In this document: positions 1 through 64,000 of the stretch, piece after piece | Layout: each line of letters opens with the position of its first letter | Numbering within the stretch: position 1 is the first letter of the stretch | Assembly: GCA_021825585.1 (NCBI GenBank) | Contig: JAKAGT010000022.1 | Coordinates: 2,807 to 66,806, forward strand | Direction of reading: 5' to 3' | Source: Bacteroidota bacterium | Lineage (GTDB): Bacteria > Bacteroidota > Ignavibacteria > Kryptoniales > JAKASW01 | DNA: 64,000 nt | Notes under the pieces: generated by a model | Told to the model about the DNA's origin: nothing | Seen by the model: only the letters and a program-made list of their open reading frames with translations | Database searches by the model: none | Position numbers and translations under genes: made by a program

Positions 1-1290
1 AACCATGAAATCATATTGTTCAAACACATATTTCTTACAGGCAATATTCGGGGAAGAGATAAGCTTCTTCAGCGCATCGTTGTAGTCAGCCGGCTCCGGC
101 AGAGTGGACGGATCAAATTCAGAAAGCCTCTCGATGTACTCAGGCTTGCAACTCTCCCGGACATAAACGGGGGCACCTTCGCCGAGTGCAAGCGTTTTCG
201 AGGGCACCTCAGCCTCCAGCATACCATGACGGCTGATTCGCAGGATACCGTCACCCGTCACTTTGCCGATCACCTCGGCATTCAGATCCCATTTCGTAAA
301 TATTCTCTTTATCGCGACCTCATTTTCAGGTTCCACGACGACCAGCATCCGCTCCTGCGACTCGGAGAGCATTATCTCGTAGGCGGACATATCTGATTCG
401 CGCAGCGGTACGAGATCAAGGTTCACTTCCATTCCGGTACCAGCCTTTGCGCTCATCTCGGAGGTGGAACAGGCGATGCCCGCCGCACCCATGTCCTGAA
501 TCCCCACAACAAGCCCCGCCTCAATCGCTTCAAGGGTTGCTTCGAGAAGTAGCTTTTCCGTAAACGGATCGCCCACCTGCACAGACGGCCTCTTGGCCTC
601 GGAAGCCTCGGAGATATCTTCGGAGGCAAATGTGGCTCCGTGAATACCATCTCTGCCGGTCGAGGACCCGACGATCATTACCAGGTTACCTACGCCTTTA
701 GCCGCCGCTTTGGCAATCCTGTCATGTCTGACGATCCCGACGGCCATTGCATTCACGAGCGGATTTTCATCATAGCATTCGTCGAAATATATTTCTCCCG
801 CTACCGTTGGCACGCCGAAGGCATTTCCGTAATCGGCAATTCCTTTCACCACGTTTTCAAGGAGGTATTTGACGCGGGATGTATCGGGATTTCCGAAGCG
901 AAGCGAGTCCAGTGCTGCGACGGGCCGCGCACCCATCGTGAAGATGTCGCGGAGGATGCCGCCGACCCCTGTGGCCGCCCCCTGATACGGTTCAACCGCA
1001 CTCGGGTGATTATGGCTCTCGATCTTGAAGGCCACAGCCAGGCCATCACCGATATCGACGAGTCCTGCATTTTCCTCCCCCGCGCCTACGAGGAGGTTCT
1101 TCCCCGAACGGGGAAGTTTCTTCAATTGAAGGATGGAATTCTTGTAGCTCGCATGCTCAGACCACATGACCGAATAAATGCCGAGTTCCGTGTAAGTCGG
1201 AACGCGCCCGAGAATTTCTTTTATCCGTTCGAACTCTTCGGGAGTTAATCCCATTTGCCGCGCGGATTCTATGTCAACTTTTAGGTTCAT
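1..1290 (-). CDS. purL: phosphoribosylformylglycinamidine synthase subunit PurL (FGAM synthase II), N-terminal ~430 aa; the 3' end lies beyond the left window edge
   Basis: Not in the ORF track because it has no stop inside the window. My reverse-complement translation from the ATG (complement of 1290-1288) reads [52 protein letters not shown]...[57 protein letters not shown]...[14 protein letters not shown]...[10 protein letters not shown]. The frame stays open to position 1. These are classic PurL motifs. The + strand ORFs 16..396 and 640..1248 are its antisense shadows. Confidence 0.9.
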
Positions 1291-1583
1291 TTCGGAGGAC
1301 CAATCAGGCTTCTTGCAATTTTTTCAATGATTTCGGGGCGCAGATTGAATATCAACAGCAACACCAACACGATAAACGAAAACACGATCGCAAAGACGTA
1401 GCTTTCCCGCCTGGAGGCGCGCCGATTCCCCCCGGGCTGAGATTTCATGATTCCACGCCAGCCGCAATCCTGACAACGGAAGGGCCTCCGTCCGATCATC
1501 TTTAAGACAGATTCCCGAAAGCTCCGCGTGTGACTCCGTTGAAGCTTTGTGGACCTGCAGCTAGGACACGTAAGCGTAGCCAT
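1287..1583 (-). CDS. small zinc-ribbon membrane protein, function unknown
   Basis: 98 aa. Two Cys pairs (CPSC ... CQDC) form a zinc ribbon. A basic linker and one C-terminal TM helix ([18 protein letters not shown]) follow. The stop overlaps the purL ATG by 4 nt. Confidence 0.5.
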
Positions 1584-1605
1584 GATGTTTGCTGGAATAA
1601 TTTAC

Positions 1606-1634
1606 AAAAAAAATGCCCCGCTTTCACGGGGCAT
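1606..1634 (-). terminator. rho-independent terminator downstream of the SGNH lipoprotein gene
   Basis: The minus strand reads ATGCCCCG-TGAAAG-CGGGGCAT, an 8-bp GC-rich stem with a 6-nt loop. A 7-8 nt T-run follows directly (plus-strand A-run 1606-1613). It lies about 55 nt after the stop at 1692. Confidence 0.75.
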
Positions 1635-1691
1635 CGTTGACAGTATTTTCGACAACAACTTCTGTCCGGTTATAACGATGAATTACCGGTT

Positions 1692-3110
1692 CTAATATTT
1701 CCTTGCCTGCAACAGTCTGATCACAGGCTCCAGAGCTGAGTAACGAACTTCCGGCCAGACAATTTTCGAGAGCCCTGTCGGAGCAATTACAATCGAACTG
1801 GGCACCATAGAAATCGGGACTATCGGAATATTCGCTCCAAACTGTTTGTTGATTGCCTGGATGAAGATATTAGCTATGAAGGCATAACCCTGGGAAGTCG
1901 GATGTACGCCGTCAAGTCCGAATGCACCGCCCGTTATGTACGAGCTGGTCAGGTCGATCCCTTGCGCTTCGTAACCCGTTTGGTCAAACTCATTAAGAGC
2001 AGTGTAAATATCTGCAAGGGCGATCTTGGTGGGATGACTAGCTTGGATCGCACTGATTGCCTGGTTGTAACCCTGAACAGCTTGCGACACGATCCCATAC
2101 TCATACGAGTCGAGTACAAACTGGTTAGGAAGAGGCCTGCCCGTGCCGCCGACTGAGGTAGGGATTCCGACTCCGGCCTCCAGGGAATCGAGGGCGGTCA
2201 ACAGGATGAAATCATGCTGCGGATCGGCTGGACCGGCATAAAGATTCCCGCTCGCATCATGCCTGTAAACAATTAGCGGGATAGGCTGCCCGGTCTGAGG
2301 GTTAAGCACAGGCTGCTGAGTCGCAGGATTGACAACAACCGCGGGGACGGTAGTGAAGAACGGAATGGCCGCAACATTCGGTATGTTCGCCAGAATAAAC
2401 TTCGCGTTCGGAGCTCCCGCTATAAGCGCATTCATCATTTGATTATATAGCGCAGTGAAAGTCGCCACGTCCGTGGGGCCGCTGCCGGGACCTAGTATCC
2501 CCACCGTGCCTCCTGATGTTGCATAACCGAGCACGTCATTCGCGCCTATCCACACACTAACGAAAGTCGGATGGAGTGCGAGAGCCTGGGCAACCGGGCT
2601 GCTGCCGAGCGCGGGACTTCTCAACACAATCTGAAAGAACGGGTTGTTCCTCGGGGGGCCCGCTTTTGCGGCAAAGCTCGACGTATCCAGCATGTCATAG
2701 AGAACCGCCCCGGGGATTCCGAGGTTGTTGTATGGACGAGCGAGGCCAGAGTTCAGCGGCGCACCGCCTGCAGCCGGATCCTCGCCGATCACCGGACCGG
2801 TGAGATTAAGAATCTTCATCCGTCCTCCGATTCCGGGGTCACTTATGAGCGGCTGCTCAAACTGCGTAACGCCTGCTTGCTTGGCGATATCCGCAGGATA
2901 GCTGTATTCCTGCGCCGATTCATACAGTGCGCCGCTCTGATATCCGGCAGTCAAAGAATTTCCCAACGAGACATACGTTGAAAAATCTACCGAACCGGTC
3001 GAGGGAGGATTTACCACACTCGACTTCTTGAAATCACCGCACGACGCCACGACAAATGCAACCAGACCGACAGCGAGGGCGGAAACAATATTGGAACGAA
3101 TACTCTTCAT
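1692..3110 (-). CDS. SGNH/GDSL-family hydrolase lipoprotein
   Basis: 472 aa. Signal peptide with a lipobox (LVAFVVASC). SGNH blocks are present: GNSLTAGY (block I Ser), GANDVLGY (block III) and DGVHPTSQGY (block V D-x-x-H). Confidence 0.8.
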   Translation of the reverse strand: MKSIRSNIVSALAVGLVAFVVASCGDFKKSSVVNPPSTGSVDFSTYVSLGNSLTAGYQSGALYESAQEYSYPADIAKQAGVTQFEQPLISDPGIGGRMKILNLTGPVIGEDPAAGGAPLNSGLARPYNNLGIPGAVLYDMLDTSSFAAKAGPPRNNPFFQIVLRSPALGSSPVAQALALHPTFVSVWIGANDVLGYATSGGTVGILGPGSGPTDVATFTALYNQMMNALIAGAPNAKFILANIPNVAAIPFFTTVPAVVVNPATQQPVLNPQTGQPIPLIVYRHDASGNLYAGPADPQHDFILLTALDSLEAGVGIPTSVGGTGRPLPNQFVLDSYEYGIVSQAVQGYNQAISAIQASHPTKIALADIYTALNEFDQTGYEAQGIDLTSSYITGGAFGLDGVHPTSQGYAFIANIFIQAINKQFGANIPIVPISMVPSSIVIAPTGLSKIVWPEVRYSALEPVIRLLQARKY

Positions 3111-3145
3111 TTTCGTTGTTCCTATCGCTTTTTGTTTAAGGCAAA

Positions 3146-4399
3146 CTACAGTCTGTAACTCAGATCGATGCCGATCAAGTTTGCTGTTGTGTTATAAGTA
3201 CCGTTGAATCCGTAAGCTGAGGTCGTTATCGTCCTCTGCTTGAACGGAAGGAACATGTAGGATGCATCGACGGCCAGGTGATTGGTCAAATTGACGCCGA
3301 CACCTGCGTTGAGACCCAGCCTGTCGGCATCAGGAAGAATCGGTGCATCATAGGCGTCGGGTATGGGGTTCTTATCGTAAAACACACCGGCGCGGAGCGT
3401 CCACATCTTGTCCAGATTGTACTCGCCGCCTGCGCGAATTATATAAGTGTCGCTGTAGTCTCCGATAATGGAACTATTCTGCTGAAGAGTTGTATGATTC
3501 GCAAAAGTTATGTTGAGTTGCCTGTACGCGCTCCAACCGACGTGTTGGAAATCCGCTTCCACCGAATAATTCTCACCCTTGTACGCAATTCCGGCATACC
3601 AGTTCTCGGGAAACGGAAGAGACGTGGAAACCGCACCCCCGGGGAGAAGACCTGCAAGGACTCCGGCTTGCGAGAAAGTGGCGTTCCCGTTCGTGGTCTT
3701 GAAGTCAATCTTGCTTCTGTACGAGAATCCGACAGAGACATTCTTTATCGGCTTCAGCATGATCCCGAAATTATACCCGGTTCCGTTCGCGTCGCCCTGC
3801 ATGTGAATGAACGGGGTGATAGGGTTACCGGTTGCATCGCTGAATGGAGTGGGATTGTATTTCTCCAGGAGCACGCTTCCCAGGGCGTAATCGAAACCGA
3901 CTCCGATGGAAATGAAATCTCCGAAAGCATATGAAACCGTAGGATTAATGTTGAATGATTGAAGATTGATCTTGGTTATTATGAATCTGCCGACCCAGTT
4001 CTGCGGCCAATCGGTTCCCAGCCCGTCGGGAGTAAACACGCCTATACCCGCCGCAAATCCATTGTTGAAATTATAGCTGACATAAGCGTTGGGGGGGAAG
4101 AAGGAAATCGAGTTCATCTTCCACTCGGTGTTGTTCGGATAAGGGCCGGTAAAAGTAGTGTTGGGAAGGATGAGAGTTCCTCCAAGCATTACGTTGAAGC
4201 CTTGAACGTAGCTTAAGCCTGCAGGGTTGAAGTATATCGCGGAAGCGTCCCAAGCGCGGGCGACAAAGGCGCCACCCATCGAAACCGCTCTCGCACCGTG
4301 TTCATTGAGCTGATAGCCGCTGCCAAATGCCGTCGACACGGACATAATGGCTATCGCCAGAAACGTTACAGCTTTCTTATTGACGCAAGCCACAAGCAC
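3146..4399 (-). CDS. FadL/OMPP1/TodX-family outer-membrane hydrophobic-compound channel
   Basis: 417 aa with a signal peptide. The N-terminus SGYQLNEHGARAVSMGGAFVARAWDASAIYFNPAGL matches the FadL hatch signature, including NPA. A beta-strand-like alternating pattern runs to the C-terminal DLSYRL. There is a 35-nt gap to the SGNH gene. Confidence 0.85.
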   Translation of the reverse strand: MLVACVNKKAVTFLAIAIMSVSTAFGSGYQLNEHGARAVSMGGAFVARAWDASAIYFNPAGLSYVQGFNVMLGGTLILPNTTFTGPYPNNTEWKMNSISFFPPNAYVSYNFNNGFAAGIGVFTPDGLGTDWPQNWVGRFIITKINLQSFNINPTVSYAFGDFISIGVGFDYALGSVLLEKYNPTPFSDATGNPITPFIHMQGDANGTGYNFGIMLKPIKNVSVGFSYRSKIDFKTTNGNATFSQAGVLAGLLPGGAVSTSLPFPENWYAGIAYKGENYSVEADFQHVGWSAYRQLNITFANHTTLQQNSSIIGDYSDTYIIRAGGEYNLDKMWTLRAGVFYDKNPIPDAYDAPILPDADRLGLNAGVGVNLTNHLAVDASYMFLPFKQRTITTSAYGFNGTYNTTANLIGIDLSYRL

Positions 4400-4631
4400 C
4401 TCCTTTTTATTTTATACGACGGGCTATTTTAAGCGATGCAAAACACAAAGTCAAATTTGCCCATTTACAAAATCTACACCTTAGCGGGCAGCTTCATGCC
4501 CTGCGACCGTCGAGTCGTCTTCACCTGGCACCATCGTTTCCTGTCGCCCCTTCATGATCATGGCCAGATGTTAGCTTGTTCAGTCGGCTGGCGGGGATTA
4601 TTTTATGTTTACCTAAAGAAAGGAACCCACA

Positions 4632-6347
4632 ATGGAGATCAAAGGAAAAACCGTCCTTGTTCTTGGCGGATGGGGCTTGGTGGGCTCTGCAATCTGCCGA
4701 AAACTCGTCCCGGAAAAACCGGACAAGATTATTGTCACTTCCCTTCTAAAATCAGAAGCAAACCAGGCAGTCGGACAACTGCGACAAGAATATCCCGATC
4801 ACGACCCGGACTTTTTCGTTCCGTACTGCGGCAACATCTTTGTCCGGGAAGAATTCAAAGACTTGTCGCGGGAGGAAATACTCTCTAATTCGGAAAGAAG
4901 ACACGTCCTGATCAACGACACAATCGGAGAATTGTCCGAGGAGAACCTTAAAGCCAGCACCATCTACAATTTGCTCACCGATTACCGACCGGAAGTTATC
5001 ATCGACTGCATCAATTCGGCAACCGCGATCGCTTACCAGGATCAGTTTCAGTCGAGCCGCTCGCTGATGAAAGAGCTCGACACAGCCAGAAAAGCATCGT
5101 CGCCAATCAGCGATCAGCTGGTCGATTCCATTGAAAGAATGTTATGCACACTCTATACACCGCAGCTTATCAGACACATTCAGATTCTGTACAGATCTAT
5201 GCATGACGCGGGAACAAAAATTTACGTGAAGATAGGGACAAGCGGGACAGGCGGGATGGGACTGAACATTCCGTACACACACAGCGAAGAGAAGCCGAGC
5301 AGCGTATTGCTGAGCAAGTCTGCAGTAGCAGGGGCGCACACACTACTAATGTTTCTCATGGGGCGCACTCCCGATGCACCGATTACAAAGGAGATCAAGC
5401 CGACCGCGGCAATTGCATGGAAGCGGGTGGCATTCGGAGAGATAATGCGTCGCGGAAAACCGATCCTCCTGCAGGATTGTTCTCCCGAAGACCCTTATGT
5501 AATTGGAGATTCTCTGGAGCTGAAGACAGCGATTAAGACGAAGAAGACGGATGAGCCGCTTCGGTCGGTCTTCATCGATACAGGTGAAAACGGCCTTTTC
5601 TCGCGCGGGGAGTTCGAAGCTATTACAACACCCGGACAGATGGAATTTGTCACCCCCGAGGAGATTGCGGAGGACGTCATCTACGAGATCAAAGGGGGAA
5701 ATACCGGCCATGATATAATTAACGCGCTCGACAATGCCACGCTCGCTCCCACTTACCGCGCAGGGTACATGTTCCATTCCGCATTCTCAAGAATGCGCGA
5801 GCTCGAATCGGAGCACGAAGTCGACAGCGTAGCCTTCGAGCTCCTGGGTCCGCCGAGGCTATCCAAGCTTCTCTATGAGAGTTATCTCCTGTCAAAGCGT
5901 TACGGCAGCTTCGCGGCCGTGGAGCAAATACCGGCTGAACAAATGTCAGGCGAGCTGTATGAAATGATAAAATCCGATGGGAGGCTGCGTTCTGAGATAA
6001 TCTCGATAGGAATCCCGATACTCCTTCCCGACGGAAAGAGCATGCTAAGAGGCGAAGATATCAAGATTCCGCCGTTCAGAGGAGAGAGTGTACTGTCGGC
6101 TAACCATAAATCAATCAATGCCTGGGCGCACGACGGCTGGGTCGATCTGCGCGTCGCCAATATGACTTTGTGGAAGAGCAGGCTGTGTGAGATAAAGAAG
6201 ATGACCGAACCTATTCCGGTTGGAGATACAAGCTCTCGCTTCATCTACACGAAAGAATACTGGAATAACTTCGAGACAATCGAACCTGGAAGAGTCGTCG
6301 GCTGGATCTTCTCGTACGAGGAAAAAGGCCTGAGGATGAAGGCGTAA
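4632..6347 (+). CDS. large NAD(P)-binding Rossmann-fold protein, function unknown
   Basis: 571 aa. N-terminal KTVLVLGGWGLVGSAICRKL is a GxxGxxG dinucleotide-binding loop. I did not recognise the remaining ~500 aa. Clean coding frame. Confidence 0.55.
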   Translation: MEIKGKTVLVLGGWGLVGSAICRKLVPEKPDKIIVTSLLKSEANQAVGQLRQEYPDHDPDFFVPYCGNIFVREEFKDLSREEILSNSERRHVLINDTIGELSEENLKASTIYNLLTDYRPEVIIDCINSATAIAYQDQFQSSRSLMKELDTARKASSPISDQLVDSIERMLCTLYTPQLIRHIQILYRSMHDAGTKIYVKIGTSGTGGMGLNIPYTHSEEKPSSVLLSKSAVAGAHTLLMFLMGRTPDAPITKEIKPTAAIAWKRVAFGEIMRRGKPILLQDCSPEDPYVIGDSLELKTAIKTKKTDEPLRSVFIDTGENGLFSRGEFEAITTPGQMEFVTPEEIAEDVIYEIKGGNTGHDIINALDNATLAPTYRAGYMFHSAFSRMRELESEHEVDSVAFELLGPPRLSKLLYESYLLSKRYGSFAAVEQIPAEQMSGELYEMIKSDGRLRSEIISIGIPILLPDGKSMLRGEDIKIPPFRGESVLSANHKSINAWAHDGWVDLRVANMTLWKSRLCEIKKMTEPIPVGDTSSRFIYTKEYWNNFETIEPGRVVGWIFSYEEKGLRMKA

Positions 6348-6440
6348 AACAGGTCAAAAGCAAGAAGGTCTCAGAGGGATCCGCGAGAAACTGACAGTGT
6401 TTGATTAACGATCGTTTAACGGCCCTTTTATCCTTTCCTT

Positions 6441-6468
6441 TTTTGACTTTTGACCTTTGAATTTTGAC
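6441..6468. repeat. four tandem heptamers TTTTGAC / TTTTGAC / CTTTGAA / TTTTGAC in a convergent intergenic region
   Basis: Read directly at 6441-6468. The block also contains CTTTTGACCT (6447-6456), the exact reverse complement of AGGTCAAAAG at 6351-6360. Confidence 0.7.
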
Positions 6469-6475
6469 GTCCTAT

Positions 6476-7723
6476 TCACTCATACCGTAGAGACTCTATT
6501 GGATCCACGCTCGCCGCCTTGTATGCCGGGTAAACACCGAATATCACACCGACAAGCGAGCAGACGATAAGGCCGATCATAGCCCAATCAAGAGGAAATG
6601 CCGCCCTCATGTGCATCGCCAATGCAGCGAGATTGCCTCCGATAAGGCCAAGCAAGACGCCGACTATGCCTCCTACCTCGCAAAGCACAATCGCTTCGAG
6701 CATGAATTGGGTCAGGATATTGCGCTTCGTAGCACCAATGGATTTCCTCACGCCTATTTCTCGGGTTCGTTCGGTCACACCCACGAGCATTATGTTCATT
6801 ATTCCGACGCCGGCCGCAAGAAGCGCTATCGCACTTACCACAATAGCTCCTATCCTGATGTAGAAAGTCAGGTGATTGAACTGGTCGATCAGTGAAGCAT
6901 TGGAAATCATTTCGAAATCATCCGGCTTTCGCGGCGGGACATTCCTGATCGCCCGGAGAATCGCCTCCACCTGGTCTTCGGTCTCGGCAAAAGTTTTCTG
7001 ACTACTTGACTGAACGTAAATATCAAGACTCCTTCGTTCTCCGTAACGGGCAAAGAAAGTAGTAAGCGGTACCATCATGTATGGGTTTCCTTCACCGAGC
7101 ACTGTCCCCTGGTTCTTTATGACGCCTACGACGGTGTAACCGATTCCATCCACTTTGACCTGCTGTCCAAGCGGATCGGAATGCGGGAAAAGAGCGCCGG
7201 CCATGTTCGGGTCGATTACACAGGCGAGACGTGAAACGTCGAGGTCACTCTGGGTTATCGCCCTGCCTTCACCGATCGGTTTGTCTTGCGCGGTGAAAAT
7301 CTCGGGCGTGACGCCCATCAGGTCCACATTCGGGTTCGTTGATTGTTGGCCGTGTACGGCGATCATTCCGCCCTTGTCTGCCATGGCACCCACGCTGCTC
7401 GCCATAGTCGCCCGATTTCTCAGTTTGATCACATCCTCATACGTGAGATCCTTCCGGTTCCAGTACTTCCTCCACCACCCCGGCCCACCGGCGTGGAAGA
7501 CCGGAAATTTCGTTATTTCGAACGTGTCTGAGCCTAGTGAGTTGAGTCTGCTCTCGATTGAGTTCTGCATAACCCGCATCGCGGTGGTCACAGCTATGAT
7601 TGAGAAAACCCCCACGACGATGCCGAGAAGAGTCAGGATAGACCGCAGCTTGTTCGAGCGGATGGCTGCAAGCGCCATCAGGAAACTTTCCGACCATTCC
7701 GACCAGATGATGTTCCTATTCAT
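6476..7723 (-). CDS. MacB-type ABC transporter permease (FtsX domain + periplasmic domain), B-type, pair 3
   Basis: 415 aa. N-terminal TM, ~230-aa periplasmic segment, then a C-terminal 3-TM FtsX module (LLAAGVGIMNIMLVGVTERTREIGVRKSIGATKRNIL). Ends AASVDPIESLRYE. The start overlaps the A3 stop by 8 nt. Confidence 0.85.
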   Translation of the reverse strand: MNRNIIWSEWSESFLMALAAIRSNKLRSILTLLGIVVGVFSIIAVTTAMRVMQNSIESRLNSLGSDTFEITKFPVFHAGGPGWWRKYWNRKDLTYEDVIKLRNRATMASSVGAMADKGGMIAVHGQQSTNPNVDLMGVTPEIFTAQDKPIGEGRAITQSDLDVSRLACVIDPNMAGALFPHSDPLGQQVKVDGIGYTVVGVIKNQGTVLGEGNPYMMVPLTTFFARYGERRSLDIYVQSSSQKTFAETEDQVEAILRAIRNVPPRKPDDFEMISNASLIDQFNHLTFYIRIGAIVVSAIALLAAGVGIMNIMLVGVTERTREIGVRKSIGATKRNILTQFMLEAIVLCEVGGIVGVLLGLIGGNLAALAMHMRAAFPLDWAMIGLIVCSLVGVIFGVYPAYKAASVDPIESLRYE

Positions 7724-8939
7724 ATCTCAGCGCCTCCACCGGATCGAGTTTAGAGGCCCTTGATGCAGGTACAATGCCTGAGATCACGCCGACCGCAAGC
7801 GATATCAAGATGCCAAGGAACGCAAGAGAGATCGGCATCGACGTCGGAAGGAACTTGTCGACAAGCATGCTCAGCGGGTAAGAGAACGCGAGTCCTATCA
7901 ATCCTCCTCCCAGACAGATGAGCGACGATTCGATCAGGAACTGTACCAGTATGGTTCGCCTCTTTGCGCCGAGTGCTTTCCTGATTCCGATTTCTTTTGT
8001 CCTTTCCGTCACGCTCACGAACATGATGTTCATTATGCCGATGCCTCCCACAAAGAGCGACAGCGCAGTAATAAACAGCCCCACCGCGCCTATTATGGCT
8101 GCGATTCTGTCGAAGGCGCTCGTAAGGAGGCTCTGCTCGTTTATCGAGAAATCGTCCTTCTGAAACGGCGACAACCCTCTAATCTTCCTCATTATCCCGC
8201 GAAGCTCCTCCTTTGCATTTGCCAGCTCTTTCGGGTTCGCGACGCGCGCCTCGATACTCGGAAAGAAATGTCTCCCGTAAATATTGCGGAACTGATCTAT
8301 AGGTATGATGACTTCGTTGTCGAGGCTGAACATTCCCATAAAGCTTCCCTGCTTGCTTCTCACGCCGATGACCCTGAACGATAGCCCATCTATTTTGATG
8401 GTACTTCCGATCGGGTCCCGGTTTGGAAACAGTTGATTGGCGACATCCGCACCGAGAATCGTGACCGGCATGTCCCCACTGGCTTCCATATCCGTGAAAA
8501 AGCGTCCCTCGCTGAAATCCATCTTCGCGACGTAGGCGTAATCGGCAGTCGTCCCTTCGACCAAAACATTTTGCGCCGACCTGTTTCTATATCCGATTGT
8601 CCCGAGTCTCTGGACTACAGGGGCAACGGCCGCGAACAAGGTCCCTTCTTTCTTGATCTCATTGACGTAGTAAACGTGAATCCTGCGGCGGTCCCTGTAT
8701 TTCCACCACAAACCGTTGTTGAGCCACGGCCACTTCTGGACATACAGCACGTCCGCGCCGATCGATGAAATGCTCTTATTGAATGCCTGCGTAAGCCCGT
8801 CTATGGCCGAGCCCATTAATGTAACCGAGACGATTCCTATAATGATGCCGAGCATGGTCAGTACCGCTCTTACTTTGTTTGCCATCAGAGCTGCGAAGGA
8901 GAGCTTGAACCCCTCCTTGATTTCAAGGCCAAACGTCAT
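7716..8939 (-). CDS. MacB-type ABC transporter permease, A-type, pair 3
   Basis: 407 aa. Begins MTFGLEIKEG. FtsX block [31 protein letters not shown]. Ends [13 protein letters not shown]. Confidence 0.85.
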   Translation of the reverse strand: MTFGLEIKEGFKLSFAALMANKVRAVLTMLGIIIGIVSVTLMGSAIDGLTQAFNKSISSIGADVLYVQKWPWLNNGLWWKYRDRRRIHVYYVNEIKKEGTLFAAVAPVVQRLGTIGYRNRSAQNVLVEGTTADYAYVAKMDFSEGRFFTDMEASGDMPVTILGADVANQLFPNRDPIGSTIKIDGLSFRVIGVRSKQGSFMGMFSLDNEVIIPIDQFRNIYGRHFFPSIEARVANPKELANAKEELRGIMRKIRGLSPFQKDDFSINEQSLLTSAFDRIAAIIGAVGLFITALSLFVGGIGIMNIMFVSVTERTKEIGIRKALGAKRRTILVQFLIESSLICLGGGLIGLAFSYPLSMLVDKFLPTSMPISLAFLGILISLAVGVISGIVPASRASKLDPVEALRYE

Positions 8940-9194
8940 TTCAATATGTCCCTTTCTGATTCAACGCCACTACCTTTTTCGCACGCGCCGAAGCGTACTT
9001 CACCTTCGGTCTTTCACAATCGCCTGAAAAACTCAGATGCTATCCTAACACACCGATTGCGTCCGAGGTTTCTCGCGAGTGCGAACAACGGGGTTCTTTA
9101 ATTCGATTTGAATTTCGAAAAGCTTCCATCTCCTCGAGCGAAGAGATTCGTCCGTCAGGTAGTGCTTTCGCAATCATGTTTGTTGGTTCTTCTG

Positions 9195-9225
9195 AAAAAA
9201 ATTGGAGAGCTCCGAGAAGCTCCCG
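9195..9225 (-). terminator. candidate rho-independent terminator after permease pair 2
   Basis: The minus strand reads CGGGAGCT-TCTCGG-AGCTCTCC, an 8-bp stem with one G-U pair and a 6-nt loop. It is followed by AATTTTTTT. It lies ~63 nt downstream of the B2 stop (9288). Confidence 0.55.
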
Positions 9226-9287
9226 CCAGTTAAATGGTCCTTCTAATATCTCAAGAATTCAATCCCGCACACGGCGTCATTTCGTCC

Positions 9288-10520
9288 CTACTCGTATCTC
9301 AGGGACTCGATCGGGTCAACGCTGGCCGCCTTGTAGGCAGGGTAGACGCCGAATATCACTCCGACTAGCGAGCAGACAATGAGGCCGATTGTGGCCCAAT
9401 CGACCGGGAATACCGCCTGAAGATGAAGTATTACCGCCGCAAGGTTGCCGCCGATCAAACCGAGCAGGATGCCGGCGATTCCCCCGACTTCACAGAGCAA
9501 TACCGCCTCGAGCAGGAACTGGATCAGGATATTCCGCTTTGTGGCACCGACTGATTTTCTGATGCCGATCTCTCTCGTCCTTTCGGTCACGCCAACAAGC
9601 ATAATGTTCATTATGCCGACTCCGGCGGCAAGCAAGGCAATCGCGCTCACCGCGATGGCGCCGATTCTTACATAGAAGGTAACTTCGTTGAACTGGCCGA
9701 CTAACGACGCATTTGAAATGATGTCGAAATCGTTATCCTTTCCCGGTGGAACTTTTCTTATGGCCCGGAGGATACCTATCGTTTGTTCCTGTGCTTGCGC
9801 CAGGGCATCCTGGCTTACGGCTTGCACGTAAATGTTCATGCTCCTTTCCTTGCCGTACCTGGCGAAGAAAGTCGTGATTGGGACTTCCAGGTAATATTGC
9901 TGACCGATCGTGATACCCTGATCCTCGATGACTCCAACTACGATATATCCTATTCCGCCGACCGTGACAACTGCTCCCAATGGATCGGAATGAACAAACA
10001 GGGCCTTCGCCAGGTTGGGATCGAGGACGCACACGCGGCTTCCCGTTTCAATATCGCTTTCGCTTATTCCTCTTCCCTCAGTCATCTTCTCGTTGCGGGC
10101 AGCGGAAATATCCGGCGTCACTCCAAGCAAGCTCACGTTAGGATTTGTTTTCTCGTCGCGATACTGCACTATCTTTCCTCCAGTCCCGGTCAACACTCCG
10201 ACGCTCTTCGCCAATGTTGCTCTCTCCTTAAGAGCGATTGCCTGCTCAAAGGTTATGTCCTTTCGATTCCTGTACTTGTCCCAGTCGGTGAAGAAGGCGG
10301 GGAATTTCCGTACCATGAACACATTCGATCCCATCGAGGTCAGTTTCGATTCGACAAAGCTCTGGAGTACTCTCATTGCAGTGTTGACGGCAATGATGGA
10401 AAAGACCCCGACGACGATTCCCAAAAGGGTCAAACTGGAACGCAGCTTGTTAGACCGAATCGCAAAAAGAGCCATTGAAAGGCTTTCACTCCATTCGGAA
10501 ACGATAAAACTCTTATTCAT
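9288..10520 (-). CDS. MacB-type ABC transporter permease, B-type, pair 2
   Basis: 410 aa. Begins MNKSFIVSEWSES and ends AASVDPIESLRYE. Same FtsX block as B1/B3. It lacks the HAGGPGWW segment of B1/B3 (FPAFFTDWDKYRNRKD). Confidence 0.85.
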   Translation of the reverse strand: MNKSFIVSEWSESLSMALFAIRSNKLRSSLTLLGIVVGVFSIIAVNTAMRVLQSFVESKLTSMGSNVFMVRKFPAFFTDWDKYRNRKDITFEQAIALKERATLAKSVGVLTGTGGKIVQYRDEKTNPNVSLLGVTPDISAARNEKMTEGRGISESDIETGSRVCVLDPNLAKALFVHSDPLGAVVTVGGIGYIVVGVIEDQGITIGQQYYLEVPITTFFARYGKERSMNIYVQAVSQDALAQAQEQTIGILRAIRKVPPGKDNDFDIISNASLVGQFNEVTFYVRIGAIAVSAIALLAAGVGIMNIMLVGVTERTREIGIRKSVGATKRNILIQFLLEAVLLCEVGGIAGILLGLIGGNLAAVILHLQAVFPVDWATIGLIVCSLVGVIFGVYPAYKAASVDPIESLRYE

Positions 10521-10628
10521 GCATCAACATCCCCCATCGCCGGCAAGGACAAACTGCTGAAGATGCAAAATGCGGGAAGAAGGCAAGCATCGGTGGAAAC
10601 GTCCCTGCCATCTAAATCTCTCATGTTT

Positions 10629-11855
10629 CTACTCATAGCGCAGAGCCTCTACCGGATCAAGTTTAGATGCCCTTAATGCGGGAACAATCCCAGATACAAC
10701 GCCAACGACAAGCGAGATGATTATTCCCGTTACGGCAATCGAGATGGGCATCGCCGTGGGCAGAAAATTATCCAGAAGCTCGCTCAATGGATAAGAAAAC
10801 GCGAGCCCAAGTATTCCCCCTCCGAGACAGATGAGCGTTGCCTCGGTCAGGAACTGCATCAGAATGGTCCGCCTTCTCGCGCCGAGCGCTTTCCTTATTC
10901 CTATCTCCTTCGTACGCTCCGTCACGCTCACGAACATGATATTCATTATTCCGATGCCGCCTACAAAGAGCGATAGCGCAGTGACAAATAATCCAATAGC
11001 ACCGACATACAAGATCATCTGGTCGAAGGCATTTGTAAATGCGGTCTGTTGATTGATCGAAAAATCATCCTCCTCACCGGGCGAAAGGCCCCTGATTTTT
11101 CGCATTAATCCGCGCACCTCTTCCTTTGCATTATCCAGATCAACATCCTCAGCCGCGCGCACGCTGATCGTTGCGGAGAAGCGGCTCCCAAATATCTTCT
11201 CGAACTGACCAATAGGCACGTACACAACATTGTCCAGGCTGAACAATCCCAGAACACTTCCCTGAGTACTTCTGATGCCGATCACACGAAACGGGAGCCC
11301 GTTTATCCTGATCATCTTCCCGAGCGGATCCTGATTTGGAAAAAGAAGGTTCGCTACATCCCGCCCGATCACAGCGATCGGCCTGCTGCCGCGGGATTCT
11401 TCTTCGCCGAAAAATCTTCCTCCATCAAAACTCATGCTTGTCACATAAGCGTAATCAGAAGTCGTCCCATCGATATCGACATTGTTTGCCACTTTGTTTC
11501 CGTACCTGACCTTTGCATTTCTGTCGGCTTCCGGCGCGACTGCAGCAACAAGCGTCGCCTCTTCTCTGATTCTGTCGGCGTATTCGGCCTTCAGTGGTTT
11601 ACGATTGCGGTATTTCCACCACTCGCCGCCGCCAAATCCCCACTGCCATTTGTCGACGTATAGTACGTCGGCGCCCATGAATGCAAAACTCTTGTTGAAT
11701 TCCCTCGTCAGTCCTTCAATTGCGGCCCCCATAAGTGTGACCGAAACGATGCCGATTATGATCCCCAACATGGTAAGAACCGCGCGGCCCTTGTTTGCCA
11801 TCAGCGCGGCGAAAGAAAGCACAAGCCCTTCTTTGAACTCAGTCCCAAAAGTCAT
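10629..11855 (-). CDS. MacB-type ABC transporter permease, A-type, pair 2
   Basis: 408 aa. Begins MTFGTEFKEG and ends [13 protein letters not shown]. Identical [31 protein letters not shown] block. A 108-nt spacer separates it from B2, whereas the other two pairs overlap by 8 nt. Confidence 0.85.
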   Translation of the reverse strand: MTFGTEFKEGLVLSFAALMANKGRAVLTMLGIIIGIVSVTLMGAAIEGLTREFNKSFAFMGADVLYVDKWQWGFGGGEWWKYRNRKPLKAEYADRIREEATLVAAVAPEADRNAKVRYGNKVANNVDIDGTTSDYAYVTSMSFDGGRFFGEEESRGSRPIAVIGRDVANLLFPNQDPLGKMIRINGLPFRVIGIRSTQGSVLGLFSLDNVVYVPIGQFEKIFGSRFSATISVRAAEDVDLDNAKEEVRGLMRKIRGLSPGEEDDFSINQQTAFTNAFDQMILYVGAIGLFVTALSLFVGGIGIMNIMFVSVTERTKEIGIRKALGARRRTILMQFLTEATLICLGGGILGLAFSYPLSELLDNFLPTAMPISIAVTGIIISLVVGVVSGIVPALRASKLDPVEALRYE

Positions 11856-12342
11856 GCTTCACCATCCCGTATTAGTCTGCCACAAAATTTGGCCGTCTGT
11901 CCGCTTCCCACATTTTATTCCCCTCGCACTGCGTATTTCAGGCGGAATCGGAACGTTGCGGGAGACCGATCTCGCATTGTGGAATGCGCGGGTGCCGTCA
12001 TGATTCAACGGGCGGAAATCCAGAACCCTCGTCGATTTTCGCGAGAGTAAACTGTCCTCTGCAGGACAAGTGTCTGATAATTTCATCTGCATGGCCGCAT
12101 CATTCATGAATAATGATCAAGAACTTCATCATAGTCACTTCCCGGCAATGTTTCCGGAAAAAATAACCTAAAGTCCCGGCCCTACTCCAGCTCTATCTAT
12201 GGAAGCCTTGCCGGTCCCTCGGATGATAACCGGCAAGGTACGAAATCATCCATGGATCAATCTCCGGACCCGGTACTCCGGCTTTTGAGATTCTCAATCC
12301 CTTTTCAAAGACTTGATTCCATGGTTCGGGGTCTCATCATTT

Positions 12343-13590
12343 CTATTCATATCTCAACGATTCGATCGGATCGACGCTGGCCGCCTTATATGCGGGGTAA
12401 ACGCCGAACGTGACGCCGACTATTGAGCAGACTACCAGCCCAATCACCGCCCAATCCATCGGGAAGGCCGCATGCATATGTAACGCAAGAGCTGCAAGGT
12501 TGCCGCCGATGAGGCCGAGCAAGATGCCTGCCACTCCCCCGACTTCACACAGCACTATGGCTTCGAGCAAGAATTGTGTCAGGATATTGCGCTTGGTTGC
12601 ACCGACGGATTTCCTTACCCCGATCTCACGGGTCCGTTCCGTCACTCCGACCAGCATTATGTTCATAATACCGACACCGGCGGCAAGCAGTGCAATTGCA
12701 CTCACAACTATCGCACCAATTCTTATGTAGAAGGTCATCTGGTTGAATTGATCTATCAATGATGCGTTGGTGGTCAATTCGAAGTCATCATCCTTGCCGG
12801 GGGGCACTCCCCTGATTGCCCTGAGAATTGCCTCTGTCTGTTCCTGCGCGGCTGTGAAGTCTTTCTGGTCGATTGCCTGGACGTATATATCGAGACTCCT
12901 TTCCTTGCCGTATCTGGCGAAGAAAGTGGTAATTGGAACGATCATGTACGGCGAGCCTTCACCAACAACATTCCCCAGGTCCTTTATCGTGCCGATCACA
13001 CGATAGCCTATTCCATCCAGTTTTATCTCGGCGCCCAACGGGTCCGAATGTGGAAAGAGGGCCTTGATTAGATTAGGATCGATTACACAAACCAGCCTCC
13101 CGATTTCGAGATCGCTCTGGCTGATCGCTCGTCCTTCGTCGATCTCCTTGTTCTGAGCTGCAAAAATGTCGGGAGTGACTCCGATAATGTCCACATTGGG
13201 GTTTGTCTGTTCGGCCTTATAGGTAACGATTTTGCCGCCTCTGTCTGCTTCAGCCCCGACACTGCTTGCAAGCGTTGCCCGCTCTTTCAATTTGAGAACC
13301 TGTTCGTATGTCAGATCCTTACGGTTCCTGTATTTCCGCCACCACCCCGGCCCTCCGGCATGGAACACCGGAAATTTTGTAATCATGAATACATTCGAAC
13401 CTAAAGAGTTCAATTCGCTCTCGATGTTGTTCTGCAGGACACGCATAGCGGTCGTGACGGCAATGATCGAAAATACCCCGATCACGATTCCGAGGAGCGT
13501 CAATATCGAGCGGAGTTTATTTGAACGGATAGCCGCAAGAGCCATCATGAAACTCTCGGACCATTCGGACCAAAGGAAAGTTCTATTCAT
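12343..13590 (-). CDS. MacB-type ABC transporter permease, B-type, pair 1
   Basis: The ORF track gives 12343..13656. I place the start at Met23 ([13 protein letters not shown], complement of 13590-13588). That matches the B2/B3 N-termini and reproduces the 8-nt overlap with the A-type stop seen in pair 3. Confidence 0.85.
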   Translation of the reverse strand: MNRTFLWSEWSESFMMALAAIRSNKLRSILTLLGIVIGVFSIIAVTTAMRVLQNNIESELNSLGSNVFMITKFPVFHAGGPGWWRKYRNRKDLTYEQVLKLKERATLASSVGAEADRGGKIVTYKAEQTNPNVDIIGVTPDIFAAQNKEIDEGRAISQSDLEIGRLVCVIDPNLIKALFPHSDPLGAEIKLDGIGYRVIGTIKDLGNVVGEGSPYMIVPITTFFARYGKERSLDIYVQAIDQKDFTAAQEQTEAILRAIRGVPPGKDDDFELTTNASLIDQFNQMTFYIRIGAIVVSAIALLAAGVGIMNIMLVGVTERTREIGVRKSVGATKRNILTQFLLEAIVLCEVGGVAGILLGLIGGNLAALALHMHAAFPMDWAVIGLVVCSIVGVTFGVYPAYKAASVDPIESLRYE

Positions 13591-14806
13591 ACCGGAGTGC
13601 CTCCACAGGATCCAGTTTTGACGCCCTGGATGCCGGGATAATCCCCGAGACCACACCGACTGCGAGCGACAACAGGATCCCTATAAACGCAAGCGAGATC
13701 GGCATCGCGGTAGGCAGGAACTTGTCGACGAGCATGCTTAATGGATAGGAGAATGCCAGCCCGATGAGCCCGCCGCCCAGACAAATCAATGACGATTCGA
13801 TAAGGAACTGTATGAGAATCGTGCGCCTCTTTGCTCCGAGTGCTTTCCTGATGCCGATTTCTTTTGTACGCTCGGTCACGCTCACGAACATAATATTCAT
13901 TATGCCGATCCCGCCGACAAATAGCGAAAGAGCAGTCACAAATATCCCGACTCCTCCGATGATACCCGCTATCTTGTTGAATGCATTCGTCAGAAGGTCC
14001 TGCTGGTTGATCGAGAAATCGTCCTCTTGAGAAGGAGACAATCCTCTTATCTTCCTCATGATTCCACGGAGTTCTTCCGTGGCATTGTCCATGTTCTTCG
14101 GATCGGAAACGCGCGCTTCTATCGTAGGATGAAAGTGTGTTCCGTAAATGTTCTGGAATTGCCCTATCGGAATAATCACCTGGTTATCGAGGCTGAACAT
14201 TCCGAGGAAACTCCCCTGCTTGCTCCTGACGCCGATTATTCTGAACGGCAGGCCGTTTACTTTTATCATCTTTCCGACCGGATCCTGATTTGGAAAAAGC
14301 TGGTCCGCAACGTCGGTCCCGACGACAGCAAGCGGCCTGTCTCCTCTGGATTCCACGTCCGTAAAGAATCGTCCCTCTTTGAAGTTCATATTGGAGACAT
14401 AAACCAGATCAGCGGTAGTTCCCTGGACCTGCACGTTGTTTGCCGTCCGGTTTCCATACTTGATTGTCCCGAGCCTTCCGACAACGGGAGCAACCGCTGC
14501 GAAAAGCGTGGCATCTCTCCTGATCTTGTCCGCATAACCTATCTCCAGGTCCCGGCGGTTTCGAAACTTCCACCACTCGTCGTGGCTCATCCAGGGCCAT
14601 TTCTGAACATAGAGGACGTCGGCTCCGATCGAAGATATGCTCGCGTCAAACGCCTTACCAAGCCCCGTGATTGCAGCACCCATTAATGTAACCGAGACTA
14701 TGCCGATGATTATCCCAAGCATTGTCAGCACGGCTCTGATCTTATTGGCATTCAGTGCAGCAAATGAGAGCTTGAATCCTTCTTTGAATTCAGCCCCGAA
14801 TGTCAT
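13583..14806 (-). CDS. MacB-type ABC transporter permease, A-type, pair 1
   Basis: 407 aa. Begins [10 protein letters not shown] and ends [13 protein letters not shown]. The start overlaps the ATPase stop by 4 nt. Confidence 0.85.
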
Positions 14807-15537
14807 GCCTTCACCTGCTCCGCCGGATGGCTCACCTTCACCTTCCCGTTCCTCTCGATGGGGAGATCACTCTCGACCATTCCGTCCTTGATTCTGATTA
14901 TCCTCTTGGCATGTTCCGCAATATATTCTTCATGAGTGACGAGTATGATTGTGTTTCCCTTTGCATGGAGCTCCTCGAAGAAAATCATAATCTCGTCGCC
15001 TGTTTTCGAATCCAGGTTTCCCGTCGGTTCGTCTGCGAGGATAATAGAGGGATTATTGATGAGCGCCCGGGCAATGGCAACGCGCTGGCGCTGACCGCCG
15101 GACAGCTCATTCGGCTTGTGATGGATACGCTCGCCGAGTCCGACCATTTCAAGAGTAGACCTGGCCCTCTCCTTGCGCTCCGACACAGGAACGCCGCTGT
15201 ATATCAACGGGAGTTCGACATTATGAAGCGCGTCTGAGCGGGGAATCAGGTTGAATGTCTGGAAAACGAAGCCAATTCCCTGATTACGGATCTTGGCAAG
15301 ATCATTGTCGTCCATTTCACTGACGTTGGTGCCGTCAAACAAATACAACCCGCTCGTCGGCGTGTCCAGGCATCCGAGTATGTTCATCAACGTCGTCTTG
15401 CCCGAGCCCGAAGGTCCCATGATGGCGACATATTCGCCGCGCTCAATCGATATCGAAATGTCCTTAAGCGCCTGTACCTGGACCTCGGCACCCATGTCAT
15501 ACACTTTGTTTACCTTGACTAGTTCAATGACTTTCAT
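14803..15537 (-). CDS. ABC transporter ATP-binding protein (MacB/LolD-type)
   Basis: 244 aa. Walker [11 protein letters not shown]-loop, signature [15 protein letters not shown], Walker [14 protein letters not shown]-loop LVTHE. Confidence 0.9.
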
Positions 15538-15539
15538 GA

Positions 15540-16832
15540 TTAGCCTCCGGCACCCTGCATTGCAACCATCTTGTTGTTTTCCACTCTGACCTTGGAACCG
15601 TCGTTGAGTTCTCTGCTTATCGCGACAAAGCTGCCGCTCACGACTTCTTCACCGGCTCCCAGTCCGGAGGTAATCTCGACAAAGTTGTCGTCGCTGATCC
15701 CGCGCTTCACCGGAACAGCCTTCGCTACTCCGTTCTTAACAACGAACACAACTTCCTGCTCTTTTTCGCGGTTGCCGGCCTGTTTCGCCTTATTGTTCGT
15801 GGCCCCGCTTGCAGTTGCTACCTTGCTTCCTTCCTGTGCCTTAAGCGACCTGATGGTGACACTCTGGATCGGCACCGAAAGGACATCGTGATGAGTCGCG
15901 GTTTGTATATCAGCCGTCACCGACATCCCTGGCTTGAGGTTATAGGCCTCAGGATCAACGATCTTGATCTTTACGAGAAAGTTGGTCACCTGATCCTGGG
16001 TACCAGCGCCGGTAGTGGTGCCTGAAGTGGCAATCTGATACACGATTCCTTTGATTTTCTTGTTTGGGAAGGCATCGACTGATAAAATGGAGGTGTCACC
16101 GACTGCGACGAGGACCACGTCATTTTCATCCACGTTTACCTGGGCTTCCATCGTGTTCATATTCGCTATGTCCATTATTTCGGTGCCGGCCATCATGCTG
16201 GTCCCCACGACCCTTTCTCCAAGCTTCGAATTAAGAACTGTGACCTGTCCATCCATGGGGGAATGGATCGTGGTCTTTCGAAGGTTGTCATCGGCTACTG
16301 CGAGTTGTGCCTGAGCCTGATCGACATTTGCCTTCGCCGATTCATAAGAGGCTTTGGTTACCTCATATTGCGTCTTTGCGCTCTCAAGATCCTGCTGGCT
16401 CATCAGCTTCTTCGCATAGAGCTCCTGTGCACGCTTATATGTAGAGGTGGAATTATCATAGTTTGCCTTCGCAAGCTGTTCGGAACCAAGTGCGGACTGC
16501 AAGCCGGCCTGACTCTGCTGTTGCTGCGCGATGTAGGTATCAGGACGTATCTTCACGATAACTTGTCCCCTGGTGACTCTCTGACCCTCTACAACGGGAA
16601 GATCGACAATCTCACCCGATACTTCCGGGCTGATTGCGACCAGATCCTTAGGTTCCACCTGACCGGAAGCCGTGACAACCTGCGTAATGGTGCGCCGCGC
16701 AACCTTGTCTGTTTGAACGACGATTACCGGCTCTTTCTTCCCACCAATCACTATGGCAGCCACCAAAATCACGAGCAGCAAGCCCGCTCCCGACAAAATA
16801 AAAATCTTTTTTTTCTTCTTACTCTTCGCCAT
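15540..16832 (-). CDS. efflux periplasmic adaptor (HlyD/MacA membrane-fusion family)
   Basis: 430 aa. N-terminal anchor helix. A long coiled-coil hairpin region ([24 protein letters not shown]...[16 protein letters not shown]) is flanked by lipoyl and beta-barrel-like segments. It sits between the TolC-like and ATPase genes. Confidence 0.85.
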
Positions 16833-16840
16833 TATTCGCC

Positions 16841-18193
16841 TCAGTAGTTTATAGTTCCGATAGCATACTCGACTTGTTGCTTAGCCTGAATGTATGTGTA
16901 AGCAGCAATTACCCGGTTCGACAAGTCCTGTGTATATAGTGCGTTCGCAGTCAGCACATCCAGCAAAGTAGCACTGCCAATTTTGTACTTTTCCTGATAA
17001 GTTTCCAGATTAATCTTCGCGTATGAGACTGCGGTTACCGCCGACTCATACTGCTTCTCGGCAGCATGGAGACTCAGCAACGCCTGGTAAACATCCAGCT
17101 GAACCTGCCGCCGGGTGTTCTCAAGGCTTTGTTTGGCCGACTTCACATTGACATCCGCAATCTGAATGTTCGTCTGGGTTTGGAAACCATTGAAGATTGG
17201 AAGCGAAAGGCTGAGTCCGCCGTAGAAGCTCTTGTTCTGATTTATCTCGGTGGTCTGAGGTCCGTTTATTCCATAGGTGCCGAATGCACTTATTGTCGGA
17301 GAATACGCCGCTTCCGCGATCGAGAGGGAAGACTTATACGCGTTTACATTTTCAACAGCCGCCTGATAATCGGGGCGCGATTGAAGAGCTTTTTCTATTA
17401 ACATGGCAGAATTACTGAAGTTTTCATTTACACGCTGAAACTGAGTTGTGTCTAACTCGCTGCTTATTCCGGCATCTGCAAAGGTCACGCTGTCTGTCAC
17501 CGGGATTCCCAGGTAGAATTTCAAATTTGCCTGTGCCTGGTCGTAAGCGTTCTTTGCCGTCACAAGTGAATACTCGTCATTGCTGACAATAGCCTGCTGC
17601 TGGTACACATCTGCCAGCGAAGCAGAACCTACGCTGTTTTGTTCCTTTATGCTTTCCAACTGCTGCTGATCTCTCTTCAGATTGTCTTCATTTATTTTCA
17701 ATTGATCGCGCGCATTGAATACTGTCAGATAGTTTATCGTTGTCTGGTTGATCACCGTTTGTTTCGAGCGTCTGTAATTGAGATCCGCCGATTGGCTCGC
17801 CGAGTTCGCCTGGTTCACCGTCGCATAATTTGCAAATCCGTTGAACAAGGTGTAATCGGCACTGACACCGCCGGAATAAGTCCGACTGGTCGAGCTGTTT
17901 GATACTGGTATTGAAGTCCCGCCTATGACTACATATCCCGCAGGGGACTGTCTCCATGCATACTGGAATTGAGCGCTGCCGCTGAGTGAGGGCAATAGGC
18001 CGCCGTACGCACTCATGACTCTCGCATCCTGGCTCTCAGACTGGAACTTGGCCTGCAGAAGGGTTGAGTTCCTCTGCATGGCTACGCCAATGCAGTCGTG
18101 CAGAGTCAGTTCTTTCGGAATACTACCCTGTTGTCCGAATCCAAACGGGGCAAGCGCAAAGAATACACCAATAGCCATAAGTTTCTTAAGCAT
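16841..18193 (-). CDS. TolC-family outer-membrane efflux protein
   Basis: 450 aa with a signal peptide. Two repeated halves with long coiled-coil segments. First gene of the efflux operon. GAGGAG lies 8 nt upstream of the ATG. Confidence 0.85.
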   Translation of the reverse strand: MLKKLMAIGVFFALAPFGFGQQGSIPKELTLHDCIGVAMQRNSTLLQAKFQSESQDARVMSAYGGLLPSLSGSAQFQYAWRQSPAGYVVIGGTSIPVSNSSTSRTYSGGVSADYTLFNGFANYATVNQANSASQSADLNYRRSKQTVINQTTINYLTVFNARDQLKINEDNLKRDQQQLESIKEQNSVGSASLADVYQQQAIVSNDEYSLVTAKNAYDQAQANLKFYLGIPVTDSVTFADAGISSELDTTQFQRVNENFSNSAMLIEKALQSRPDYQAAVENVNAYKSSLSIAEAAYSPTISAFGTYGINGPQTTEINQNKSFYGGLSLSLPIFNGFQTQTNIQIADVNVKSAKQSLENTRRQVQLDVYQALLSLHAAEKQYESAVTAVSYAKINLETYQEKYKIGSATLLDVLTANALYTQDLSNRVIAAYTYIQAKQQVEYAIGTINY

Positions 18194-18275
18194 TTAACAA
18201 CTCCTCAGAATTTGAAGAAATAAACAGCTTTTTGTTATACCTCTTTAACTTAGACGGACTAACCGCGAGACTGTT

Positions 18276-19739
18276 TCATTTTAGAGACAACAAATTTGAA
18301 CGATTCAACCTCAGATATTCCACTGCGGCATCGTGATCGTTGGGTATTAATCCGTCCAGGACTGCGGTTTCAACAGCCTTTTTTAAGACGCCAACCTCCC
18401 TGCCCGGTTTAATTCCGAACATTTCCATGATTTCATCGCCATTTATCGGCGGTTTCCAATTTCGAACCCGATCCTTCTCTTCCACTTCCTTTGCACGAAT
18501 CTCGACGAGCTCGTAATTGCGCGAATACTCGGCAATCAGCTCCTTATTCTTGCTCGTGATATCGGCGCGGCAGAGCCGCATCAGGTCTTCAAAATCCTCG
18601 CCCGCCTCAAAAAGGAGTCTTCGGACTGCGGAATCCGTCACACCTTCCACTGCAAGCGCCATCGGCCTGAGGTGAAGACGGATAAGCTTCTCCAGGTATG
18701 GTAGTCTGTCCATAGGCTGGCGCATTCGCTGAAATATCTTCTTCATCCTGCGTGCGCCGATCTCATCGTGACCATGAAAAGTCCAGCCGACCCCTTCCAC
18801 AAATTTCTTCGTTTCCGGCTTGGCAATATCGTGCACCAATCCGGCAAATCGCAACCACACGTCGTCCGAAACGCGTGCGAGATTATCCACGACACTGAGC
18901 GTATGAAGGAAGACATCCTTGTGATGATGGTCCTGCCTCTGATCGACTCCCGGCAACTCGGAAATTTCAGGGAAGACAATCTTCATCACGCCGGTGTCCT
19001 GCATCAGCTTCAGCCCGACAGATGGGCGCGCGGCAGACAGCATCTTCATAAATTCGTCCGTGATTCTCTCCTGAGAAACGATCCGCAGCCTCTCGTTCAT
19101 TTTCACGATAGCATTGCGAACACGTTGAGAGATGGAAAAATCAAATCTGCAGGCGAAACGTATCGCACGCAGGATTCTGAGAGGATCCTCGCTGAAAGTT
19201 TCTTCCGGTTCCAGCGGAGTATCGATGGTTTTCTTTGCAAGCGCCTTCTGACCTTCGAATGGGTCCACCAGCTCCCCAAAAGCATATTTGCCGGCATGCA
19301 ATCCTTTATGGTTGACGCTCACCGCCATGGCATTTATCGTGAAATCGCGGCGCGAAAGATCCTCTTCGAGCGTAGCTTCTTCAACGTGAGGCTTTCTCGA
19401 TGATGCATCGTAGCTCTCCTTCCGGGCACCCACAATTTCAAGCTTCACCGGCACGCTCTCGCCTGCATCACCGGTGTCTGGCGGTTGAATTGTCATCTGG
19501 GCAGTTCTGAATTTTTCGAAGATAACCAATCCTGTGGCACCCGTCTTTCGTACCACTTCATGCGAGAACGCGATAGGATCCCCGATCACCATTACGTCTA
19601 TGTCTTTGCTGACTGCTCCAAGAAGCAAATCCCTCACGTAGCCGCCCACAACAAACGCCTGTACTCCGAGGCTGTCGGCAAGCTCTCCAATTTCTACAAG
19701 GATCGGATCATTTATGTTCAAATTGTTCAGTTCGCTCAT
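18276..19739 (-). CDS. cca: CCA-adding tRNA nucleotidyltransferase (poly(A) polymerase head + HD domain)
   Basis: 487 aa. FVVGGYVRDLLLG...KDIDV nucleotidyltransferase motif. RDFTINA motif. HD-domain HHKDV...HDIAKP. Confidence 0.85.
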   Translation of the reverse strand: MSELNNLNINDPILVEIGELADSLGVQAFVVGGYVRDLLLGAVSKDIDVMVIGDPIAFSHEVVRKTGATGLVIFEKFRTAQMTIQPPDTGDAGESVPVKLEIVGARKESYDASSRKPHVEEATLEEDLSRRDFTINAMAVSVNHKGLHAGKYAFGELVDPFEGQKALAKKTIDTPLEPEETFSEDPLRILRAIRFACRFDFSISQRVRNAIVKMNERLRIVSQERITDEFMKMLSAARPSVGLKLMQDTGVMKIVFPEISELPGVDQRQDHHHKDVFLHTLSVVDNLARVSDDVWLRFAGLVHDIAKPETKKFVEGVGWTFHGHDEIGARRMKKIFQRMRQPMDRLPYLEKLIRLHLRPMALAVEGVTDSAVRRLLFEAGEDFEDLMRLCRADITSKNKELIAEYSRNYELVEIRAKEVEEKDRVRNWKPPINGDEIMEMFGIKPGREVGVLKKAVETAVLDGLIPNDHDAAVEYLRLNRSNLLSLK

Positions 19740-19895
19740 TTACTCAACAGAATCGGTTATGAATATGTCCGGCATAAGAATAATGTCTTCAACGAGGCTG
19801 ACATCATCGTCTGTCCCATAATGATTTTACACGGGCCCGGCAGTGGCGCGCTCGACCACAGAGACTCCCATTCATATGACCAGGTAACCTGACTT

Positions 19896-20909
19896 TCAAT
19901 AAACCAGCAGTTTCTTCGACTCTTCTATTTGTTTAACTATCGAGCCGGCCACGGCGAGGACTTTCGTCGCTTCCTCGGGACTCACTGCAGTCGGTTTGTC
20001 CTCGATTATGCTGCTTGCAAAAAGTTCAAGTTCCATCTTGAGGGAGTTCACCTGCGGCGGCTCCGGCTGCTCATACGTTACCACACGTGCCGACTCGCCT
20101 ATTCCGATCGTGCCGAGATTCAGCCCGGCCGCCGCGGGTTGATCCGGCCTCACAGCCCGGTATACCTCGGCCATTCCTTCCGCGAAATCGATGGAAATGT
20201 AGGTGTCACGCTGAAACAGCCTCATTTTTCTCATCTGATGCTGAGAAATCCTGCTCGAAGTCAGATTCGCGACTGCCCCGTTTGCAAACCTGATTCGGGC
20301 ATTCGCAATATCTACAGTATCCGAAATCACCCCGACGCCGCTTGCGTCGATGCTCGCGACAGGGCTGTTTATGAAACTGAGTATGAGGTCTATGTCATGA
20401 ACCATCAGATCCAGAACCACCGCCACGTCGATTCCCCGGGGCTTAAACTGTGCAAGACGATGCGACTCGATAAACATCGGCTCGAGTTTCAGATGCGAAA
20501 GAGCAAGGACCGCCGGATTGAATCTCTCTACGTGTCCTACCTGTACTTTGACGTTCTTCTCACTCGCGAGTTTGCAGATCGACTCGGCTTCTTCCACCGT
20601 GGTCGTTATCGGCTTCTCAATGAAGCAATGCTTGCCGTCGTTAATCAGGCGGGAGGCCAGCTCATAATGAAAACTCGTCGGCGCAACTATGGATACTGCT
20701 TCGACCGACTTCATCATTTCGTCCACCGAGCCGAAAGCTCTTACTCCCAATTCGGCGGCGATGCTTTCGGACCTGGCGCTGTCGACATCAAAAACTCCCA
20801 CGAGATTCACCGACACTACCTGCCGGAACAAACGCGCATGAGTCTGGCCGAGATGTCCGACCCCGATTACACCAACGTTTACCTTGTCTTCCATTTCTTT
20901 TCTCTGCAT
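19896..20909 (-). CDS. Gfo/Idh/MocA-family NAD(P)-dependent oxidoreductase
   Basis: 337 aa. N-terminal VNVGVIGVGHLGQTHARLF Rossmann loop. EKP motif (FIEKPIT). The start may be the second Met (20894). Confidence 0.8.
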   Translation of the reverse strand: MQRKEMEDKVNVGVIGVGHLGQTHARLFRQVVSVNLVGVFDVDSARSESIAAELGVRAFGSVDEMMKSVEAVSIVAPTSFHYELASRLINDGKHCFIEKPITTTVEEAESICKLASEKNVKVQVGHVERFNPAVLALSHLKLEPMFIESHRLAQFKPRGIDVAVVLDLMVHDIDLILSFINSPVASIDASGVGVISDTVDIANARIRFANGAVANLTSSRISQHQMRKMRLFQRDTYISIDFAEGMAEVYRAVRPDQPAAAGLNLGTIGIGESARVVTYEQPEPPQVNSLKMELELFASSIIEDKPTAVSPEEATKVLAVAGSIVKQIEESKKLLVY

Positions 20910-22246
20910 TCTATGACTTGAACAAAATAGTCCTGCCCGTTCTCAATGTATCTTGTGCTGAACAATGCCCGGCAGTTCCCCGAAGGGGCGTCGACTCGTG
21001 ATCTTCTCCTGGTCACAAAGATCGTCGGAAAACCGGAGATCATCGGATTCCACACCGGAAGGGGTTGGCCCTCGACGGCGTAAACAGGCCTCCCGAGTTT
21101 TACGGACAATTCGGCGGGAGCAAAATTGCTTACAAGCATTGAGTTCCCCCCAAGCGGCATGATCGATTCCACCACATCCTGAATTGCTTCGCTCTTCTGA
21201 ATGCTGTCTCCCAGCACAACATCCTTGAGGAAAGTATTATTGGCATAAATATCGCCGAAAAGGAACAGCATGACGAAGACAAAAACGAAAGTATCGGGCG
21301 ATACCAGTTTGAACCTCCACAGTGAAGCAAAGCCCTGTAGAAAAAACATTCCTAGCACTGAAGATACTGTAAGTGCGAAGAGAAAATTCAGCGTGGAGGG
21401 CTGGACAATACATAAGGCACACGACGTAATCCACATCATCAGTGTGTGAAAGTGGGTCCTGTAAACGTCATAACGCTTTTTCACTATCAGGTAAAGTACT
21501 CCGGCAAAGTTCAAAACATTCACGACAATCAGTGGGGCGACGCCCACGAACGCCCATTTCAGATCGCTGTCACCAAGCGGTATTGAAAACATTCCGGAAT
21601 TCCCCGAATAGACGGAATAGAAGAAAACGAGGAGTGCCACCGCGAAAAATCCGGCAGCCGCCGACAGCAGTCTCTGGACAAGCTTGTTTCTGTCTTCCAG
21701 GTTCTGGAGCAGGTCGAGAATCACGATGAGAAACATGATCAGTCCGGGAAGGTTCGCAGCAAAAGCGGCACCGGCCAAAATCCCACCGAAGATATATTCA
21801 TTCCGGTACAGAGCCATGAGGAAGAGCGTTGCGATAGTGGCACCTATGGCCGCCGGCCCTCCCGAGACGGCTGCAACCACGGCGAAAGGCGACAAAGCAG
21901 CAAGGAAGACGGACAGGAAACCCCAGAATTTCTGTCCAAGCACATAATTTATCAGCCTGTAAAGGAGGACAAAATTTATCACAATAATTATTACGCCGAC
22001 GAGCCGCAGAAACTCAATTGAGTGCGGCATTATCATCCTGTTTATCAGCCCGAAGAAATCCCAGAAGATAGAGCGACTCGAACCGACGCTTTGGAACAGC
22101 GCCGAACGAATTACATCCTGCTGTGCCACATAGGCAAAAACCGCCGACAATTCTATTTCCCGAAACCGCCAGTACGTCAGGAGCGCTATAAGCAGAGCGG
22201 CTCCGGCAAAGTAACGGGAATATCTGTCGAATTGTGAGAAGTTCAT
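20879..22246 (-). CDS. polytopic integral membrane protein with C-terminal soluble domain; possibly a GT-C-like glycosyltransferase (weak)
   Basis: The track ORF is 20879..22318. I start at MNFSQFDRYS (complement of 22246-22244), which overlaps the HAD stop as ATGA. There are at least 9 hydrophobic helices. The context (wecB, HAD, oxidoreductase) suggests envelope glycan work. The function call rests on context only. Confidence 0.45.
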   Translation of the reverse strand: MNFSQFDRYSRYFAGAALLIALLTYWRFREIELSAVFAYVAQQDVIRSALFQSVGSSRSIFWDFFGLINRMIMPHSIEFLRLVGVIIIVINFVLLYRLINYVLGQKFWGFLSVFLAALSPFAVVAAVSGGPAAIGATIATLFLMALYRNEYIFGGILAGAAFAANLPGLIMFLIVILDLLQNLEDRNKLVQRLLSAAAGFFAVALLVFFYSVYSGNSGMFSIPLGDSDLKWAFVGVAPLIVVNVLNFAGVLYLIVKKRYDVYRTHFHTLMMWITSCALCIVQPSTLNFLFALTVSSVLGMFFLQGFASLWRFKLVSPDTFVFVFVMLFLFGDIYANNTFLKDVVLGDSIQKSEAIQDVVESIMPLGGNSMLVSNFAPAELSVKLGRPVYAVEGQPLPVWNPMISGFPTIFVTRRRSRVDAPSGNCRALFSTRYIENGQDYFVQVIECREKKWKTR

Positions 22247-22926
22247 CGGATATCGTTTTGAACACTTCCGTCTAAGAGAACGGCCGAGAGTTCTTCCACC
22301 GAAGACACCTTGACGCAATCGATATTATCGAACCTGTTTTTCGCAAGGCCGTCGTACAGCGCGGCGACAAAATGAGTTCCCGCCGACGAGGCGGCCTTGT
22401 AGTCCGACAAAGAGTCACCGACCACCACCGCCCTGGAAGATTCGATCCCAAGTCGGCTGAGCGCCAGTTCGACTCCTTCCGGGTTGGGTTTATGATTTGT
22501 GACCACGGAGCCCGTGACTATTATGTCGAATATCTCCATCAGCCCATGATACTTCAGCGTCAGCTCCGTGGTATTGCTTCCTTTCCCGGTGAATATGGCG
22601 AGGCGCGTTCCGGCTCGTCTCAACTCGGTCGTCAATTCCACTATACCGGAGAAGAGGTGCGTCTGGGAGAGATGATTCTCGTAAAAATCCAGGTAATCGC
22701 GCCACACGTTATCAAAATCATCGCTGCCCAGTATGTTCTTAATCGCTATCTCCTCCGGCGGCCCGAAGTAGTGCATAATCTCCTTTGGTGTCAACTCCAG
22801 TGATTTATATTTTCGCATTATAAAATTGAAACTGTCGAAAATCAGCTGGCTCGTATCGGCCAGCGTTCCGTCAAGGTCAAAAATCACGAGTTCAAATTTC
22901 CCGGCCTTCACTATCGCAGATTCCAT
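22243..22926 (-). CDS. HAD-superfamily hydrolase (phosphoglycolate-phosphatase-like)
   Basis: 227 aa. Motif I VIFDLDGTLADT, motif II TGK, motif IV VVGDSLSD. Confidence 0.8.
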   Translation of the reverse strand: MESAIVKAGKFELVIFDLDGTLADTSQLIFDSFNFIMRKYKSLELTPKEIMHYFGPPEEIAIKNILGSDDFDNVWRDYLDFYENHLSQTHLFSGIVELTTELRRAGTRLAIFTGKGSNTTELTLKYHGLMEIFDIIVTGSVVTNHKPNPEGVELALSRLGIESSRAVVVGDSLSDYKAASSAGTHFVAALYDGLAKNRFDNIDCVKVSSVEELSAVLLDGSVQNDIR

Positions 22927-24063
22927 TCAATCATTCAGTCCGCCGAAGTAATGGTTCAGTATTCCGACGATTCTCTCCGAGGCTTTGCCGTCGCCGTAAG
23001 GGTTGTGCGCGCGGCTCATTTGCGCGTACACCTCCGCATCTTCGAGAAGGACTGAAACGCCTTCGACGATTTTCTTTTTGTCGGTCCCGACCAGCCTGAC
23101 AGTTCCGGCATCAACTGCCTCGGGCCGTTCTGTCGTATCGCGCATCACCAGCACCGGCTTCCCGAGCGACGGAGCTTCTTCCTGTACACCGCCGGAGTCG
23201 GTCAGGACCATGTATGATTTGTCCATCGCGTATATGAACGGTTCATAATCAAGCGGCTCGACGAGATGCACGTTGCGAATACCGTGCAGAATCTCATTGA
23301 CCGGCTTGCGCACGTTGGGATTGAAATGCACGGGATAAAGGAACTCGACGTCACCGTATTTCAGTGCCAGGTCCCTGATCGATTCACAGATACTTAGAAA
23401 TCCCTCGCCGAAATTCTCCCTGCGATGACCCGTTATGAGCACCATCTTCCTTCCGAAATCCACGCCTTTGAAAAGCCGGTCATAGTCCGGTTTTGAGCTT
23501 CTAAGCAATGCTGCAACATGGAACAGTGCGTCTATTACCGTGTTTCCGGTCACGAAAATATTTTCTGCCGGTACGTTCTCCCTGATCAGGTTGTCGCGCG
23601 ACCATTGCGTGGGAGCGAGATGGATATCGGCTATGACACTCGTCATCCTCCTGTTGATCTCTTCCGGGAAAGGGGCAAACTTATTGTTCGTCCTCAATCC
23701 GGCTTCGAGATGCGCCACCCGGGTGCGGGCATAATAGGCCGCCAGTGCGCCGGCAAATGTCGTGGTTGTATCTCCCTGCACCATAACCAGGTCCGGTTTT
23801 TCAGCCGCAAGGACCTCCTGCAGCTTCGACATAATTCTCGCAGTTATATCGAAAAGGCTCTGGTTGGACGTCATGATGTTGAGGTCATGGTCGGGCTTTA
23901 TCCGAAAAATTTCCAGTACCTGATCGAGCATCTGCCTGTGTTGTGCGGTCACGCAGATTCGCACCTCGAATTCACCCGATTTCCCCATCTCATTAATGAG
24001 CGGAGCCATTTTTATAGCCTCGGGCCTAGTACCGAATATGAACAGAACTCTTTTTTTCATCAC
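22927..24063 (-). CDS. wecB: UDP-N-acetylglucosamine 2-epimerase (non-hydrolysing)
   Basis: 378 aa. MKKRVLFIFGTRPEAIKMAPL ... VQGDTTT ... HLEAGLRT ... TDSGGVQEEAPSLGKPVLVMRDTTERPE are the canonical WecB/MnaA motifs. Confidence 0.9.
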   Translation of the reverse strand: MMKKRVLFIFGTRPEAIKMAPLINEMGKSGEFEVRICVTAQHRQMLDQVLEIFRIKPDHDLNIMTSNQSLFDITARIMSKLQEVLAAEKPDLVMVQGDTTTTFAGALAAYYARTRVAHLEAGLRTNNKFAPFPEEINRRMTSVIADIHLAPTQWSRDNLIRENVPAENIFVTGNTVIDALFHVAALLRSSKPDYDRLFKGVDFGRKMVLITGHRRENFGEGFLSICESIRDLALKYGDVEFLYPVHFNPNVRKPVNEILHGIRNVHLVEPLDYEPFIYAMDKSYMVLTDSGGVQEEAPSLGKPVLVMRDTTERPEAVDAGTVRLVGTDKKKIVEGVSVLLEDAEVYAQMSRAHNPYGDGKASERIVGILNHYFGGLND

Positions 24064-24196
24064 CCTTTTGATTCAAGCTTGGATTACGTCACAATTTAGC
24101 CATTTTATCCCATAGTTCCGTCCACAGGCGGAAAGAATTCCACAAGCGGAGCCTGAACAATGAGATGAAAACTCTATCTGCTTTTACGTCCGGGGG

Positions 24197-24703
24197 CTAG
24201 GATTTTAATGCGGCAAGAGCGTCTGTCAGCTTCCTGAAAGTATCCTGCAGACCCTCTGAAATTACTTTTGAATCCGCAAGCACCGGCATGAAATTACTAT
24301 CACCGTTCCATCTCGGCACGATGTGAAAATGGACGTGTTCATAGATTCCGGCGCCGCTCACTCTTCCGAGATTTGCGCCGAAATTGAAGCCTTCAGGATG
24401 TGAGGTCAGACGAAGCAGCTTGATGGCGGTTCGGACCTGACGCATTACATCGATGCCTTCATCGTCTGTCAGTTCCTCGAAGGAGGCCTTGTGAGCGTTC
24501 GGCACAATCATTAGGTGACCGCTGTTGTACGGATAAATGTTCATAATGATTGCCGACAGCGAGCTGCGGGATATGATCAGATTCTTTTCATCGTCGTGTT
24601 CGGAGAGCTTCTCGCAGAACACGCAGACACTTTCTTTGCCGTTCTCCTTTTTGGAGAAGGACTCTATGTATTTAGACCGCCACGGCGACCACAATCGTTC
24701 CAT
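24197..24703 (-). CDS. HIT-family nucleotide hydrolase/transferase (Ap4A-phosphorylase-like)
   Basis: 168 aa. Histidine triad HVHFHIVPR. N-terminal LWSPWRSKYI is typical of the GalT-like HIT branch. Confidence 0.75.
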   Translation of the reverse strand: MERLWSPWRSKYIESFSKKENGKESVCVFCEKLSEHDDEKNLIISRSSLSAIIMNIYPYNSGHLMIVPNAHKASFEELTDDEGIDVMRQVRTAIKLLRLTSHPEGFNFGANLGRVSGAGIYEHVHFHIVPRWNGDSNFMPVLADSKVISEGLQDTFRKLTDALAALKS

Positions 24704-24768
24704 TGGTTTTTATCTTATGTTTCACATTTTGATTATCGATTCCGGGACTCGGGCTTTGGCACCTGCAC

Positions 24769-26865
24769 CTATTCCTGTTCCACCTTCTCTTTTTGTGCAT
24801 TTGCTATGATCTTCTCGGCAACTTCCTTCGGAACTTCCTCATAATGCGAGAATTTCTGTCTGAAGATCCCCCGCCCCTGCGTCATACTCCTCAGGATGTT
24901 GGCATATTTATAAAGCTCTTTGAGCGGGACCTGGGCGCGTATTTTCTGGTTGACCCCTTCGGCTTCCATCCCGAGTATCTTGCCTCGCCTGCCGGAAATA
25001 TCTCCCATGATATCTCCCATATGCTCGTCGGGCACGAGAACCTCCAGCTCGTAAATCGGCTCGAGGAGAATCGGCCTGGCCTCCTTGAAACCTTTTCGGA
25101 AAGCCATCGAACCCGCAATCTTGAACGATATTTCGTCGGAATCTACCGGATGGGACGTGCCGTCGAACAGAGCAACCCTGACGTCAACCACCTTGTGTCC
25201 CGATATCACTCCCCGTTCCATCGCCTCAACCACACCCTTTTCGACCGCAGGAATGAATCTTCCCGGCACAACTCCGCCGACGACTGCATCCACGAATTCG
25301 AACCCCGTACCTCTCGGCAACGGTTCCAGTTTTAAGTGCACATGACCGTACTGTCCGCGCCCGCCCGATTGCTTCTTGTGCTTGTATTCGGAATCCGCAG
25401 CGACACCCCTTATCGTTTCGCGGTAAGGTACATCCGGTTCGACCATATCGACTTCGACTCCATAACGCTCCTTGAGTCTCTTCGTCACAACCTGCAGGTG
25501 CATCTCCCCCTGTCCGCTGAGAACAGTCTGGCTCAATTCCGGATCAACTTCAACAAGAAACGTCGGATCTTCCTCATGCAATGCGTGCAATCCGGAAGCG
25601 ACCTTGTCCTCATCATGGCGATTCTTCGAGACTATGGCCACCCTCATGATCGGTTCCGGGAATTCAATCTTCTTCATGACGATGGAAGAACTCTTGCCGC
25701 TCAGAGTGTTGTTGGTGTGGGTGTCCTTAAGTTTGACCACGGCTGCGATGTCGCCGGCGATAACCTTTGATATTTCCTTCCTGTCCTTGCCGTTCAGAAC
25801 GTAGATGGTGCCAAGACGTTCCGATTTGCCGTTCACCTGATTGACGAGGTCCATCCCAGGCATCACGATTCCGGAATAGACCCTGAAGAGGGAAAGTTCT
25901 CCGATGTTTCTTTCCGAAATTGTCTTAAAGATGAACAGTGCGGTGTCCGCGCCGGGATCGCACCCAACTCTGACTTCTTCGTGAGTACCGTTTGCCTTGT
26001 AGCCGAGTGCTTCAGGCGCAGCGTCCGGCGAAGGCGCATATTCGGCGACAAAATCAAGGATCGAGGTAACGCCGGCCAACTGCTGGCCCGCGGAAGCAAA
26101 GACCGGGAATATCTTCCGCTCGACGAGAGCCTTCCTCAATCCCGTTCTGATTTGTTCCCCGGTCAACTCACCGTTCTCGAGAAACGCATTGAGAAGGTTT
26201 TCGTCCGTTTCAGAAAGTTTCTCGATCAACTCCTCACGATATTTGTCGGCAGCCTGTCTGGCCGATGCGGGCACGTCTTCCTCTTTGTACCTGCCTCTGT
26301 CGGCCGGATCGAATCGAAGCAATTTCATTTTCAGGACATCGACTACCGCGTTGAAGCCGGTCCCCTCGTTAAGGGGGAACTGGATTACAGCCGCGTCGTG
26401 CGTCAGTTTGTCGCCGATCTGCTGTAATACCTTCTCGAAGTTCGAATGCTCCGCATCTACCTTGTCCACAACAAAGAGGGTCGCATTCCTGTATTCTTTC
26501 GTGAAACTCCAGTCGATTTCGGTCCCCACCTCGATCCCCTCGACCGATTTGACAAGGACAATTGCAATGTCTGATACTCGCAGCGCTGCCTTGACCTCGC
26601 CCATGAAATCCGGATAACCCGGGGGATCGACAATGTTAAATTTCAAATCGCGCCAGTCAGCATGGAGAAGTGAGGTGCTTACCGAGATTTTTCTCTCTAT
26701 CTCATCATGGTTATAATCGGAGACCGTGTTTCCCTCGGCTATTGAGCCCATGCGGTTTGTGACACCGGCAGCAAAAAGGATTGCCTCAGCGAAGGTGGTC
26801 TTTCCGGATCCGCCGTGGCCAACTAGAGAAATGTTTCTTAGATTGGATGAGACGTACTCCTTCAC
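24769..26865 (-). CDS. elongation factor G paralog (EF-G2-like translational GTPase)
   Basis: 698 aa. The G1 loop is GHGGSGKTT rather than the AHIDAGKTT of canonical EF-G. DPPGYPDF (G3) is present. EF-G domains II-V are recognisable (GELSLFRVYSG..., ...YGHV...). Confidence 0.8.
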   Translation of the reverse strand: MKEYVSSNLRNISLVGHGGSGKTTFAEAILFAAGVTNRMGSIAEGNTVSDYNHDEIERKISVSTSLLHADWRDLKFNIVDPPGYPDFMGEVKAALRVSDIAIVLVKSVEGIEVGTEIDWSFTKEYRNATLFVVDKVDAEHSNFEKVLQQIGDKLTHDAAVIQFPLNEGTGFNAVVDVLKMKLLRFDPADRGRYKEEDVPASARQAADKYREELIEKLSETDENLLNAFLENGELTGEQIRTGLRKALVERKIFPVFASAGQQLAGVTSILDFVAEYAPSPDAAPEALGYKANGTHEEVRVGCDPGADTALFIFKTISERNIGELSLFRVYSGIVMPGMDLVNQVNGKSERLGTIYVLNGKDRKEISKVIAGDIAAVVKLKDTHTNNTLSGKSSSIVMKKIEFPEPIMRVAIVSKNRHDEDKVASGLHALHEEDPTFLVEVDPELSQTVLSGQGEMHLQVVTKRLKERYGVEVDMVEPDVPYRETIRGVAADSEYKHKKQSGGRGQYGHVHLKLEPLPRGTGFEFVDAVVGGVVPGRFIPAVEKGVVEAMERGVISGHKVVDVRVALFDGTSHPVDSDEISFKIAGSMAFRKGFKEARPILLEPIYELEVLVPDEHMGDIMGDISGRRGKILGMEAEGVNQKIRAQVPLKELYKYANILRSMTQGRGIFRQKFSHYEEVPKEVAEKIIANAQKEKVEQE

Positions 26866-26882
26866 GTAGAGCTCCTTTCAGT

Positions 26883-27269
26883 TTAGCTTTTTAGAACTCG
26901 CAGGAAAGTCTTGATTCCTTTTGCTATAGCAGCGACGTAATCGGCGGTTTCCATAACCGGGTCTTCAATTCTCGATTTGACTCTTCGTTCCAGTTCGACC
27001 AGCTCGTTGACTGCACCCACAAGCGAGTCCAGCGCCCCTTTGACGCTCGTGACTTCACCGTCGACGTTCTCAACGATTGCCCTGATCTTGCCCGTAATCA
27101 CGCCGGAGTTTTCAAGAAGTGGTGCTGAGACTTCCGAAATTTCCCTGACGGAACTCTCGATCTGATTGAGGACATGTTTTGTGTCCCTCATCAGTAAAAT
27201 TGAATAAATACCCGCGGCAGCGATCGCAAGCAGGGCAATCGAAGCAGCTATTAAAAATAATGTCTCCAC
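26883..27269 (-). CDS. DUF948-like membrane-anchored coiled-coil protein
   Basis: 128 aa. One N-terminal TM helix followed by helical repeats. Located beside the YtxH gene, a common pairing. Confidence 0.55.
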   Translation of the reverse strand: METLFLIAASIALLAIAAAGIYSILLMRDTKHVLNQIESSVREISEVSAPLLENSGVITGKIRAIVENVDGEVTSVKGALDSLVGAVNELVELERRVKSRIEDPVMETADYVAAIAKGIKTFLRVLKS

Positions 27270-27278
27270 GACATCCCC

Positions 27279-27659
27279 CTAACTTTTTTTGCTCCGTTCC
27301 TCTTTGAATGCGTCGGCCCCCGCTTTAACGGCAGCTTTAAACTTGCCTCCTTCCCCCTTTGCCTGATCCAGAACCTTCTCCGCATCCGAGACGATCGATC
27401 CGGCGAGTTGCTTCGCCTGGCCAACTATCTCGTCAGATTTCTTTTTCCCCTCATTGACGAGCTGTTCAGCCTTTGCCCGTGCCTGACGCAGCTGAGCCTG
27501 TGCAGTCTCTTTCAACTGAGTGGATTTCTTCTGTATGTCCTTGCGAAGATCCTGACCGGATTTAGGTGCAAGAAGCAGCGCCGTAACCGCCCCGATGGCA
27601 CTCCCTGCAATGAATCCCAGAAACAAGCCTTTCGCAAATCCATCTTCTTCGTGTGCCAT
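27279..27659 (-). CDS. YtxH-domain general-stress-type protein
   Basis: 126 aa. GLFLGFIAGSAIGAVTALLLAPKSGQDLRKD is the YtxH signature. The rest is K/A/E-rich helix. Confidence 0.75.
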   Translation of the reverse strand: MAHEEDGFAKGLFLGFIAGSAIGAVTALLLAPKSGQDLRKDIQKKSTQLKETAQAQLRQARAKAEQLVNEGKKKSDEIVGQAKQLAGSIVSDAEKVLDQAKGEGGKFKAAVKAGADAFKEERSKKS

Positions 27660-27791
27660 GATACACCTCCTGTTATTTTTGACTCAATTTCAAGTTATCA
27701 ACGGCTCCGGTAAAAATCAAGAAAAGGAGGCGGAAGGCAGCAGAAGTCTACTGAGTCTTAACCCGTCGAAACTCAGATGGTGCAATATCCT

Positions 27792-29180
27792 CTATTCGGA
27801 AACGGGCTGATGCCGAAGTTGATTCAGAGTTTTCTGTAGCTCGTCTTCATCAACAGTGGAGTCGGCCAGGTGACCCTGCATGTAATCGTCGTAGGCACTC
27901 ATATCGAAATGCCCGTGTCCGGACAGGTTGAAGACTATGACCTCTTTTTTACCTTCGGACTTAGCGCGCAGCGCCTCGTCGATTGCGGCACGGATCGCGT
28001 GTGATGATTCCGGTGCGGGAATGATTCCCTCGCTCTTTGCAAACTTCACCGCCGCGTCGAACACCTCGTTTTGAGAATACGCCACAGGATGAATCATTCC
28101 GCTGTTGACAAGAACGGAAACAATCGGCGCCACCCCGTGGTACCTGAGCCCTCCGGCATGAATTGCCGCAGGTACATACGCATGGCCGAGTGTATGCATC
28201 GATAACAGCGGAGTCAGACCGGCGGTGTCTCCGTAATCATATGTATACACCCCGCGCGTAAGAGTGGGGCAGGCGGTAGGCTCAACGGCGATCACTCGCA
28301 TGCCTTTAGCCCTCGCCTTCTCTTCCAGTATTTCCCGAATGAACGGGAAGGAGAAGCCTCCGAAATTCGAGCCGCCGCCCACACAGCCAATGAGTGTGTC
28401 CGGGTATTCATCGACCTTTTCAAGCTGCTTCAGCGTCTCCTCGCCGATCACAGTCTGGTGAAGAAGGACATGGTTCAGGACGCTTCCCAGCGAATATTTC
28501 GTCTCCGGATCGCTTGCGGCAACCTCCACCGCCTCGCTGATCGCCATTCCCAGGCTGCCGGGAGAATCCGGGTTCTGCTCGAAGAGCTCTTTCCCCGCCT
28601 TTGTCTCCTCACTCGGACTGGCGGTGACTTCGGCTCCCCAAAGCTGCATCATGGCACGACGATACGGCTTCTGGTCATAGGAAGACCTGACCATGAAGAC
28701 TTTGCAGCCGAGTTCGAAATAGTTGCAGGCCATGGACAACGCGCTTCCCCATTGTCCCGCGCCGGTCTCGGTCACCAGGCGCTTGACGCCTTCCAGCTTA
28801 TTATAGTATGCCTGTGCGATGGCAGTGTTTGACTTGTGGCTCCCGGTCGGACTGACGCTCTCATTCTTGAAATAAATATGTGCGGGTGTTTCGAGCAGTT
28901 CCTCGAGTCCGCGCGCACGTACCAGAGGAGTAGGACGCCACTTAAGATATACTTTCAGAATCTCTTCCGGTATTTTTATGAACCGTTCCTGGCTGACTTC
29001 CTGCTCGATCAGCCTCTGCGGGAATATTGCTCCCAATCTGTCGGGTGAAATCGGCTGCTGGGTCTGCGGATCAAGAGGCGGAAGCATCTTCCCCTTCAGG
29101 TCAGCAGCAATATTGTACCACTTCTTCGGAATCTCTCGTTCGCTGAGATATATTCTGTTGGGAACATATTTCGATTTCAT
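27792..29180 (-). CDS. TrpB2-type tryptophan synthase beta-like PLP enzyme
   Basis: 462 aa. PLP-lysine motif [21 protein letters not shown] phosphate loop. The long N-terminal extension is typical of TrpB2. No trpA or other trp genes are nearby. Confidence 0.8.
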
Positions 29181-29186
29181 TTTTCG

Positions 29187-30152
29187 TCAATCCTTACCAA
29201 GATTTGGTTTACCTGCGTTTACCCACGCAGTGTACCAGTATGAGGCAACTGCCCGAGTGGCGGCTCGCATCTGCGCTTCCACCATACCGTCAAGTGCAGC
29301 ACTGAACTTCCGGTAATACTTTTCGGAGTAAATATACTCTTTACGTCCGTTTCTCTCCTCGATCCGGTATAGCTTATCCTTCGGGATGCCGGCCTTCGCG
29401 ATGCTGTCGGCTGCGAAGATTTTGCCCAGAAGAGAATAACTGTGTGTCAGAATCTTGAGTGCGTGTCCTACCGGATGTTTAATATAAACGGCGCCCCCGA
29501 TGCCGGAAAAAGAATAAGTCTTCCCGTAGTGTGCGGGTACACCCGTCTCCCACCGATAATGAACTCCGATATGACCGTTAAACTGTCCGTCATAATTCTT
29601 TGTCGCATGAAGTGGCACGTGCATATCGGCGACATAGTGACCGAGGTCCGCAGAGAGGTGCAGTATCAGCGGTACGTCATGAGCTTTCATGGCTGCTGTC
29701 AGACTATCGATGTCCCATCCAACCCGCCAGGCCACCATGCCGTCTTTCATCACCGTCTCTTCGCCGTATTCTTTCACGGCTTCGTGATATCTGAGCGGAA
29801 CCTTGAAATCCGGATATGTCCCGTACTTATCCATATCCAGGTAATGATAATATCCTTCGTCTTTGACAATTCCCCTTCGAAGATCCGGATCGGAGGCGTG
29901 CGACATGACGTAGTCGGAATTTGCCGCATAAAACGCTCGCAGCGGTTCCGGAAGAAGGGTGACCGCTTCCTTGTTTATAACCTTATGAGCCCAGAACCCC
30001 CATCCAAAGGCAGCCTGGGAAATCAAGGTCAGGGAGGCAGATAGAAAAAGGAAAAGAGAGACTCGTTTGACTATTTGCAATGTTTTCCGTCCCTTGTGAG
30101 TTAGTGAAGACGCTGCCCGGTCCGCCGTGGAAGAATGGGCGGACCGGGACAA
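29187..30152 (-). CDS. secreted zinc-dependent phospholipase C / S1-P1 nuclease-fold protein
   Basis: 321 aa. The signal peptide ends ...LISQAAFG and is followed by WGFWAHK (W-G-x-x-x-H, the N-terminal zinc ligand arrangement). There are several H/D clusters (DLGHYVADMHVPLH). An alternative TTG start at 30080 would give a cleaner signal peptide. Confidence 0.55.
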   Translation of the reverse strand: MSRSAHSSTADRAASSLTHKGRKTLQIVKRVSLFLFLSASLTLISQAAFGWGFWAHKVINKEAVTLLPEPLRAFYAANSDYVMSHASDPDLRRGIVKDEGYYHYLDMDKYGTYPDFKVPLRYHEAVKEYGEETVMKDGMVAWRVGWDIDSLTAAMKAHDVPLILHLSADLGHYVADMHVPLHATKNYDGQFNGHIGVHYRWETGVPAHYGKTYSFSGIGGAVYIKHPVGHALKILTHSYSLLGKIFAADSIAKAGIPKDKLYRIEERNGRKEYIYSEKYYRKFSAALDGMVEAQMRAATRAVASYWYTAWVNAGKPNLGKD

Positions 30153-30166
30153 GAATCTAATCAGAA

Positions 30167-30262
30167 TTAACGAATCTTTTTCTTGTGACGCATCTTGCGG
30201 AGACGTTTTTTGCGCTTGTGTGTTGCCATTTTGTGGCGTTTTCGTTTTTTACCACTTGGCAT
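30167..30262 (-). CDS. 31-aa hyper-basic microprotein (bS22 / AURKAIP1-COX24-like), below the ORF-track cutoff
   Basis: My translation of the complement of 30262-30167 is MPSGKKRKRHKMATHKRKKRLRKMRHKKKIR*. The ATG lies 1 nt after the stop of the upstream zinc-ribbon/TPR gene. From memory, this sequence type is conserved in Bacteroidota-like genomes and resembles small ribosomal protein bS22. Confidence 0.6.
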   Translation of the reverse strand: MPSGKKRKRHKMATHKRKKRLRKMRHKKKIR

Positions 30263-30263
30263 T

Positions 30264-31253
30264 CTACTTCACCTCCTGATTGCCGATGTTTGCATGTTCT
30301 ACTAAAGTTTGTTGCGCCCGCTTACCGATGTCGGTGTTGGGGTCGATTTTCACACATTTCTTGAGGGCATCATTCGCCTTATCGAATTCCCCGAGATTCA
30401 TATATACAACCGCGATATTGAACCAACCTATTTGATGCCGGGGATCCATTTTCAGGGCTTGCTTCAACTCGTCAAGCGCTTCCTGCGTATGCCCGCCCTC
30501 AAAAAGAGTCACACCGTAGTCAACGCGCGCGTTTACATCGGTCGACTTATCCGCTAAATAACGCTTGTAATATATCGCCGCCTGATCGTACATCTGGTTA
30601 TCCTGAAGCATGTTGGCGAGCTTCAGAGTGGATTTGAAATCTGATGGATCCTTGTCGACTACTTCCCGCAGACGATTAATCTCGTGCAGCACGTCCGCAC
30701 TCGGCTGGCCCGTCGATGTCGTCTGTTGCTGCGAAGTCGCGCCGGAAACATCCTGTGAGGAAGCCGTCGGCTTCGAGCTCATCAGTCCGTAGACGAGGAT
30801 GCCCCCGAGGAGTATTGCCGCAGCTATGGAGGCAATCTGATAAGGCTCAAGGTGAAGCTTCTTCCCCGAAGCCGATGCCTGCTGAGGTTTGCGCTGCTCG
30901 TTTACTTTCTTTCCTTGTTGCTTCTGAGATTGTTTGCGTTGAGTCTGCCGGCCTGCGGGCTTTTTCGGCTCGGCTGCCGCCTGAGAGGACGAGGCGACTT
31001 CGTCATGATGTTCTACAACTTCTGTTTTTGCCCCACCGAGGAAGGTTCCACACGATTCACAGGACCGCGAATCAATCTTGTTCCGGAAGCCGCACGTAGG
31101 ACAGACCAGTTCTTCCCGGGCTTCCTCTTTTTTTTCAACGACTTCACTTATGGGTTCACCATGCACTTCGGGAATTTTAGCTCCACAGCTCGGACAGAAG
31201 TTAAACCCGGCGGCAACTTCGGTCCCGCACTGTGGACAATACCTGGCCGTCAT
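30264..31253 (-). CDS. double zinc-ribbon / TM / TPR-repeat protein
   Basis: 329 aa. N-terminal CPQCG...CPSCG and CPTCG...CESCG zinc ribbons. A K/Q-rich linker, one TM helix (IAAAILLGGILVYGL) and C-terminal TPR repeats follow. The start overlaps the HU stop by 4 nt. Confidence 0.6.
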   Translation of the reverse strand: MTARYCPQCGTEVAAGFNFCPSCGAKIPEVHGEPISEVVEKKEEAREELVCPTCGFRNKIDSRSCESCGTFLGGAKTEVVEHHDEVASSSQAAAEPKKPAGRQTQRKQSQKQQGKKVNEQRKPQQASASGKKLHLEPYQIASIAAAILLGGILVYGLMSSKPTASSQDVSGATSQQQTTSTGQPSADVLHEINRLREVVDKDPSDFKSTLKLANMLQDNQMYDQAAIYYKRYLADKSTDVNARVDYGVTLFEGGHTQEALDELKQALKMDPRHQIGWFNIAVVYMNLGEFDKANDALKKCVKIDPNTDIGKRAQQTLVEHANIGNQEVK

Positions 31254-31591
31254 TTCTGGGCTGCCTCCTCGACGTTTCCCTGCTCGCCGCCAGTTTCGCT
31301 CCTGCCGAGATGCTCATCCACAAATGCCTTGAACTCCTTGGACACCTTGAAATAAGGGACAAATTGTTCTTTGACGGGGTAGGCTTGTCCTGTTTTCGGA
31401 TTGCGTGCCATCCGTCCCTTTCGTTTGCGAATTTTAAAGCTGCCGAACCCTCTGATCTCAATCGCCTTTCCTTCAGCCAGAGCGTTTCTCACGGAAGTAA
31501 GAAATCCTTCCACAACCGCCTGTGTCTCAATCTTCGTCAACCCCGTTCGCAAGGCAATTTCTTCGACTATGTCAGCTTTAGTAACGCTCAT
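31250..31591 (-). CDS. HU/IHF-family DNA-binding protein with C-terminal extension
   Basis: 113 aa. ...IEIRGFGSFKIRKRKGRMARNPKTGQAYPV... is the HU/IHF beta-arm signature. Confidence 0.85.
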   Translation of the reverse strand: MSVTKADIVEEIALRTGLTKIETQAVVEGFLTSVRNALAEGKAIEIRGFGSFKIRKRKGRMARNPKTGQAYPVKEQFVPYFKVSKEFKAFVDEHLGRSETGGEQGNVEEAAQK

Positions 31592-31611
31592 TACTCTCCC
31601 TTTCTATTGCT

Positions 31612-32526
31612 CTATTGCGCAAATCTGTATTGCAAGATCGGTTGCTCGATAAAATCCTTTTCAAAAATGTGGAGCTTCGAGATGAAGTCCCCGAAGACGA
31701 GGTCGAACAGCGTCTTTCGTTCAGCGGGCTCGACGACAACCGGTTTACCTTTGATACCTCCCAGATTAGCGGCGATCTTGATTGCATCCTGAAATGAGCC
31801 GAGAGTATCTACCAAACCAAGTTTCAATGCCTGCGCTCCAGTGAATACACGTCCGTCGGCGAATTTCTTGAGCTTATCAATCGGAAGTTTGCGGTCCTCA
31901 GCAACGACGTTAAGAAACTGGTCAAAACTATTCTCTACTACACCCTGGAAATATTTCTTGTCCTGTTCCGTCATCTGCCTGAACGGCGATCCGGAATCCT
32001 TGTACTTCCCGCTCTTGATGACGTCCATCTCAAGACCGAGCTTCGTCATAAGCTTGGCATAGTTTGGAAACATTGCGATAACACCTATGCTCCCCGTTAT
32101 TGTCCCCGGGTCGGCAACAATTCGCGTGGCACCGCAGCTGACATAATATCCGCCGCTTGCAGCAAGCGAACCCATCGATACCACAATTGGTTTGACGGTA
32201 TCGCTTATCGACTTGACCTCTTCGTAGATTTCCTGGCTAGCCGCTACTCCGCCTCCCGGACTGTCGACACGAAGGACGATCGCCTTGACACTCGAGTTTT
32301 CTGCGACAGTCTGGAGTGCCGAGACGATTTGCCTGGATGACAATATTGTTCCGGTCAAATTGACGACGGCCACCTTGGAACCGGCCCCCGAAAGATCATA
32401 CCCGTTCTGAAATGTCTCCCTGCCTGAAAAGAGCAGAGCTATTAACAGGCTGCCTAAAACAACGAAACCGATTACCCAAAGGAATACTTTTGTCGATCTT
32501 CTCATCTGTGTAAGTCTTAATTGCAC
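31612..32526 (-). CDS. sppA: signal peptide peptidase SppA (36K type, S49 family)
   Basis: 304 aa. N-terminal TM helix. RVDSPGGGV and GSLAASGGYYVSC (catalytic Ser) motifs. Confidence 0.85.
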   Translation of the reverse strand: MQLRLTQMRRSTKVFLWVIGFVVLGSLLIALLFSGRETFQNGYDLSGAGSKVAVVNLTGTILSSRQIVSALQTVAENSSVKAIVLRVDSPGGGVAASQEIYEEVKSISDTVKPIVVSMGSLAASGGYYVSCGATRIVADPGTITGSIGVIAMFPNYAKLMTKLGLEMDVIKSGKYKDSGSPFRQMTEQDKKYFQGVVENSFDQFLNVVAEDRKLPIDKLKKFADGRVFTGAQALKLGLVDTLGSFQDAIKIAANLGGIKGKPVVVEPAERKTLFDLVFGDFISKLHIFEKDFIEQPILQYRFAQ

Positions 32527-32634
32527 AACATTTTACCACTATTAGCAGACAAAATCAATTTAAAACCATGTCTGTCACCGGAACACCCCAAGTTCCGTGT
32601 CCCCTCTCCAAACGGTCAAGAACTATCGCGCGAC

Positions 32635-33033
32635 TCAGCCCACGTTTATTTTGAACACGCTTCCGATGATTACGCTGGCCACAATCACCAGGAAGACAAT
32701 AAGTGTGACGCCGACGTACTTGAAGTCCTTCTCTTTCCAGAACGCGATGATGGAAATGAAAACGCGGCCGACCGGCGTCAGGATCAGACTAACCGTGCCC
32801 AGGTAAAGGAATGCCCGGGGGTGGAGGGCAATCAAATACGAGAAGAACTCCCCAAACGAATGGAAATACTGATTCGCCAATGATGGAATCGGACGGCCCT
32901 TGACAAACAGGAGTATTAGCCCGACGAGATAGAATCCCACGGTTGAGAACATCCCGGTCGCGAGGATTATTGCCACAACCCTGTTGATAAACTGGGTCTC
33001 AGATTTCAGAGATTCCTGCCCTTTATTGCTCAT
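32635..33033 (-). CDS. DUF1634-like small membrane protein
   Basis: 132 aa with 3-4 TM helices. It overlaps the upstream TauE/SafE gene by 4 nt, the usual TauE + DUF1634 pairing. Confidence 0.55.
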   Translation of the reverse strand: MSNKGQESLKSETQFINRVVAIILATGMFSTVGFYLVGLILLFVKGRPIPSLANQYFHSFGEFFSYLIALHPRAFLYLGTVSLILTPVGRVFISIIAFWKEKDFKYVGVTLIVFLVIVASVIIGSVFKINVG

Positions 33034-33974
33034 AACAATCCCGGGATCCTAAGATTGAATCCATTTATAAGTCCGTTAGCTATCATCTCATATCCAAGAT
33101 AGATCATTATCAGAAAGAAGACGGTTTTTATCACGCGGCTGTGAAGTTTGTTCATCACGACGCTCCCCATTGTCGCTCCAAGCATCGTACCGAGCGCAAC
33201 AGGCGCAACGATGTACACGTCGATCCCGCCCGCAAGAAAGTAAACCACGGCGCTCGTAGCGGCGGTAACGCCGATCATAAACTTGCTCGTACCGACTGCG
33301 GCCTTCATTGGAATATGCATCATTGAATTCATCGCCGCGACTTTAATGACGCCTCCACCTATTCCAAGCAACCCGGAGCCGACACCGGCGAGCGACGAGA
33401 CGAGGCTTCCCTCAATCGTTTTTGTCGCGTGGTATTCAATCTCCTTATCGACAGCCTCGTCATGATATGAGCCTTCCAGCATCATCGTGCGGGAGAGCTT
33501 GTCGCCGCCAATTGCACTGTATCCTCCCGACTCGATCAGCCGGTCCTCCGTCTCGCGCGTCCTGAATGATACGATTGCCATGTAAAAAATAAGAGCTCCG
33601 AATATTAAGCTTAGAGTCCAACCGTGCATGAGCACGCCGATGAACGCTCCTATCAGAGCGCCGGCAGTCGTGGAAATTTCAAGAAACATTCCCAAACGGA
33701 CATTGGTGATTTGTTGATCCACATAGGAGAGCGCGCCCGCGATAGAAGTAGCAATTACGGACACGATGCTCGCAGCTATAGCGGTGTGTATAGGCAAATG
33801 GAACAGAAGAGTCAAAGCGGGTACTATGATTATTCCGCCGCCGATCCCCACCAGGGCTCCAAAAAAGCCGGCAAAGATCGCCACCAGGAACAGAAACAGA
33901 AAAGTAGTAAACATTATAAAAATATATTTATCGGAGCGTGAAAAAACAAAGTCATTCCGCGCGATCCGTGTCAC
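33030..33974 (-). CDS. TauE/SafE-family anion exporter
   Basis: 314 aa. Two homologous 4-TM halves with G-rich motifs (GALVGIGGGIIIVP / GSGLLGIGGGVIKV) around a central soluble loop. Confidence 0.75.
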   Translation of the reverse strand: MTRIARNDFVFSRSDKYIFIMFTTFLFLFLVAIFAGFFGALVGIGGGIIIVPALTLLFHLPIHTAIAASIVSVIATSIAGALSYVDQQITNVRLGMFLEISTTAGALIGAFIGVLMHGWTLSLIFGALIFYMAIVSFRTRETEDRLIESGGYSAIGGDKLSRTMMLEGSYHDEAVDKEIEYHATKTIEGSLVSSLAGVGSGLLGIGGGVIKVAAMNSMMHIPMKAAVGTSKFMIGVTAATSAVVYFLAGGIDVYIVAPVALGTMLGATMGSVVMNKLHSRVIKTVFFLIMIYLGYEMIANGLINGFNLRIPGLL

Positions 33975-34043
33975 GATTTTGTTTGCGCACTTATTCCCAT
34001 TTGGCTAAATTTAGCACGTGAACTCCATCAAAATTCCGGACTG

Positions 34044-34970
34044 ATGAGGCGACTCACGAATTTCCTTAAACTGATGAGACCCATCCAATGGGTCAAAAAT
34101 GTGTTCGTCGTCGTCCCTCTGATATTCTCCAAGAATCTCTTCAATGTCTCATTGTTTTCTCAGTCATTCCTGACTTTTCTCTCATTCTGCATGGCTGCCT
34201 CTTCTATTTATATTGTCAACGACATCGCAGACAGGAAGTTAGACATCATTCACCCGGTCAAGAAGACTCGCCCCATTGCCTCCGGGGAGGTATCCATCGG
34301 TGCGGGACTGGTGACATCGGCAGTCCTGCTGATACTCTCGTTTCTTCTTCTATCACTCGGAAGAGTCCCGCCGGGCTGCTGGCTGGCAATCTCCACATAC
34401 GTTGTCGTGAACTTGTTCTACTCCTTCGCTTTGAAGAAGGTCGTCCTCATAGACGTTTTTGTAATCGCGGTTGGATTCATCCTCAGAATTCTCGCGGGCG
34501 GTTACGCCATCGATGTAAAGATTTCCAGCTGGCTCATCATGACTACCCTCTTCATTGCGATTTTCCTGGGCATTGCGAAGCGAAGGAGTGAATTTGTCCA
34601 GATGGAGGGGAGCCCCAGTGAGACGGCACGAAAGGTCCTCGCCGATTACGACCTGAGCCTGATCGACCAGATACTTTCTGTATCTGCAGCGAGTGTAATC
34701 ATCACATACGCACTATACACGGTCTCCGAGCGGACGGTCCATGCGTTTGGGACCGAAGCTTTGATTTTTACGACTATCTTCGTCGTGTACGGAATTTTCA
34801 GATATTTGTACCTCATACATAAGATGGGGCTCGGCGAGAATCCCACCGGGGTGATTCTTGCGGATAAGCCGATGATAATCAACATAGTCTTTTACGTTAT
34901 CTCACTGGTCGCAATCATATATAAGCAGGAACTCATACACATAATCTTGAAGTATGTCTCTCTCTCCTGA
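34044..34970 (+). CDS. UbiA-family prenyl-phosphate phosphoribosyltransferase (decaprenyl-phosphate PRTase-like)
   Basis: 308 aa. MRPIQWVKNVFVVVPLIFS start. NDIADRKLDIIHPVKKTRPIASGEVS is the UbiA Asp-rich motif in the DPPR-synthase-like form. 8-9 TM helices. Confidence 0.7.
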   Translation: MRRLTNFLKLMRPIQWVKNVFVVVPLIFSKNLFNVSLFSQSFLTFLSFCMAASSIYIVNDIADRKLDIIHPVKKTRPIASGEVSIGAGLVTSAVLLILSFLLLSLGRVPPGCWLAISTYVVVNLFYSFALKKVVLIDVFVIAVGFILRILAGGYAIDVKISSWLIMTTLFIAIFLGIAKRRSEFVQMEGSPSETARKVLADYDLSLIDQILSVSAASVIITYALYTVSERTVHAFGTEALIFTTIFVVYGIFRYLYLIHKMGLGENPTGVILADKPMIINIVFYVISLVAIIYKQELIHIILKYVSLS

Positions 34971-35847
34971 TGCCCGGCCCGGCAAAGCCGAGACAGGTTC
35001 CCGGCGGCGCAGTGCCGAGCTGATTCTTTTCTCAATAACCTTCATCTGGGGCGGGACCTTCGCCGTCGTGAAATTTGCCCTGGGAGATGCCTCACCGCTT
35101 ACCTTTGTAGCCATAAGATTCGGCATAGCGTCCTTATTGTTTCCACTGATTTACCGCAAGAACTACCTGAAGATGGATAAGGGTACGCTTGCCAGCGGTT
35201 TACTCCTCGGTTTTCTCCTTATGATCGGATTTGCGTTCCAGACGGTAGGGCTGAAATACACGACGGCTTCCAAGTCCGCATTCATTACGGGACTTCTCGT
35301 CGCCTTCACGCCAATCGCACAGGCTGTCATAGAAAAGAAAATGCCTACGAAAGGGAATCTTATCGGCGTAGGCCTCGTGGCAATCGGGCTCTTCCTTCTC
35401 ACATCTCCCGGCGGACAGGGGTTTAACATCGGGGATTTACTCACTCTCGGATGCGCGATTTCTTATGCAATCTACATCGTCTACCTCGATATCTATTCCA
35501 AGAAACACGACGTGGCGAAGTTGACACTCCTCCAGCTATCCGAGACCGCCGTGCTTTCAATCGTGGCAGCTCCTTTCTTCGAAACGATGCACGTTTACTT
35601 CACCGCAGGTTTCATATGGGCGCTCGCGTACACGGCCATCCTTGCCACCGTTTTCGCCACCTACCTTCAAACCAAGTATCAGCGTGAGACTACTCCCGTA
35701 AGGGCGGCCATCATCTTCTCCATGGAACCCGTCCTCGCTAACGTCATAGCCTTCCTGGCTTTCGGGGAATTCGTCGGAGTAATCGGCGCGATTGGAGGGG
35801 TGCTCATTGTTGCGGGACTTCTTACCTCCGAATTGCTCGACTGGTAA
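34954..35847 (+). CDS. DMT-superfamily (EamA) transporter
   Basis: 297 aa with 10 predicted TM helices in two EamA halves. The start overlaps the previous gene by 17 nt. Confidence 0.75.
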   Translation: MSLSPDARPGKAETGSRRRSAELILFSITFIWGGTFAVVKFALGDASPLTFVAIRFGIASLLFPLIYRKNYLKMDKGTLASGLLLGFLLMIGFAFQTVGLKYTTASKSAFITGLLVAFTPIAQAVIEKKMPTKGNLIGVGLVAIGLFLLTSPGGQGFNIGDLLTLGCAISYAIYIVYLDIYSKKHDVAKLTLLQLSETAVLSIVAAPFFETMHVYFTAGFIWALAYTAILATVFATYLQTKYQRETTPVRAAIIFSMEPVLANVIAFLAFGEFVGVIGAIGGVLIVAGLLTSELLDW

Positions 35848-36076
35848 CGGGGACCGATTCACTTGCCGGACAGGCCCCCATACCGTTTTCGCCAGGACGT
35901 GGCTTTCTTCGCATTGGATTCGTCAACGCGGCACAAAGCACTCTCTTCGATTTAGCATGATATATGATCCCTTGAGATATTTGGCCGGTTGGCAGGGGGA
36001 ACAGCCGGCGCGGCTTATCCGTTTATAGATTGTCGGCAAAACTGCTCCAGGAAATCAACCAAGCTTAGGGACGCAT

Positions 36077-36913
36077 ATGCAAGATAGTGCAGCAACGGAA
36101 TCGCGGAGACTCAACGAAAGAGACGTTAGCCCGGCAGATATAGACCACTACAGGGCAAACGGATACGTTTGCTTGTCGGCCGTGGCAACCCAGGAGGAGA
36201 TAAAGACTTTTCGGCCCGTTATCGAAAACGTGGTTAGGGCGACCACCGAGAGCCGCGATACACAAGGGAGGCTCGACGACTACAGCAAGATGTTTCAGCA
36301 GGTCACAAACGCGTGGAGACTCGACCGGAGAGTCGAAGAGTTTGTCCTTGCGAGGAAGTTCGGCAGAATCGCCGCACGATTGATGGGAGTGAAAGGAGTC
36401 CGCCTGTATCATGACCAGGCGCTTTTCAAACCGCCCGGCGGCGAAAGGACTTATTGGCATCAGGATATGTTTTACTGGCCGCTCGACACGGACAGGACCA
36501 TTACAATGTGGATGCCTTTGGTCGATGTGGATGCCGGAATGGGGACAATGATCTTCGCGTGTGGCTCCCATCGGGACGGGCTTGTGAGTGCTTCGCCCAT
36601 CTCCGAATCGGCCGGCGAATTCGTCGGGAAAGTGGTAAAAGAAAAAGGGTACGAGTGCCGCAGCCATGTTCTGAAGGCAGGCGATGCCACATTTCATTCG
36701 GGATATACGATCCATTCCGCTTATCCGAACAAGAGCGAATCGACCAGAGAGGTCATGACAGTCATCTACTATGCTGACGGCACCCGGCTCCTTGAGAGAC
36801 CGAACGAGTACCAGGTCGTCGACATGAACGTTTTCCTACCCGGTACCAGGCCCGGTGACCCTGCCGTAAGTCCACTGAACCCGATCGTGTACGAAGAGAC
36901 TATTGCAGTCTAG
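36077..36913 (+). CDS. phytanoyl-CoA dioxygenase (PhyH) family Fe(II)/2-oxoglutarate oxygenase
   Basis: 278 aa. HQDMFYWPLD (H-x-D iron ligands) and a distal His (TFHSGYTIHSA). N-terminal YRANGYV is typical of the family. Confidence 0.75.
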   Translation: MQDSAATESRRLNERDVSPADIDHYRANGYVCLSAVATQEEIKTFRPVIENVVRATTESRDTQGRLDDYSKMFQQVTNAWRLDRRVEEFVLARKFGRIAARLMGVKGVRLYHDQALFKPPGGERTYWHQDMFYWPLDTDRTITMWMPLVDVDAGMGTMIFACGSHRDGLVSASPISESAGEFVGKVVKEKGYECRSHVLKAGDATFHSGYTIHSAYPNKSESTREVMTVIYYADGTRLLERPNEYQVVDMNVFLPGTRPGDPAVSPLNPIVYEETIAV

Positions 36914-37019
36914 TCTCGCTCATCGATAGCTCTTTAGCTGCGTTAAGCAATCTATCCCGCGGGCATAGACGGCATGTGAGCCGAACGCCGGGTAGTGACT
37001 CAGGTTGCGCGATTCGTTA

Positions 37020-37048
37020 TGCTGAATTTGATTCAGCACCTGGTTTTT
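37020..37048 (+). terminator. weak candidate terminator after the PhyH gene
   Basis: TGCTGAAT-TTG-ATTCAGCA (8-bp AT-rich stem) is followed by CCTGG and then T5. It lies ~107 nt after the stop. The AT-rich stem and offset T-run lower my confidence. Confidence 0.35.
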
Positions 37049-37116
37049 GGAACACGAATCAACTTCGGGGTGACAATAGAAATCGGAAATGAACTGCTAC
37101 CGAACGCCGCGCAATC

Positions 37117-37145
37117 TTGACATTCCGTAAACAGAGAGTTAGATT
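37117..37145 (+). promoter_or_regulatory. candidate sigma-70-type promoter for the AmmeMemoRadiSam operon
   Basis: TTGACA (37117-37122), a 17-nt spacer, then TAGATT (37140-37145). It lies ~86 nt upstream of the ATG at 37231. Pattern match only. Confidence 0.35.
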
Positions 37146-37230
37146 TTCAGCGAGGCATAGTCGTGCGCCGGGCATTTCAGATTGAAGTCCGTCAGGGACA
37201 GAATACAAGATTGATTATTCACCATGAAAG

Positions 37231-38472
37231 ATGAGCGAGCATAGTCTTTCAAGGAGAGAATTCCTTTCTAAATCAGGCCTGCTGATCGGCTGCGGTTATC
37301 TTGCACTTTCCTCCCCGATTATTGTCGAAGACTTACTCCGGTTGTTAAGCGGAGGACCGCGTTGCGCCTGGGGGCAGAGCCCCGATGCCGCTTCGCACGC
37401 CGCTCGCTACTGGATCGCCGCTAATTCTCCGGGTGTCGATTGCCTTTCATGTCATTCGATGTCGCAACTTGAAGGCAAGAAGCAGTACGATCACGAAGAG
37501 AAGTTTGTGAAATGCCTTCTGTGTGCCCAGGGGTGCGTCATGAAGGAGAATGAGCGCGGGAAATGCAGGGCAAGAATCAACATTAACGGTAATCTAAGAA
37601 GCCTTGTATATGGTAAACCGATAGCGATTCATATCGATCCGATAGAGAAGAAACCTTTCTTCCATTTCCTGCCGGGGAGCCAGGCTTACTCATTTGCCAC
37701 TGCAGGCTGCCCGCTGTCATGCCAGTTCTGCCAGAACTGGGAAATCTCGCAGTCAAAGCCGGAGGACTTTTCGGTCAGGTTCATTCCGCCCGCCGAGATA
37801 GCCGATGACAGTGAATCCCAAAAGGCCCCCATAATAGCCTTTACCTATAACGAGCCGACTGTGTTTATCGAGTATCTGACGGACGTAGCGCGAGAGGCAA
37901 GGAAGAAGAAGATCAGGTCGGTAATGGTCAGCTGCGGGTTCATGAACGAGGAGCCGCTTAGGGAAATGTGCGAGGTACTCGATGCGATCAAAATAGATCT
38001 GAAGGGATTCAGCGAAGACTTCTATCACAGAGTCTGCTCCGCTGAACTCAAGCCGGTGCTGCGAAGCATAAAACAGGTCTCAAAAACCGATGCTCATTTG
38101 GAGATTGTAAACCTGGTCGTGCCGACATTGAACGATTCCGACGGGATGCTGAATGAACTTTCAAACTGGATTATGGGAGAGACAGGGCCCGATGTACCGG
38201 TCCATTTCACCAGGTTCCATCCGGATTATAAACTGCTGAACCTTCCGCCGACGCCGATCTCCACGTTGGAACGTGCGAGAGAAATCGCAATGTCGAAAGG
38301 AATTCACTATGCTTTTGTCGGCAACGTTCCGGGTCACCCTGGCAGCTCAACATATTGCCCGAACTGCGGCAAAGTTGTGATAAATCGAACCGGTTTCTTC
38401 GTAACAGAAAATCACATAAAGAACCGGCGCTGCAAGTATTGCGGCCATATCATTGCCGGCGTCTGGAGCTAG
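37231..38472 (+). CDS. AmmeMemoRadiSam-system radical SAM enzyme (AmrS-like) with N-terminal twin-arginine motif
   Basis: 413 aa. Radical SAM CPLSCQFCQNW (Cx3Cx2C). An upstream Cys cluster VKCLLCAQGCVMKENERGKCRAR and a C-terminal CPNCG...CKYCG ribbon are typical of this family. N-terminal SRREFLSKSGLLIGCGYLAL matches S/T-R-R-x-F-L-K plus an h-region. Confidence 0.8.
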   Translation: MSEHSLSRREFLSKSGLLIGCGYLALSSPIIVEDLLRLLSGGPRCAWGQSPDAASHAARYWIAANSPGVDCLSCHSMSQLEGKKQYDHEEKFVKCLLCAQGCVMKENERGKCRARININGNLRSLVYGKPIAIHIDPIEKKPFFHFLPGSQAYSFATAGCPLSCQFCQNWEISQSKPEDFSVRFIPPAEIADDSESQKAPIIAFTYNEPTVFIEYLTDVAREARKKKIRSVMVSCGFMNEEPLREMCEVLDAIKIDLKGFSEDFYHRVCSAELKPVLRSIKQVSKTDAHLEIVNLVVPTLNDSDGMLNELSNWIMGETGPDVPVHFTRFHPDYKLLNLPPTPISTLERAREIAMSKGIHYAFVGNVPGHPGSSTYCPNCGKVVINRTGFFVTENHIKNRRCKYCGHIIAGVWS

Positions 38473-38478
38473 ACTTTC

Positions 38479-40008
38479 ATGAAAAGGACTTCTTACTGTA
38501 TTGCTTTCTTGCTGCTGGTCGTCTCATGCAGCGGCGAGAAAATCAACCCGAACAATTCTCAACCGCAGTCCACAAGACCGGCTGCCTTCGCCGGGACTTT
38601 CTATCCCGCCGACTCGACGATGCTGGCCAACGCGATAACGGCTTTCGTGAAGGATGCAAGTCCGATTGTTGCAACCGACCCCGTCGCGATTATCGTACCA
38701 CATGCAGGCTACGTTTTCTCCGGACAGATTGCCGCTGACGGATACAATCAGGTGAGGCACACAGCCTATGACCTGGTCGTCATTATCGGTACAAACCACT
38801 CGGTGTCTAACCTGGCAGGCATCGTCGTTTATCCGAAAGGTGCTTTCGCAACCCCGATCGGAGCTGCGGAGATCGATGAGAAAGCGGCTGACGAACTCAT
38901 GAAGGAAGACCGTGATGCGGCTGCGAACGTGCCGGCGCATGCGAAGGAGCACTCAGTGGAAGTCCAGGTTCCCTTCATCAAGTATTTGTTCCCTCACGCC
39001 AGGATTCTGCCTGTAATCATCGGTGAACCGGATGTCGATCTATGCATCAGGTTCGGCCATGCGCTGGCAAAGGTGCTCAAGAACAAGGAAGCGCTGATAG
39101 TTGCAAGTTCGGACCTGTCGCACTATCCCGGCTTCGACGACGCTGTACGCACAGACAACCGCACTCTCAAGACGATATGTTCGATGGACCCGGAAGAAAT
39201 AAGCCGAAGCTTATCTCAGCAAGTGGGCAGAAACGTTCCCGGTCTTTTGACCTGCGCGTGCGGCGAGGGACCCATCATAGCCGCGGTCGCTGCCGCTAAG
39301 GATCTCGGGGCGAATAGCACATCGATTGTCGGGTACAGCAATTCCGGTTACAACCCGCTCGGCACCGCAGATCGCGTTGTCGGATACGGCGCCGTCGTTT
39401 TTGGAAAAGGCAAAGCCAGCGCACCGGACGATGTCGACAGCCTCGTTGTGAATTCTGATTACAGGCTTGATTCGTCGGATAAGCGAACACTTCTCGGATA
39501 CGCAAGAAAAACGCTTGAGCAATACTTCACATCTCAAACCGTCCCCCTTCCCCGACATTTCAACCCATTTCTGAAAGTAAAGCGCGGCGCTTTTGTCACA
39601 CTGAGAAAGAACGGCGAATTGCGCGGGTGCATCGGGCACATGGACGAAGACAGGCCTTTGAGCACAGTCGTCGGAGCCATGGCGCTTCAAGCCGCCTTTA
39701 ACGATCCGAGATTCAGATCGCTGAGTGCAGATGAGCTGCGGCAAATCGAGATTGAGATTTCCGTCCTGACACCCATCGCGAAGGTTGGTAGTGCAGCCGA
39801 CATCGTCCTCGGACGTGACGGCGTCGTGCTCAAGAAAGGGGATAAACAGGCCGTGTTTCTCCCACAGGTAGCCAAGGAAACAGGATGGAGCAGGGAAGTA
39901 TTCCTGGACCAGCTTTGTTACAAAGCGGGTTTGAACGCCGGCGACTGGAAGAAAGCCGACTTGTTTACTTTCCAGGCGGATGTCTTCAGCGAAGCAGAAA
40001 TTCATTGA
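38479..40008 (+). CDS. fusion of AmmeMemoRadiSam protein B (Memo-like) and protein A (AMMECR1 domain), with lipoprotein signal peptide
   Basis: 509 aa. N-terminus MKRTSYCIAFLLLVVSCSG carries a lipobox. Memo motifs: AGTFYPAD, VPHAGYVFSG, EHSVEVQVPF, SSDLSHY, CACGEGPI. The C-terminal AMMECR1 domain has GAFVTLRKNGELRGCIGH and AVFLPQV. There is a 6-nt gap after the radical SAM gene. Confidence 0.8.
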   Translation: MKRTSYCIAFLLLVVSCSGEKINPNNSQPQSTRPAAFAGTFYPADSTMLANAITAFVKDASPIVATDPVAIIVPHAGYVFSGQIAADGYNQVRHTAYDLVVIIGTNHSVSNLAGIVVYPKGAFATPIGAAEIDEKAADELMKEDRDAAANVPAHAKEHSVEVQVPFIKYLFPHARILPVIIGEPDVDLCIRFGHALAKVLKNKEALIVASSDLSHYPGFDDAVRTDNRTLKTICSMDPEEISRSLSQQVGRNVPGLLTCACGEGPIIAAVAAAKDLGANSTSIVGYSNSGYNPLGTADRVVGYGAVVFGKGKASAPDDVDSLVVNSDYRLDSSDKRTLLGYARKTLEQYFTSQTVPLPRHFNPFLKVKRGAFVTLRKNGELRGCIGHMDEDRPLSTVVGAMALQAAFNDPRFRSLSADELRQIEIEISVLTPIAKVGSAADIVLGRDGVVLKKGDKQAVFLPQVAKETGWSREVFLDQLCYKAGLNAGDWKKADLFTFQADVFSEAEIH

Positions 40009-42253
40009 GAGGGTAAGAGCCGGCGGCACCTACACGTATCTTCTCGCCGTCGGCTTCATCTCGATCCTGGGACAAGTTGTGGTGCTTCGGGAGCTCAATG
40101 TAGCGTTTTACGGTATCGAACTGATTTACATCCTCTCGATCGGCTTCTGGCTCTCCGGGACGGCGATCGGCGCATCTGTAGGCCGCCACTCAGGCGTACC
40201 GGCGGAGAAGCAGATCGACGTGCTCCTGCTCGCCACTGCCGCAATTCTGTTGATGGACATCGGATTCATACGGGGTATGCGGAACATACTGGGCGGCGTC
40301 GTGGGCGGATATCTCCCTTTCACGAAGCAGATGATAGGATTGGCGATAGCACTGCTGCCGATCAGTTTCTTATCCGGGCTCCTGTTCCAATGGTGCGCAA
40401 AGAGATTCGTGTCGGAAAACCGATCATTCGCAAAGGCTTATGCCGTAGAGAGCGCCGGAGGTGTCCTCGGCGGACTGTCGTCAACCCTCTTCCTTAGTCT
40501 GGGGCTTCAAAACTTCTCTGCCGCGCTCATATGCAGCGTGCTCGCAGTTGCCATCGTAATGCTTTATGCCGGCCGCGCCGAAGATCCGGGCGTGAACCAA
40601 ATTGAGCCACAAGAGACAAGGAGACCCGGAGGCATCAAGTACTTTTCTGTCGCGGGATTACTGGGACTAATCATACTCTTCAGCTTCTCCCGAGAAGTTG
40701 ACCAATGGATGACTTCCTGGAATCACACCGGCCTGGTCGAGACGCGGGACACACCATACAGTCGTGTCACTGTGACGGCTCAAGGAGGGCAGGTCTGCGT
40801 CTTCGAGGATGACGCGCTTGCTTATGAGACTCAGAGCATCTCTGCCGAGGAGTTCGTTCAGCTTGCAACCCTGCAGTCGGTGAAGCCGGGAAGAGTGCTT
40901 CTCTTAGGAGGAGGATTCGAAGGCATCCTTCTTGAACTGCTGAAGCTCCCCCTGAAGGAGATCGACTACGTTGAAATCAACAGCGACATAATCGAGACGG
41001 TGCGCGGTCATTTGCCTGATGACCTTAGCAGTTCTCTGCATGATCGGAGGGTGGATATCATCTTTGGGGACCCGAGGCGGTTTCTTCATCGCCCGCGTTC
41101 CTATGACATGATACTTGTGGCTATGCCCGACCCCACGTCGGCACAGAACAATCGATTCTACACCAGAGAGTTCTTCGAAGAGTGTTCCGCGTTGTTGGAC
41201 AAGGACGGCATACTTGCCTTTGACATTCGCTCGGCGGAAAACCTATGGACACCGCAGATGCGGGCAAGAAACGGCAGTATCTTCCGTGCTTTGAAATCGG
41301 CTTTCAATTATGTCGTGGTTCTGCCCGGAGTGACAAACATATTCATCGCTTCACAATCCATGCTGAAGACCGACCCTGTCAGGCTTGCAGATCGATTCAA
41401 GGAGAGAGAGATTCAAGCCCGCCTGGTTTCTCCTGAGTACATAAACTACCTGTACACAAATGACAGGTTCGCCGCGGCGAACGAGATGCTTTCGTCGGGA
41501 TCACCTGTCGCCAACTCCGATTTTCGCCCGGCCTGTTACGGTTATACCATGTCAATCTGGTTGTCCAAATTCTTCCCAGATTTCGTATTACCGGCACCTC
41601 GCCCGTTGACAATCGCCAGCCTATCAGCCTCCGTGATCTTCTGGCTCGCGCTCGTCATCGTAATGGTAATAAGCATCAGCAGGCGACTGACGTCCGCGCG
41701 GCGGTTCGTGCTTGTAATGCTTGCAGGATTCACTGGCATGGTTACGGAAACGCTGCTCATGCTGAATTACCAGAGTAAGAGCGGGGTGCTTTACCAGGAC
41801 ATCGGTATCTTGCTGATGAGCTTCATGATAGGGCTGACACTTGGTGCATTTATTATCGACAGGCTTCTCCAATCGAGAATCCATCACGAGAAGCTCCCGG
41901 GCCGGCAACATCTTCATGTTATCGCCATCGGAGTCGCACTGCTTCTGGGCTTTGGCCTTCTGAACATGGCCGCATACTATTTTTTCAGACTTGGACTCCT
42001 TAACGGTCTGTATTCTACTTCCGTGGCTCTGATCCTGGACGGGTCATTCGTCTCGGCAACTTTTGCATTGGTTGTCATCAGAGAAACAGGGGACCGGAAA
42101 GGGCTTCCGATCAGGCTCTACTCCGCCGACCTTATCGGAGGAAGCTTAGGCTCCTTGATTGCCAGCCTTTTCCTCATACCTGTTTACGGAATACTCGTCG
42201 CGTCGATAATGATGGGGACCCTGGCGTTCTGCGGATTGGTTTTCCTAAGGTGA
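39980..42253 (+). CDS. polytopic membrane protein with central spermidine-synthase-like (aminopropyl/methyl-transferase fold) domain
   Basis: 757 aa. About 7 N-terminal and about 6 C-terminal TM helices flank a soluble domain. That domain has VLLLGGGFEGILLELLK...EIDYVEIN...DMILVAMPDPTSAQNNRFYTREFF, the spermidine synthase G-loop and D-x-x-DP...F(Y)T-x-EF motif. It overlaps the upstream gene by 29 nt. Confidence 0.7.
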   Translation: MSSAKQKFIERVRAGGTYTYLLAVGFISILGQVVVLRELNVAFYGIELIYILSIGFWLSGTAIGASVGRHSGVPAEKQIDVLLLATAAILLMDIGFIRGMRNILGGVVGGYLPFTKQMIGLAIALLPISFLSGLLFQWCAKRFVSENRSFAKAYAVESAGGVLGGLSSTLFLSLGLQNFSAALICSVLAVAIVMLYAGRAEDPGVNQIEPQETRRPGGIKYFSVAGLLGLIILFSFSREVDQWMTSWNHTGLVETRDTPYSRVTVTAQGGQVCVFEDDALAYETQSISAEEFVQLATLQSVKPGRVLLLGGGFEGILLELLKLPLKEIDYVEINSDIIETVRGHLPDDLSSSLHDRRVDIIFGDPRRFLHRPRSYDMILVAMPDPTSAQNNRFYTREFFEECSALLDKDGILAFDIRSAENLWTPQMRARNGSIFRALKSAFNYVVVLPGVTNIFIASQSMLKTDPVRLADRFKEREIQARLVSPEYINYLYTNDRFAAANEMLSSGSPVANSDFRPACYGYTMSIWLSKFFPDFVLPAPRPLTIASLSASVIFWLALVIVMVISISRRLTSARRFVLVMLAGFTGMVTETLLMLNYQSKSGVLYQDIGILLMSFMIGLTLGAFIIDRLLQSRIHHEKLPGRQHLHVIAIGVALLLGFGLLNMAAYYFFRLGLLNGLYSTSVALILDGSFVSATFALVVIRETGDRKGLPIRLYSADLIGGSLGSLIASLFLIPVYGILVASIMMGTLAFCGLVFLR

Positions 42254-42390
42254 GTTAAGACGCAGGAAGCGATGATATTCACCGAATACCGCCCTCTTTT
42301 CCGGTAAGAATCCGCCTAGGTCCGTTCGATCTATGTGCACAGTTTCTCTTTCAGGTTTCCCGGGATCTGACCGCCCCGCGGCGCGGTATT

Positions 42391-44403
42391 CTACTCGAAA
42401 TCCAGATTCCACCTTTCGTAGAATTCCGACGGGACGACTTCTATGAACCTGCTCGGCTTCGTGAAAATCTTTCCGCTTTCGCGGTCGTACACGTTCATAG
42501 GGTAGGTGACGTACAAATTCTCTTTCGCGCGGGTGCATGCGACGTACATCAGTCTTCTTTCCTCTTCAATCGCCTCGTCGTCGTCCGTGGCATACATCGA
42601 CGGGAATTTCCCGTCCAGCGCCCAGATCAGGAACACGCTGTTCCACTCCAGCCCCTTCGCGGAATGGATCGTCGAAATCGTGATCTGTTCCTCTTTCATA
42701 TCCTTCTCGCCGAGATCGACCACACTCTCGGTCGGCGGCTCGAGCGCGAGGTCCGCGAGAAAAGTCTGAAGCGATTTGTATCGTTCGGCAATCGACGCGA
42801 ACATCACGAGGTCCTTTTCTCGTTTCGCATAGTCGTCGTACTTTTCGCGCATCAGCGGCTCGTAGTAGCGCAGAACCGACTCGACTTTCTCGATTGGCTT
42901 CGTGAACTTCTTCCCTTCCCCGGTAATGAAACCGATCAGCTCCTCCGCACTCGAGGGAATCTTCGTCTCTGCCCCTTGGCCGGCATCTTTCTCCCCGGTG
43001 CCGGCATGGGCAAGCCGGTCGAGAACCTTCTCGGCAACGCGCGGTCCGACGCCGGGATGCAGAAGCAGGATCCGGTGCCAACCGACTGCGTCCTGCGAAT
43101 TCTCAATTACTCTCAAGAACGCTACCACATCCTTTATATGCGCGGCCTCGACAAGCTTCATACCGCCGAACTTCACGTACGGGATATTCGCGCGCGTGAG
43201 CTCGATTTCAAGGTCAAAGGAAAGGTATGACGAACGGAAGAGCACCGCGATGTCGTTCAGGGTAATTCCCGCTTCACGCAGTTCCAGTATTCTCTGGACA
43301 ACAAACTTCGACTGCACGTTTTCGTTTTCCGTTCCGACGATAGCAGGCCTACCGCCCGCTTTCTTCCTCGAATACAACTCCTTTTCGTATTTCTCCTTCG
43401 CCGCGTCGATGACCTTGTTCGTAAAGTTCAGTATGCCCTGGCTCGAACGGTAGTTTTCGGTGAGTTTGATAATCTTGCAATTCGGGAAATAGGACGGGAA
43501 GTCGAAGATATTCTTGAAGTTCGCCCCGCGGAAGGAGTAGATACTCTGCGCATCGTCGCCGACGACCATTACGTTGTCTTTATCCATCCCGAGATATCTT
43601 ACAATCTCTCCCTGCACCTTGTTCGTATCCTGGAACTCGTCGACCATGACGTAGGCATACTTGCTCGTAATTGCCTTGCGAACGGATTCGTTCTGTGCGA
43701 GCAGCTCCCGGAGATTCTTCAGCAGATCGTCGTAATCCATGAGGTTGTATTTGCGCTTGTAATCGTCGAACTGTTTCTTCAGCTTCAGGATATCGTCAAT
43801 CTGTTCGATGAATCTCGGATATTCCTTGAAGACGATCTCGTCTATTTTCGTGAGAGTATTTTCCGATTTGCTGTATATATCGACGAGAGTTTCTTTTTTC
43901 GGAAAGCGCTGCGATTTCTTTTCCGGGCTCAGCCGCGTTCTAAGCAGGTTCACCACGTCGGCAGCATCGGAATCGTCGAGTATCGTGAACTGCTCGCCGT
44001 ATCCGAGGACCTTCGCATAATGCCTCAACGTCATGTTTGCGAACGAGTGGAACGTCCCTCCTGCCACATCCTCTGCCGAGGTAGACTTCAACAGCGCACC
44101 GGCGCGTTTTAACATCTCATTTGCCGCCTTGCGGGTGAATGTCAGAAGTAGTATCGACTGCGGATTACATCCCAGTTCGACGAGGTAGGCGACACGGTAG
44201 ATCAGGGTCTTGGTTTTTCCGGTACCCGCTCCTGCAATGACGAGCACCGGTACATCAATCGTCCGGACAACTTCGAGCTGGCCGGGGTTGAGGTCCTGCT
44301 CATAATTTATCTTGAATACACGCCGCTCGGCCTCGCCGACGACGCTCTTTTTTATCGTGTATCTTCTCTCGCGGCTCCCGCCGGAGTCTTTCTGAGAATC
44401 CAT
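42391..44403 (-). CDS. UvrD/PcrA/Rep-family SF1 DNA helicase
   Basis: 670 aa. Motif I VIAGAGTGKTKTL. Motif II MVDEFQDTN. Motif III VVGDDAQSIYSFRGA. Motif V-VI ...TIHSAKGLEW ... YVACTRAKENL. Confidence 0.85.
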   Translation of the reverse strand: MDSQKDSGGSRERRYTIKKSVVGEAERRVFKINYEQDLNPGQLEVVRTIDVPVLVIAGAGTGKTKTLIYRVAYLVELGCNPQSILLLTFTRKAANEMLKRAGALLKSTSAEDVAGGTFHSFANMTLRHYAKVLGYGEQFTILDDSDAADVVNLLRTRLSPEKKSQRFPKKETLVDIYSKSENTLTKIDEIVFKEYPRFIEQIDDILKLKKQFDDYKRKYNLMDYDDLLKNLRELLAQNESVRKAITSKYAYVMVDEFQDTNKVQGEIVRYLGMDKDNVMVVGDDAQSIYSFRGANFKNIFDFPSYFPNCKIIKLTENYRSSQGILNFTNKVIDAAKEKYEKELYSRKKAGGRPAIVGTENENVQSKFVVQRILELREAGITLNDIAVLFRSSYLSFDLEIELTRANIPYVKFGGMKLVEAAHIKDVVAFLRVIENSQDAVGWHRILLLHPGVGPRVAEKVLDRLAHAGTGEKDAGQGAETKIPSSAEELIGFITGEGKKFTKPIEKVESVLRYYEPLMREKYDDYAKREKDLVMFASIAERYKSLQTFLADLALEPPTESVVDLGEKDMKEEQITISTIHSAKGLEWNSVFLIWALDGKFPSMYATDDDEAIEEERRLMYVACTRAKENLYVTYPMNVYDRESGKIFTKPSRFIEVVPSEFYERWNLDFE

Positions 44404-46016
44404 TATTGCGGCACCGTAAAAAAGAATTTAGAACCTCTTCCCAACTGACTTTCGACCCAGACGCGTCCGCCGTGCAGCTCGACCAGCCTCCGTGTCAGCG
44501 CGAGGCCGAGTCCGACTCCTCTGTATTTTCTCGCGTACGGGTTTTGTGCCAGCTGCTCGAACGGTTTGAACAGCCTGTCGATGTCCTGGCTCTTGATTCC
44601 CATCCCGAAATCCTCGATGCAGAAATAGACGGAGCTCTCTTTCTTCCAGACCTTCAGGTTTATCCTCCCATCGGCGTGACTGAACTTCACCGCATTCGAA
44701 AGAAGGTTGATCACAATCTGACGCAGCTTCTGCGGGTCTGCATAAATGCTTTCGATCGGCTCCTTGTAATCCGTCACGACACTGATGTTCTTTTCCTGGG
44801 CCATCGGCTCGACGATACTGACCGCCTGGGTCAATTCGGCGGGAAGCTTGAAATGGGACCTTTCAAGTTTCAGACGTCCGATCTCGAGCCTCGACAAGTC
44901 GAGTAGGTCATTCACAAGCTCGAGCAGGTGTCTGCCGCTCGTGTTTATGTTCCCGATGAACTGCCGGGCCATCTCATGCGGCATATCGTTTATGTCCGTC
45001 TGCAGGACTTCACTGAACCCTATGATAGCGTTGAGAGGCGTGCGGAGTTCGTGGCTCATGTTTGCCAGAAATTCCGTCTTGGAACGGTTCGCGTTGTCCG
45101 CTTTTCGCCTCTGGACTTCAAGCGCGATTGTATTCTTCTGCATTTCTTCGAAGAGACGCGCATTTCGAAGTGCGAGCGAACACTGGTAGCCGAAGAGCTC
45201 GAGCAATACCTCAGGGTATTCATTCCCGGCAAAGAAACAACAGAGCAGGCCATCCGCCTTCCCATCTAGATGCAACGGGACAAACACTAACTGTCTTACC
45301 GCAGCAAGTTCCCGCGAAACCGGCAGGGGCCTGTTACCTGCCAGGATTCCAATGAACTCGTCCGTGCTGATGCCCGAATACAATCTACGGCTTTCCGCCG
45401 TCTTTCTGAGGAACCCCATCTTATCAGGCAGCAGCTCTAAATTCTTCAGGTTGATGTCCAAATACGCCGCGAGTTTCTCGAACGACTGGAGACCCTCTCC
45501 GGAATAATAACCTGAATCGACGATGTCCGAACGCGGATCGAACAGCAGGAGTACTGAGAGGTAGGCACCCGCTATCTCAGCCCCTTTCGATACAATTCGC
45601 CGAAGGACGTCATGCATACTTCCGGGGGAAGCGAGGGCCATGCTGTTTTCTTCAAGCTTGAGGAGATGCCTGGAAAACTTATTCGTCTCGTTCGTTGCGT
45701 CTCTGCTTTCAAGGGCACTCCTGTATTCCAGGATCCCCGGTATCAGTTTCCTTATTCCATATCCCGCCAGGCAAATGCCGCACAGATACAATCCGAAGTA
45801 TCTGACGATATCATAGGGGAGCCTCCACCGATCCCCGACAAGAAATCTGAGGTTGCTCAGCGCGAGTCCGGCAGTTATCAACACAAGGCCTGCCCGGATG
45901 TTATTCCAGCCGGCGAGTTTTCCGCCCCGGTCCCGCCCGGGATAAAACAGTGTGAACGATGTAATGGAGAGCATTACCAAGAAAGCTGCAACCCGGTAAA
46001 CTACGAACGGCATCAC
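44403..46016 (-). CDS. membrane sensor histidine kinase (TM + GAF-like + HisKA + HATPase_c), no cognate response regulator adjacent
   Basis: 537 aa. About 4 N-terminal TM helices. H-box SHELRTPLNAIIGFSE. N/G boxes LLSNAVKF ... GVGLGLALTRRLVELHGG. Confidence 0.85.
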   Translation of the reverse strand: MMPFVVYRVAAFLVMLSITSFTLFYPGRDRGGKLAGWNNIRAGLVLITAGLALSNLRFLVGDRWRLPYDIVRYFGLYLCGICLAGYGIRKLIPGILEYRSALESRDATNETNKFSRHLLKLEENSMALASPGSMHDVLRRIVSKGAEIAGAYLSVLLLFDPRSDIVDSGYYSGEGLQSFEKLAAYLDINLKNLELLPDKMGFLRKTAESRRLYSGISTDEFIGILAGNRPLPVSRELAAVRQLVFVPLHLDGKADGLLCCFFAGNEYPEVLLELFGYQCSLALRNARLFEEMQKNTIALEVQRRKADNANRSKTEFLANMSHELRTPLNAIIGFSEVLQTDINDMPHEMARQFIGNINTSGRHLLELVNDLLDLSRLEIGRLKLERSHFKLPAELTQAVSIVEPMAQEKNISVVTDYKEPIESIYADPQKLRQIVINLLSNAVKFSHADGRINLKVWKKESSVYFCIEDFGMGIKSQDIDRLFKPFEQLAQNPYARKYRGVGLGLALTRRLVELHGGRVWVESQLGRGSKFFFTVPQ

Positions 46017-46019
46017 ATG

Positions 46020-47582
46020 CTAAATCGTTCTGGAGTATTCGGAAGTGTCGAGCTTCCACACGGGTACACCGCAATAGCGCTTTCCCTCCGGGCAGTACGG
46101 GGTGGTGCCTGCCATTGACCTTACAGTACACGGAGGCAGCAGGAATTTCCCAAGCGCAGGATGCACTTGTTTTATTTGCTCGACTTCATCGAGGGAAGCA
46201 TTCCAGATTTCTTCCTGTGCGTTGTAACAGAGCCGCATTTCTGCCTTGTGATGAAGGTTGAGCAGGTCCGCGGACTCGGTAAACCTTATCGGAAAAGCGT
46301 TCGGTAGAAGGTAGGCGGCAAATTCGGTGCTGACGCCGAGAGATATGAGTCTGTCTATCGATTCCCATGTCACGTTCATAGTCCGCCTGTAGAGTCTCTC
46401 CGCCTCGTCGTCCAGCAGGACCAGCTTCGGCACTATGTAATCAGGTTCGCTTCTCATGTGTTCTGCGATGATGGGTCTCGAACCTGGAGTCATCCTGTGA
46501 CGCTGGTCCTGAGAATCGGCGGTATGGCTCAGCTTCTTCCTGAACGTGTAAGACGCGTGGTAGAGAGCCCTGGATATCTTGTCGTGTGTGGTCAGCACGA
46601 GCGAGCTCTGGAGCACTTTGTTGCGCACCGGATCAATCGCAAGCGCTATCGCCTCGGAGTCGGACAGTTCCGAAGAGCTTCTGCCGAGGACCTCCCTGAC
46701 CGCACACGCTATGACCTTTTCTGAGTTCGCCTTATAGTCGACGAGTTTAGAGACATGGTCGCCCAGCTCGCGGTCGAATTCCCCGATGAAGTCCGACTGC
46801 GCTTCGTGGTTCCCGATATTCTCGTTTGAGAAGAATTTCTCATCGAGCGGTTCATCGATAACCAGCTGGTAATTCGGGTCGAACTTCAGGAGCTCCCGTA
46901 CCATCATGTCGACGACAATCTGCTGTTCGTAGGGAGTGTCGCCGGACTTGGACATCTTGGCATACCTTAGAAGCGTTATGCCGCTCACGGTATGGTAGAG
47001 ATATGAAAACGTCGCGACAGGAAGCACGTATCTCGCGATTTCCTGCGCCTTCTTTTTGATTTCGCCTGCAAAGCGCTTGTCGTTTCCGCGCCTCGGAAAC
47101 ACTGCCAGGTACGCTCTGCCTGCCGGCCTCATCAGCAGCTCGACGAGTTTCCGGTAAGCCTGGATCTGTACGCCCGCGGTGTTCGTATAGACCTCCAGGG
47201 CCTCGCCCTTCAGCGGAGGCACAAAGAAGTTTCCATCCTTTACTTCGACATACCGCTGGCTTACCTGCTCGGAATTGTAAAACGGATGTGAATGCAGGAA
47301 CGACCAGATGAATTGCCGCGAGACATCCGAGAGCTGAAACTGAAACGTCGCATGTTGAAAGGTGGTATGATGCCCTGCCTCATAGATGTCCAGTGCCAGG
47401 CTGCGATACCTGTCCATTTCGATCGACTCATCCTCTATAATCCCCTTCGAGGAATAGCAGGTCCGGGCGGCTGCAATGACATTTTTGAACGAGTTGGCAA
47501 AAGCCTTGACGAGTTTAACCTGCGGGGGCCGTGAAACCCCGCCTTCGTATCTATTTTCAATCCGAACTGTCTCTTCCGACAT
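46020..47582 (-). CDS. tandem-domain ThyX-like protein (FAD-dependent thymidylate synthase family)
   Basis: 520 aa, about twice the usual ThyX length. The N-half has LHSHPFYNSEQVSQRY, the shape of the ThyX R-H-R-x7-8-S-x-R-Y signature with HSH in place of RHR. The C-half has QDQRHRMT (RHR present) but no following SxRY. Confidence 0.6.
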   Translation of the reverse strand: MSEETVRIENRYEGGVSRPPQVKLVKAFANSFKNVIAAARTCYSSKGIIEDESIEMDRYRSLALDIYEAGHHTTFQHATFQFQLSDVSRQFIWSFLHSHPFYNSEQVSQRYVEVKDGNFFVPPLKGEALEVYTNTAGVQIQAYRKLVELLMRPAGRAYLAVFPRRGNDKRFAGEIKKKAQEIARYVLPVATFSYLYHTVSGITLLRYAKMSKSGDTPYEQQIVVDMMVRELLKFDPNYQLVIDEPLDEKFFSNENIGNHEAQSDFIGEFDRELGDHVSKLVDYKANSEKVIACAVREVLGRSSSELSDSEAIALAIDPVRNKVLQSSLVLTTHDKISRALYHASYTFRKKLSHTADSQDQRHRMTPGSRPIIAEHMRSEPDYIVPKLVLLDDEAERLYRRTMNVTWESIDRLISLGVSTEFAAYLLPNAFPIRFTESADLLNLHHKAEMRLCYNAQEEIWNASLDEVEQIKQVHPALGKFLLPPCTVRSMAGTTPYCPEGKRYCGVPVWKLDTSEYSRTI

Positions 47583-47590
47583 CGGAACTC

Positions 47591-48823
47591 CTATACCATT
47601 CTTTTTATAACTACCAGGGTCTTATCATCAGCATACTTGGACGATGCCGAAAACTTCTGCACACTCTCCATAAGGTGATAACAGATCTCTCGCGGGGACA
47701 GATCGGCGACCTCAGACAATCTTCTCTTCAGTCTATCTTCACCGAAAAACGCGAAATCGCTGTCGGTAGCTTCCGTAATTCCGTCCGTGTAAAGGAGAAG
47801 GATATCGCCCTTCTCAAAATTGACGTTCCCGACTCTGTACTTCGCATCGGGCGCGACTCCAAGAGCGGGTCCTGTCGTGTCGAGTTGAAGTATCTCTGAC
47901 TTATGCTTGCTGAAAAAGATCGGCTGATTGTGTCCTGCATTCACATAAAGAAACAGTCCGCTTTTCTCGTCCGTAAATTCGCCGTAAAAAAGGGTTACGA
48001 AACGTGAATCGGAAAAAGTCGAGTTGACAAGATTGTTTATCTTCTTAACCAGCGAAGCCATGTTCGTCTGAAGCTCCACTCCCATCTTCAATGCACCCGA
48101 GACATACAGGGCTTCAACGGCTGCGCTCAACCCCTTGCTCGCTGCATCCCCGATGGCGACGCCGAGCCGCTCGCCATCTTCACCAGCCGGGAGATAATCG
48201 AAGAAGTCGCCTCCCACCACCCGTTCGGGTATCGATACACCAAACATCTTATATGACCCGTATTTCTGCTCATGATCCGGGAGGATGCTGCGCTGGATGT
48301 CTCTCGCCTTGTCCAGATCCTGTTCAAGCTGCTTCGTCCGGGCGAGAGCATGCCTGCCGCGCAATACCGCCGTGGCAGCGCTTCCGATAACATTCAGATT
48401 GTCGAACAACTCGGGATTTTCCCCATCTGTGTTGAAGGCGAGGATGTACTGGTAAAGCGGGATTCCCTTCACCTTCAGTTTCTCGCCGACGCCGGTTGCG
48501 GAATAACTTTCTATGCCCCCCTTCCGAAGAGCCTGGTTCCGTTCAGATGTAAGCAATGTCTTCTGGCTGCCGATCCGGACGAAGTCGAGATACTCGGAGA
48601 CCTTAATCACGAAACCTTCCGATAAGGATCTGACCTGCCCGAGCTGCTTCACAAGGACATAGGCATTCTTCCTCGGAATGAGTTTCCAGATTCTCCCGCC
48701 TTTGATTCTGATTTCATCGGAACTTATAATCTCCTGCACCACACTCGCCAGTACTTCTTCATCGTTCTTATGATCTTTGGATGCAATTTTTTCAATCGCG
48801 TGATAGAGCTGTCTTTGATTCAT
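47591..48823 (-). CDS. GAF-like sensor domain + PP2C/SpoIIE-family serine phosphatase
   Basis: 410 aa. The C-terminal half has GGDFFDY ... GDAASKGLSAA ... NAGHNQP ... LLYTDGITEA (SpoIIE/RsbU-type PP2C). The ~170-aa N-terminal domain is of sensor (GAF-like) size. Confidence 0.8.
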   Translation of the reverse strand: MNQRQLYHAIEKIASKDHKNDEEVLASVVQEIISSDEIRIKGGRIWKLIPRKNAYVLVKQLGQVRSLSEGFVIKVSEYLDFVRIGSQKTLLTSERNQALRKGGIESYSATGVGEKLKVKGIPLYQYILAFNTDGENPELFDNLNVIGSAATAVLRGRHALARTKQLEQDLDKARDIQRSILPDHEQKYGSYKMFGVSIPERVVGGDFFDYLPAGEDGERLGVAIGDAASKGLSAAVEALYVSGALKMGVELQTNMASLVKKINNLVNSTFSDSRFVTLFYGEFTDEKSGLFLYVNAGHNQPIFFSKHKSEILQLDTTGPALGVAPDAKYRVGNVNFEKGDILLLYTDGITEATDSDFAFFGEDRLKRRLSEVADLSPREICYHLMESVQKFSASSKYADDKTLVVIKRMV

Positions 48824-50343
48824 CAGTAGTTAATCTTTCTCCATCGTTCCACGACATTATCGACGTCAACTGCGGGCGGAAGTATACTCCACTTGGTGTA
48901 GAAATCGACATCTTTGCTTCTTGGAAATGGATTTGGCGCGTCAATCTTTGTGCGCAGAGGAAGAATGCATGCATCACCGAGGAGGAGGCCCTCGCCCTGC
49001 TTGAGTGCGGGAACAATGTCAAGAAGATCCGACATCGAATCGGGGACCAGCTTGGCGATGTAGGCCTGGTCGTCAGGGTTTGACAATCGCAATGCGACGA
49101 AGTTGCTGCACTGGGACAGTATGGACTCCGAGATATCCAGCGGACGCTGCCCCACGATCATACAACTGACGCCGTATTTTCTCCCTTCCTTGACGACGCG
49201 CTCGATCGTCCTGCGGGCTGTCTGCGATGAGCTGTGATCGCTCAAATAATTATGCGCTTCTTCGAGCACAAGAAGGATGGGCACGTTCGCACGATACGGG
49301 TTCCACATGTTGAAGTCGAACACCAGCCTGGCAAGCAGCGAGACAAGACCGTTGATCACCTCCGGCGGCACGTTGCTCAGGTTCAGGACGACAACCGACT
49401 TCCCGGATTTCAAACCGAACAGCGATTCAATCAGCTGTGAAAATGTCTCTGTTGACCTAAACCTCTTAGGCTTGAACAGGAATTCGAAGCGCTTGTCATT
49501 CATCCGCGAATCGAATTTGAATACAAACCTGGTGAAATTCCCGTAGAACGGGCCCTCTTTACCGTCCTGGAGCCGCTCCGTATCGAGGGCCTGCATCTTT
49601 ACCTTGATGTCGTTTATGTCGAAATACACCGGCGAATCCACCGTGATGAAGTCCTTGTACGGAAGATTCTTAAGTCTCTTGCTGTTGACAATTATCTCCG
49701 AAAGGGCCACTGTTTCCGTTCGCGCGAACGGGTCGTCGCGGTCGATAAAAGTTTCCGCAAACTCGTCAAAATTCATGGCCCAGTACGGAAGTTCGAACTC
49801 GCCGATGTTCAGCTTTTCGGCAAGGTCTCCGAAGGCTTCACCATATTCGTCATGCAGATCGAGCAGGATTATGCGCGCGCCCGGGAGCTTCGCAACCTTC
49901 TGCAGTATCGAGGCAACTGCGCAGGATTTACCGGAACCGGTCGCACCGACAACCGCGACATGTCTGCTGAAGAACTTGTCCGGGTCTATGTAATTCTTTT
50001 TCCCCTCCAGGGCGGATATGTCTCCGAAGGCGAAATCGTACCTGCGGTACGCGTTGAATACTAAATCGAGTTCCGCCTCCGAGGGTATGTCGACAGGCGC
50101 ACCCGGCCACGGGAGCTGTTCCGTCCCGCGCTCGAACTTCCCGGCTCCGAAACGTCCGAACAGGTTCGCAGAGAACTTGACTACGTCCCCCTCACCCATT
50201 TCGAGAGACGTGACCACGCCGATGATCCTGTAATCGTGCATCGACACCGAGACAAATGATCCGACGCTGAAGCTCTCGGCGGCAAGTGTCTCACCTGTTA
50301 TTGTGGCCCCGCGGACTGAAACGACTTTGCCGATTGGTCCCAT
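48823..50343 (-). CDS. HerA-like (DUF87/FtsK-type) P-loop ATPase
   Basis: 506 aa. N-terminal small barrel (IGKVVSVRGATITGE...IIGVVTSLE). Walker A VAVVGATGSGKS. Walker B ARIILLDLHDEY. Later LVLEEAHNY and MIVGQRP motifs are typical of HerA/DUF87 ATPases. Confidence 0.75.
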   Translation of the reverse strand: MGPIGKVVSVRGATITGETLAAESFSVGSFVSVSMHDYRIIGVVTSLEMGEGDVVKFSANLFGRFGAGKFERGTEQLPWPGAPVDIPSEAELDLVFNAYRRYDFAFGDISALEGKKNYIDPDKFFSRHVAVVGATGSGKSCAVASILQKVAKLPGARIILLDLHDEYGEAFGDLAEKLNIGEFELPYWAMNFDEFAETFIDRDDPFARTETVALSEIIVNSKRLKNLPYKDFITVDSPVYFDINDIKVKMQALDTERLQDGKEGPFYGNFTRFVFKFDSRMNDKRFEFLFKPKRFRSTETFSQLIESLFGLKSGKSVVVLNLSNVPPEVINGLVSLLARLVFDFNMWNPYRANVPILLVLEEAHNYLSDHSSSQTARRTIERVVKEGRKYGVSCMIVGQRPLDISESILSQCSNFVALRLSNPDDQAYIAKLVPDSMSDLLDIVPALKQGEGLLLGDACILPLRTKIDAPNPFPRSKDVDFYTKWSILPPAVDVDNVVERWRKINY

Positions 50344-52986
50344 CTATTCTTCCTTTTCCGCCATTTTCTTGATCTCGGCAATCTTGTTAAGCGCTTCGAC
50401 CGGAGTGAGGTTGTCAACATCGACATCCTTGATTTTCCTTCGAAGCTCTTCGTCGCCAAGCTGGAACATTTCAATCTGAAGGTCGCCGCTCCGGGCTTTC
50501 GAAAGGACGCGGCGCGGTTTCGGCATTCCTGCAGCGGGCTGTGCCGCCGCAGACTCGGTTGCCGAAAGTTCAAACGACTCGAGGTTCCTGAGAATTTCTT
50601 TTGCACGCGAGGTTACCGCCCTGGGCAGACCTGCCATCTCGGCCACGTGAATTCCGTAACTGTGGTCGGCGCTCCCCTCGACAATCTTGTGGAGGAAGAT
50701 CACTTTGCCGCCGTATTCCCTCACGTCGGCCTTGAAGTTCTTCACACGCGGATAAAGATCCGACAGGTCGTTCAGCTCGTGGTAGTGAGTGGCAAAAAGC
50801 GTTCGCGCGGCGCGCGAAGGATTCTGATGAAGGTATTCCACCATCGACCAGGCGATAGACACGCCGTCGAAAGTGCTCGTGCCTCTCCCGATCTCGTCAA
50901 GCAGGACGAGACTTCGTGATGTGGCGTTGTTGAGAATGTTCGCCGCCTCCTGCATCTCGACCATGAACGTGCTTTCGCCCGCACTGATGTTATCCGAGGC
51001 GCCGATCCTGGTAAACATCTTGTCCACGACGCCTATCCGTGCCCTCCTGGCGGGAACAAACGAGCCGGCCTGTGCCAGAAGTATTATGACGGCAATCTGT
51101 CGGATGAAGACGCTTTTGCCGGCCATATTCGGGCCGGTTATGAGCGCAATCTGTTCCTTCCCTTCTTTCAAAACAATGTCGTTGGGCACGAAGCTTTCGC
51201 CGCTCGGCAGGACTCTCTCGACGACCGGGTGCCGTCCCTCTTCAATTTCCACATCGCGCGAATCATCGACGGTCGGCCGGACATAATTGTTTTCATACGC
51301 AGTCTTAGCAAATGACAGAAGCAAATCGGTCAATGCTATAGCCCGTGAAGTATCCAGGAGGGATGAAGAATGCGAGGCGACATCATCGAGCAGCTTTTCG
51401 AACAGCTCCGTCTCCAATTTCTGAATCTTCTCCTCCGCGTGCAGGACTTTCTCTTCGTATTCCTTCAGCTCCTGGGTGATGAAACGCTCGGCGTTGACAA
51501 GCGTCTGCTTCCGGATATAATTCTCGGGGACGCGAGAGAGATTCGATTTGGTAACCTCTATATAGTAACCGAAGACGGTGTTATAATCGACTTTCAGAGA
51601 CGGAATCCCGGTACGCTGGCGCTCGGTCACCTGCATCCTGGCAATCCAGTCCTTGGCGTTGAAGGCAAGGTCGCGCAGCTCATCAAGTTCCGCCAGATAG
51701 CCTTTCCTTATCACGCCTCCGTCGGAAGCGCGGGCGGGAAGATCGTCGGCCAGAGACTCCGACAGCTTCTTCAAGAGTTCGGCTTCCGGGCTGATCTGCG
51801 AATGCGTCACCCGCCAGAGCTCGCATTTAAGCTCTCCGGCCCGCTCCCTGATAGCAGGGAGCCTCGACAACATCGTGCGAAGAGCCCCGAGTTCACGCGG
51901 GGAGGCACGTTTGGTCGAAACGCGCGCTACAAGTCTTTCAAGGTCTCCAAAACCGGAGAGATGGCTGCTCAACTCGCCCCTTACCCTCGAATTTTTCAGC
52001 AGTTCTTCCACCGCATCAAGCCTCGCGGTAATTTCCGCGACCTTCTTCAGCGGCTGCAAAAGCACGCGCCGAAGCATCCTGGCGCCCATCGCAGTCTCGG
52101 TCGAGTCGAGAATGCCGACCAACGTCGCGCCGCTTTCCACGGCGCTGTCGACGATTTCGAGGTGCTTTCGGCTCGTGCGGTTTATTTCCAGAAAATCGGT
52201 GGACGTGAATTCGGACATGCCGACGATGTGCGACAAGTTCCCGTTCTGCGTCTCGGCAAGATAATCGAGCGAGGCTCCCGCCGCCTGTATCGCCAGCGGC
52301 CTGGACTCGAGGCCGTAACCCTTCAGACTCTGTACCTTGAAATGATGTATGAGCTTGTCGTATGCGTAGTCGAAGTTGAATATATAATCGTCGCGCCTGG
52401 TGACGATCGCTTTTCTCAGGCAATTCTGAATCAGAGGTTCGAGGTTGTCGGCCATGTTCCGCGGCACCACTACCTCCAGCGGCTCGATCCTCGTAAGATA
52501 GGTCTCGATCTGGTCCAGCTCACCCTGTGCGAAGTTGAACTCTCCTGTGGTCGCGTCGCAGAACACGAGTCCGAAGTTCCTGTCATCCGTCGTCAGGGTT
52601 GCGAAGTAATTGTTCACCCTGTCGGACTCGTTGGAGAAGTTGACACCCGGTGTGACAACCTCGACGATATCGCGTTTAACTATACCCTTCGCGAATTTCG
52701 GATCTTCCATCTGCTCGCAGACCGCGACCCTGTAGCCCGCCTTGACAAGCCTGGGAAGATACTGATTGATCGCGTGGTGAGGGAAGCCGGCGAGAGGAAT
52801 ATCTGCGGCGGCGCCGTTGGCACGTCTCGTCAATGTCAGAGACAAGACCGAACTCGCAATCTTCGCGTCCTCTTCGAAGGTCTCATAAAAGTCGCCCATC
52901 CTGAACAGCACTACGGCGTCAGGATAGCGGTCCTTGACCTTTCGGTATTGCATCATCAATGGTGTGATCGGGCCGCCCTTACTCAT
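50344..52986 (-). CDS. mutS: DNA mismatch repair protein MutS
   Basis: 880 aa. N-terminal TPLMQQY...FRMGDFYETF mismatch-binding motif. Walker A ITGPNMAGKS. LLDEIGRGTSTFDG. FATHYHEL. Confidence 0.95.
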   Translation of the reverse strand: MSKGGPITPLMMQYRKVKDRYPDAVVLFRMGDFYETFEEDAKIASSVLSLTLTRRANGAAADIPLAGFPHHAINQYLPRLVKAGYRVAVCEQMEDPKFAKGIVKRDIVEVVTPGVNFSNESDRVNNYFATLTTDDRNFGLVFCDATTGEFNFAQGELDQIETYLTRIEPLEVVVPRNMADNLEPLIQNCLRKAIVTRRDDYIFNFDYAYDKLIHHFKVQSLKGYGLESRPLAIQAAGASLDYLAETQNGNLSHIVGMSEFTSTDFLEINRTSRKHLEIVDSAVESGATLVGILDSTETAMGARMLRRVLLQPLKKVAEITARLDAVEELLKNSRVRGELSSHLSGFGDLERLVARVSTKRASPRELGALRTMLSRLPAIRERAGELKCELWRVTHSQISPEAELLKKLSESLADDLPARASDGGVIRKGYLAELDELRDLAFNAKDWIARMQVTERQRTGIPSLKVDYNTVFGYYIEVTKSNLSRVPENYIRKQTLVNAERFITQELKEYEEKVLHAEEKIQKLETELFEKLLDDVASHSSSLLDTSRAIALTDLLLSFAKTAYENNYVRPTVDDSRDVEIEEGRHPVVERVLPSGESFVPNDIVLKEGKEQIALITGPNMAGKSVFIRQIAVIILLAQAGSFVPARRARIGVVDKMFTRIGASDNISAGESTFMVEMQEAANILNNATSRSLVLLDEIGRGTSTFDGVSIAWSMVEYLHQNPSRAARTLFATHYHELNDLSDLYPRVKNFKADVREYGGKVIFLHKIVEGSADHSYGIHVAEMAGLPRAVTSRAKEILRNLESFELSATESAAAQPAAGMPKPRRVLSKARSGDLQIEMFQLGDEELRRKIKDVDVDNLTPVEALNKIAEIKKMAEKEE

Positions 52987-53264
52987 CTGCTTCGGATTGA
53001 TTTTTTCCTGAAATTAAGTGTCGACGCAACTTCTATGACACGGAGAAAGCCCGCATATTTTCCCCTGTCGCGAAAACAATTGTCTCCGCCGGAAAGGACG
53101 GTAAGTTGCAGGGTTTCCTCTCTGTTTCTCACGTGTGCTTAGAATATACTTGAGGGGTAAAAGTTTATCAAGAAGCGACACGGCGAAGGATAAGACTGGT
53201 GGAATGAGAAACATCTCTCCAACGCTTGAATGAGTAAGCGAGATCATAGACGGAAAAAGAAGCT

Positions 53265-53939
53265 CTATTGCTCCTCTCGTTTCTCGAAAATCTTATCAGA
53301 CAGTCCCGTGTTTATCTTGTAGTTTGAATAGTAGACTTCCACCGTCCCCTTCATCTGGTTCATCTGCATTCGTCGGCCTTCGAACTCCCGGCCCTGTGTA
53401 TTCACCTTTCCGATGTCCAGTTTTACATCGACTTTTACAGGCATCATGAAACCATCAAACTCTCCATAGGTTATCTTGGCGCTTGCAGTCCTGCCGGGAG
53501 AAGGTGCTGTGCCGATCTCCCGGATCAGCCAGTCCTTTTCGTCGATAGTCAGGACAATGTCATGATTTCCGGATTCGTCTTTCTTCGGAGTCAGCGAAAG
53601 CCGGACGGCCGGTTCACCTTCATAAGTCAGGGTATCCAGGACCTGAATCACATACTTATCGGGATTGAATTTCCTCGGATTGATGACTCCCACTTCCCTC
53701 GGCATGAAGAAAAGTCCCTTTGAATCGATCTTCACTTTGTCCGGCTCCTTGAAATAGACTTTGGCTTCCATGTCGGGCGCCTTGACGGCCTCGAGGTCGA
53801 GATGCACCTTCACATCAACCACGTAGCCTTTTATCCCCTTGAACTTCGCGATTGCATTATCGAGGTACTTCAATCCTTCGTTCTGCGCCGGCGGAGAAAC
53901 AAGGAACAGTAGTCCGAACAATATTGATAACAGGTTCAT
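53265..53939 (-). CDS. secreted LolA-like / outer-membrane-lipoprotein-sorting-like protein
   Basis: The track ORF 53265..54593 is an artefactual extension. The real start is MNLLSILFGLLFLVSPPAQN (complement of 53939-53937), which overlaps the ABC-2 permease stop by 1 nt. 224 aa with a signal peptide and an all-beta pattern resembling LolA-like proteins. The fold call is from sequence feel only. Confidence 0.5.
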   Translation of the reverse strand: MNLLSILFGLLFLVSPPAQNEGLKYLDNAIAKFKGIKGYVVDVKVHLDLEAVKAPDMEAKVYFKEPDKVKIDSKGLFFMPREVGVINPRKFNPDKYVIQVLDTLTYEGEPAVRLSLTPKKDESGNHDIVLTIDEKDWLIREIGTAPSPGRTASAKITYGEFDGFMMPVKVDVKLDIGKVNTQGREFEGRRMQMNQMKGTVEVYYSNYKINTGLSDKIFEKREEQ

Positions 53940-54781
53940 CAGCTCTTTATGTCCTTTCTGACGAATACGAAACAGGCAATGGCAAAGAAGACAGCGTCGT
54001 ACCCTAGCAGTGCAAGTGCATATTTGCCGACTTCGCCCCAGTCGACCGGGCTGTTTAAAAGCAGCTGCCAGATGCCCATGTAGGTTGTGAATAAATACGG
54101 CCGCAGCGATTCCAGAAATTCGAACGGTAAACTCCCAATGACGAAGGATATTATCACCACGGCGATCGATCCGATTATCGGGCCGATGGAATTGTCGACG
54201 AGAGTCGAAAAAAGAAACGCGAGTGAACCGACAACCGACATCGACAATATAGCCGCGATGAATGCCAGCACAGTGCTCATCGCAGCGTCGTGCGCCGGGA
54301 GAATCACGATGTGCGGCATCGACGTTTGAAACCTTATCAGATCCCCGCCGCCGAAGAATGCGAGCCCAATCCCGATGCAGAGCGTACCCATGAACAGGAT
54401 CAGCAGAGCGGTGTAGAACAACATCGCGAAGAACTTGGCCGTAAATATCTTCGACCGGGAAGGGGGGCGTATCAGGATGAATCTGAGAGTCCCGGAAGTA
54501 GCTTCCGAAGAGACCATGTCGCCGGCGACGAGCGCTACCAGGAACGGCACGTGAATGTAGAGCGAGTTCATTATGAAAGCTGTGATCACCCATGCGTTAA
54601 GCATACTTCCGGAGATCAGGAAGTCGCCGCTCATGCCGTGCGAGAAATTCTGTGCCATCCTCGCCTCGTTGAGCTTTATGATTACCTCCAGCAAGATGAC
54701 AGCGCCTGCTACTACGACGAAGCCGATGTACGTGCGCCAGCGGCGGAAGGTCTTCTTGACCTCGATCGAGAAGAGGCTCAT
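53939..54781 (-). CDS. ABC-2-type exporter permease
   Basis: 280 aa with 6 TM helices. It overlaps the upstream ATPase stop by 4 nt. Confidence 0.75.
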   Translation of the reverse strand: MSLFSIEVKKTFRRWRTYIGFVVVAGAVILLEVIIKLNEARMAQNFSHGMSGDFLISGSMLNAWVITAFIMNSLYIHVPFLVALVAGDMVSSEATSGTLRFILIRPPSRSKIFTAKFFAMLFYTALLILFMGTLCIGIGLAFFGGGDLIRFQTSMPHIVILPAHDAAMSTVLAFIAAILSMSVVGSLAFLFSTLVDNSIGPIIGSIAVVIISFVIGSLPFEFLESLRPYLFTTYMGIWQLLLNSPVDWGEVGKYALALLGYDAVFFAIACFVFVRKDIKS

Positions 54782-55692
54782 ACTTCCGACGCTCCTTCCG
54801 TCACCTTGAGGAAGTAGTCTTCAAGGGACCGCTTGGCCGCAAAAGAGGAAACGTCCAAACCGCCCGTAACAAGAAGTTTGTTCAGCTCGGCCGCCCTACG
54901 GGACTCGATGCGGACTTCGATTCCATTCCCGACGGACACGACTTCAACCCACGGATTCTTTTTCAGAAGTTCGAGAGCGCCCTCCTGTGGCGAAACCAGA
55001 ATCGAGTAGTAAGAGGAGTCGCCTCCGAGAAGATCGGATACGGGTCCCTGCGCTATCAATTCTCCGTGATTCAGGACGGCCATCCTGTTGGCGACTGCTT
55101 CCACCTCCGTGAGGAGATGCGAAGAGAGAAATATTGTCGTGCCATGCTCCTTTGAGAGTTTGAGGACGAGCTCGCGCACCTCCTTCATGCCCTGCGGATC
55201 GAGTCCCGACGTCGGTTCATCGAGGATCACAAGGTCGGGTTTGGTGAGGATCGCCTGGGCGATCCCGAGACGCTGTTTCATGCCGTGAGAGAATGTCTTC
55301 ACCTTGTCGTCAGCCCTGGCAATGAGTCCTACAATCTCAAGCGCCTCCAGTATCTCTTCCCTTTTCACTTTGCGCGTGAGTGAACCGAGGACCTCCAGGT
55401 TCTTGTATGCAGAAAGATACAGGTAGAAATCCGGCTTTTCGACTATGCCGCAAACTCTTGAGAGCACGGATCGCCTTTCCTCCCTCGCGTCCTTCCCGAA
55501 AATTCTCACGCTTCCGGAAGTCGGAAGGAGGAGTGTCAGGATCATCCTGATCGTGGTGCTCTTGCCGGCACCGTTAGGCCCGAGGAAGCCAAACACATCT
55601 CCGGCATTTACTTCAAGGTTCAGGTCCTTGACCGCCCACCGGCTGCCGAACCTCTTGCTGAGGCCTGCAGTCCGCAATATAGCCTCTGACAT
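54778..55692 (-). CDS. ABC transporter ATP-binding protein (ABC-2/DrrA-like)
   Basis: 304 aa. Walker [10 protein letters not shown]. Signature [14 protein letters not shown]. Walker [14 protein letters not shown]-terminal accessory domain. Confidence 0.9.
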
Positions 55693-55765
55693 CCGCGTTC
55701 TTTCCCGCTAATTCAAGTTATGTCTATGAAGTCCGCATGCTGTTGAAAATAATCTTGACCCCGAA

Positions 55766-56074
55766 TTAAGTCCGCGATTCTTCATTCGATTCAAAGTCAA
55801 CCGATTTAATACTATCGCATATCTCGCCGATATGTTTCAGGACTTCCAGATGGTGCGGGTGTCTGTTGTACCGCTGCAACGCATCCGGATCCTCAAAACC
55901 GGAGATGAGTCCGAAGTCGAACGATCTTTCTGATTTTACAATGTTGCGTCCGAATTCATATTCCTTAATCTCGGAAATGACGGACGGAAGTGCGCCCAGG
56001 CCCTGTTCCAGCTTCAATTTATCATTCTCTGTAACGTTCGACTTGAATTTGAAGAGCACCACATGCTTTATCAT
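55766..56074 (-). CDS. Dabb (stress-responsive alpha/beta-barrel) domain protein
   Basis: 102 aa. MIKHVVLFKFK ... H..V start and layout are typical of Dabb proteins. Confidence 0.7.
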   Translation of the reverse strand: MIKHVVLFKFKSNVTENDKLKLEQGLGALPSVISEIKEYEFGRNIVKSERSFDFGLISGFEDPDALQRYNRHPHHLEVLKHIGEICDSIKSVDFESNEESRT

Positions 56075-56079
56075 ATTTC

Positions 56080-56613
56080 TTATCCTATGATGAAGGTTTC
56101 TTTGATGTCATTTATAAGAAAGTACACGCCTGTCAGGAGTGCACCACAGCAGGATGCAATCCCGACTACGAAGACCGTCTCCGAGACCGGTGAGGCGAGG
56201 CTCATGTCGCCCAGGCGGTTGAAAATCCAGTTCCAATCATGAATGGCACTGTCGGAAATCAGCGGAAGGCGCTTGTACGGTGCATCTCCGATATAGACGG
56301 AAACGTTGACCAGATTCTGCCCGAGCCAATACAGAGTTGCGATAAGCGTCCGGAAACCCGACTTCAGGAATACCCAGACAGCAAGCGACGGAAGGACTAT
56401 CTGCATCAGTGAACCGCCCATGAAATAGATCATCCTTCCCAGGAAGCCGAAAACAAAGTGGCCGCCCTCATGAATGAAAAGGTCGATCGTATCGATGGTC
56501 CAGAGAACGAACGGCATGTGCAGCCGGCCCTGGAAGGTCTGGTAGTCGGTGGCGAGAAACCATGTCAGGTAGGCCACGGCCGCAACCAGAAGGATGTCGA
56601 GCAACAATATCAT
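56080..56613 (-). CDS. small polytopic membrane protein with HExxH motif (putative intramembrane metallopeptidase-like)
   Basis: The track ORF runs to 56784. I favour Met58 (MILLLDILLVAAVAYL, complement of 56613-56611), because the first 57 aa look non-protein-like. FIHEGGHFVFGF is an H-E-x-x-H motif at the edge of a TM helix. 4-5 TM helices. Confidence 0.5.
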   Translation of the reverse strand: MILLLDILLVAAVAYLTWFLATDYQTFQGRLHMPFVLWTIDTIDLFIHEGGHFVFGFLGRMIYFMGGSLMQIVLPSLAVWVFLKSGFRTLIATLYWLGQNLVNVSVYIGDAPYKRLPLISDSAIHDWNWIFNRLGDMSLASPVSETVFVVGIASCCGALLTGVYFLINDIKETFIIG

Positions 56614-56823
56614 TTTATTCAAGACTTCTGCCCTCTTCTGCCCAAAAGATAGCGACTGGGGTACCAAGAAACACGCCAATACTGCATCATCCCGCCGGAA
56701 TTTTTTCTTCCGAGGCAATTCGCTAAAGAAAGAAATTGATCTGCCGATAAGGAAGTGAATGGGCATAGCCCGAAAAACGTGCAACTTACACTATTCAAAA
56801 AAGAAGACTAAAGGACATTTGAC

Positions 56824-57231
56824 ATGCCGCTCTTTCAATGGTCACAGAACCTTAGCGTAAACATAGCAGAGATTGACACACAGCACAAGCGACTCGTGGA
56901 TCTGATAAACCACCTTCATGATTCGATGAAGGAAGGCAAAGGCAGGGAGGCTATGGGGAAGATACTTAAGGATCTTACCGATTACACGGTATATCACTTT
57001 TCTACCGAAGAAAAACTCTTTGAGAAGTACGGATACCCGGAATCCGCGAGACACAAGAAAGAACATGAGGATCTTACTAAACAGGTCCTGGACATCGGTA
57101 GGAAATACAACGCGGGGGATATGATCCTGACAATGGATCTGATGAATTTTCTGAAAGAGTGGCTGAACAACCATATAATGCAAGTGGACAAGAAGTACAG
57201 CAGCTATTTTAATGCAAAAGGGGTGAAATAA
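56824..57231 (+). CDS. bacteriohemerythrin (hemerythrin-like metal-binding protein)
   Basis: 135 aa. W...L..G...ID.QHK.L pattern (FQWSQNLSVNIAEIDTQHKRLVDLINHLH). H-x-x-x-E and H-x-x-x-x-D ligands (HFSTEE, HKKEHE, NHIMQVD). Confidence 0.85.
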   Translation: MPLFQWSQNLSVNIAEIDTQHKRLVDLINHLHDSMKEGKGREAMGKILKDLTDYTVYHFSTEEKLFEKYGYPESARHKKEHEDLTKQVLDIGRKYNAGDMILTMDLMNFLKEWLNNHIMQVDKKYSSYFNAKGVK

Positions 57232-57501
57232 TCCGGGGGAGAATTCCCGGAGACAGTCTCACATGTCAGAAGGGCGCTGCTTCTCCGGGCAGTTGAGCGG
57301 CACTCGATTGCAGGATGAACGGGCATCCGGCTCACAGCATCTGCCGGTTCTCTTGCAATCACACTGACATTTTCCTAACGTCGGCTTCAATCACTTACTC
57401 ACGATCAAGCACCACCCGCCCCGCCTTCTTCTCGGTGGCTCGTGGAGACCGATGAGTTAAAATCCGGCCGGCGGCAGCAGGGTCGGCACAGCCATCCGAG
57501 A

Positions 57502-57624
57502 AGTAACCCCTCACTTATGGTTTCTCGCCAAGCCGCAAAGCTCGCAAGGCGAACCGCTCGTCAACATTTCTTTGCGTTCTTGGCGCCTTTGCGAGAGAAA
57601 TAACCCTTTCAGTGAGGCATTACT
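57502..57624 (+). other. ~123-nt imperfect inverted repeat with mutually exclusive internal pairings
   Basis: Outer helices: AGTAA (57502-06) with TTACT (57620-24); CCTCACT (57509-15) with AGTGAGG (57611-17); TTTCTCGC (57521-28) with GCGAGAGA (57591-98). The segment CGCCTTTGCGAG (57584-95) can instead pair with CTCGCAAGGCG (57541-51). CGCCAAG (57526-32) can pair with CTTGGCG (57579-85). Confidence 0.3.
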
Positions 57625-57642
57625 CCGAGAATAGGATTTCCG

Positions 57643-57671
57643 TTGACAGCGTCATCGCAACACATTATTTT
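57643..57671 (+). promoter_or_regulatory. candidate sigma-70-type promoter of the TetR-led operon
   Basis: TTGACA (57643-48), a 17-nt spacer, then TATTTT (57666-71). It lies 30 nt upstream of the GTG start. Confidence 0.4.
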
Positions 57672-57679
57672 ATTCATAG

Positions 57680-57693
57680 ACCGACCGGTCGGT
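57680..57693. promoter_or_regulatory. perfect 14-bp palindrome, candidate TetR operator
   Basis: ACCGACC|GGTCGGT is an exact reverse-complement palindrome. It lies between the candidate -10 box and the TetR start codon, the classical autorepression geometry. Confidence 0.45.
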
Positions 57694-57700
57694 TTATAAC

Positions 57701-58321
57701 GTGAGTGATGAAGTGGCAAGGAAAGAGAACATACAAAATATCGCCAGGCGGAAGGAGCAGATCATCAAAGCTGCAATTACCGCCTTTGCACGAACCGGCC
57801 TGAAAGGTACCAGCATGAACGACATCGTTCGGGAGTCCGGCCTGAGCAAGGGTGCGATATACTGGTATTACAAGAGCAAAGATGAGCTGATATCGGACCT
57901 GCTCAAGGAATTCTTTGACCCAGAAGAGATCAAGAAGGTCGGAGAGGTGCTTGTTACGGGTACTGCTCTTGAGCGGCTGGAGAAATTCATCGGCTATACA
58001 ATTGAAGAAATGAATAAGATGCAGCGGTTCAGACCGGTCCTCCAGGAGTTGTTCGTAATAGCCTCAAGAGATCAGAAAATCAGAAAAATGGCAAAGAGGG
58101 ACTTCCGGGTCGGTGTCGCGCTTCTGCAGTCGGTCATCGAGTATGGCGTGAAGAGCAAGGAATTCCGAAAAGTAGACCCCAACATGGTCGCGATCGCGAT
58201 CTTTGAGATAATTGAGGGCACCGCCCTCTTCTGGTCGCTTGATCTTATGGATGTTGATTTTGAAAAACAGATGCGCGAAGGGATCAACCTGATTTTAGAC
58301 GGGATTAAGGTGGAAAAATGA
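57701..58321 (+). CDS. TetR/AcrR-family transcriptional regulator
   Basis: 206 aa with a GTG start. HTH region GLKGTSMNDIVRESGLSKGAIYWYYKSKDEL. Confidence 0.85.
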   Translation: MSDEVARKENIQNIARRKEQIIKAAITAFARTGLKGTSMNDIVRESGLSKGAIYWYYKSKDELISDLLKEFFDPEEIKKVGEVLVTGTALERLEKFIGYTIEEMNKMQRFRPVLQELFVIASRDQKIRKMAKRDFRVGVALLQSVIEYGVKSKEFRKVDPNMVAIAIFEIIEGTALFWSLDLMDVDFEKQMREGINLILDGIKVEK

Positions 58322-59163
58322 GCCATAAAGTAAGTACCAAGTCTCAAATAGCAAGCTGCGGCCATGTTCCAGATGTGAATTGTCGAGAATCACGTCAGCG
58401 CTTGACATCTCATTTTTTCAAAATCTGGATGTTGTTTGGGATCTGGGCGTTCGCACTGGGGGTTTCCAGCACCGGCTATGCGCAGAATGCCATGCAAATC
58501 ATACAAAGGGCTGAGGATGCAATAAAGGGAAAAGTCTCAAGCCATTCCGTCATGGAGATGACTATACGATCTCCCGACTACACAAGGACCATGAAGATGG
58601 AAAGCTGGACAAGCGGGACTTCGAAGGCGCTCGTCAGGATACTCTCCCCCGCTCGCGAAGCGGGCAACCGCACGCTTAAATTGGGAAACGACATCTGGAT
58701 GTATCTCAGGAACACCGAGACGACGATACGCATCCCTCCCTCTATGATGCTGCAGTCATGGAACGGCTCCGATTACACTTACGATGATATGGTTCGCGAG
58801 GAGACTCTTACAAAAGATTACGACATTACCCTCACAGGAACCGAACAAATAGGCGGCGTCGGTTGCTGGACACTCCAGCTAATTCCAAAGCCGAATGCGC
58901 CGGTAGTATGGGGAAAGATCATATACCGGGTACGGAAGGCCGACGATCTTCCCGAGCAGGTGGAATACTTTGACGAAAGAGGGAAGCTCATGCGGACGAT
59001 GGTAATGAGTGACTTCAAGGTCATGGGGGGAAGGATGATCCCCACCGTATGGACGATGTACAACTCAGACAGAACGCACTCGACCGAAATAAAAATGGAC
59101 GAAGCGTCGTTCGATGTCAGAATCCCGGCTTCGATCTTCTCGCTGAAGGAGTTAGAAAGGTGA
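58318..59163 (+). CDS. outer-membrane lipoprotein-sorting (LolA-like) protein
   Basis: 281 aa from the ATG that overlaps the TetR stop (ATGA). An internal Met38 (58429, MLFGIWAFALGVSSTGYAQNA) gives a clean signal peptide and may be the real start. The body (MEMTIRSPDYTRTMKMESWTSGTSKALVRILSPAREAGNRTLKLGNDIWMYLRNTETTIRIPPSMMLQSWNGSDYTYDDMVRE) matches the LolA-like family that accompanies FtsX permeases. Confidence 0.7.
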   Translation: MSHKVSTKSQIASCGHVPDVNCRESRQRLTSHFFKIWMLFGIWAFALGVSSTGYAQNAMQIIQRAEDAIKGKVSSHSVMEMTIRSPDYTRTMKMESWTSGTSKALVRILSPAREAGNRTLKLGNDIWMYLRNTETTIRIPPSMMLQSWNGSDYTYDDMVREETLTKDYDITLTGTEQIGGVGCWTLQLIPKPNAPVVWGKIIYRVRKADDLPEQVEYFDERGKLMRTMVMSDFKVMGGRMIPTVWTMYNSDRTHSTEIKMDEASFDVRIPASIFSLKELER

Positions 59164-59205
59164 CCTCGTCATCTCTCAAGTTCGGGCGCGTGCTTGTTAT
59201 CTCAC

Positions 59206-59435
59206 GCTTTCAGGGTGAATTGAGCTTTCTTACGAGTGAGGTCGGGACGGTGTCCCGGCCTCATGGATTCGACCCTTTCAGGGTCGGGTGCATATCGGAA
59301 TTACCATTTGCTTATACCACTGAACATCACCCTGAAGCTCCTCTAGTCAATTCTTACCCCGAAGGGGCAACATATTCCAGCGAGGGCGAAGCCCTCGCAC
59401 GCAATGTAAGAGGAACACCAACCCTGAAAGGGTTG
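59206..59435 (+). other. hairpin-dense intergenic element (candidate structured leader/inter-cistronic RNA or REP-like hairpin cluster)
   Basis: Long-range helix: TTCAGGGTGA (59209-18) with TCACCCTGAA (59327-36), 10 bp, plus 2 more pairs after a 1-nt bulge. It encloses a 10-bp hairpin GAGGTCGGGA-CGGTG-TCCCGGCCTC (59238-62) and the hairpin GACCCT-TTC-AGGGTC (59271-85, extendable to 10 bp with G-U pairs). Three GAA-looped hairpins follow: CCCC-GAA-GGGG (59357-67), GCGAGGGC-GAA-GCCCTCGC (59380-98) and CAACCCT-GAA-AGGGTTG (59419-35). Confidence 0.4.
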
Positions 59436-59469
59436 AAGAAACGAGTGTATCGATCAGGAACTCCAACAA

Positions 59470-60699
59470 ATGAAGCTGCTGATTAACATCGCCTGGCGCA
59501 GTCTCTGGCGGAACCGAAGGCGTTCACTACTCGTCATCGCCGCGATCGCCTTCGCGGTCATGTTTGCAATTGTCCGGCTCGGATTCGATGAGGGGACATT
59601 CGCACTTTCGCTCAGGACAGCGGTCAGGTCTTCAACCGGTTACCTGCAAATCCAGAAGATCGGGTACAACGACAACCCAACCCTGCAGAAGAGTTTCCCC
59701 ATTACGCCGGAATTAGAGTCGATACTTAAATCCGATCCGGAAATCGACGGCAGTTCGCCGAGAATACAATCGGGCGGCCTCATCAGTTTCCGTAACCACT
59801 CTCTCGGAGCGCTGATCACCGGAGTCGAACCGAAGACGGAAGAGCTGATCACAGATTTTCCCGCAAAAATCATCCAGGGGAGGTTCCTCGATGACGACAG
59901 CACGCCCGACATCGTCGTGGGATATAAGCTCCTCAGGAACCTCGGCGCGAGTGTCGGGGATTCGGTCGTCATCCTCGCGCAGGGGTTCGACGGCGTGCTC
60001 GGAAACATGTTCGTGCATATCGTGGGAACATTCAGGACGGGTTCGGATGAATTCGACCGCACCGGCGCTTTCATGAGCGTGCCGGTCATGCAGAATTTCC
60101 TTGCAATGGGCAACGACGTAAATGCGATTGCACTTTCGGCAGATGATCCGGCCGATGTCGGTAGGATCGTGAGAACGCTCGATCCGGTTCTTAAACCCGC
60201 CGGACTGGTTGCCGTGCCGTGGCAGGAACTTCTTCCGCAGCTTCAACAGACAATGGGTTTCAGTCACGCGGCGCACATACTCTTCCTCACCATACTGTTC
60301 GCCGTCGTCGGCTTCGGAATCCTGAACGCCCTGCTCATGTCTGTGACGGAGCGCTTCCGGGAATTCGGCGTCATGCTCTCGATCGGGATGTCGAACTCAA
60401 GGCTCGCGCTCACTACGGCCATGGAGATGTTTTTTATGATCGTAATAGGATTCACGATAGGCAACGCGGCCGGCGCGGCAATCAACTACCACTTCATCGA
60501 GCACCCGATCGTTCTGGGAGGCAACGTGGGAAAGTTCGTGCGTGAATGGGGATTCCAGCCGATAGTCCCCTCCTCCCTCTCGCCCGGCATATTTGTCACC
60601 GCAGGAACGATAGTGCTCGCGATCTCCGCGGCGGCCGCAGTCTATCCTCTTTGGCGCGTTGCCCGACTCGAAGCGCTGAAAGGAATAAGGTACACTTGA
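59470..60699 (+). CDS. LolC/E-like FtsX-family ABC permease, C-type, pair 1
   Basis: 409 aa. MKLLINIAWRSLWRNRRRS start with TM1. A periplasmic domain follows, then the FtsX module GFGILNALLMSVTERFREFGVMLSIGM. Ends LKGIRYT. Confidence 0.85.
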   Translation: MKLLINIAWRSLWRNRRRSLLVIAAIAFAVMFAIVRLGFDEGTFALSLRTAVRSSTGYLQIQKIGYNDNPTLQKSFPITPELESILKSDPEIDGSSPRIQSGGLISFRNHSLGALITGVEPKTEELITDFPAKIIQGRFLDDDSTPDIVVGYKLLRNLGASVGDSVVILAQGFDGVLGNMFVHIVGTFRTGSDEFDRTGAFMSVPVMQNFLAMGNDVNAIALSADDPADVGRIVRTLDPVLKPAGLVAVPWQELLPQLQQTMGFSHAAHILFLTILFAVVGFGILNALLMSVTERFREFGVMLSIGMSNSRLALTTAMEMFFMIVIGFTIGNAAGAAINYHFIEHPIVLGGNVGKFVREWGFQPIVPSSLSPGIFVTAGTIVLAISAAAAVYPLWRVARLEALKGIRYT

Positions 60700-60717
60700 A
60701 ATGAAATTCCAATTTAG

Positions 60718-60827
60718 AATTTGTTTAGAGCTTAGAGTTTCGTGCTTAGAATTTCTTCCAGTGGCACACTGGATGGTTATCTGATGATAAGCAGGATTGC
60801 CTGGCGCAACATATTGCGGAACAAGAG
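60718..60827 (+). repeat. 110-nt block, copy 1, near-identical to 63313-63422
   Basis: Direct comparison gives 109/110 identical; the only difference is C at 60731 versus T at 63326. The block covers 66 nt of non-coding leader plus the first 44 nt of the D-type permease CDS. It contains the hairpin CCAGTG-GCA-CACTGG (60758-72) and four TTAGA motifs. Confidence 0.9.
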
Positions 60828-62016
60828 GAGATCGTTCATACTGATTACGTCGATCGTGGTCGGTGTGCTCGGGCTGGTTTTCACCGAAGGCTTCGCGGTC
60901 GGTATGATGCAGCAGATGCTTACCAACCAGATCGGAGCCGACGCGGGCTACATTCAGATTCACAAAAAGGGGTACCAATCCGACCCGACGCTTGAAAACA
61001 GCATGACCGACCCCGCTGAGGTACGGAGTGTACTAAGAAGCGACAGCGCGAGTCTGGACTACTCCGAGCGTCTAAGGGTTTTCGGCCTTATCAGCAGCGC
61101 GTACAATTCCTATGGTGTTTCGATTGTCGGAATCGTCCCGAATGAAGAGAAGAAGATCACCACGATTTCGGAATACGTTGCGAAGGGATCATATCTTACC
61201 GGCAAGCCGGGACAAATACTTATCAGCGCCTCGATGGCGGAGAAGCTCAAAGTCGGTCTCGGAGACAAAGTGGTTATCATGGCATCACAGATGAACGGGA
61301 GCATCGGTTCCGAAGCGTGCCGGGTTACGGGGATATTCGAAACTTTCAATTCGGGTTTCGACCAGTCTCATGTTTACATCCCCATCCTGACGGCCGACCA
61401 GATGCTGAACGCTGACGGGCTCGTCTCGGAATTCGTAGTGAACCCGATCAACCCGAACGACATGTCGTCGATCGCTTCCAGCATAAGGGATGGAATAGCC
61501 GGCCTCCCGGAAAACGCCGGGAAATACGAGGTGCTCACTTATGAACAGATGCTGCCGCTGCTTGTCGCACAGCTCGCGCTGTACAAGCAGGCCCTTTACC
61601 TCGTCGCGGGACTAATCGCGTTCGCGCTGATTTTCGGAATCATAGATACCATGCTCATGTCGGTCATGGAACGGACACACGAGTTCGGCGTTTCGATGGC
61701 GATCGGGATGTCGAACGGCAAAATATTCACGATGGTAATGACCGAAGCGTTTTATCTCGCAATCACCGGAACGGCGATGGGACTGGCTGCGTCGTATGGA
61801 GTGTTTTTGCCGCTGTCGCATTCGGGATGGGACCTGTCGATGTTTTCGGCAAGCCTGAAGTCTATCGGGATCGGCAGTATAATTTACCCGGTCCTCGATG
61901 CCTCTTCCGTTGTCCAGACAGTACTCATCATTCCGATTGCCACTCTCCTCGGTGCCGTGTATCCGGCGTTGAAAGCGATCAGGCTGCAGCCGGTGGAAGC
62001 GATCAGGGCAACGTGA
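60784..62016 (+). CDS. LolC/E-like FtsX-family ABC permease, D-type, pair 1
   Basis: The track ORF starts at GTG 60742. I favour ATG 60784 (MISRIAWRNILRNKRRS), the canonical FtsX-permease N-terminus. FtsX module FGIIDTMLMSVMERTHEFGVSMAIGM. Ends LQPVEAIRAT. Confidence 0.8.
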   Translation: MISRIAWRNILRNKRRSFILITSIVVGVLGLVFTEGFAVGMMQQMLTNQIGADAGYIQIHKKGYQSDPTLENSMTDPAEVRSVLRSDSASLDYSERLRVFGLISSAYNSYGVSIVGIVPNEEKKITTISEYVAKGSYLTGKPGQILISASMAEKLKVGLGDKVVIMASQMNGSIGSEACRVTGIFETFNSGFDQSHVYIPILTADQMLNADGLVSEFVVNPINPNDMSSIASSIRDGIAGLPENAGKYEVLTYEQMLPLLVAQLALYKQALYLVAGLIAFALIFGIIDTMLMSVMERTHEFGVSMAIGMSNGKIFTMVMTEAFYLAITGTAMGLAASYGVFLPLSHSGWDLSMFSASLKSIGIGSIIYPVLDASSVVQTVLIIPIATLLGAVYPALKAIRLQPVEAIRAT

Positions 62017-62057
62017 GGGAAGAATTGTGAATCATGAATTCTGAATTTTGAATTTCG

Positions 62058-63302
62058 ATGATGCTGATCCGATTGGCGTGGCGTAGTTTGTGGCGGAACT
62101 GGAGAAGGTCGCTCATAGCGATGTCGGCGGTGATCTTCGCGATAATGCTGTCCATCATACAGCGCGGGATGCAATACGGTACGTACGCGGAGACAATCAG
62201 GACGGCGGTGCGTGCCTCCACCGGTTATCTCCAGATCCAGAAAGAGGGCTACAACAAGAACCCGACTCTTCAGAGAAGCTTCGTGATGACGCTGCAGATC
62301 GAAACGGCGCTGAGAGACTCACCATCAATCGACGGAAGCTCTCCAAGAATAGAAGCCGATGCGCTTCTGAGCTATCGCGACCAGTCGTTTGGAGCCATGA
62401 TAATGGGAGTGGCGCCGAAGTCGGAGAACGAAGTCACCGACTTTCCTGAGAAAATAAGAAGCGGGCGTTTCCTTTCTGCTGATTCAGCCGGCAGCGACAA
62501 CATGGCCGCGGAAATCGTTGTCGGCGATAAGCTTCTCCAGAATCTCGGTGCCCGGGTTGGAGACTCGGTAGTCGTCCTGGCCCATGGATATGACGGGTTA
62601 CTCGGTAACATGTTCGCGAAAATCGTCGGTACTTTCAGGACAGGTTCCAACGAATTCGACCGTATGGGCGTCTTCATGAACATCTCGGACCTGCAGAGTT
62701 TTCTCAGCATGGGGAACAGGATTAATGCCGTCGCAGTCTCGGTACGAAACCCAAACTATCTGGAGAATGCAGCGTACAGTCTCAACCGGGTTCTCAAGCC
62801 GCAAGGTCTGGTCGCCCTCACATGGCAGGACCTGCTGCCACAGTTGAAGCAGATGATCGATCTGGACAATTCCAGCGGGGTACTGTACATAATAATCCTT
62901 CTATTTGTGGTAGGCTTCGGTATACTGAACACGGTCCTCATGTCGATAACCGAACGGTTCAGGGAATATGGCGTAATGCTTTCTCTCGGCATGTCGCAGG
63001 AGAGGCTTGTAGAGGCCGTTGCGCTCGAGGTGTTCTTCATGCTCGTCATCGGATTCATAATCGGCAACGGGATAGGCGCTGCGGTGAATTCGTACTGGGT
63101 GAGCCACCCGATAGTACTCGGCGGGGACCTGGCGAAGCTTTACGAAGAGTATGGTTTTGCGCCGGTACTCGTGTCTTCGCTGTCATCCAAGGTCTTCCTG
63201 GATTCGAGCCTTACGATATTCGGCATCTCGATGGTCTCGGCTGTATATCCGCTCTGGCGCGTACTGAGGCTTGAGCCACTCAAAGGAATAAGGCACACCT
63301 GA
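62058..63302 (+). CDS. LolC/E-like FtsX-family ABC permease, C-type, pair 2
   Basis: 414 aa. MMLIRLAWRSLWRNWRRS start. Collinear with C1 and, by eye, a bit over half identical. Ends LKGIRHT. Confidence 0.85.
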   Translation: MMLIRLAWRSLWRNWRRSLIAMSAVIFAIMLSIIQRGMQYGTYAETIRTAVRASTGYLQIQKEGYNKNPTLQRSFVMTLQIETALRDSPSIDGSSPRIEADALLSYRDQSFGAMIMGVAPKSENEVTDFPEKIRSGRFLSADSAGSDNMAAEIVVGDKLLQNLGARVGDSVVVLAHGYDGLLGNMFAKIVGTFRTGSNEFDRMGVFMNISDLQSFLSMGNRINAVAVSVRNPNYLENAAYSLNRVLKPQGLVALTWQDLLPQLKQMIDLDNSSGVLYIIILLFVVGFGILNTVLMSITERFREYGVMLSLGMSQERLVEAVALEVFFMLVIGFIIGNGIGAAVNSYWVSHPIVLGGDLAKLYEEYGFAPVLVSSLSSKVFLDSSLTIFGISMVSAVYPLWRVLRLEPLKGIRHT

Positions 63303-63312
63303 TGAGATTCGA

Positions 63313-63422
63313 AATTTGTTTAGAGTTTAGAGTTTCGTGCTTAGAATTTCTTCCAGTGGCACACTGGATGGTTATCTGATGATAAGCAGGATTGCCTGGC
63401 GCAACATATTGCGGAACAAGAG
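63313..63422 (+). repeat. 110-nt block, copy 2 (see 60718-60827)
   Basis: Same sequence as copy 1 with one C/T difference. The hairpin is at 63353-63367. Confidence 0.9.
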
Positions 63423-64000
63423 AAGGTCGTTCATCCTGATCATATCCATAATGATCGGTGTCATCGCCTTGCTGCTGACCGACGCCGTGTCGATCGGTAT
63501 GATGCAGCAGATGCTGACGAACCAGATCGGGGCTGACGCCGGGTATATACAAATTCACAAGAAGGGTTACCACGATGATCCCGCCCTCAAAAACTCCATC
63601 GCGAACACTGCGCCCGTTCGCGCAGCGCTGACGCGCGACGGCGGCTCCACTTCCTTTTCTGAACGGCTCCGCACTTTTGGCCTCGTAAGCAGCGCCTACA
63701 ATTCTTCCGGAGTTTCGATAGTCGGAATAATCCCCAGGGAAGAAGAGCGCATTACAACCGTACACGATTACATCGTGAAAGGGCATTACTTGTCGAATAA
63801 CCCCGGCGACGTCATAGTCAGTACTGCCACGGCGGAGAAACTCAAGGTCGGGTTGGGAGACAAGGTAGTGATAATGGCCTCCCGGATCGGCGGGAGTGTC
63901 GGCTCGGAAGCCTGTCGCGTCGTCGGGCTCTTCGAGACCTTCGATTCCGGTTTCGACCAGACACACGTCTACATTCCGCTTCCAACAGCGCAACAGATGC
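63379..64000 (+). CDS. LolC/E-like FtsX-family ABC permease, D-type, pair 2 (partial; continues past the right edge)
   Basis: Not in the ORF track because it has no stop in the window. My translation from ATG 63379 is MISRIAWRNILRNKRRSFILIISIMIGVIALLLTDAVSIGMMQQMLTNQIGADAGYIQIHKKGYHDDPALKNS...GLGDKVVIMASRIGGSVGSEACRVVGLFETFDSGFDQTHVYIPL, collinear with D1. The - strand ORF 63280..63993 is its antisense shadow. Confidence 0.85.
   Translation, partial: MISRIAWRNILRNKRRSFILIISIMIGVIALLLTDAVSIGMMQQMLTNQIGADAGYIQIHKKGYHDDPALKNSIANTAPVRAALTRDGGSTSFSERLRTFGLVSSAYNSSGVSIVGIIPREEERITTVHDYIVKGHYLSNNPGDVIVSTATAEKLKVGLGDKVVIMASRIGGSVGSEACRVVGLFETFDSGFDQTHVYIPLPTAQQM

Follow-up and report, generated by a model that had tools for sequence, protein, structure and literature searches.

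MacAB-TolC (E. coli, A. baumannii and A. actinomycetemcomitans; PDB 5NIK, 5GKO and 5LIL), which works by mechanotransmission (PMC5985334), is the closest solved relative of the permeases described here. Among type VII ABC systems, a heterodimeric permease is well described only for LolCDE, in which LolC and LolE are combined with a separate ATPase dimer, LolD2 (PMC8277102, PMC5985334). We analyzed a locus within a stretch of 64,000 nucleotides (the window) from an uncultured Kryptoniota-like bacterium and found a MacB-type efflux operon which, unlike the homodimeric MacB, whose NBD and permease are fused in one polypeptide, has a separate NBD gene and two diverged permease types, A and B, and carries the A-B pair three times. 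We propose that this is a MacB-type tripartite pump with a separate ATPase and an A/B heterodimer, and that three pairs share one ATPase, adaptor and duct, a reading that on balance we consider probable. The arrangement is suggestive, though not proof, of exchangeable permease modules served by a single motor and duct.

Layout of the nine-gene array

All nine genes lie on the minus strand. The series opens with a TolC-family duct, a MacA-like adaptor and a single LolD/MacB-type ATPase and continues with six permease genes (MacB_PCD + FtsX) in the order A1-B1, A2-B2, A3-B3, an arrangement reported in the first-pass annotation and borne out by gene calls and domain matches. The features are as follows:

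16841..18193, minus strand: TolC-family outer membrane factor, 450 aa (Pfam OEP, 212 bits; N-terminal signal-like segment)
15540..16832, minus strand: MacA/HlyD-type periplasmic adaptor, 430 aa (Pfam HlyD_D23 and HlyD_3; N-terminal membrane anchor)
14803..15537, minus strand: LolD/MacB-type ABC ATPase, 244 aa (Pfam ABC_tran; sole such ATPase of the array)
13583..14806, minus strand: permease A1, 407 aa (MacB_PCD and FtsX)
12343..13590, minus strand: permease B1, 415 aa (MacB_PCD and FtsX)
11856..12342, minus strand: non-coding gap B1-A2, 487 nt (GC-rich hairpin at about 12213-12245 without a T run)
10629..11855, minus strand: permease A2, 408 aa (MacB_PCD and FtsX; clade A2 in the tree)
9288..10520, minus strand: permease B2, 410 aa (MacB_PCD and FtsX)
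9102..9224, minus strand: conserved non-coding element B2-A3 (terminator-like hairpin at 9205-9224, T run, then the motif TTTTGCAGAAGGACCAnnnAAnATGA)
9040..9177, minus strand: short ORF, 45 aa, candidate gene or leader (start inside the conserved B2-A3 element)
7716..8939, minus strand: permease A3, 407 aa (MacB_PCD and FtsX)
6476..7723, minus strand: permease B3, 415 aa (MacB_PCD and FtsX)

The TolC-like protein scored 167 bits with TIGR01844, under the cutoff of 225. The adaptor exceeded the cutoff of TIGR01730 RND_mfp (163 bits; cutoff 94.9), reached only 124 bits with the MacA equivalog, under the cutoff of 342, and is assigned YknX-type barrel and C-terminal domains in public gene calls. 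The top NCBIfam matches of the ATPase were the MacB NBD and LolD, and its motifs, read from the translation, are intact (Walker and loop motifs, LSGGQ, Walker B ILADEPT and the H-switch). The earlier statement that the array holds no second ATPase or adaptor was upheld: searches of the array, its gaps (remnants included) and the 64-kb window turned up no further MacB-type ATPase, adaptor or TolC, and the B1-A2 gap contained no ATPase, adaptor or permease remnant. The only other ABC ATPase of the window (54778-55692) is 27% identical to that of the array. We rejected an assembly artefact as the source of the array, as the identical nine genes are present in the independent Logan assembly L001; further public assemblies contain matching parts of the array, truncated. 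The same window also carries another, unrelated MacB-type family, likewise a tandemly duplicated heteropair.

Structural comparison and modeling showed a predicted MacB fold for A1 and B1. A1 matched MacB structures over its full length (E about 1e-51) and B1 matched MacB with an E value of 8e-52, and the AlphaFold models gave TM 0.70-0.71 for A1 (5GKO/5NIK) and 0.69 for B1 (5GKO). With the NCBIfam MacB equivalog the permeases scored about 190-218 bits, far under the cutoff of 966. The ATPase gene overlaps the start of A1 by 4 nt, and the starts of B1 and B3 overlap the stops of A1 and A3, respectively, by 8 nt; through these overlaps of 4-8 nt, ATPase/A1, A1/B1 and A3/B3 are predicted to be translationally coupled. 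A2 and B2 are 108 nt apart. The B1 ORF reaches upstream to a GTG at 13656; we placed its start at the ATG at 13590, because the MN...SEWSES start is conserved. The N- and C-terminal motifs quoted at first pass are present, except that B3 reads ...WWRKYWNRKD and not ...KYRNRKD.

Duplication and divergence of the pairs

The array contains DNA repeats with a period of about 2.8-3.05 kb and 66-78% nucleotide identity, far above chance. Amino acid identity was 78% (A1/A3), 70% (A1/A2) and 67% (A2/A3) among A copies, 79% (B1/B3), 73% (B1/B2) and 67% (B2/B3) among B copies, and 31-38% between A and B. There was no sign of gene conversion between copies, high-identity nucleotide tracts having been looked for and none found. 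The A and B trees were congruent, ((1,3),2), with three orthologous clades each, indicating that the duplicated unit is the A-B pair, as had been claimed; in agreement, A and B were gained or lost as pairs in 7 related genomes (Kryptoniota-like clade). The copy-number survey suggested at first pass found three pairs (L087 and L088, same synteny), two pairs (1+3 in L089, L090 and L007; 1+2 in L008) or one (pair 2 only, in L010) in these syntenic relatives, whose arrays, as here, contain a single ATPase, a single adaptor and a single duct.

All six permeases have orthologs elsewhere, with dN/dS not above about 0.06, which rules out pseudogenes and settles the doubt raised over pairs 2 and 3; each of the genes is functional, and purifying selection on them is strong. 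Identity to the L087 orthologs was 88% (A1; omega 0.02), 94% (B1; 0.02), 87% (A2), 89% (B2; 0.04), 89% (A3; 0.02) and 84% (B3; 0.03), with dN of 0.04-0.10 for every permease and dS saturated. Synonymous sites were saturated between paralogs as well, and the comparison points firmly to duplications of great age. Of the pairwise analysis that had been proposed, the domain identities could thus be obtained, and paralog dN/dS was unusable as dS is saturated.

Between copies, the periplasmic domain is 54-70% identical and TM2-4 80-92%. The periplasmic bias noticed earlier is therefore real, but a TM module described as "essentially invariant" is not what we found, although the TM2/coupling-helix strings quoted as identical in all A and in all B copies are present. 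Truly invariant are only the TM2 end with the coupling helix, and the C-terminal tail (residues 301-320 and 401-407 of A and 301-320 and 401-415 of B, across all clades). By analogy with MacB structures, these parts (C-terminal tail and TM2-TM3 coupling helix) would be the ones that dock on the ATPase; in these segments, pairs 2 and 3 match pair 1 exactly. The ratio of periplasmic to TM divergence was 1.25-1.7 among orthologs vs. 1.7-2.0 among paralogs for A, and 2.0-2.5 vs. 2.6 for B, and per-site variability of orthologs and paralogs was correlated (r = 0.82). The bias thus carries no special signature of substrate specialization, orthologs having nearly the same ratio, and it reflects mostly the ordinary constraint pattern of the family. 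Fixed differences between the clades occupy 7-8% of the periplasmic positions, most of them exchanges within I/V/L, F/Y or K/R; being few and mostly conservative, they argue only weakly for distinct substrate specificity. The A3 clade has a consistently more basic periplasmic domain and the B2 orthologs share conserved clade-specific indels, including loss of "PG" from the loop after strand 1, a deletion kept in all of them, which together may give a hint of differentiation. Changes specific to clade 2 fall in matching post-TM1 segments of A2 and B2 alike, hinting at possible co-adaptation.

A proposed shared chassis and its alternatives

We surveyed 65 complete arrays from species representatives (MAG labels Ignavibacteria/Ignavibacteriota, Bacteroidota/Bacteroidetes, Verrucomicrobiota and Ca. 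Kryptonia). Each of them encoded one pump ATPase together with one or more A and one or more B permeases, at an A/B mutual identity of about 35%. No array had A or B only, which is what an obligate heterodimer of the LolCE type would predict. The arrangement was AB in 47 arrays, and extra permeases were present in 17 (26%; ABB in 11, ABBB in 2, ABBBB in 1, AAB in 2, and also ABAB).

In the explanation that we favor, the A-B gene pair underwent two duplications in an ancestor of a subclade of Kryptoniota-like bacteria: pair 2 separated first from the common ancestor of pairs 1 and 3, which later split from each other, and purifying selection has kept all three pairs since. Most likely, all A/B pairs dock on one common ATPase dimer via the invariant coupling helix and C-terminal tail; each would work under the common adaptor and outer-membrane duct, presumably by mechanotransmission like MacAB-TolC. 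We infer that A and B heterodimerize as in LolCDE, that all pairs use the one ATPase, adaptor and duct, and that the isoforms differ functionally, in substrate range or expression. If so, the cell makes one pump in up to three isoforms, differing only in the permease module and mainly in its periplasmic domain. Counting against this explanation, the ABB, ABBB and AAB arrays of other lineages show that a subunit is not strictly tied to a cognate partner, the similar ortholog and paralog ratios (with the correlation given above) make the periplasmic bias largely generic, and the fixed differences between clades are few and mostly conservative. Overall, the earlier reading of substrate-selecting, modular permeases is partly supported.

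It is possible, if rather unlikely, that the pairs differ mainly in when they are expressed (condition, stress) and not in substrate, with pairs 2 and 3 separately transcribed or attenuated behind pair 1. Such a view fits the limited sign of specialization in the periplasmic divergence and the spacing of the genes, which abut or overlap from the duct gene through B1 and in A3/B3, as against the long gaps before A2 (487 nt) and A3 (348 nt). The best terminator-like site of the locus, the hairpin with its T run, lies directly after B2, and the element upstream of A3 is 74% identical to the L087 gap over 125 nt, despite saturated synonymous sites; the motif TTTTGCAGAAGGACCAnnnAAnATGA likewise occurs upstream of A3 in L090 and L007. 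The N-terminal ~20 residues of the short ORF are kept in L087 and partly in L090/L007, and its counterparts have unrelated C-terminal parts and lengths of 43 to 99 aa. However, no promoter was recognizable at the locus: sigma-70-like sites are rarer than in shuffled sequence, and the locus lacks the Bacteroidetes-type TAnnTTTG motif. In addition, the B1-A2 gap shows no conservation vs. L087, and the gaps are far shorter in L088.

Free pairing of any A with any B, giving up to nine dimers on one chassis from a subunit pool, would suit the high conservation of TM helices and stalk regions between copies and the arrays with unequal numbers of A and B, in which one subunit must serve several partners. 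We consider it distinctly unlikely, as the Kryptoniota-like clade always duplicated or lost A and B jointly, pairs 1 and 3 appear translationally coupled, and the clade-2 changes affect A2 and B2 together.

We very much doubt that pairs 2 and 3 use ATPases encoded elsewhere or are redundant spare copies. Trans-acting ATPases are conceivable, since the second MacB-type permease array shows no ATPase in view within the window, but in relatives the family of that array has its own ATPase at the operon 3' end, and pairs 2 and 3 have the same docking segments as pair 1. Nor would copies retained just for dosage last as three orthologous clades in which dS is saturated and the periplasmic domain shows 20-45% amino acid divergence. 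Least probable of all are six homodimeric permeases, with A and B each self-pairing as in E. coli MacB: MacB, FtsX and LolF are homodimeric (PMC5985334, PMC8277102) and A and B match MacB equally well, but all 65 arrays keep both types at low mutual identity, and the A/B coupling and the whole pattern are those of LolC/LolE.

Comparison with known systems

The favored shared-chassis pump is built on the tripartite plan of MacAB-TolC (outer-membrane factor, MacA-like adaptor, type VII ABC transporter). A and B match MacB structures with E about 1e-50, 27-31% identity and TM up to 0.71. With LolCDE it shares the gene logic of one ATPase and two diverged permeases; the relationship is only remote (TIGR02212, 25-44 bits vs. 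a cutoff of 362; 12-18% identity in fold matches), and Lol, unlike the array, has no adaptor or TolC partner, works with LolA and has a single pair. A separate ATPase, a permease and a MacA-like adaptor are also found in Spr0693-0694-0695 (S. pneumoniae, PDB 5XU1) and YknXYZ (Bacillus), 5XU1 being the second-best structural match of A1 (TM 0.71-0.73) and the third-best of B1 (TM 0.69-0.73), but these systems have one homodimeric permease gene, no outer-membrane duct and a single copy.

In ECF group II importers and with MsiK/MsmK, one ATPase serves several transporters. Similarly, MceG serves both Mce1 and Mce4 (PMC9947336), and in Anabaena HgdD works with seven DevBCA paralogues (PMC8277102). 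These cases follow the same principle, the modular sharing of an energizing or duct component, but they belong to other transporter classes or share the duct alone, the genes of their shared partners mostly lie at loci of their own, and they lack a one-operon MacB-type ATPase, adaptor and duct serving tandem permease heteropairs; we found no description of such an arrangement in the literature searched. A and B also gave a partial profile match to TIGR03434 (115-138 bits, under the cutoff of 622), the ADOP family of duplicated "orphan" MacB-type permeases of Acidobacteria. ADOP comprises large paralogous sets of MacB-type permeases without an adjacent ATPase, implying ATPase sharing, and its members, of about 800 aa, are double permeases fused into one protein and dispersed over the genome, whereas the proteins of the array are single-module permeases within a complete pump operon.

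Gene content and predicted fold of the array

Nine genes running in the same direction occupy positions 6476-18193 of the window on the minus strand, and their domain assignments are given below.

Genes of the array (window coordinates, strand, product and domains)
16841-18193, minus strand, TolC-family outer membrane factor (the duct), Pfam OEP
15540-16832, minus strand, MacA/HlyD-type adaptor, Pfam HlyD domains and TIGR01730
14803-15537, minus strand, ABC ATPase of 244 aa, Pfam ABC_tran
13583-14806, minus strand, permease A1, MacB_PCD and FtsX
12343-13590, minus strand, permease B1, MacB_PCD and FtsX
10629-11855, minus strand, permease A2, MacB_PCD and FtsX
9288-10520, minus strand, permease B2, MacB_PCD and FtsX
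7716-8939, minus strand, permease A3, MacB_PCD and FtsX
6476-7723, minus strand, permease B3, MacB_PCD and FtsX

The duct gene stands first in the array and is conserved in relatives, and its product scores 212 bits against Pfam OEP (cutoff 22). The adaptor gene lies directly upstream of the ATPase gene, as expected for a tripartite pump, and its product exceeds the cutoff of TIGR01730 (RND_mfp; 163 bits against 94.9), with MacA as the next best match; the nearest NCBIfam matches of the ATPase are the MacB NBD and LolD. All six permeases carry a MacB_PCD domain (117-157 bits; cutoff 27) preceding an FtsX module (70-82 bits; cutoff 25.5), the domain composition of type VII ABC permeases, and none of the six reaches an NCBIfam equivalog cutoff. 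Amino acid identity is 67-79% within a type and 31-38% between A and B, and at the DNA level the unit repeats with a period of 2.8-3.05 kb at 66-78% identity. The motifs quoted for these proteins in the first-pass annotation, made from the sequence alone, were found save for one slip (B3 reads KYWNRKD), and its statement that the array has no second ATPase or adaptor was borne out by tblastn over the 64-kb window, which returned no further MacB-type ATPase, adaptor or duct. No decayed ATPase or adaptor gene was detected in the intergenic gaps (tblastn, E up to 50). Since the same nine-gene array is present, identical, in an independent assembly (locus L001), with partial matching stretches in other public assemblies, and since the copies are too diverged from one another, an assembly artefact is ruled out.

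The B1 reading frame can be extended to a GTG at 13656 (12343-13656, minus strand; 437 aa), and public gene calls give a 401-aa B1 that begins 35 nt past the A1 stop codon. The N-terminus MN...SEWSES common to B1, B2 and B3 points instead to an ATG at 13590; the 415-aa frame that begins there shares 8 nt with the end of A1.

Full-length alignments of A1 and B1 reach E values of about 1e-46 to 1e-52 with MacB of A. baumannii, E. coli and A. actinomycetemcomitans; with LolC the E values are just 1e-3 to 1e-5. Their AlphaFold models (pLDDT 75 and 80) predict four TM helices: TM1 is long (about 22-60) and is separated from TM2 by a large periplasmic domain of mixed alpha/beta structure (about 61-270), after which come three long helices, with a short helix at 314-323 in the place of the coupling helix that joins TM2 to TM3. 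In Foldseek searches both models matched best with MacB (5GKO; TM 0.69-0.71) and with 5XU1, a split pump from pneumococcus, followed by LolCDE, HrtBA, YbbAP and BceAB, and the modelled periplasmic domain matched 3FTJ with a TMt of 0.82-0.83.

Duplication, selection and recurrence of permease arrays

The nearest protein matches belong to uncultured bacteria that carry the labels Candidatus Kryptoniota, Kryptobacter or 'Bacteroidetes bacterium'. Among relatives in which the pump likewise follows EF-G ... CCA-adding enzyme, the number of pairs varies: three pairs are found in L087, the closest three-pair relative, and in L088; pairs 1 and 3 in L089, L090 and L007; pairs 1 and 2 in L008; and pair 2 only in L010. 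Neighbour-joining trees built separately for A and B each resolved three orthologous clades with the identical topology ((1,3),2), and the single pair of L037 (Candidatus Kryptonia) branches outside them. The matching trees, together with this variation in copy number, indicate that the pair was the unit of duplication, as had been claimed at first sight, and later the unit of loss. The order along the DNA is 1-2-3 (6476-14806), yet pairs 1 and 3 are mutually closest in the trees, which a simple adjacent tandem duplication fails to explain; this mismatch suggests either a duplication of two pairs followed by loss of one, or a non-adjacent duplication. In L087, about 815 nt (11225-12038) separate A1 from B1, which do not overlap there, and blastx found in this insert no likeness to any pump gene.

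Domain-resolved dN/dS of the paralogs, the check proposed in the first-pass annotation, was run and proved uninformative because synonymous sites are saturated (pS 0.63-0.90), and we used the ortholog comparison in its place. When the window is compared with L087, synonymous substitution is again near saturation, yet dN is only 0.04-0.10 for each of the six permeases and omega is about 0.06 or less wherever computable. Low dN despite near-saturated synonymous sites indicates that purifying selection maintains all six permease genes and that none is a pseudogene, an outcome for pairs 2 or 3 that would have undone the modular proposal. The DNA encoding the invariant TM2/coupling-helix regions is no more identical than elsewhere (66-78%) and lacks high-identity tracts, so that these protein segments reflect selection, and gene conversion is ruled out.

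A scan of species-representative genomes returned at least 578 relatives, of which the best 80 loci were examined. Within these 80, MAGs labelled Ignavibacteria/Ignavibacteriota, Bacteroidota/Bacteroidetes and Chlorobi commonly carry the core operon duct-adaptor-ATPase-A-B, and the Verrucomicrobiota loci are generally without the duct gene. Sixty-five arrays were complete within their locus, distributed as AB (47), ABB (11), ABBB (2), ABBBB (1), AAB (2), ABAB (1) and an apparent ABA that is a frameshifted AB (1). Every one of the 65 has at least one A, at least one B and one ATPase of the pump's own type; one locus (L065) has an additional ABC ATPase gene, 40% identical, about 1.7 kb beyond the last permease. 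Extra permeases occur in 17 of the 65 species-level arrays, indicating that in this pump family a lone ATPase is recurrently followed by additional permease genes, commonly enough for this to be a family property and no curiosity.

In other lineages only one subunit type is amplified behind the one ATPase, as A with up to four B or two A with one B (L013, L015, L021, L043, L051, L065, L080, L082 and others, all Ignavibacteria- or Bacteroidota-labelled MAGs). Some duplications of this kind are confined to one lineage; in L021, for example, the three B genes cluster together.

The window also holds a second MacB-type array, unrelated to the A/B pump, at 57701-64000 on the plus strand.

Genes of the second array (window coordinates, strand, product)
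57701-58321, plus strand, TetR
58318-59163, plus strand, LolA_like
59470-60699, plus strand, permease X1
60742-62016, plus strand, permease Y1
62058-63302, plus strand, permease X2
63379 to beyond the window end, plus strand, permease Y2 (start)

X1 and X2 are 57% identical, Y1 and Y2 69%, and X and Y 28-29%. No ATPase of this array is in view up to the window end; two metagenome relatives (L093 and L094) have the base operon LolA_like-X-Y-ATPase. The X1-Y1-X2-Y2 duplication in an unrelated family indicates that tandem heteropair duplication happened twice, independently, in this genome.

Differences between copies and possible control of pair 3

Between copies, amino acid identity is 54-70% in the periplasmic domain, 81-89% across the N-terminus and TM1, and 80-92% in TM2-4. 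The concentration of divergence in the periplasm that had been noted earlier is therefore present, but as a signature of specialisation we mostly reject it, since orthologs show nearly the same bias: the periplasm-to-TM divergence ratio is 1.25-1.7 for orthologs and 1.7-2.0 for paralogs of A, and 2.0-2.5 and 2.6, respectively, for B, and the same sites vary in both comparisons (r = 0.82 for per-site variability). Sites conserved within clades and different between them amount to 7-8% of the positions in the periplasmic domain and 3-5% of those in the TM part, mostly with conservative changes; non-conservative clade differences in A fall at positions 86 (D/P/R), 110 (G/D/Q) and 226 (H/S/F). A two-residue deletion and a further indel are fixed in all B2 orthologs, and the periplasmic domain of the A3 clade is consistently more basic (mean net charge +4.1, versus -1.3 for A1 and -3.8 for A2). 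The differentiation signal between copies appears modest, not strong.

After the first periplasmic strand lies an aromatic/basic loop, K(W/F)P...WW.K(Y/F)RNR(K/R)D (A 69-86, B 72-92), which is kept in A, B and distant family members, whereas the E. coli MacB loop at this place is acidic; the B2-specific deletion falls within it. This loop may mark a substrate or membrane contact of the family.

Two segments never vary between copies, namely the last part of TM2 together with the short helix after it (about 301-320 in both A and B) and the C-terminal tail. In MacB structures these elements dock on the NBD (PMC5985334), and their invariance fits the use of one ATPase by all six subunits.

From the duct gene through B1, neighbouring genes abut or overlap. 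A1/B1 and A3/B3 overlap by 8 nt and A2 and B2 lie 108 nt apart, and gaps of 487 nt and 348 nt precede A2 and A3, respectively. Of the terminator-like hairpins in the locus, the best, which is followed by a T run, sits directly downstream of B2 (9205-9224), and the gap between B2 and A3 holds a conserved element.

Element in the B2-A3 gap (window coordinates, strand, description)
9040-9224, minus strand, conserved, hairpin-led non-coding element of about 125 nt, with a short ORF

The element is 74% identical in L087 and carries the motif TTTTGCAGAAGGACCAnnnAAnATGA; the core motif and the start of a short ORF are also found upstream of A3 in two relatives with pairs 1 and 3 (L090 and L007). The short ORF spans 45 aa here and 43-99 aa in relatives, with only the first 20 or so codons conserved. 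The element may represent a leader, a regulatory RNA or a small gene. Upstream of A3 a separate hairpin is present in each genome, and with four sequences the consensus fold is weak (-1.6 kcal/mol) and covariation is not demonstrated. Sigma-70-like sites are fewer in the locus than in shuffled sequence and no promoter was recognised, the locus lacks the Bacteroidetes-type TAnnTTTG motif, and an Rfam scan of the locus gave no match beyond a single chance snoRNA at E 0.6. Together, the hairpin, the conserved element and the long gap fit a separate control of pair 3, though they do not prove it.

A proposed modular reading and comparison with known systems

All genes of a MacB-type tripartite pump are present in the locus, with the ATPase split off as a separate protein and the A/B pair kept by selection in three old copies. 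We propose a working model in three steps. The first, of which we are most confident, is that A and B would form a heterodimer, because they universally co-occur, are translationally coupled and have a precedent in LolCE. In the second, each pair would dock on the same single ATPase dimer and work with the single adaptor and duct, because the 64 kb contain no other partners and the docking elements are invariant. Taken together, the heterodimer and the shared ATPase, adaptor and duct seem to us slightly favoured by the genes in view. The third and least certain step is that the isoforms might have different functions, set by the periplasmic domain or by expression; that the pairs have distinct substrate ranges is rather doubtful.

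More broadly, and only tentatively, type VII ABC pumps of the FCB group might be modular, with permease subunits or heteropairs swapped on a fixed chassis of ATPase dimer, adaptor and duct, a reading suggested by ABB...B arrays, present in roughly one in four related species, and by the second duplicated heteropair family in the window. Permease cassettes would be gained and lost over evolution, retuning the substrates that the pump handles in a way comparable to S-component swapping in ECF transporters, and three conserved pairs would be an extreme case. The modular specificity put forward in the first-pass annotation gains genetic support (pair duplication, selection and copy-number variation) and loses its main sequence argument, periplasmic divergence being mostly generic. 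The nine-gene array is a real and robust observation, and the modular interpretation of its pairs is a reasonable hypothesis. If true, this would be a tripartite efflux pump with a heterodimeric permease, LolCDE so far being the only well-known heterodimeric relative, and it would place several interchangeable pump versions behind a single ATPase, adaptor and duct. Duplicating the substrate-meeting part alone would offer a cheap evolutionary route to wider or retuned efflux, and the copies would serve as natural chimeras for mapping which periplasmic parts set specificity and which contact the adaptor and ATPase.

In MacB proper (NF007826) the NBD is fused to the permease, whereas here it is a separate 244-aa protein, and both the permeases (186-218 bits) and the ATPase (271 bits) fall short of the equivalog cutoff of 966. 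The MacB permease is a homodimer from one gene; here there are two types, 31-38% identical and always co-occurring. The genes of the array resemble those of MacAB-TolC in the adjacent adaptor and TolC/OEP outer membrane factor. With one ATPase, two permease types, translational coupling and universal co-occurrence, its gene content would fit a heterodimeric permease with a separate ATPase dimer as in LolCDE, but the LolC/LolE equivalogs are missed by far (TIGR02212, 25-44 bits against 362; NF008076, 21-30 against 473). LolCDE has a LolA partner and no adaptor or TolC, while the array has an adaptor and outer membrane factor and no LolA gene; the LolA_like gene of the window (58318-59163) belongs to the second array. 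DevBCA-type systems are likewise distant (DevC TIGR01185, 19-27 bits against 290; DevB, 56 against 129; DevA, 202 against 296).

MacB and FtsX are homodimers, LolCE is the heterodimeric case, and BceB/YbbP are fused forms (PMC5985334, PMC8277102); a tripartite pump with a heterodimeric permease or several permease pairs is absent from these two reviews. In the incomplete literature that we searched, we found no account of permease pairs arrayed in tandem behind a single MacB-type ATPase, which is absence of evidence only. Component sharing is familiar from ECF group II modules and from MsiK/MsmK. MceG serves Mce1 and Mce4 (PMC9947336), and HgdD serves seven DevBCA paralogues (PMC8277102). All these analogies come from other transporter classes, or share the duct alone. 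The nearest idea within the MacB superfamily is that of the ADOP 'orphan' permeases (TIGR03434), which are fused and scattered; the permeases here reach 115-138 bits where the cutoff is 622, consist of a single module of about 410 aa and have their ATPase adjacent.

Follow-up and report, generated by a model that had tools for sequence, protein, structure and literature searches.

In the window, the 64,000-nucleotide stretch of DNA that we analysed, a radical SAM (rSAM) gene is followed by a gene encoding a Memo::AMMECR1 fusion and by a third gene encoding a membrane protein with a SpeE-like domain (Table 1). Reading of the ORFs placed the rSAM and fusion genes where the initial annotation had put them, with a 6-nt spacer between the two; the start of the SpeE-like gene lies inside the fusion gene, with a 29-nt overlap. 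The gene order recurs in loci whose flanks are otherwise unrelated; by this conserved order and the overlap, the SpeE-like gene belongs to the cassette. That the three genes form one transcription unit, a three-gene operon, is an inference we hold with somewhat better than even confidence, as part of the explanation favoured below. The hairpin found upstream probably marks the boundary of this unit, although the evidence is weak and comes from a consensus scan only. Membership of the upstream UbiA, EamA and PhyH genes was tempting because of a proposed isoprenoid link; it was rejected, as these genes are missing from other loci.

Table 1. Features of the cassette and its upstream region (window positions).
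Feature	Position	Strand	Basis or remark
Terminator-like hairpin and T-run after upstream PhyH-like gene	37020..37038	+	Consensus scan only, weak evidence
Promoter-like site TTGACA-17-TAGATT, 86 nt upstream of rSAM start	37117..37145	+	10/12 matches, consensus only
AmmeMemoRadiSam radical SAM enzyme, 413 aa	37231..38472	+	TIGR04337, PF04055
Twin-arginine-type signal/anchor (putative), residues 1-36	37231..37338	+	n-region, then hydrophobic region GLLIGCGYLALSSPIIV
S7-R8-R9-E10-F11-L12 in rSAM n-region	37249-37266	+	R8, R9, F11 invariant in 55 homologs
24-aa rSAM insert, residues 70-93, with CxxCH and H88	37438..37509	+	Homolog conservation
C71-L-S-C74-H75 in rSAM insert	37441-37455	+	C71, C74, H75 invariant in 55-homolog alignment
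Family-typical N-terminal Cys cluster of rSAM (C95, C98, C102, C112)	37513..37566	+	(Near-)invariant in 25 diverse family members
Radical SAM CX3CX2C (C160, C164, C167)	37708..37731	+	Sequence; invariant in 25-member and 55-homolog alignments
C-terminal CxxC...CxxC ribbon of rSAM (C376, C379, C401, C404)	38356..38442	+	Invariant in 25-member alignment
Memo::AMMECR1 fusion lipoprotein (predicted), 509 aa	38479..40008	+	TIGR04336, TIGR04335, PF01875, PF01871
Lipoprotein signal peptide (predicted) MKRTSYCIAFLLLVVS-C17, lipobox V-V-S-C	38479..38529	+	PS51257-type pattern; Cys kept in 91/99 homologs
Memo-like domain (system protein B), residues 33-308	38575..39402	+	TIGR04336, Pfam, MEMO1 structures
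AMMECR1 domain (system protein A), residues 337-503	39487..39987	+	TIGR04335, Pfam, 1zq7 and 1vaj
Third cassette gene: 757-aa polytopic membrane protein with inserted aminopropyltransferase-fold domain	39980..42253	+	Conserved gene order, AF2
N-terminal bundle, 7 transmembrane helices, residues ~18-239	40031..40696	+	Family hydropathy profile, AF2 helices
Soluble SpeE-like (class I SAM/dcSAM-binding) domain, residues ~240-548	40697..41623	+	PF01564, Foldseek; predicted periplasm-facing
C-terminal bundle, 7 transmembrane helices, residues ~549-757	41624..42250	+	Hydropathy, charge analysis, AF2

The three proteins belong to known families. The rSAM passed the model TIGR04337 (374.2 bits, cutoff 220, residues 88-412), the Memo-like domain passed TIGR04336 (244.4 bits, cutoff 26) and the AMMECR1 domain passed TIGR04335 (174.7 bits, cutoff 99), which excludes the possibility that the HMMs would not place these proteins in the AmmeMemoRadiSam families. 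Pfam finds Radical_SAM in the rSAM, and Memo and AMMECR1 in the fusion; MEMO1 structures match the Memo-like domain (E=2e-15), and the archaeal AMMECR1-like structures 1zq7 and 1vaj match the AMMECR1 domain. The co-encoding expected of an AmmeMemoRadiSam system is met by the short rSAM-fusion spacer and the joining of B and A in one protein, an arrangement kept in other loci. The radical SAM triad and the N-terminal Cys cluster, both pointed out in the initial annotation, are conserved. With the canonical cytoplasmic system the locus shares these two motifs, the C-terminal Cys ribbon, the adjacency of the genes and the match to all three models. Its distinguishing features are the RR-type signal and the CxxCH insert of the rSAM, the joining of A and B in one protein that begins with a lipoprotein signal, and the SpeE-like membrane protein, which adds a fourth domain as a conserved cassette member. 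Canonical rSAMs start with 'MKEA..' and lack the fusion and SpeE-like neighbours of the window.

The rSAM N-terminus carries MSEHSLSRREFLSK, in which S7-R8-R9-E10-F11-L12-S13-K14 meets the S/T-R-R-x-F-L-K motif. The twin-arginine motif noted initially is well supported by conservation: none of 55 aligned homologs (62-80% identity) departs from R8, R9 or F11, and the RR column can also be aligned across 21 distant family members. The extension upstream of the core had been put at ~95 aa; it is really ~55 aa and consists of signal and linker, the 'ARYW' at residues 58-61 already opening the family core. In the AF2 model, a helix (residues 8-27) is followed by a disordered linker (residues 37-53). 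The only family match for this N-terminus, the curated Tat model TIGR01409, scored 14.4 bits against a cutoff of 16.7, and 5 of 10 related N-termini lie above that cutoff (16.9-24.7 bits); scoring was done on 55-aa N-termini, as the short model is lost in full-length searches. The hydrophobic region has a Kyte-Doolittle value of 1.72 versus 2.69 for the signal of the neighbouring lipoprotein, and the family medians are 1.72 for the rSAM and 2.68 for the Sec-type signal of its partner (P=3e-15). By hydropathy, then, the rSAM region appears moderately hydrophobic and Tat-like, with a difference of the kind expected for Tat versus Sec. No conserved AxA signal-peptidase site follows this region in the 55-homolog consensus, where 'LSxP' is conserved. 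Because no such site is visible, the rSAM is possibly tethered by its signal, which may stay uncleaved as an anchor. The Tat pathway exports folded, cofactor-loaded proteins; vestigial, non-exporting twin-arginine motifs also exist, for example in NarG.

The fusion starts with MKRTSYCIAFLLLVVSC, which fits a PS51257-type lipobox pattern with Cys17: the n-region contains K2 and R3 and is followed by ...LLLVVS-C17. The pattern, a regex of our own, required a Cys at position 15-35, a preceding uncharged hydrophobic stretch and K/R in the n-region. Of 99 fusion homologs, 91 retain a hydrophobic stretch with a Cys after it, and 32 fit the strict lipobox pattern. In agreement with the initial annotation, the fusion is predicted to carry a conserved lipoprotein signal; lipid modification by Lgt/Lsp is inferred.

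This arrangement is widespread and not peculiar to the window. A scan of 80 species genomes, which used an alignment of 8 sequences, showed that the association of the three genes extends over more than 15 phyla: 58 rSAMs are of the RR type and 12 of the TM type, all but 2 of the 42 neighbouring fusions carry a signal, and the SpeE-like protein is present in 35 of the 80 loci. As a control, rSAMs of the cytoplasmic type ('MKEA..' start) have neither a signal-bearing fusion nor a SpeE-like neighbour in their flanks.

The third protein is built of 7+7 membrane helices flanking an inserted SpeE-like domain, as seen in hydropathy profiles and in the AF2 model (pLDDT 88.7, pTM 0.89). PF01564 matches the domain at 69 bits, and Foldseek retrieves 1uir (E=1.7e-13, TM-score 0.75 normalised to target), so the aminopropyltransferase fold is met. 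The conserved GGG loop, the ribose-binding position E332 and D364 are features in common with SpeE, including the membrane-anchored PRK03612-type proteins. In contrast to these, GGGDGG has become GGGFEG, with the acid shifted by one position, and the domain, flanked by a 7-helix bundle on either side, has a predicted outward orientation. The catalytic-acid criterion, GGG(D/E)G plus DxxDP, is unmet, as 'AMPDP' keeps the second acid only and the first Asp of DxxDP is lost; the NCBIfam SpeE equivalog cutoffs are not reached either (91 versus 472, 87 versus 260 and 71 versus 250 bits). In a positive-inside analysis of 59 homologs, the predicted cytoplasmic loops hold on average 1.5-2.9 K+R each, versus 0-1.2 in the predicted outside loops; this charge bias suggests that the SpeE-like domain faces the periplasm. 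An MFS identity of the membrane domain could not be established: the window protein has no Pfam MFS_1 match, and 3 of the 59 relatives match at ~25 bits, under the gathering score of 33.4. Comparison of the N- and C-terminal halves by hhalign gave a probability of only 9.6%.

The rSAM also contains an insert at residues ~70-93 in which, across the 55-homolog alignment, C71, C74 and H75 do not vary and H88 reaches at least 90% conservation. Other Tat-type relatives and cytoplasmic ones lack this insert, which is 24 aa long. It may be a heme-c-type CxxCH...H module, an additional metal site being the alternative; covalent heme binding is inferred only. As in c-type cytochromes, CxxCH and a possible distal ligand (H88) are present. 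Those cytochromes, however, leave the cytoplasm through Sec as unfolded apoproteins and rely on Ccm/Ccs for maturation, whereas the rSAM signal is of the Tat type. Neither the insert nor the cassette membership of the SpeE-like gene had been recognized in the initial annotation.

In relatives without CxxCH the redox partners are different ones: DsbD_2, NosR-like modules, or a DUF362 protein that bears an RR signal itself. In sister clades, DsbD_2 or FMN_bind+Fer4_5 modules are either fused to this rSAM core or encoded by neighbouring genes. Insert and accessory redox genes are mutually exclusive: such genes occur in 0 of 19 loci with the CxxCH insert versus 38 of 63 without it (P=7e-7). DsbD_2 and FMN_bind+Fer4_5 are building blocks that feed electrons to periplasmic enzymes. 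The sister-clade modules are comparable to transmembrane electron conduits of the NosR/NapH and DsbD/CcdA types; the window contains none of them and has the CxxCH insert instead. We also looked for an RR motif ahead of the final helix in the DsbD_2/NosR-like fusions, which would point to dual Sec/Tat insertion, and found none.

Our preferred explanation, which we consider the most likely at a little better than even odds, is that the locus encodes an extracytoplasmic AmmeMemoRadiSam, a radical-SAM system at the envelope. Localisation is by prediction only, from our own hydropathy, regex and charge heuristics, and the sources of SAM and electrons are inferred. The rSAM would fold and receive its Fe-S clusters in the cytoplasm, then cross the membrane via Tat and perhaps stay tethered by its signal, while the Memo::AMMECR1 fusion would exit via Sec and become a lipoprotein. 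The 14-helix partner would display its SAM- or dcSAM-binding domain on the same outer face, and the three proteins may jointly modify some envelope substrate, as yet unidentified, on the periplasmic side of the inner membrane. The initial annotation had seen export signals on both proteins and offered two readings, an envelope-acting variant or N-terminal regions serving as anchors or regulatory regions. The conserved signals, the SpeE-like topology and the control support the former, within the limits of prediction; the latter is not favoured, though the signal may act as a tether.

An extracytoplasmic rSAM is surprising because SAM and strong reductants are only known inside the cell; we know of no SAM pool or radical-SAM reductant in the periplasm, which counts against export, as do the sub-cutoff TIGR01409 score, the lack of a conserved signal-peptidase site and the existence of vestigial twin-arginine motifs. 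Electrons might reach the radical-SAM cluster via the CxxCH...H insert in the clade of the window and via DUF362, DsbD_2 or NosR-like partners in sister clades. SAM could travel bound to the folded enzyme, or the membrane partner could supply it. The most specific form of this proposal, periplasmic radical-SAM chemistry by a Tat-exported rSAM with a covalent low-potential c-type heme as electron entry and a 14-helix partner supplying or using SAM or dcSAM, is a doubtful one at present.

The strongest competing explanation, unlikely in our judgement and still to be taken seriously, keeps the rSAM in the cytoplasm: its RR motif and hydrophobic stretch would be a vestigial Tat signal, a peripheral membrane tether or a chaperone-binding tag, and the enzyme would dock on the cytoplasmic face of the SpeE-like protein, its product being passed outward to a periplasmic Memo::AMMECR1 lipoprotein. 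SAM and ferredoxin/flavodoxin are indeed cytoplasmic, the TIGR01409 score of the window is below cutoff, and the absence of a conserved AxA site is compatible with such a role. Moreover, one subclass of relatives combines a signal-less rSAM of ~325 aa with a neighbouring fusion that does have a signal and with a SpeE-like gene, so an rSAM need not share the compartment of its partner. However, these signal-less rSAMs sit directly after DsbD_2-FMN_bind-Fer4_5 genes; fused versions exist, and helix counting in these fusions puts their rSAM on the outer side, that of FMN_bind. Even between distant relatives and in many subfamilies the RR-F motif does not vary, the hydrophobic region behind it has typical Tat hydrophobicity, and the restriction of CxxCH to the RR-bearing clade fits a periplasmic location.

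It is less probable still, although conceivable, that the rSAM is exported with SAM already bound and does not turn over, acting as a single-shot maturation device or merely as a structural or redox subunit outside the cell. The AF2 model of the rSAM (pLDDT 79.9) has the PFL-activating enzyme 3cb8, a protein-directed activase, as its best solved match (TM-score 0.82 normalised to target), the NCBIfam secondary matches are all glycyl-radical activases, with PFL-AE the best of them, and Tat can carry cofactor-loaded passengers. The likeness to these activases has limits: the rSAM scores 56 bits against a cutoff of 232, has extra N- and C-terminal Cys clusters and no glycyl-radical partner, and is predicted to be extracytoplasmic. 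The conservation of dedicated electron-entry modules (CxxCH, DUF362, DsbD_2, NosR-like) argues for repeated reduction outside, and an outward-facing SAM/dcSAM-fold domain would suggest an adenosyl cofactor there. Finally, that the signals are annotation artefacts, with true starts downstream and ordinary cytoplasmic components, is rejected as very improbable despite an in-frame TTG (L38) and M77 in the rSAM ORF: rSAM residues 1-36 show protein-level conservation in over 100 homologs of several phyla, ARYW and CxxCH, both conserved, would be lost with a start at M77, and the lipobox Cys is kept in most fusion homologs.

Tat-exported Fe-S proteins such as hydrogenase small subunits, NapG and Rieske proteins resemble the rSAM in combining a twin-arginine motif and a mildly hydrophobic region with an Fe-S passenger folded before export, and Rieske proteins keep the Tat signal as an anchor. 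To our knowledge, and in the literature that we searched, a radical-SAM enzyme has not been described as a Tat substrate. Nor did we find a description of an exported AmmeMemoRadiSam variant there; that search did not cover Burroughs et al. 2019 (J Biol Chem 294:10211), the source likeliest to treat this context.

An exported enzyme poses two questions, the source of SAM and that of electrons at about -450 mV outside the cell, and the redox add-ons of the different clades (CxxCH, DUF362, DsbD_2, NosR-like) look like alternative answers to the second. If the doubtful heme-fed form of the proposal were true, the rSAM would be the first radical-SAM enzyme of the periplasm and a natural c-type heme protein exported by Tat, and Memo/AMMECR1 would gain an envelope substrate. 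Conservation of Memo and AMMECR1 extends from archaea to humans, both have been linked to human disease, and their biochemical function is unknown. A large bacterial clade that has a SAM-fold membrane protein as well, and in which a periplasmic orientation is predicted for every component, narrows the substrate search to envelope molecules in a genetically separable system, for which cultured carriers exist in Rosettibacter firmus and Thermoanaerobaculum aquaticum.

The initial annotation had placed a radical SAM gene (rSAM) six nucleotides ahead of a single ORF joining a Memo-like (B) to an AMMECR1-like (A) domain, and both the ORFs and the curated family models confirm this reading. The first protein matches TIGR04337 (374 bits, cutoff 220; residues 88-412). 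The second matches both TIGR04336 (244 bits, cutoff 26; residues 33-308) and TIGR04335 (175 bits, cutoff 99; residues 337-503) and is therefore a B::A (Memo::AMMECR1) fusion; Pfam agrees on the membership of the cassette proteins. The cassette is completed by a gene for a SpeE-like membrane protein. Its two neighbours, rSAM and fusion, have 100%-identical database entries (P0001 and P0121), while its own best match (P0391) is only 73% identical: the deposited gene may be absent or carry a different start call.

Coordinates of the cassette and of neighbouring features in the window
Feature	Position	Strand	Remarks
UbiA prenyltransferase, EamA transporter and PhyH-type dioxygenase genes	34044-36913	same as cassette	upstream of cassette
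Terminator-like hairpin	37020-37038		between UbiA/EamA/PhyH genes and cassette
rSAM ORF	37231-38472	+	413 aa
Memo::AMMECR1 ORF	38479-40008	+	509 aa
SpeE-like membrane protein ORF	39980-42253	+	757 aa; 29-nt overlap with fusion ORF
Protein with two Thy1 (ThyX) stretches	46020-47582	-	~520 aa; adjoins UvrD-type helicase

The UbiA, EamA and PhyH genes are not conserved beside the cassette in other loci and were ruled out as members of the system. The protein with two Thy1 stretches looks like a tandem-duplicated ThyX; the same pair of Thy1 protein and UvrD-type helicase follows the cassette in a relative (L001:15446-17023).

The twin-arginine motif that had been read at the rSAM N-terminus is conserved at that end in near and distant relatives. 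A set of 120 homologs in the database (63-100% identity), drawn from Ignavibacteria, Melioribacteraceae and further MAGs, spans the whole protein; nearly all of them start x(4-8)-[ST]-R-R-x-F-[IL], and R8, R9 and F11 are invariant in an alignment of 55 sequences. An alignment of distant family members (35-59% identity) has the RR motif in the same column in 21 of 25 proteins, with the other four, of cytoplasmic type, beginning directly at the family core. This N-terminal conservation makes a start-codon artefact very unlikely. The curated Tat-signal model TIGR01409 was the only family matched by the N-terminus of the window protein, at 14.4 bits against a cutoff of 16.7; five of ten rSAM family N-termini exceed that cutoff. 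An N-terminal extension, put at ~95 aa in the initial annotation, does exist, but it is not 95 residues of new sequence: 'ARYW' (residues 58-61) matches the 'EAxFY' start of canonical members. In the AF2 model (pLDDT 79.9; closest solved fold, PFL-activating enzyme, 3cb8), a signal helix (8-27) and a disordered linker (37-53) precede the ordered part, which begins at ~55.

The lipobox ascribed to the fusion also stood up to comparison. Its N-terminus, MKRTSYCIAFLLLVVS-C17, fits a PS51257-type lipobox pattern, and of 99 homologs whose N-terminus is intact, 91 keep a hydrophobic region followed by Cys, which makes a start-codon artefact very unlikely here too. The two kinds of signal differ as expected of Tat and Sec signals: the medians of the 12-residue hydrophobic maximum are 1.72 in rSAM signals and 2.68 in fusion signals (Mann-Whitney P=3e-15), with window values of 1.72 and 2.69, respectively.

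These features extend far beyond the window. Searched exhaustively with phmmer, 1.84 billion representatives yielded 1430 family members at E<=1e-30; at least 26 of the best 150 of them, from several subfamilies, have an RR-type N-terminus. A one-genome-per-species scan yielded 594 relatives, of which the best 80 loci, covering more than 15 phyla, were analysed. The rSAM is of RR type in 58 of these loci, has a TM/Sec-like N-terminus in 12, lacks a signal in eight and is truncated in two. A fusion is present in 42 loci, with an N-terminal hydrophobic signal in all but two. In a control scan seeded with cytoplasmic-type rSAMs, 19 of 29 signal-less rSAMs had neither fusion nor SpeE-like gene in their flanks, nine stood beside a signal-bearing fusion and one beside a signal-less fusion.

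The third gene is part of the system. Co-occurrence with this spermidine-synthase-like gene had been proposed as a check: the order rSAM, Memo::AMMECR1, Spermine_synth protein of ~720 aa is found again in loci with otherwise unrelated neighbours, and the SpeE-like protein is found in 35 of the 80 genome loci. AF2 models the 757-aa protein with confidence (pLDDT 88.7, pTM 0.89), as seven helices, a soluble domain with an aminopropyltransferase fold (structure match 1uir) and seven more helices. Cofactor-binding positions (GGG loop, E332, D364) are kept. The catalytic acids differ from the usual pattern, with GGGFEG in place of GGG(D/E)G and only the second acid of DxxDP left. In 59 homologs, the seven short predicted-cytoplasmic loops carry 1.5-2.9 K+R each and the six predicted external loops 0-1.2; this bias therefore places the soluble domain, by prediction, outside. 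MFS_1 matches to the membrane domain were sub-threshold and rare in the homolog scan and do not assign it to a family. A weak repeat, AYAxESAGGxxGG (residues 143-166) versus LYSADLIGGxxGS (705-728; hhalign E=0.003, probability 9.6%), hints, on weak evidence from sequence alone, at an internal duplication of the N- and C-terminal halves of the membrane domain.

Residues ~70-93 of the rSAM form a 24-aa insert that the initial annotation had not remarked on and that resembles a second copy of the VxCxLC motif after it. Covalently bound c-type hemes with bis-His ligation are marked by a CxxCH motif and a His close to it. In the insert, C71-x-x-C74-H75 is invariant in 55 sequences and H88 is at least 90% conserved; the insert is confined to the RR-bearing clade nearest the window. 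Other loci carry accessory redox genes: in 22 the product is a DUF362 protein that itself has an RR signal, in 10 a DsbD_2 membrane protein and in six a NosR-like DsbD_2-FMN_bind-Fer4_5 protein. Such genes are present in 0 of 19 loci of the CxxCH clade versus 38 of 63 others (Fisher P=7e-7, without phylogenetic correction). This complementary distribution fits the idea that the insert is the electron entry of the window clade, with heme binding inferred.

The DUF362 protein (~340 aa, N-terminus MRRRAFFKSL...) lies directly upstream of the rSAM, for example at L049:5834-6860 (+), and all 22 of its loci (within L027-L083) lack the insert. Three metagenome loci (L101, L113, L120) have a second version, CxxCH-x10-Y-C-H-x-P-H, whose extra Cys and His could reflect a different metal or heme arrangement. 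In one genome locus (L003:1-5000; CDLTLD010000017.1, GCA_975963955.1), the cassette lies downstream of URO-D, HemN-like rSAM, ferrochelatase and amine-oxidase-type genes, with two unrelated genes in between; this single case may be coincidence.

The nine control rSAMs beside signal-bearing fusions belong to a distinct short class (~325 aa, start 'xVQCE'). Such proteins, which begin at the Cys motif (loci L032, L035, L056, L079, L091, L096-L098, L111, L114, L117, L132, L140, L151), adjoin signal-bearing fusions and SpeE-like genes. The strongest support for the main rival explanation comes from this subclass without signals. That rival, to which we give only a small chance, keeps the rSAM at the cytoplasmic side of the membrane protein, with the RR motif as a tether. 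In four genome loci (L032, L035, L056, L079), the short rSAM gene lies directly downstream of a NosR-like DsbD_2+FMN_bind+Fer4_5 gene, and in three proteins (P0263, P0248, P0258) the same modules and the rSAM are fused; helix counting and charge bias predict the rSAM of these fusions on the FMN_bind side, that is, the outer side.

In five proteins, those three together with P0242 and P0254, the rSAM core is C-terminal to DsbD_2 (CcdA/DsbD-like) and/or FMN_bind+Fer4_5 (NosR/NapH-like) modules, and helix counting gives one additional helix between the cytoplasmic CX3CP motif and the rSAM. None of the five has an RR motif before this last helix, so how an rSAM domain on the outside would acquire its Fe-S clusters is unexplained. 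In two further architectures, a Sec-like signal precedes Memo, AMMECR1 and rSAM fused in one protein (P0271, 835 aa), and a signal with a beta-propeller (Reg_prop/PorZ_N) precedes rSAM (P0250, 919 aa); it would be difficult to account for the export of an Fe-S domain by a signal that is not of RR type.

Family membership, gene order conservation and signal conservation are observed; the envelope scheme that we prefer is inferred. The rSAM would receive its clusters in the cytoplasm and be exported by Tat in the folded state, perhaps remaining anchored, since its signal shows no conserved AxA site. The fusion would become a lipoprotein, and the 14-helix protein would, on the same face, expose a domain that binds SAM or dcSAM. 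Together, the three would act on an envelope substrate whose identity and reaction are not established. SAM would be carried by the folded enzyme or supplied by the membrane partner.

Burroughs et al. 2019 reportedly surveyed Memo contexts. A full-text literature search found no description of an exported variant or of a Tat-targeted radical-SAM enzyme, although a mention in that survey is not excluded; the nearest match was an effector matured in the cytoplasm and exported later. Databases annotate the cassette proteins as plain AmmeMemoRadiSam components. The clade is large and undescribed, and the window is one of its ordinary members.

Follow-up and report, generated by a model that had tools for sequence, protein, structure and literature searches.

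Effector-HerA pairs, SIR2-HerA and DUF4297-HerA among them, are seen as horizontally mobile abortive-infection systems in which a HerA ring activates a destructive enzyme. Anti-phage SIR2-HerA pairs have been described from Paenibacillus sp. 453MF and E. coli (PDB 8xau, 8su9/8j4u; PMC11472057, PMC11514289, PMC13434337), and in the solved SIR2-HerA complex two HerA beta-barrel domains lock the SIR2 alpha1 helix between them (PMC11472057). DUF4297-HerA is likewise an anti-phage system (PMC11291478, PMC12198126), while in archaea and Deinococcus-Thermus HerA joins NurA in a DNA end-resection complex (PDB 4d2i; PMC12977600).

Here we examine a window (the whole stretch of 64,000 nt that was analysed) from a Kryptoniota bacterium, in which a HerA-like gene lies beside a gene for a PP2C phosphatase with a GAF-fold N-terminus, within a run of six genes. 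Literature searches for HerA with PP2C or SpoIIE returned unrelated papers only, and the pairing is apparently previously undescribed.

Results

A compact six-gene array

Six minus-strand genes span positions 42391-52986 of the window, in the 5' to 3' order mutS, herA-like, GAF-PP2C, a double-length thyX-like gene, a histidine kinase gene (HK) and uvrD-like (Table 1). Their junctions on the ORF map range from a 1-nt overlap to an 8-nt gap. The mutS stop codon TAG directly abuts the herA-like ATG, and the herA-like stop and PP2C start share one nucleotide in TGATG, an overlap that suggests translational coupling. Gaps of 8 nt and 3 nt separate PP2C from thyX-like and thyX-like from HK, and HK overlaps uvrD-like by 1 nt. 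The original prediction had given the same six ORFs and junctions, and its gene identities (mutS, HerA-like, PP2C, tandem ThyX-like, HK and UvrD-like) agree with the domains found by Pfam and NCBIfam.

Table 1. Coordinates of the six genes, the phosphatase domains and the upstream region in the window.
Feature	Position	Strand	Description
mutS	50344-52986	(-)	880 aa; canonical MutS1
herA-like	48823-50343	(-)	506 aa hexameric ATPase; core member 1 of conserved pair
GAF-linker-PP2C (SpoIIE/RsbU-type) Ser/Thr phosphatase	47591-48823	(-)	410 aa; core member 2 of conserved pair
GAF-fold sensor domain of phosphatase	48416-48823	(-)	residues 1-136
44-residue helix joining GAF to PP2C core	48284-48415	(-)	residues 137-180
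thyX-like, double length	46020-47582	(-)	520 aa
HK	44403-46016	(-)	537 aa; GTG start, alternative ATG 3 nt downstream
uvrD-like, UvrD/PcrA-family SF1 helicase	42391-44403	(-)	670 aa
Intergenic region 5' of mutS	52987-53264	(-)	278 nt; ORF map

Such tight spacing is normal in this genome rather than special to the array, as 18 of the 41 same-strand junctions in the window (44%) are 10 nt or shorter. At six genes the run is the longest that the window contains; it is estimated to occur by chance about 0.3 times per such window, and exceeds chance only weakly. The six co-directional genes are probably co-transcribed; terminator-like sites within the cluster number 14, against 14.1 expected from shuffled sequence. 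The 278-nt region upstream of mutS is likely the promoter region, since near the cluster this strand has no other sizeable non-coding gap. It contains a sigma70-like site (53171-53143, minus strand, 10 of 12 positions), which is a consensus match only, Bacteroidota-type promoters lying outside the scan. A perfect sigma70 consensus antisense in mutS and a 590-aa antisense ORF were both dismissed as incidental because relatives lack them. The roughly 36 scanned ORFs of the window include neither a response regulator nor a nuclease, STAS protein or Ser/Thr kinase, in line with the earlier remark that neither a nuclease partner nor a response regulator is visible here.

HerA-like and GAF-PP2C genes remain adjacent across lineages

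The HerA-like and GAF-PP2C genes are adjacent in 33 of 33 loci, drawn from Kryptoniota, Ignavibacteria-type genomes and the L039/L040 lineages (L numbers denote loci). In all 22 Kryptoniota loci HerA precedes PP2C, mostly with a 1-nt overlap to a 0-nt gap; in the 11 Ignavibacteria-type and L039/L040 loci PP2C always comes first, with gaps of 4-29 nt. The adjacency therefore survives inversion of the gene order. Sequence identity within Kryptoniota is 72-96% for either protein and falls to about 50% in Ignavibacteria-type genomes. Their close, Kryptoniota-level homologues form 35 versus 36 clusters at 90% identity, many of them from contigs of matching length. The HerA-like and GAF-PP2C genes are a genuinely conserved two-gene module.

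Each member can also be found alone. A GAF-PP2C homologue (P0199, in L035/L036) has no adjacent HerA, and HerAs of the same clade occur without PP2C in L032, L117, L042, L044 and a sister subclade, where histidine-kinase and receiver proteins stand beside HerA in place of PP2C (the HK/REC subclade). The X-REC protein of that subclade was considered as a divergent PP2C, and comparison says that it is not. The 398-aa neighbour of the L032 HerA was considered as an alternative partner; its only match is a weak, IS481-transposase-like one (37 bits, cutoff 224). It is therefore probably unrelated, and hhalign of the PP2C N-terminus against it gave a probability of 0.1%. Genes for a STAS substrate or a GHKL serine kinase, as expected around a partner-switching phosphatase, were found neither in the cluster and the scanned window ORFs nor among the annotated neighbours at related loci.

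The HerA-like protein is related to anti-phage HerA

Pfam recognizes DUF87 (1.7e-30) and HerA_C in the HerA-like protein, and the PADLOC HerA model PDLC04105 matches nearly its full length at 450 bits. Scores against the NCBIfam anti-phage models fall below their cutoffs (HerA_antiphage_2, 371 bits, cutoff 850; HerA_antiphage, 169, cutoff 800), as do those against the repair-HerA models (NF040819, 107 bits, cutoff 970; NF040937, 136, cutoff 800). Judged by these scores, the protein belongs to a clade related to anti-phage HerA but is a different equivalog. Its nearest PDB sequences are the defence-type HerAs 9c1m, 8ziq and 8xau (E 5e-90), and the match to 4d2i, from HerA-NurA, is much weaker (E 2e-29). 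The motifs expected of an active ATPase of the FtsK/HerA superfamily are intact: the Walker A GATGSGKS, the Walker B/catalytic LVLEEAH and the arginine-finger region GRKYG...QRP are invariant across an alignment of 32 homologues. The N-terminal beta-barrel is trimmed by deletions relative to SIR2-linked HerA, with which the protein is otherwise collinear.

A phosphatase with its own version of the GAF domain

PP2C phosphatases of the RsbU/RsbP/SpoIIE type are activated allosterically through an N-terminal sensor domain and a helical linker. In the protein encoded here, Pfam places a SpoIIE domain (PF07228) at residues 217-408 (155.6 bits, cutoff 25). The phosphatase is predicted to be catalytically competent, the metal-binding residues D206, D209, D226, D347, D399 and D400 being invariant among 42 homologues, and its PDB relatives include Rv1364c, SpoIIE and SiaA. 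An AF2 model of the full-length protein has a pLDDT of 86.7.

The N-terminus had been called a GAF domain from the sequence, a call that a Pfam scan misses and that structure prediction upholds. The AF2 model of the domain (m733b84e91ba4) has a pLDDT of 86.9, and Foldseek against the PDB pairs it with 6ob8, 3ci6, 3k2n and 3oov at a probability of 1.0 (E 1e-6 to 1e-5), with TM values of 0.58-0.68 to many GAF structures. The GAF fold is an alpha/beta sandwich with a six-stranded antiparallel sheet, and it is this fold that the modelled N-terminus adopts. The same domain had been proposed as a place to look for a cryptic nuclease; a GAF fold was found instead, and hhalign to SIR2 gave a probability of 0.1%. 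PADLOC gives no match to the phosphatase. Among 1.84 billion proteins this GAF domain has 70 representatives, of which the longest (400-448 aa) fit a single GAF-PP2C architecture and the others are shorter sequences. On this distribution the domain is a private, narrowly distributed version of GAF that is confined to this architecture. We considered cNMP as its ligand and set it aside, since the sole hint, an adjacent cyclase at one locus (L039), is too thin.

Phylogeny and inheritance of the pair

PP2C-linked and HK/REC-linked HerAs form one clade with 100/100 bootstrap support in a neighbour-joining (NJ) tree of metagenomic ORFs whose root is uncertain, and PP2C is present on either side of the deepest split in this clade (83/100, NJ). 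The outgroups are SIR2- and DUF4297-linked HerAs. Bona fide SIR2-HerA pairs are the next-nearest relatives recovered in the homologue scans, PDLC04105 scores PP2C-linked HerAs at 450-508 bits, in the same range as SIR2-linked ones, and DUF4297 (NF042945, 480 bits) occurs only beside more distant HerAs, such as that of L086.

Across four phyla, SIR2-linked HerAs share 77-93% identity, a pattern that points to horizontal transfer, whereas PP2C-linked HerAs are 75-88% identical within Kryptoniota and 45-49% identical to those of other lineages. From such comparisons the PP2C-HerA pair is vertically inherited and chromosomal, and it tracks taxonomy. In degree of conservation it is roughly on a par with MutS and UvrD, and it holds a fixed syntenic position amid housekeeping genes in two lineages. 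Viral contigs yielded no relative, and the matches on plasmids were all distant or generic. A mobile-element origin was rejected: besides the absence of viral contigs and close plasmid matches, there is no tRNA, Rfam family, flanking repeat or mobile-element gene.

The other four genes

MutS contains all five Pfam domains and clears its NCBIfam cutoffs (NF003810, 1017 bits, cutoff 480; TIGR01070, 938, cutoff 642), which at the equivalog level identifies it as a MutS1 mismatch-repair protein. Its gene lies directly upstream of herA-like in every Kryptoniota locus with enough flank, all of which retain the block mutS-herA-pp2c-thyX. It also occurs near the PP2C-HerA pair in L040 (two genes upstream) and L118 (nine genes upstream), a proximity that may reflect old synteny or hint weakly at function. 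No mutL was found among the scanned window ORFs. The ThyX-like protein has two Thy1 stretches (Pfam), passes TIGR02170 narrowly (96.3 bits, cutoff 87.9) and matches solved ThyX structures only at E 1e-7. Against the motif RHRxxxxxxxS, its N-terminal half has HSH for RHR and keeps SQRY, and an RHR occurs at residue 361.

HK carries HisKA and HATPase_c (Pfam), with hydrophobic segments at residues 1-25 and 42-62, and is predicted to be a membrane-anchored sensor kinase. Its N-terminal sensor region, about 300 aa long, is uncharacterised and conceivably GAF-like, and no PDB relative of it was found. Neither the cluster nor the scanned window ORFs contain a REC-domain gene for it. A ligand shared by this sensor and the PP2C GAF domain was discounted, as the two regions show no similarity. 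HK is the least conserved member of the cluster (58-68% identity) and a dispensable one, missing from it in L008 and L018. The UvrD-like protein has UvrD-helicase (238 bits) and UvrD_C (197 bits) domains in Pfam and scores below the NCBIfam cutoffs for PcrA (416 vs 911), UvrD (367 vs 1144) and Rep (367 vs 951); by equivalog score it is a UvrD/PcrA family member, not a canonical orthologue. In L005, L012, L015 and L029 its gene is not downstream, although the flank there exceeds 5 kb.

No locus outside Kryptoniota has thyX-like, HK or uvrD-like near HerA, thyX-like having no match in the non-Kryptoniota HerA flanks. The full six-gene order occurs only in Candidatus Kryptoniota, and even there some species lack HK or uvrD. 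Synteny is about equally good for the upstream ABC ATPase and LolA-like genes, which are unrelated to the cluster, so that conservation of order at 75-96% identity is uninformative, and we did not take the six-gene order as evidence of function.

Discussion

We think it fairly probable that the locus holds a conserved HerA/GAF-PP2C module amid lineage-specific housekeeping synteny, the module being a domesticated relative of effector-HerA pairs in which HerA gates the phosphatase. The adjacency of mutS, thyX-like, HK and uvrD-like is attributed here to lineage-specific synteny and genome compaction. We infer a physical HerA-PP2C complex in which control would run from the ATPase to the phosphatase. 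By analogy with the effectors of SIR2-HerA and DUF4297-HerA, PP2C would dock on the HerA hexamer at its beta-barrel face, and the ATP and DNA-engagement state of HerA, as the putative signal, would gate its activity. As the gated enzyme is a PP2C, of a type normally switched on via a sensor domain and linker, the output would be dephosphorylation of a phospho-Ser/Thr target encoded elsewhere, hence signalling in place of NAD+ depletion or DNA cleavage. A second input, from a ligand or from contact with a protein, would come through the GAF domain. Neither a kinase gene nor one for a phospho-substrate lies nearby, and a signalling output is thus a conjecture.

Two rival readings concern the cluster. 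One takes all six genes as a single signal-regulated DNA-maintenance operon, with MutS, HerA, UvrD and ThyX acting on DNA or dNTP supply and PP2C and HK in control. The shared direction of the genes and their short junctions (1-nt overlap at one extreme, 8-nt gap at the other) speak for it, along with the mutS-herA-pp2c-thyX block in every sufficiently flanked Kryptoniota locus, mutS two and nine genes upstream of PP2C-HerA in L040 and L118, the sensor kinases that flank HerA in the sister subclade, and internal terminator-like sites no commoner than in shuffled sequence. We nevertheless consider this operon distinctly improbable: thyX-like, HK and uvrD-like are absent from all non-Kryptoniota neighbourhoods, HK is lost in two Kryptoniota loci and uvrD absent in four, synteny is about as strong for the unrelated ABC ATPase and LolA-like genes, 44% of the same-strand junctions in the window are equally tight, and the sensor domain of HK bears no relation to the GAF domain of PP2C. 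The opposite reading, that nothing here is functionally coupled and even HerA and PP2C lie together through inherited synteny in slowly rearranging compact genomes, draws on the 18 of 41 tight junctions, on long co-directional arrays of unrelated genes elsewhere (e.g., L118), and on the restriction of PP2C-bearing lineages to one broad group (Kryptoniota and Ignavibacteria-type). We give it hardly any credence, since adjacency is kept in 33 of 33 loci while all other neighbours change and the order inverts, the GAF domain is confined to this architecture, HerA and PP2C show matched levels of divergence, and the 1-nt start/stop overlap suggests that they are translationally coupled. The original prediction had offered the six-gene operon as its main inference, together with a HerA system with a non-canonical partner set and coincidental compaction. 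Its signal-regulated DNA-maintenance or nucleotide-supply module fails as a six-gene unit, with three genes unlinked outside Kryptoniota and two of these variable within. Coincidental compaction of housekeeping genes largely explains thyX, HK and uvrD, but not the HerA/PP2C pair. A non-canonical HerA partner is supported, though it is the single gene GAF-PP2C and not the whole set; thyX-like, HK and uvrD-like lie near HerA in Kryptoniota only, and the exact gene order is conserved, variably, there but not beyond. The intuition that sensor kinases and DNA enzymes belong together was partly sound, with kinases beside HerA in the sister subclade and mutS near the pair in L040 and L118.

The relatives of the pair raise the further question of whether it is itself anti-phage defence, a third effector variant in which, on infection, a HerA-activated phosphatase would arrest growth by dephosphorylating host or phage proteins. 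It is most closely related to bona fide SIR2-HerA and DUF4297-HerA pairs, its PDLC04105 scores (450-508 bits) fall in the same range as those of SIR2-linked HerAs, its layout is that of two tightly coupled genes with an enzyme partner of similar size, and HerA keeps all ATPase motifs. Several observations nevertheless make such a role improbable: in two lineages the pair stays at one chromosomal position amid housekeeping genes; its conservation is about equal to that of MutS and UvrD; its identities track taxonomy, unlike those of SIR2-linked HerAs, which are 77-93% across phyla; no relative was found on viral contigs, and plasmid matches are distant or generic only; PP2C has no PADLOC match; and the flanks carry no mobile-element genes or repeats. 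A broader proposal, which we regard as conceivable though unlikely, is that GAF-PP2C/HerA and its sister HK/REC-HerA form a so far unrecognised housekeeping signalling class. A hexameric DNA translocase derived from immune effector-HerA would sense DNA ends, unusual DNA or ATP status and switch a Ser/Thr phosphatase or, in the sister clade, a His-Asp phosphorelay, and the ancient proximity of mutS would reflect that role. The occurrence of mutS near the pair in three lineages (Kryptoniota, L040 and L118) could be a real link to mismatch repair that a synteny-only reading underrates.

In the well-supported sister clade described here, signalling enzymes (GAF-PP2C, or histidine-kinase and receiver proteins) replace the destructive effector, and PP2C and HerA behave as a core pair of genes passed on vertically. 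Should HerA gate the phosphatase, an immune-type scaffold would have been re-used for housekeeping signalling, or evolution would have run in the reverse direction. Gating would also represent a new mode of regulating RsbU/SpoIIE-type phosphatases and provide a candidate sensor of DNA status in phyla for which hardly any genetics exists. Were there a housekeeping signalling class as outlined above, a pathway from DNA state to phosphosignalling would operate in Kryptoniota and Ignavibacteria-type bacteria. A practical caution also follows: the tempting "six-gene repair operon" is mostly genome compaction and lineage synteny, and defence-finder matches to HerA without a partner gene should not count as defence systems.

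Comparison with known systems

The cluster shares a true MutS1 and a UvrD-family helicase with MutS-MutL-UvrD mismatch repair. It differs in having no mutL in the scanned ORFs and a helicase that scores under the equivalog cutoffs and is missing from the cluster in four Kryptoniota genomes, and HerA and PP2C are tied to the pathway by gene proximity only. With HerA-NurA it has in common a HerA-family hexameric ATPase, whose Kryptoniota copy lies in a DNA-repair neighbourhood (mutS, uvrD-like); however, NurA, Mre11 and Rad50 were not found in the cluster or the scanned window ORFs, and the repair-HerA models score only 107-136 bits against cutoffs of 800-970. DUF4297-HerA offers the same plan of a HerA hexamer with a single effector gene, although here there is no adjacent DUF4297 nuclease, the partner is a phosphatase and HerA identity is only about 36%.

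As for SIR2-HerA, its HerA and the one here both match PDLC04105 and are 36-40% identical and collinear over their full length with all ATPase motifs, and in both cases two tightly coupled genes include an enzyme partner of 340-410 aa. The partner here is GAF-PP2C, however, with neighbours that have no SIR2 match in Pfam or PADLOC, and gene order varies, whereas SIR2 is always upstream of HerA in the sampled loci. The HerA beta-barrel is trimmed, the protein misses the NCBIfam anti-phage cutoff (371 vs 850 bits), and inheritance is vertical and chromosomal, unlike that of the horizontally transferred SIR2-HerA. The phosphatase, for its part, resembles the RsbU/RsbP/SpoIIE PP2Cs (3ke6 Rv1364c, 3t91/5ucg SpoIIE, 6k4e SiaA) in its SpoIIE core with all metal ligands and in an N-terminal sensor domain joined to that core by a long helix. 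Where it departs from them is in its genomic company, with no STAS, anti-sigma or serine-kinase genes nearby and, as its conserved neighbour, a HerA ATPase.

Results

The six minus-strand genes and their junctions, checked on the ORF map and the junction sequences, are exactly as first described. The mutS stop codon TAG directly abuts the herA-like ATG, and herA-like and the phosphatase gene share 1 nt (TGATG). Gaps of 8 and 3 nt separate the phosphatase gene from thyX-like and thyX-like from the histidine kinase (HK) gene, and HK and uvrD-like again overlap by 1 nt. Profile searches also uphold the domain assignments. MutS proves a genuine MutS1 (NF003810, 1017 bits; cutoff 480), DUF87 and HerA_C are present in the HerA-like protein, a SpoIIE/PP2C domain covers residues 217-408 of the phosphatase, HK has HisKA and HATPase_c, and the helicase belongs to the UvrD family, scoring under all equivalog cutoffs (PcrA, 416 bits against 911). 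Antisense within mutS lie a 590-aa ORF and a sigma70 consensus matched at 12/12 positions (TTGACA-16-TATAAT); relatives have only 152-468 aa of the ORF, and their hexamers differ at wobble positions of mutS, and we rejected both as incidental by-products of the coding sequence.

Close homologues of the cluster proteins come from Candidatus Kryptoniota MAGs, and the six proteins and flanking genes were mapped onto 22 species-level Kryptoniota loci. The order mutS-herA-pp2c-thyX is found wherever the contig extends far enough. HK is gone from two loci (L008, L018; L handles denote loci from related genomes or metagenomes) and only a remnant persists in L015, while uvrD-like is not downstream in L005, L012, L015 and L029, where the contig continues for over 5 kb. 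The upstream ABC ATPase and LolA-like genes, functionally unrelated, are kept in most of these loci too, so synteny at 75-96% protein identity is general and carries little functional information.

Eleven neighbourhoods outside Kryptoniota were examined, nine of Ignavibacteria type (L030, L031, L033, L034, L037, L038, L041, L118, L119) plus L039 and L040. The MAGs that supply the HerA homologues (45-51% identity) bear the label Bacteroidota or Chlorobiaceae, and homologues of the PP2C partners bear the label Ignavibacteria. A GAF-PP2C gene of 409-411 aa directly adjoins herA on the same strand in all 11, in reversed order (PP2C then HerA) with gaps of 4-29 nt; thyX-like, HK and uvrD-like are absent from the vicinity of the pair in these neighbourhoods. 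Across both sets of lineages herA and pp2c are adjacent in 33 of 33 loci, despite the inversion and complete turnover of the other neighbours. The two proteins diverge in step (72-96% identity within Kryptoniota, about 50% outside), and their numbers of database clusters match (35 against 36 at Kryptoniota level), with many on shared contigs. An exhaustive phmmer search of 1.84 billion proteins with the GAF domain alone returned only 70 representatives, the longest of 400-448 aa, and the domain therefore appears restricted to this architecture. The exceptions to the pairing are a GAF-PP2C homologue without adjacent HerA (P0199, at L035/L036) and HerAs of the same clade without PP2C (L032, L117, L042, L044). 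In L032, from a MAG labelled Acidobacteriota, a 398-aa ORF lies beside the PP2C-less HerA on the opposite strand, with a weak IS481-transposase-like match (37 bits against a cutoff of 224); it may be a remnant of pair disruption.

The best library model for the HerA-like protein is the PADLOC HerA PDLC04105 (450 bits), and its closest solved structures (9c1m, 8ziq, 8xau) are all HerAs of defence complexes. Genome and metagenome scans showed that HerAs at 36-40% identity have a SIR2 gene 3 nt upstream (Pfam SIR2_2, PADLOC SIR2), and a more distant group has DUF4297 anti-phage proteins upstream (NF042945, 480 bits against a cutoff of 300). A neighbour-joining tree was built from 109 HerAs, and 94 of these were bootstrapped 100 times. 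Every PP2C-linked HerA belongs to a single clade (100/100), which also holds a two-component-flanked subclade and a few HerAs without an identified partner. Kryptoniota HerAs are monophyletic (100/100), as is the remainder of this clade (83/100). Since PP2C partners occur on both sides of the first split, parsimony makes the pairing ancestral to the clade.

Both proteins retain their catalytic motifs. Walker A (GATGSGKS), Walker B with its catalytic Glu (LVLEEAH) and the GRKYG...QRP region are invariant in 32 HerA homologues, and the PP2C metal ligands D206, D209, D226, D347, D399 and D400 are invariant in 42 homologues. Invariance extends there to many positions of the GAF core and to portions of the first helix. 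Pfam did not recover the N-terminal GAF domain; an AlphaFold model of residues 1-180 (pLDDT 86.9) matches GAF domains in Foldseek (probability 1.0, E ~1e-6, TM 0.6-0.68), and the GAF label is correct. In the predicted model a 44-residue helix links this domain to the PP2C core.

The two-component subclade (L043, L046-L048, L050; 43-46% identity, without PP2C) adds another, so far undescribed, kind of link between HerA and signalling. Its neighbours encode REC-HisKA-HATPase, CHASE3-HAMP-GAF-HK-REC, GAF-HK and PAS-HK-REC proteins and an X-REC protein in which 340 aa precede the REC domain. In L039, the GAF-PP2C gene is preceded, at a distance of 31 nt, by one for a sensor-HAMP-class III adenylate/guanylate cyclase; this one locus hints that a cyclic nucleotide might be a ligand of the GAF domain. 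On the strength of the two-component neighbours and this cyclase, the HerA clade is repeatedly wired to signalling enzymes and not to SIR2 or nuclease effectors.

Among the other genes of the window, thyX-like passes the thyX equivalog cutoff only narrowly (96.3 bits against 87.9) and is far from every solved ThyX structure (E 1e-7). Its N-terminal half has HSH in place of RHR in the ThyX motif and retains SQRY, and its C-terminal half has RHR at residue 361; judged from these residues, it may be two fused halves that make up a pseudo-dimer and whose half-sites complement each other. MacB/FtsX-type ABC permease paralogues are greatly expanded in the window: Pfam scans confirmed six, and several adjacent ORFs with about the same length look to be of this kind. 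A 757-aa spermidine-synthase-like protein follows Memo-AMMECR1, and this block converges on the uvrD-like gene.

Features of the window and of related loci
Feature	Location	Strand	Remarks
herA-like	48823-50343	-	HerA-like hexameric ATPase
GAF-PP2C	47591-48823	-	GAF-linker-PP2C Ser/Thr phosphatase
thyX-like	46020-47582	-	double-length, 520 aa; two Thy1 stretches; kept in all Kryptoniota loci
MacB/FtsX-type ABC permease paralogue expansion, with two LolA-like proteins, ABC ATPase and TetR regulator	6476-13656 (-), 59470-63302 (+), 53265-55692 (-), 57701-59163 (+)		
AmmeMemoRadiSam system	37231-42253	+	radical-SAM gene, then fused Memo-AMMECR1 protein (509 aa)
sigma70 consensus antisense to mutS	51494-51521	+	rejected
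590-aa ORF antisense to mutS	51370-53142	+	rejected
398-aa ORF beside HerA	L032:6595-7791	-	
Cyclase gene	L039:1437-3590		
mutS-166 aa-DUF3109-PP2C-HerA	L040:1-6485		tightly packed, same strand
mutS to PP2C-HerA	L118:1-9575		same strand
DUF1684 gene	L117:4125-4817		follows PP2C-less HerA

Discussion

The six genes are probably co-transcribed. The original prediction of a signal-regulated DNA-maintenance or nucleotide-supply module spanning all six was not upheld, as their order is lineage-specific and the tightness of their junctions ordinary for the genome. Junctions of 10 nt or less make up 18 of the 41 same-strand junctions in the window, so the packing is unremarkable here; five of them in succession would be expected an estimated 0.3 times per window. 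As a functional unit, the "operon" is mostly lineage-specific compaction. Conservation of the order holds for mutS-herA-pp2c-thyX throughout the Kryptoniota loci with sufficient reach, and fails for the variable HK and uvrD-like genes and, beyond Kryptoniota, for thyX-like as well. A second suggestion, a HerA system with non-canonical partners, survives for one partner, GAF-PP2C, and not for the whole gene set. We consider it likely that HerA and GAF-PP2C form a functional module.

Is mutS part of it? In Kryptoniota the gene directly precedes the pair; it lies two genes upstream of it in L040 and nine in L118, and was not found within 5-8 kb of the pair in the remaining eight or so loci. Its presence in L040 and L118, which are not Kryptoniota, implies that the proximity predates that lineage, and independent chance in three lineages is unlikely for a single-copy gene. 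Given the relatedness of the lineages and the many unrelated genes that stand between mutS and the pair in L118, eroding ancestral synteny is the simplest reading, with a hint of a functional link toward DNA transactions. A DUF1684 gene, on which the literature is almost nil, lies immediately upstream of PP2C in seven Ignavibacteria-type loci (L030, L031, L033, L034, L041, L118, L119) and follows the PP2C-less HerA of L117; it was not found in the 64-kb window.

Is the pair an active defence system? SIR2-linked HerAs are 77-93% identical among Phycisphaerae, Terriglobia, Burkholderiales and Dehalococcoidia genomes (L022-L026), a pattern typical of recent horizontal transfer, here across phyla, although soil MAGs may also have been cross-binned. 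PP2C-linked HerAs instead follow taxonomy (75-88% within Kryptoniota, 45-49% to other lineages), the degree of conservation of HerA and PP2C is close to that of MutS and UvrD from those genomes, and the pair sits at a fixed position amid housekeeping genes. No relative was found in the viral contigs searched, and plasmids yielded only generic PP2Cs and distant defence-type HerAs (at most 36% identity). Searches for island markers turned up neither a tRNA nor an Rfam element nor flanking repeats, and the PP2C protein has no PADLOC match. For these reasons a module that was domesticated and is inherited vertically seems to us the better reading, and an active defence system a less likely one.

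RsbU/SpoIIE-type PP2Cs are switched on via an N-terminal regulatory domain and a linker helix. In the solved SIR2-HerA complex, two HerA beta-barrel domains clamp the alpha1 helix of the effector (PMC11472057). By analogy with both, we infer a HerA-PP2C complex in which GAF-PP2C would dock on the barrel face of the HerA hexamer. Control would run from HerA to the phosphatase, whose activity would be gated by the ATP and DNA state of HerA, with the GAF domain as a second input. The phosphatase would in turn act on a phospho-Ser/Thr target whose gene lies elsewhere; among the window ORFs scanned, none near the pair encodes a Ser/Thr kinase, a STAS protein or an anti-sigma factor. Pairing, phylogeny and conservation of the motifs are established, and the complex, the direction of control, the signal and the substrate are our proposal. 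The explanation as a whole, gating included, strikes us as moderately likely.

Full-text literature searches that combined HerA with PP2C or SpoIIE gave unrelated papers only, and a phosphatase partner goes unmentioned in a recent Sir2-HerA classification paper and in a survey of HerA/FtsK capture systems; within the literature searchable here, the pairing is undescribed. HerA/GAF-PP2C is a fresh partner variant on the effector-HerA theme, with the behaviour of a core gene pair. Its HerA shares overall collinearity with the SIR2-linked HerAs, but its N-terminal beta-barrel is shortened by deletions that are strongest in Kryptoniota.
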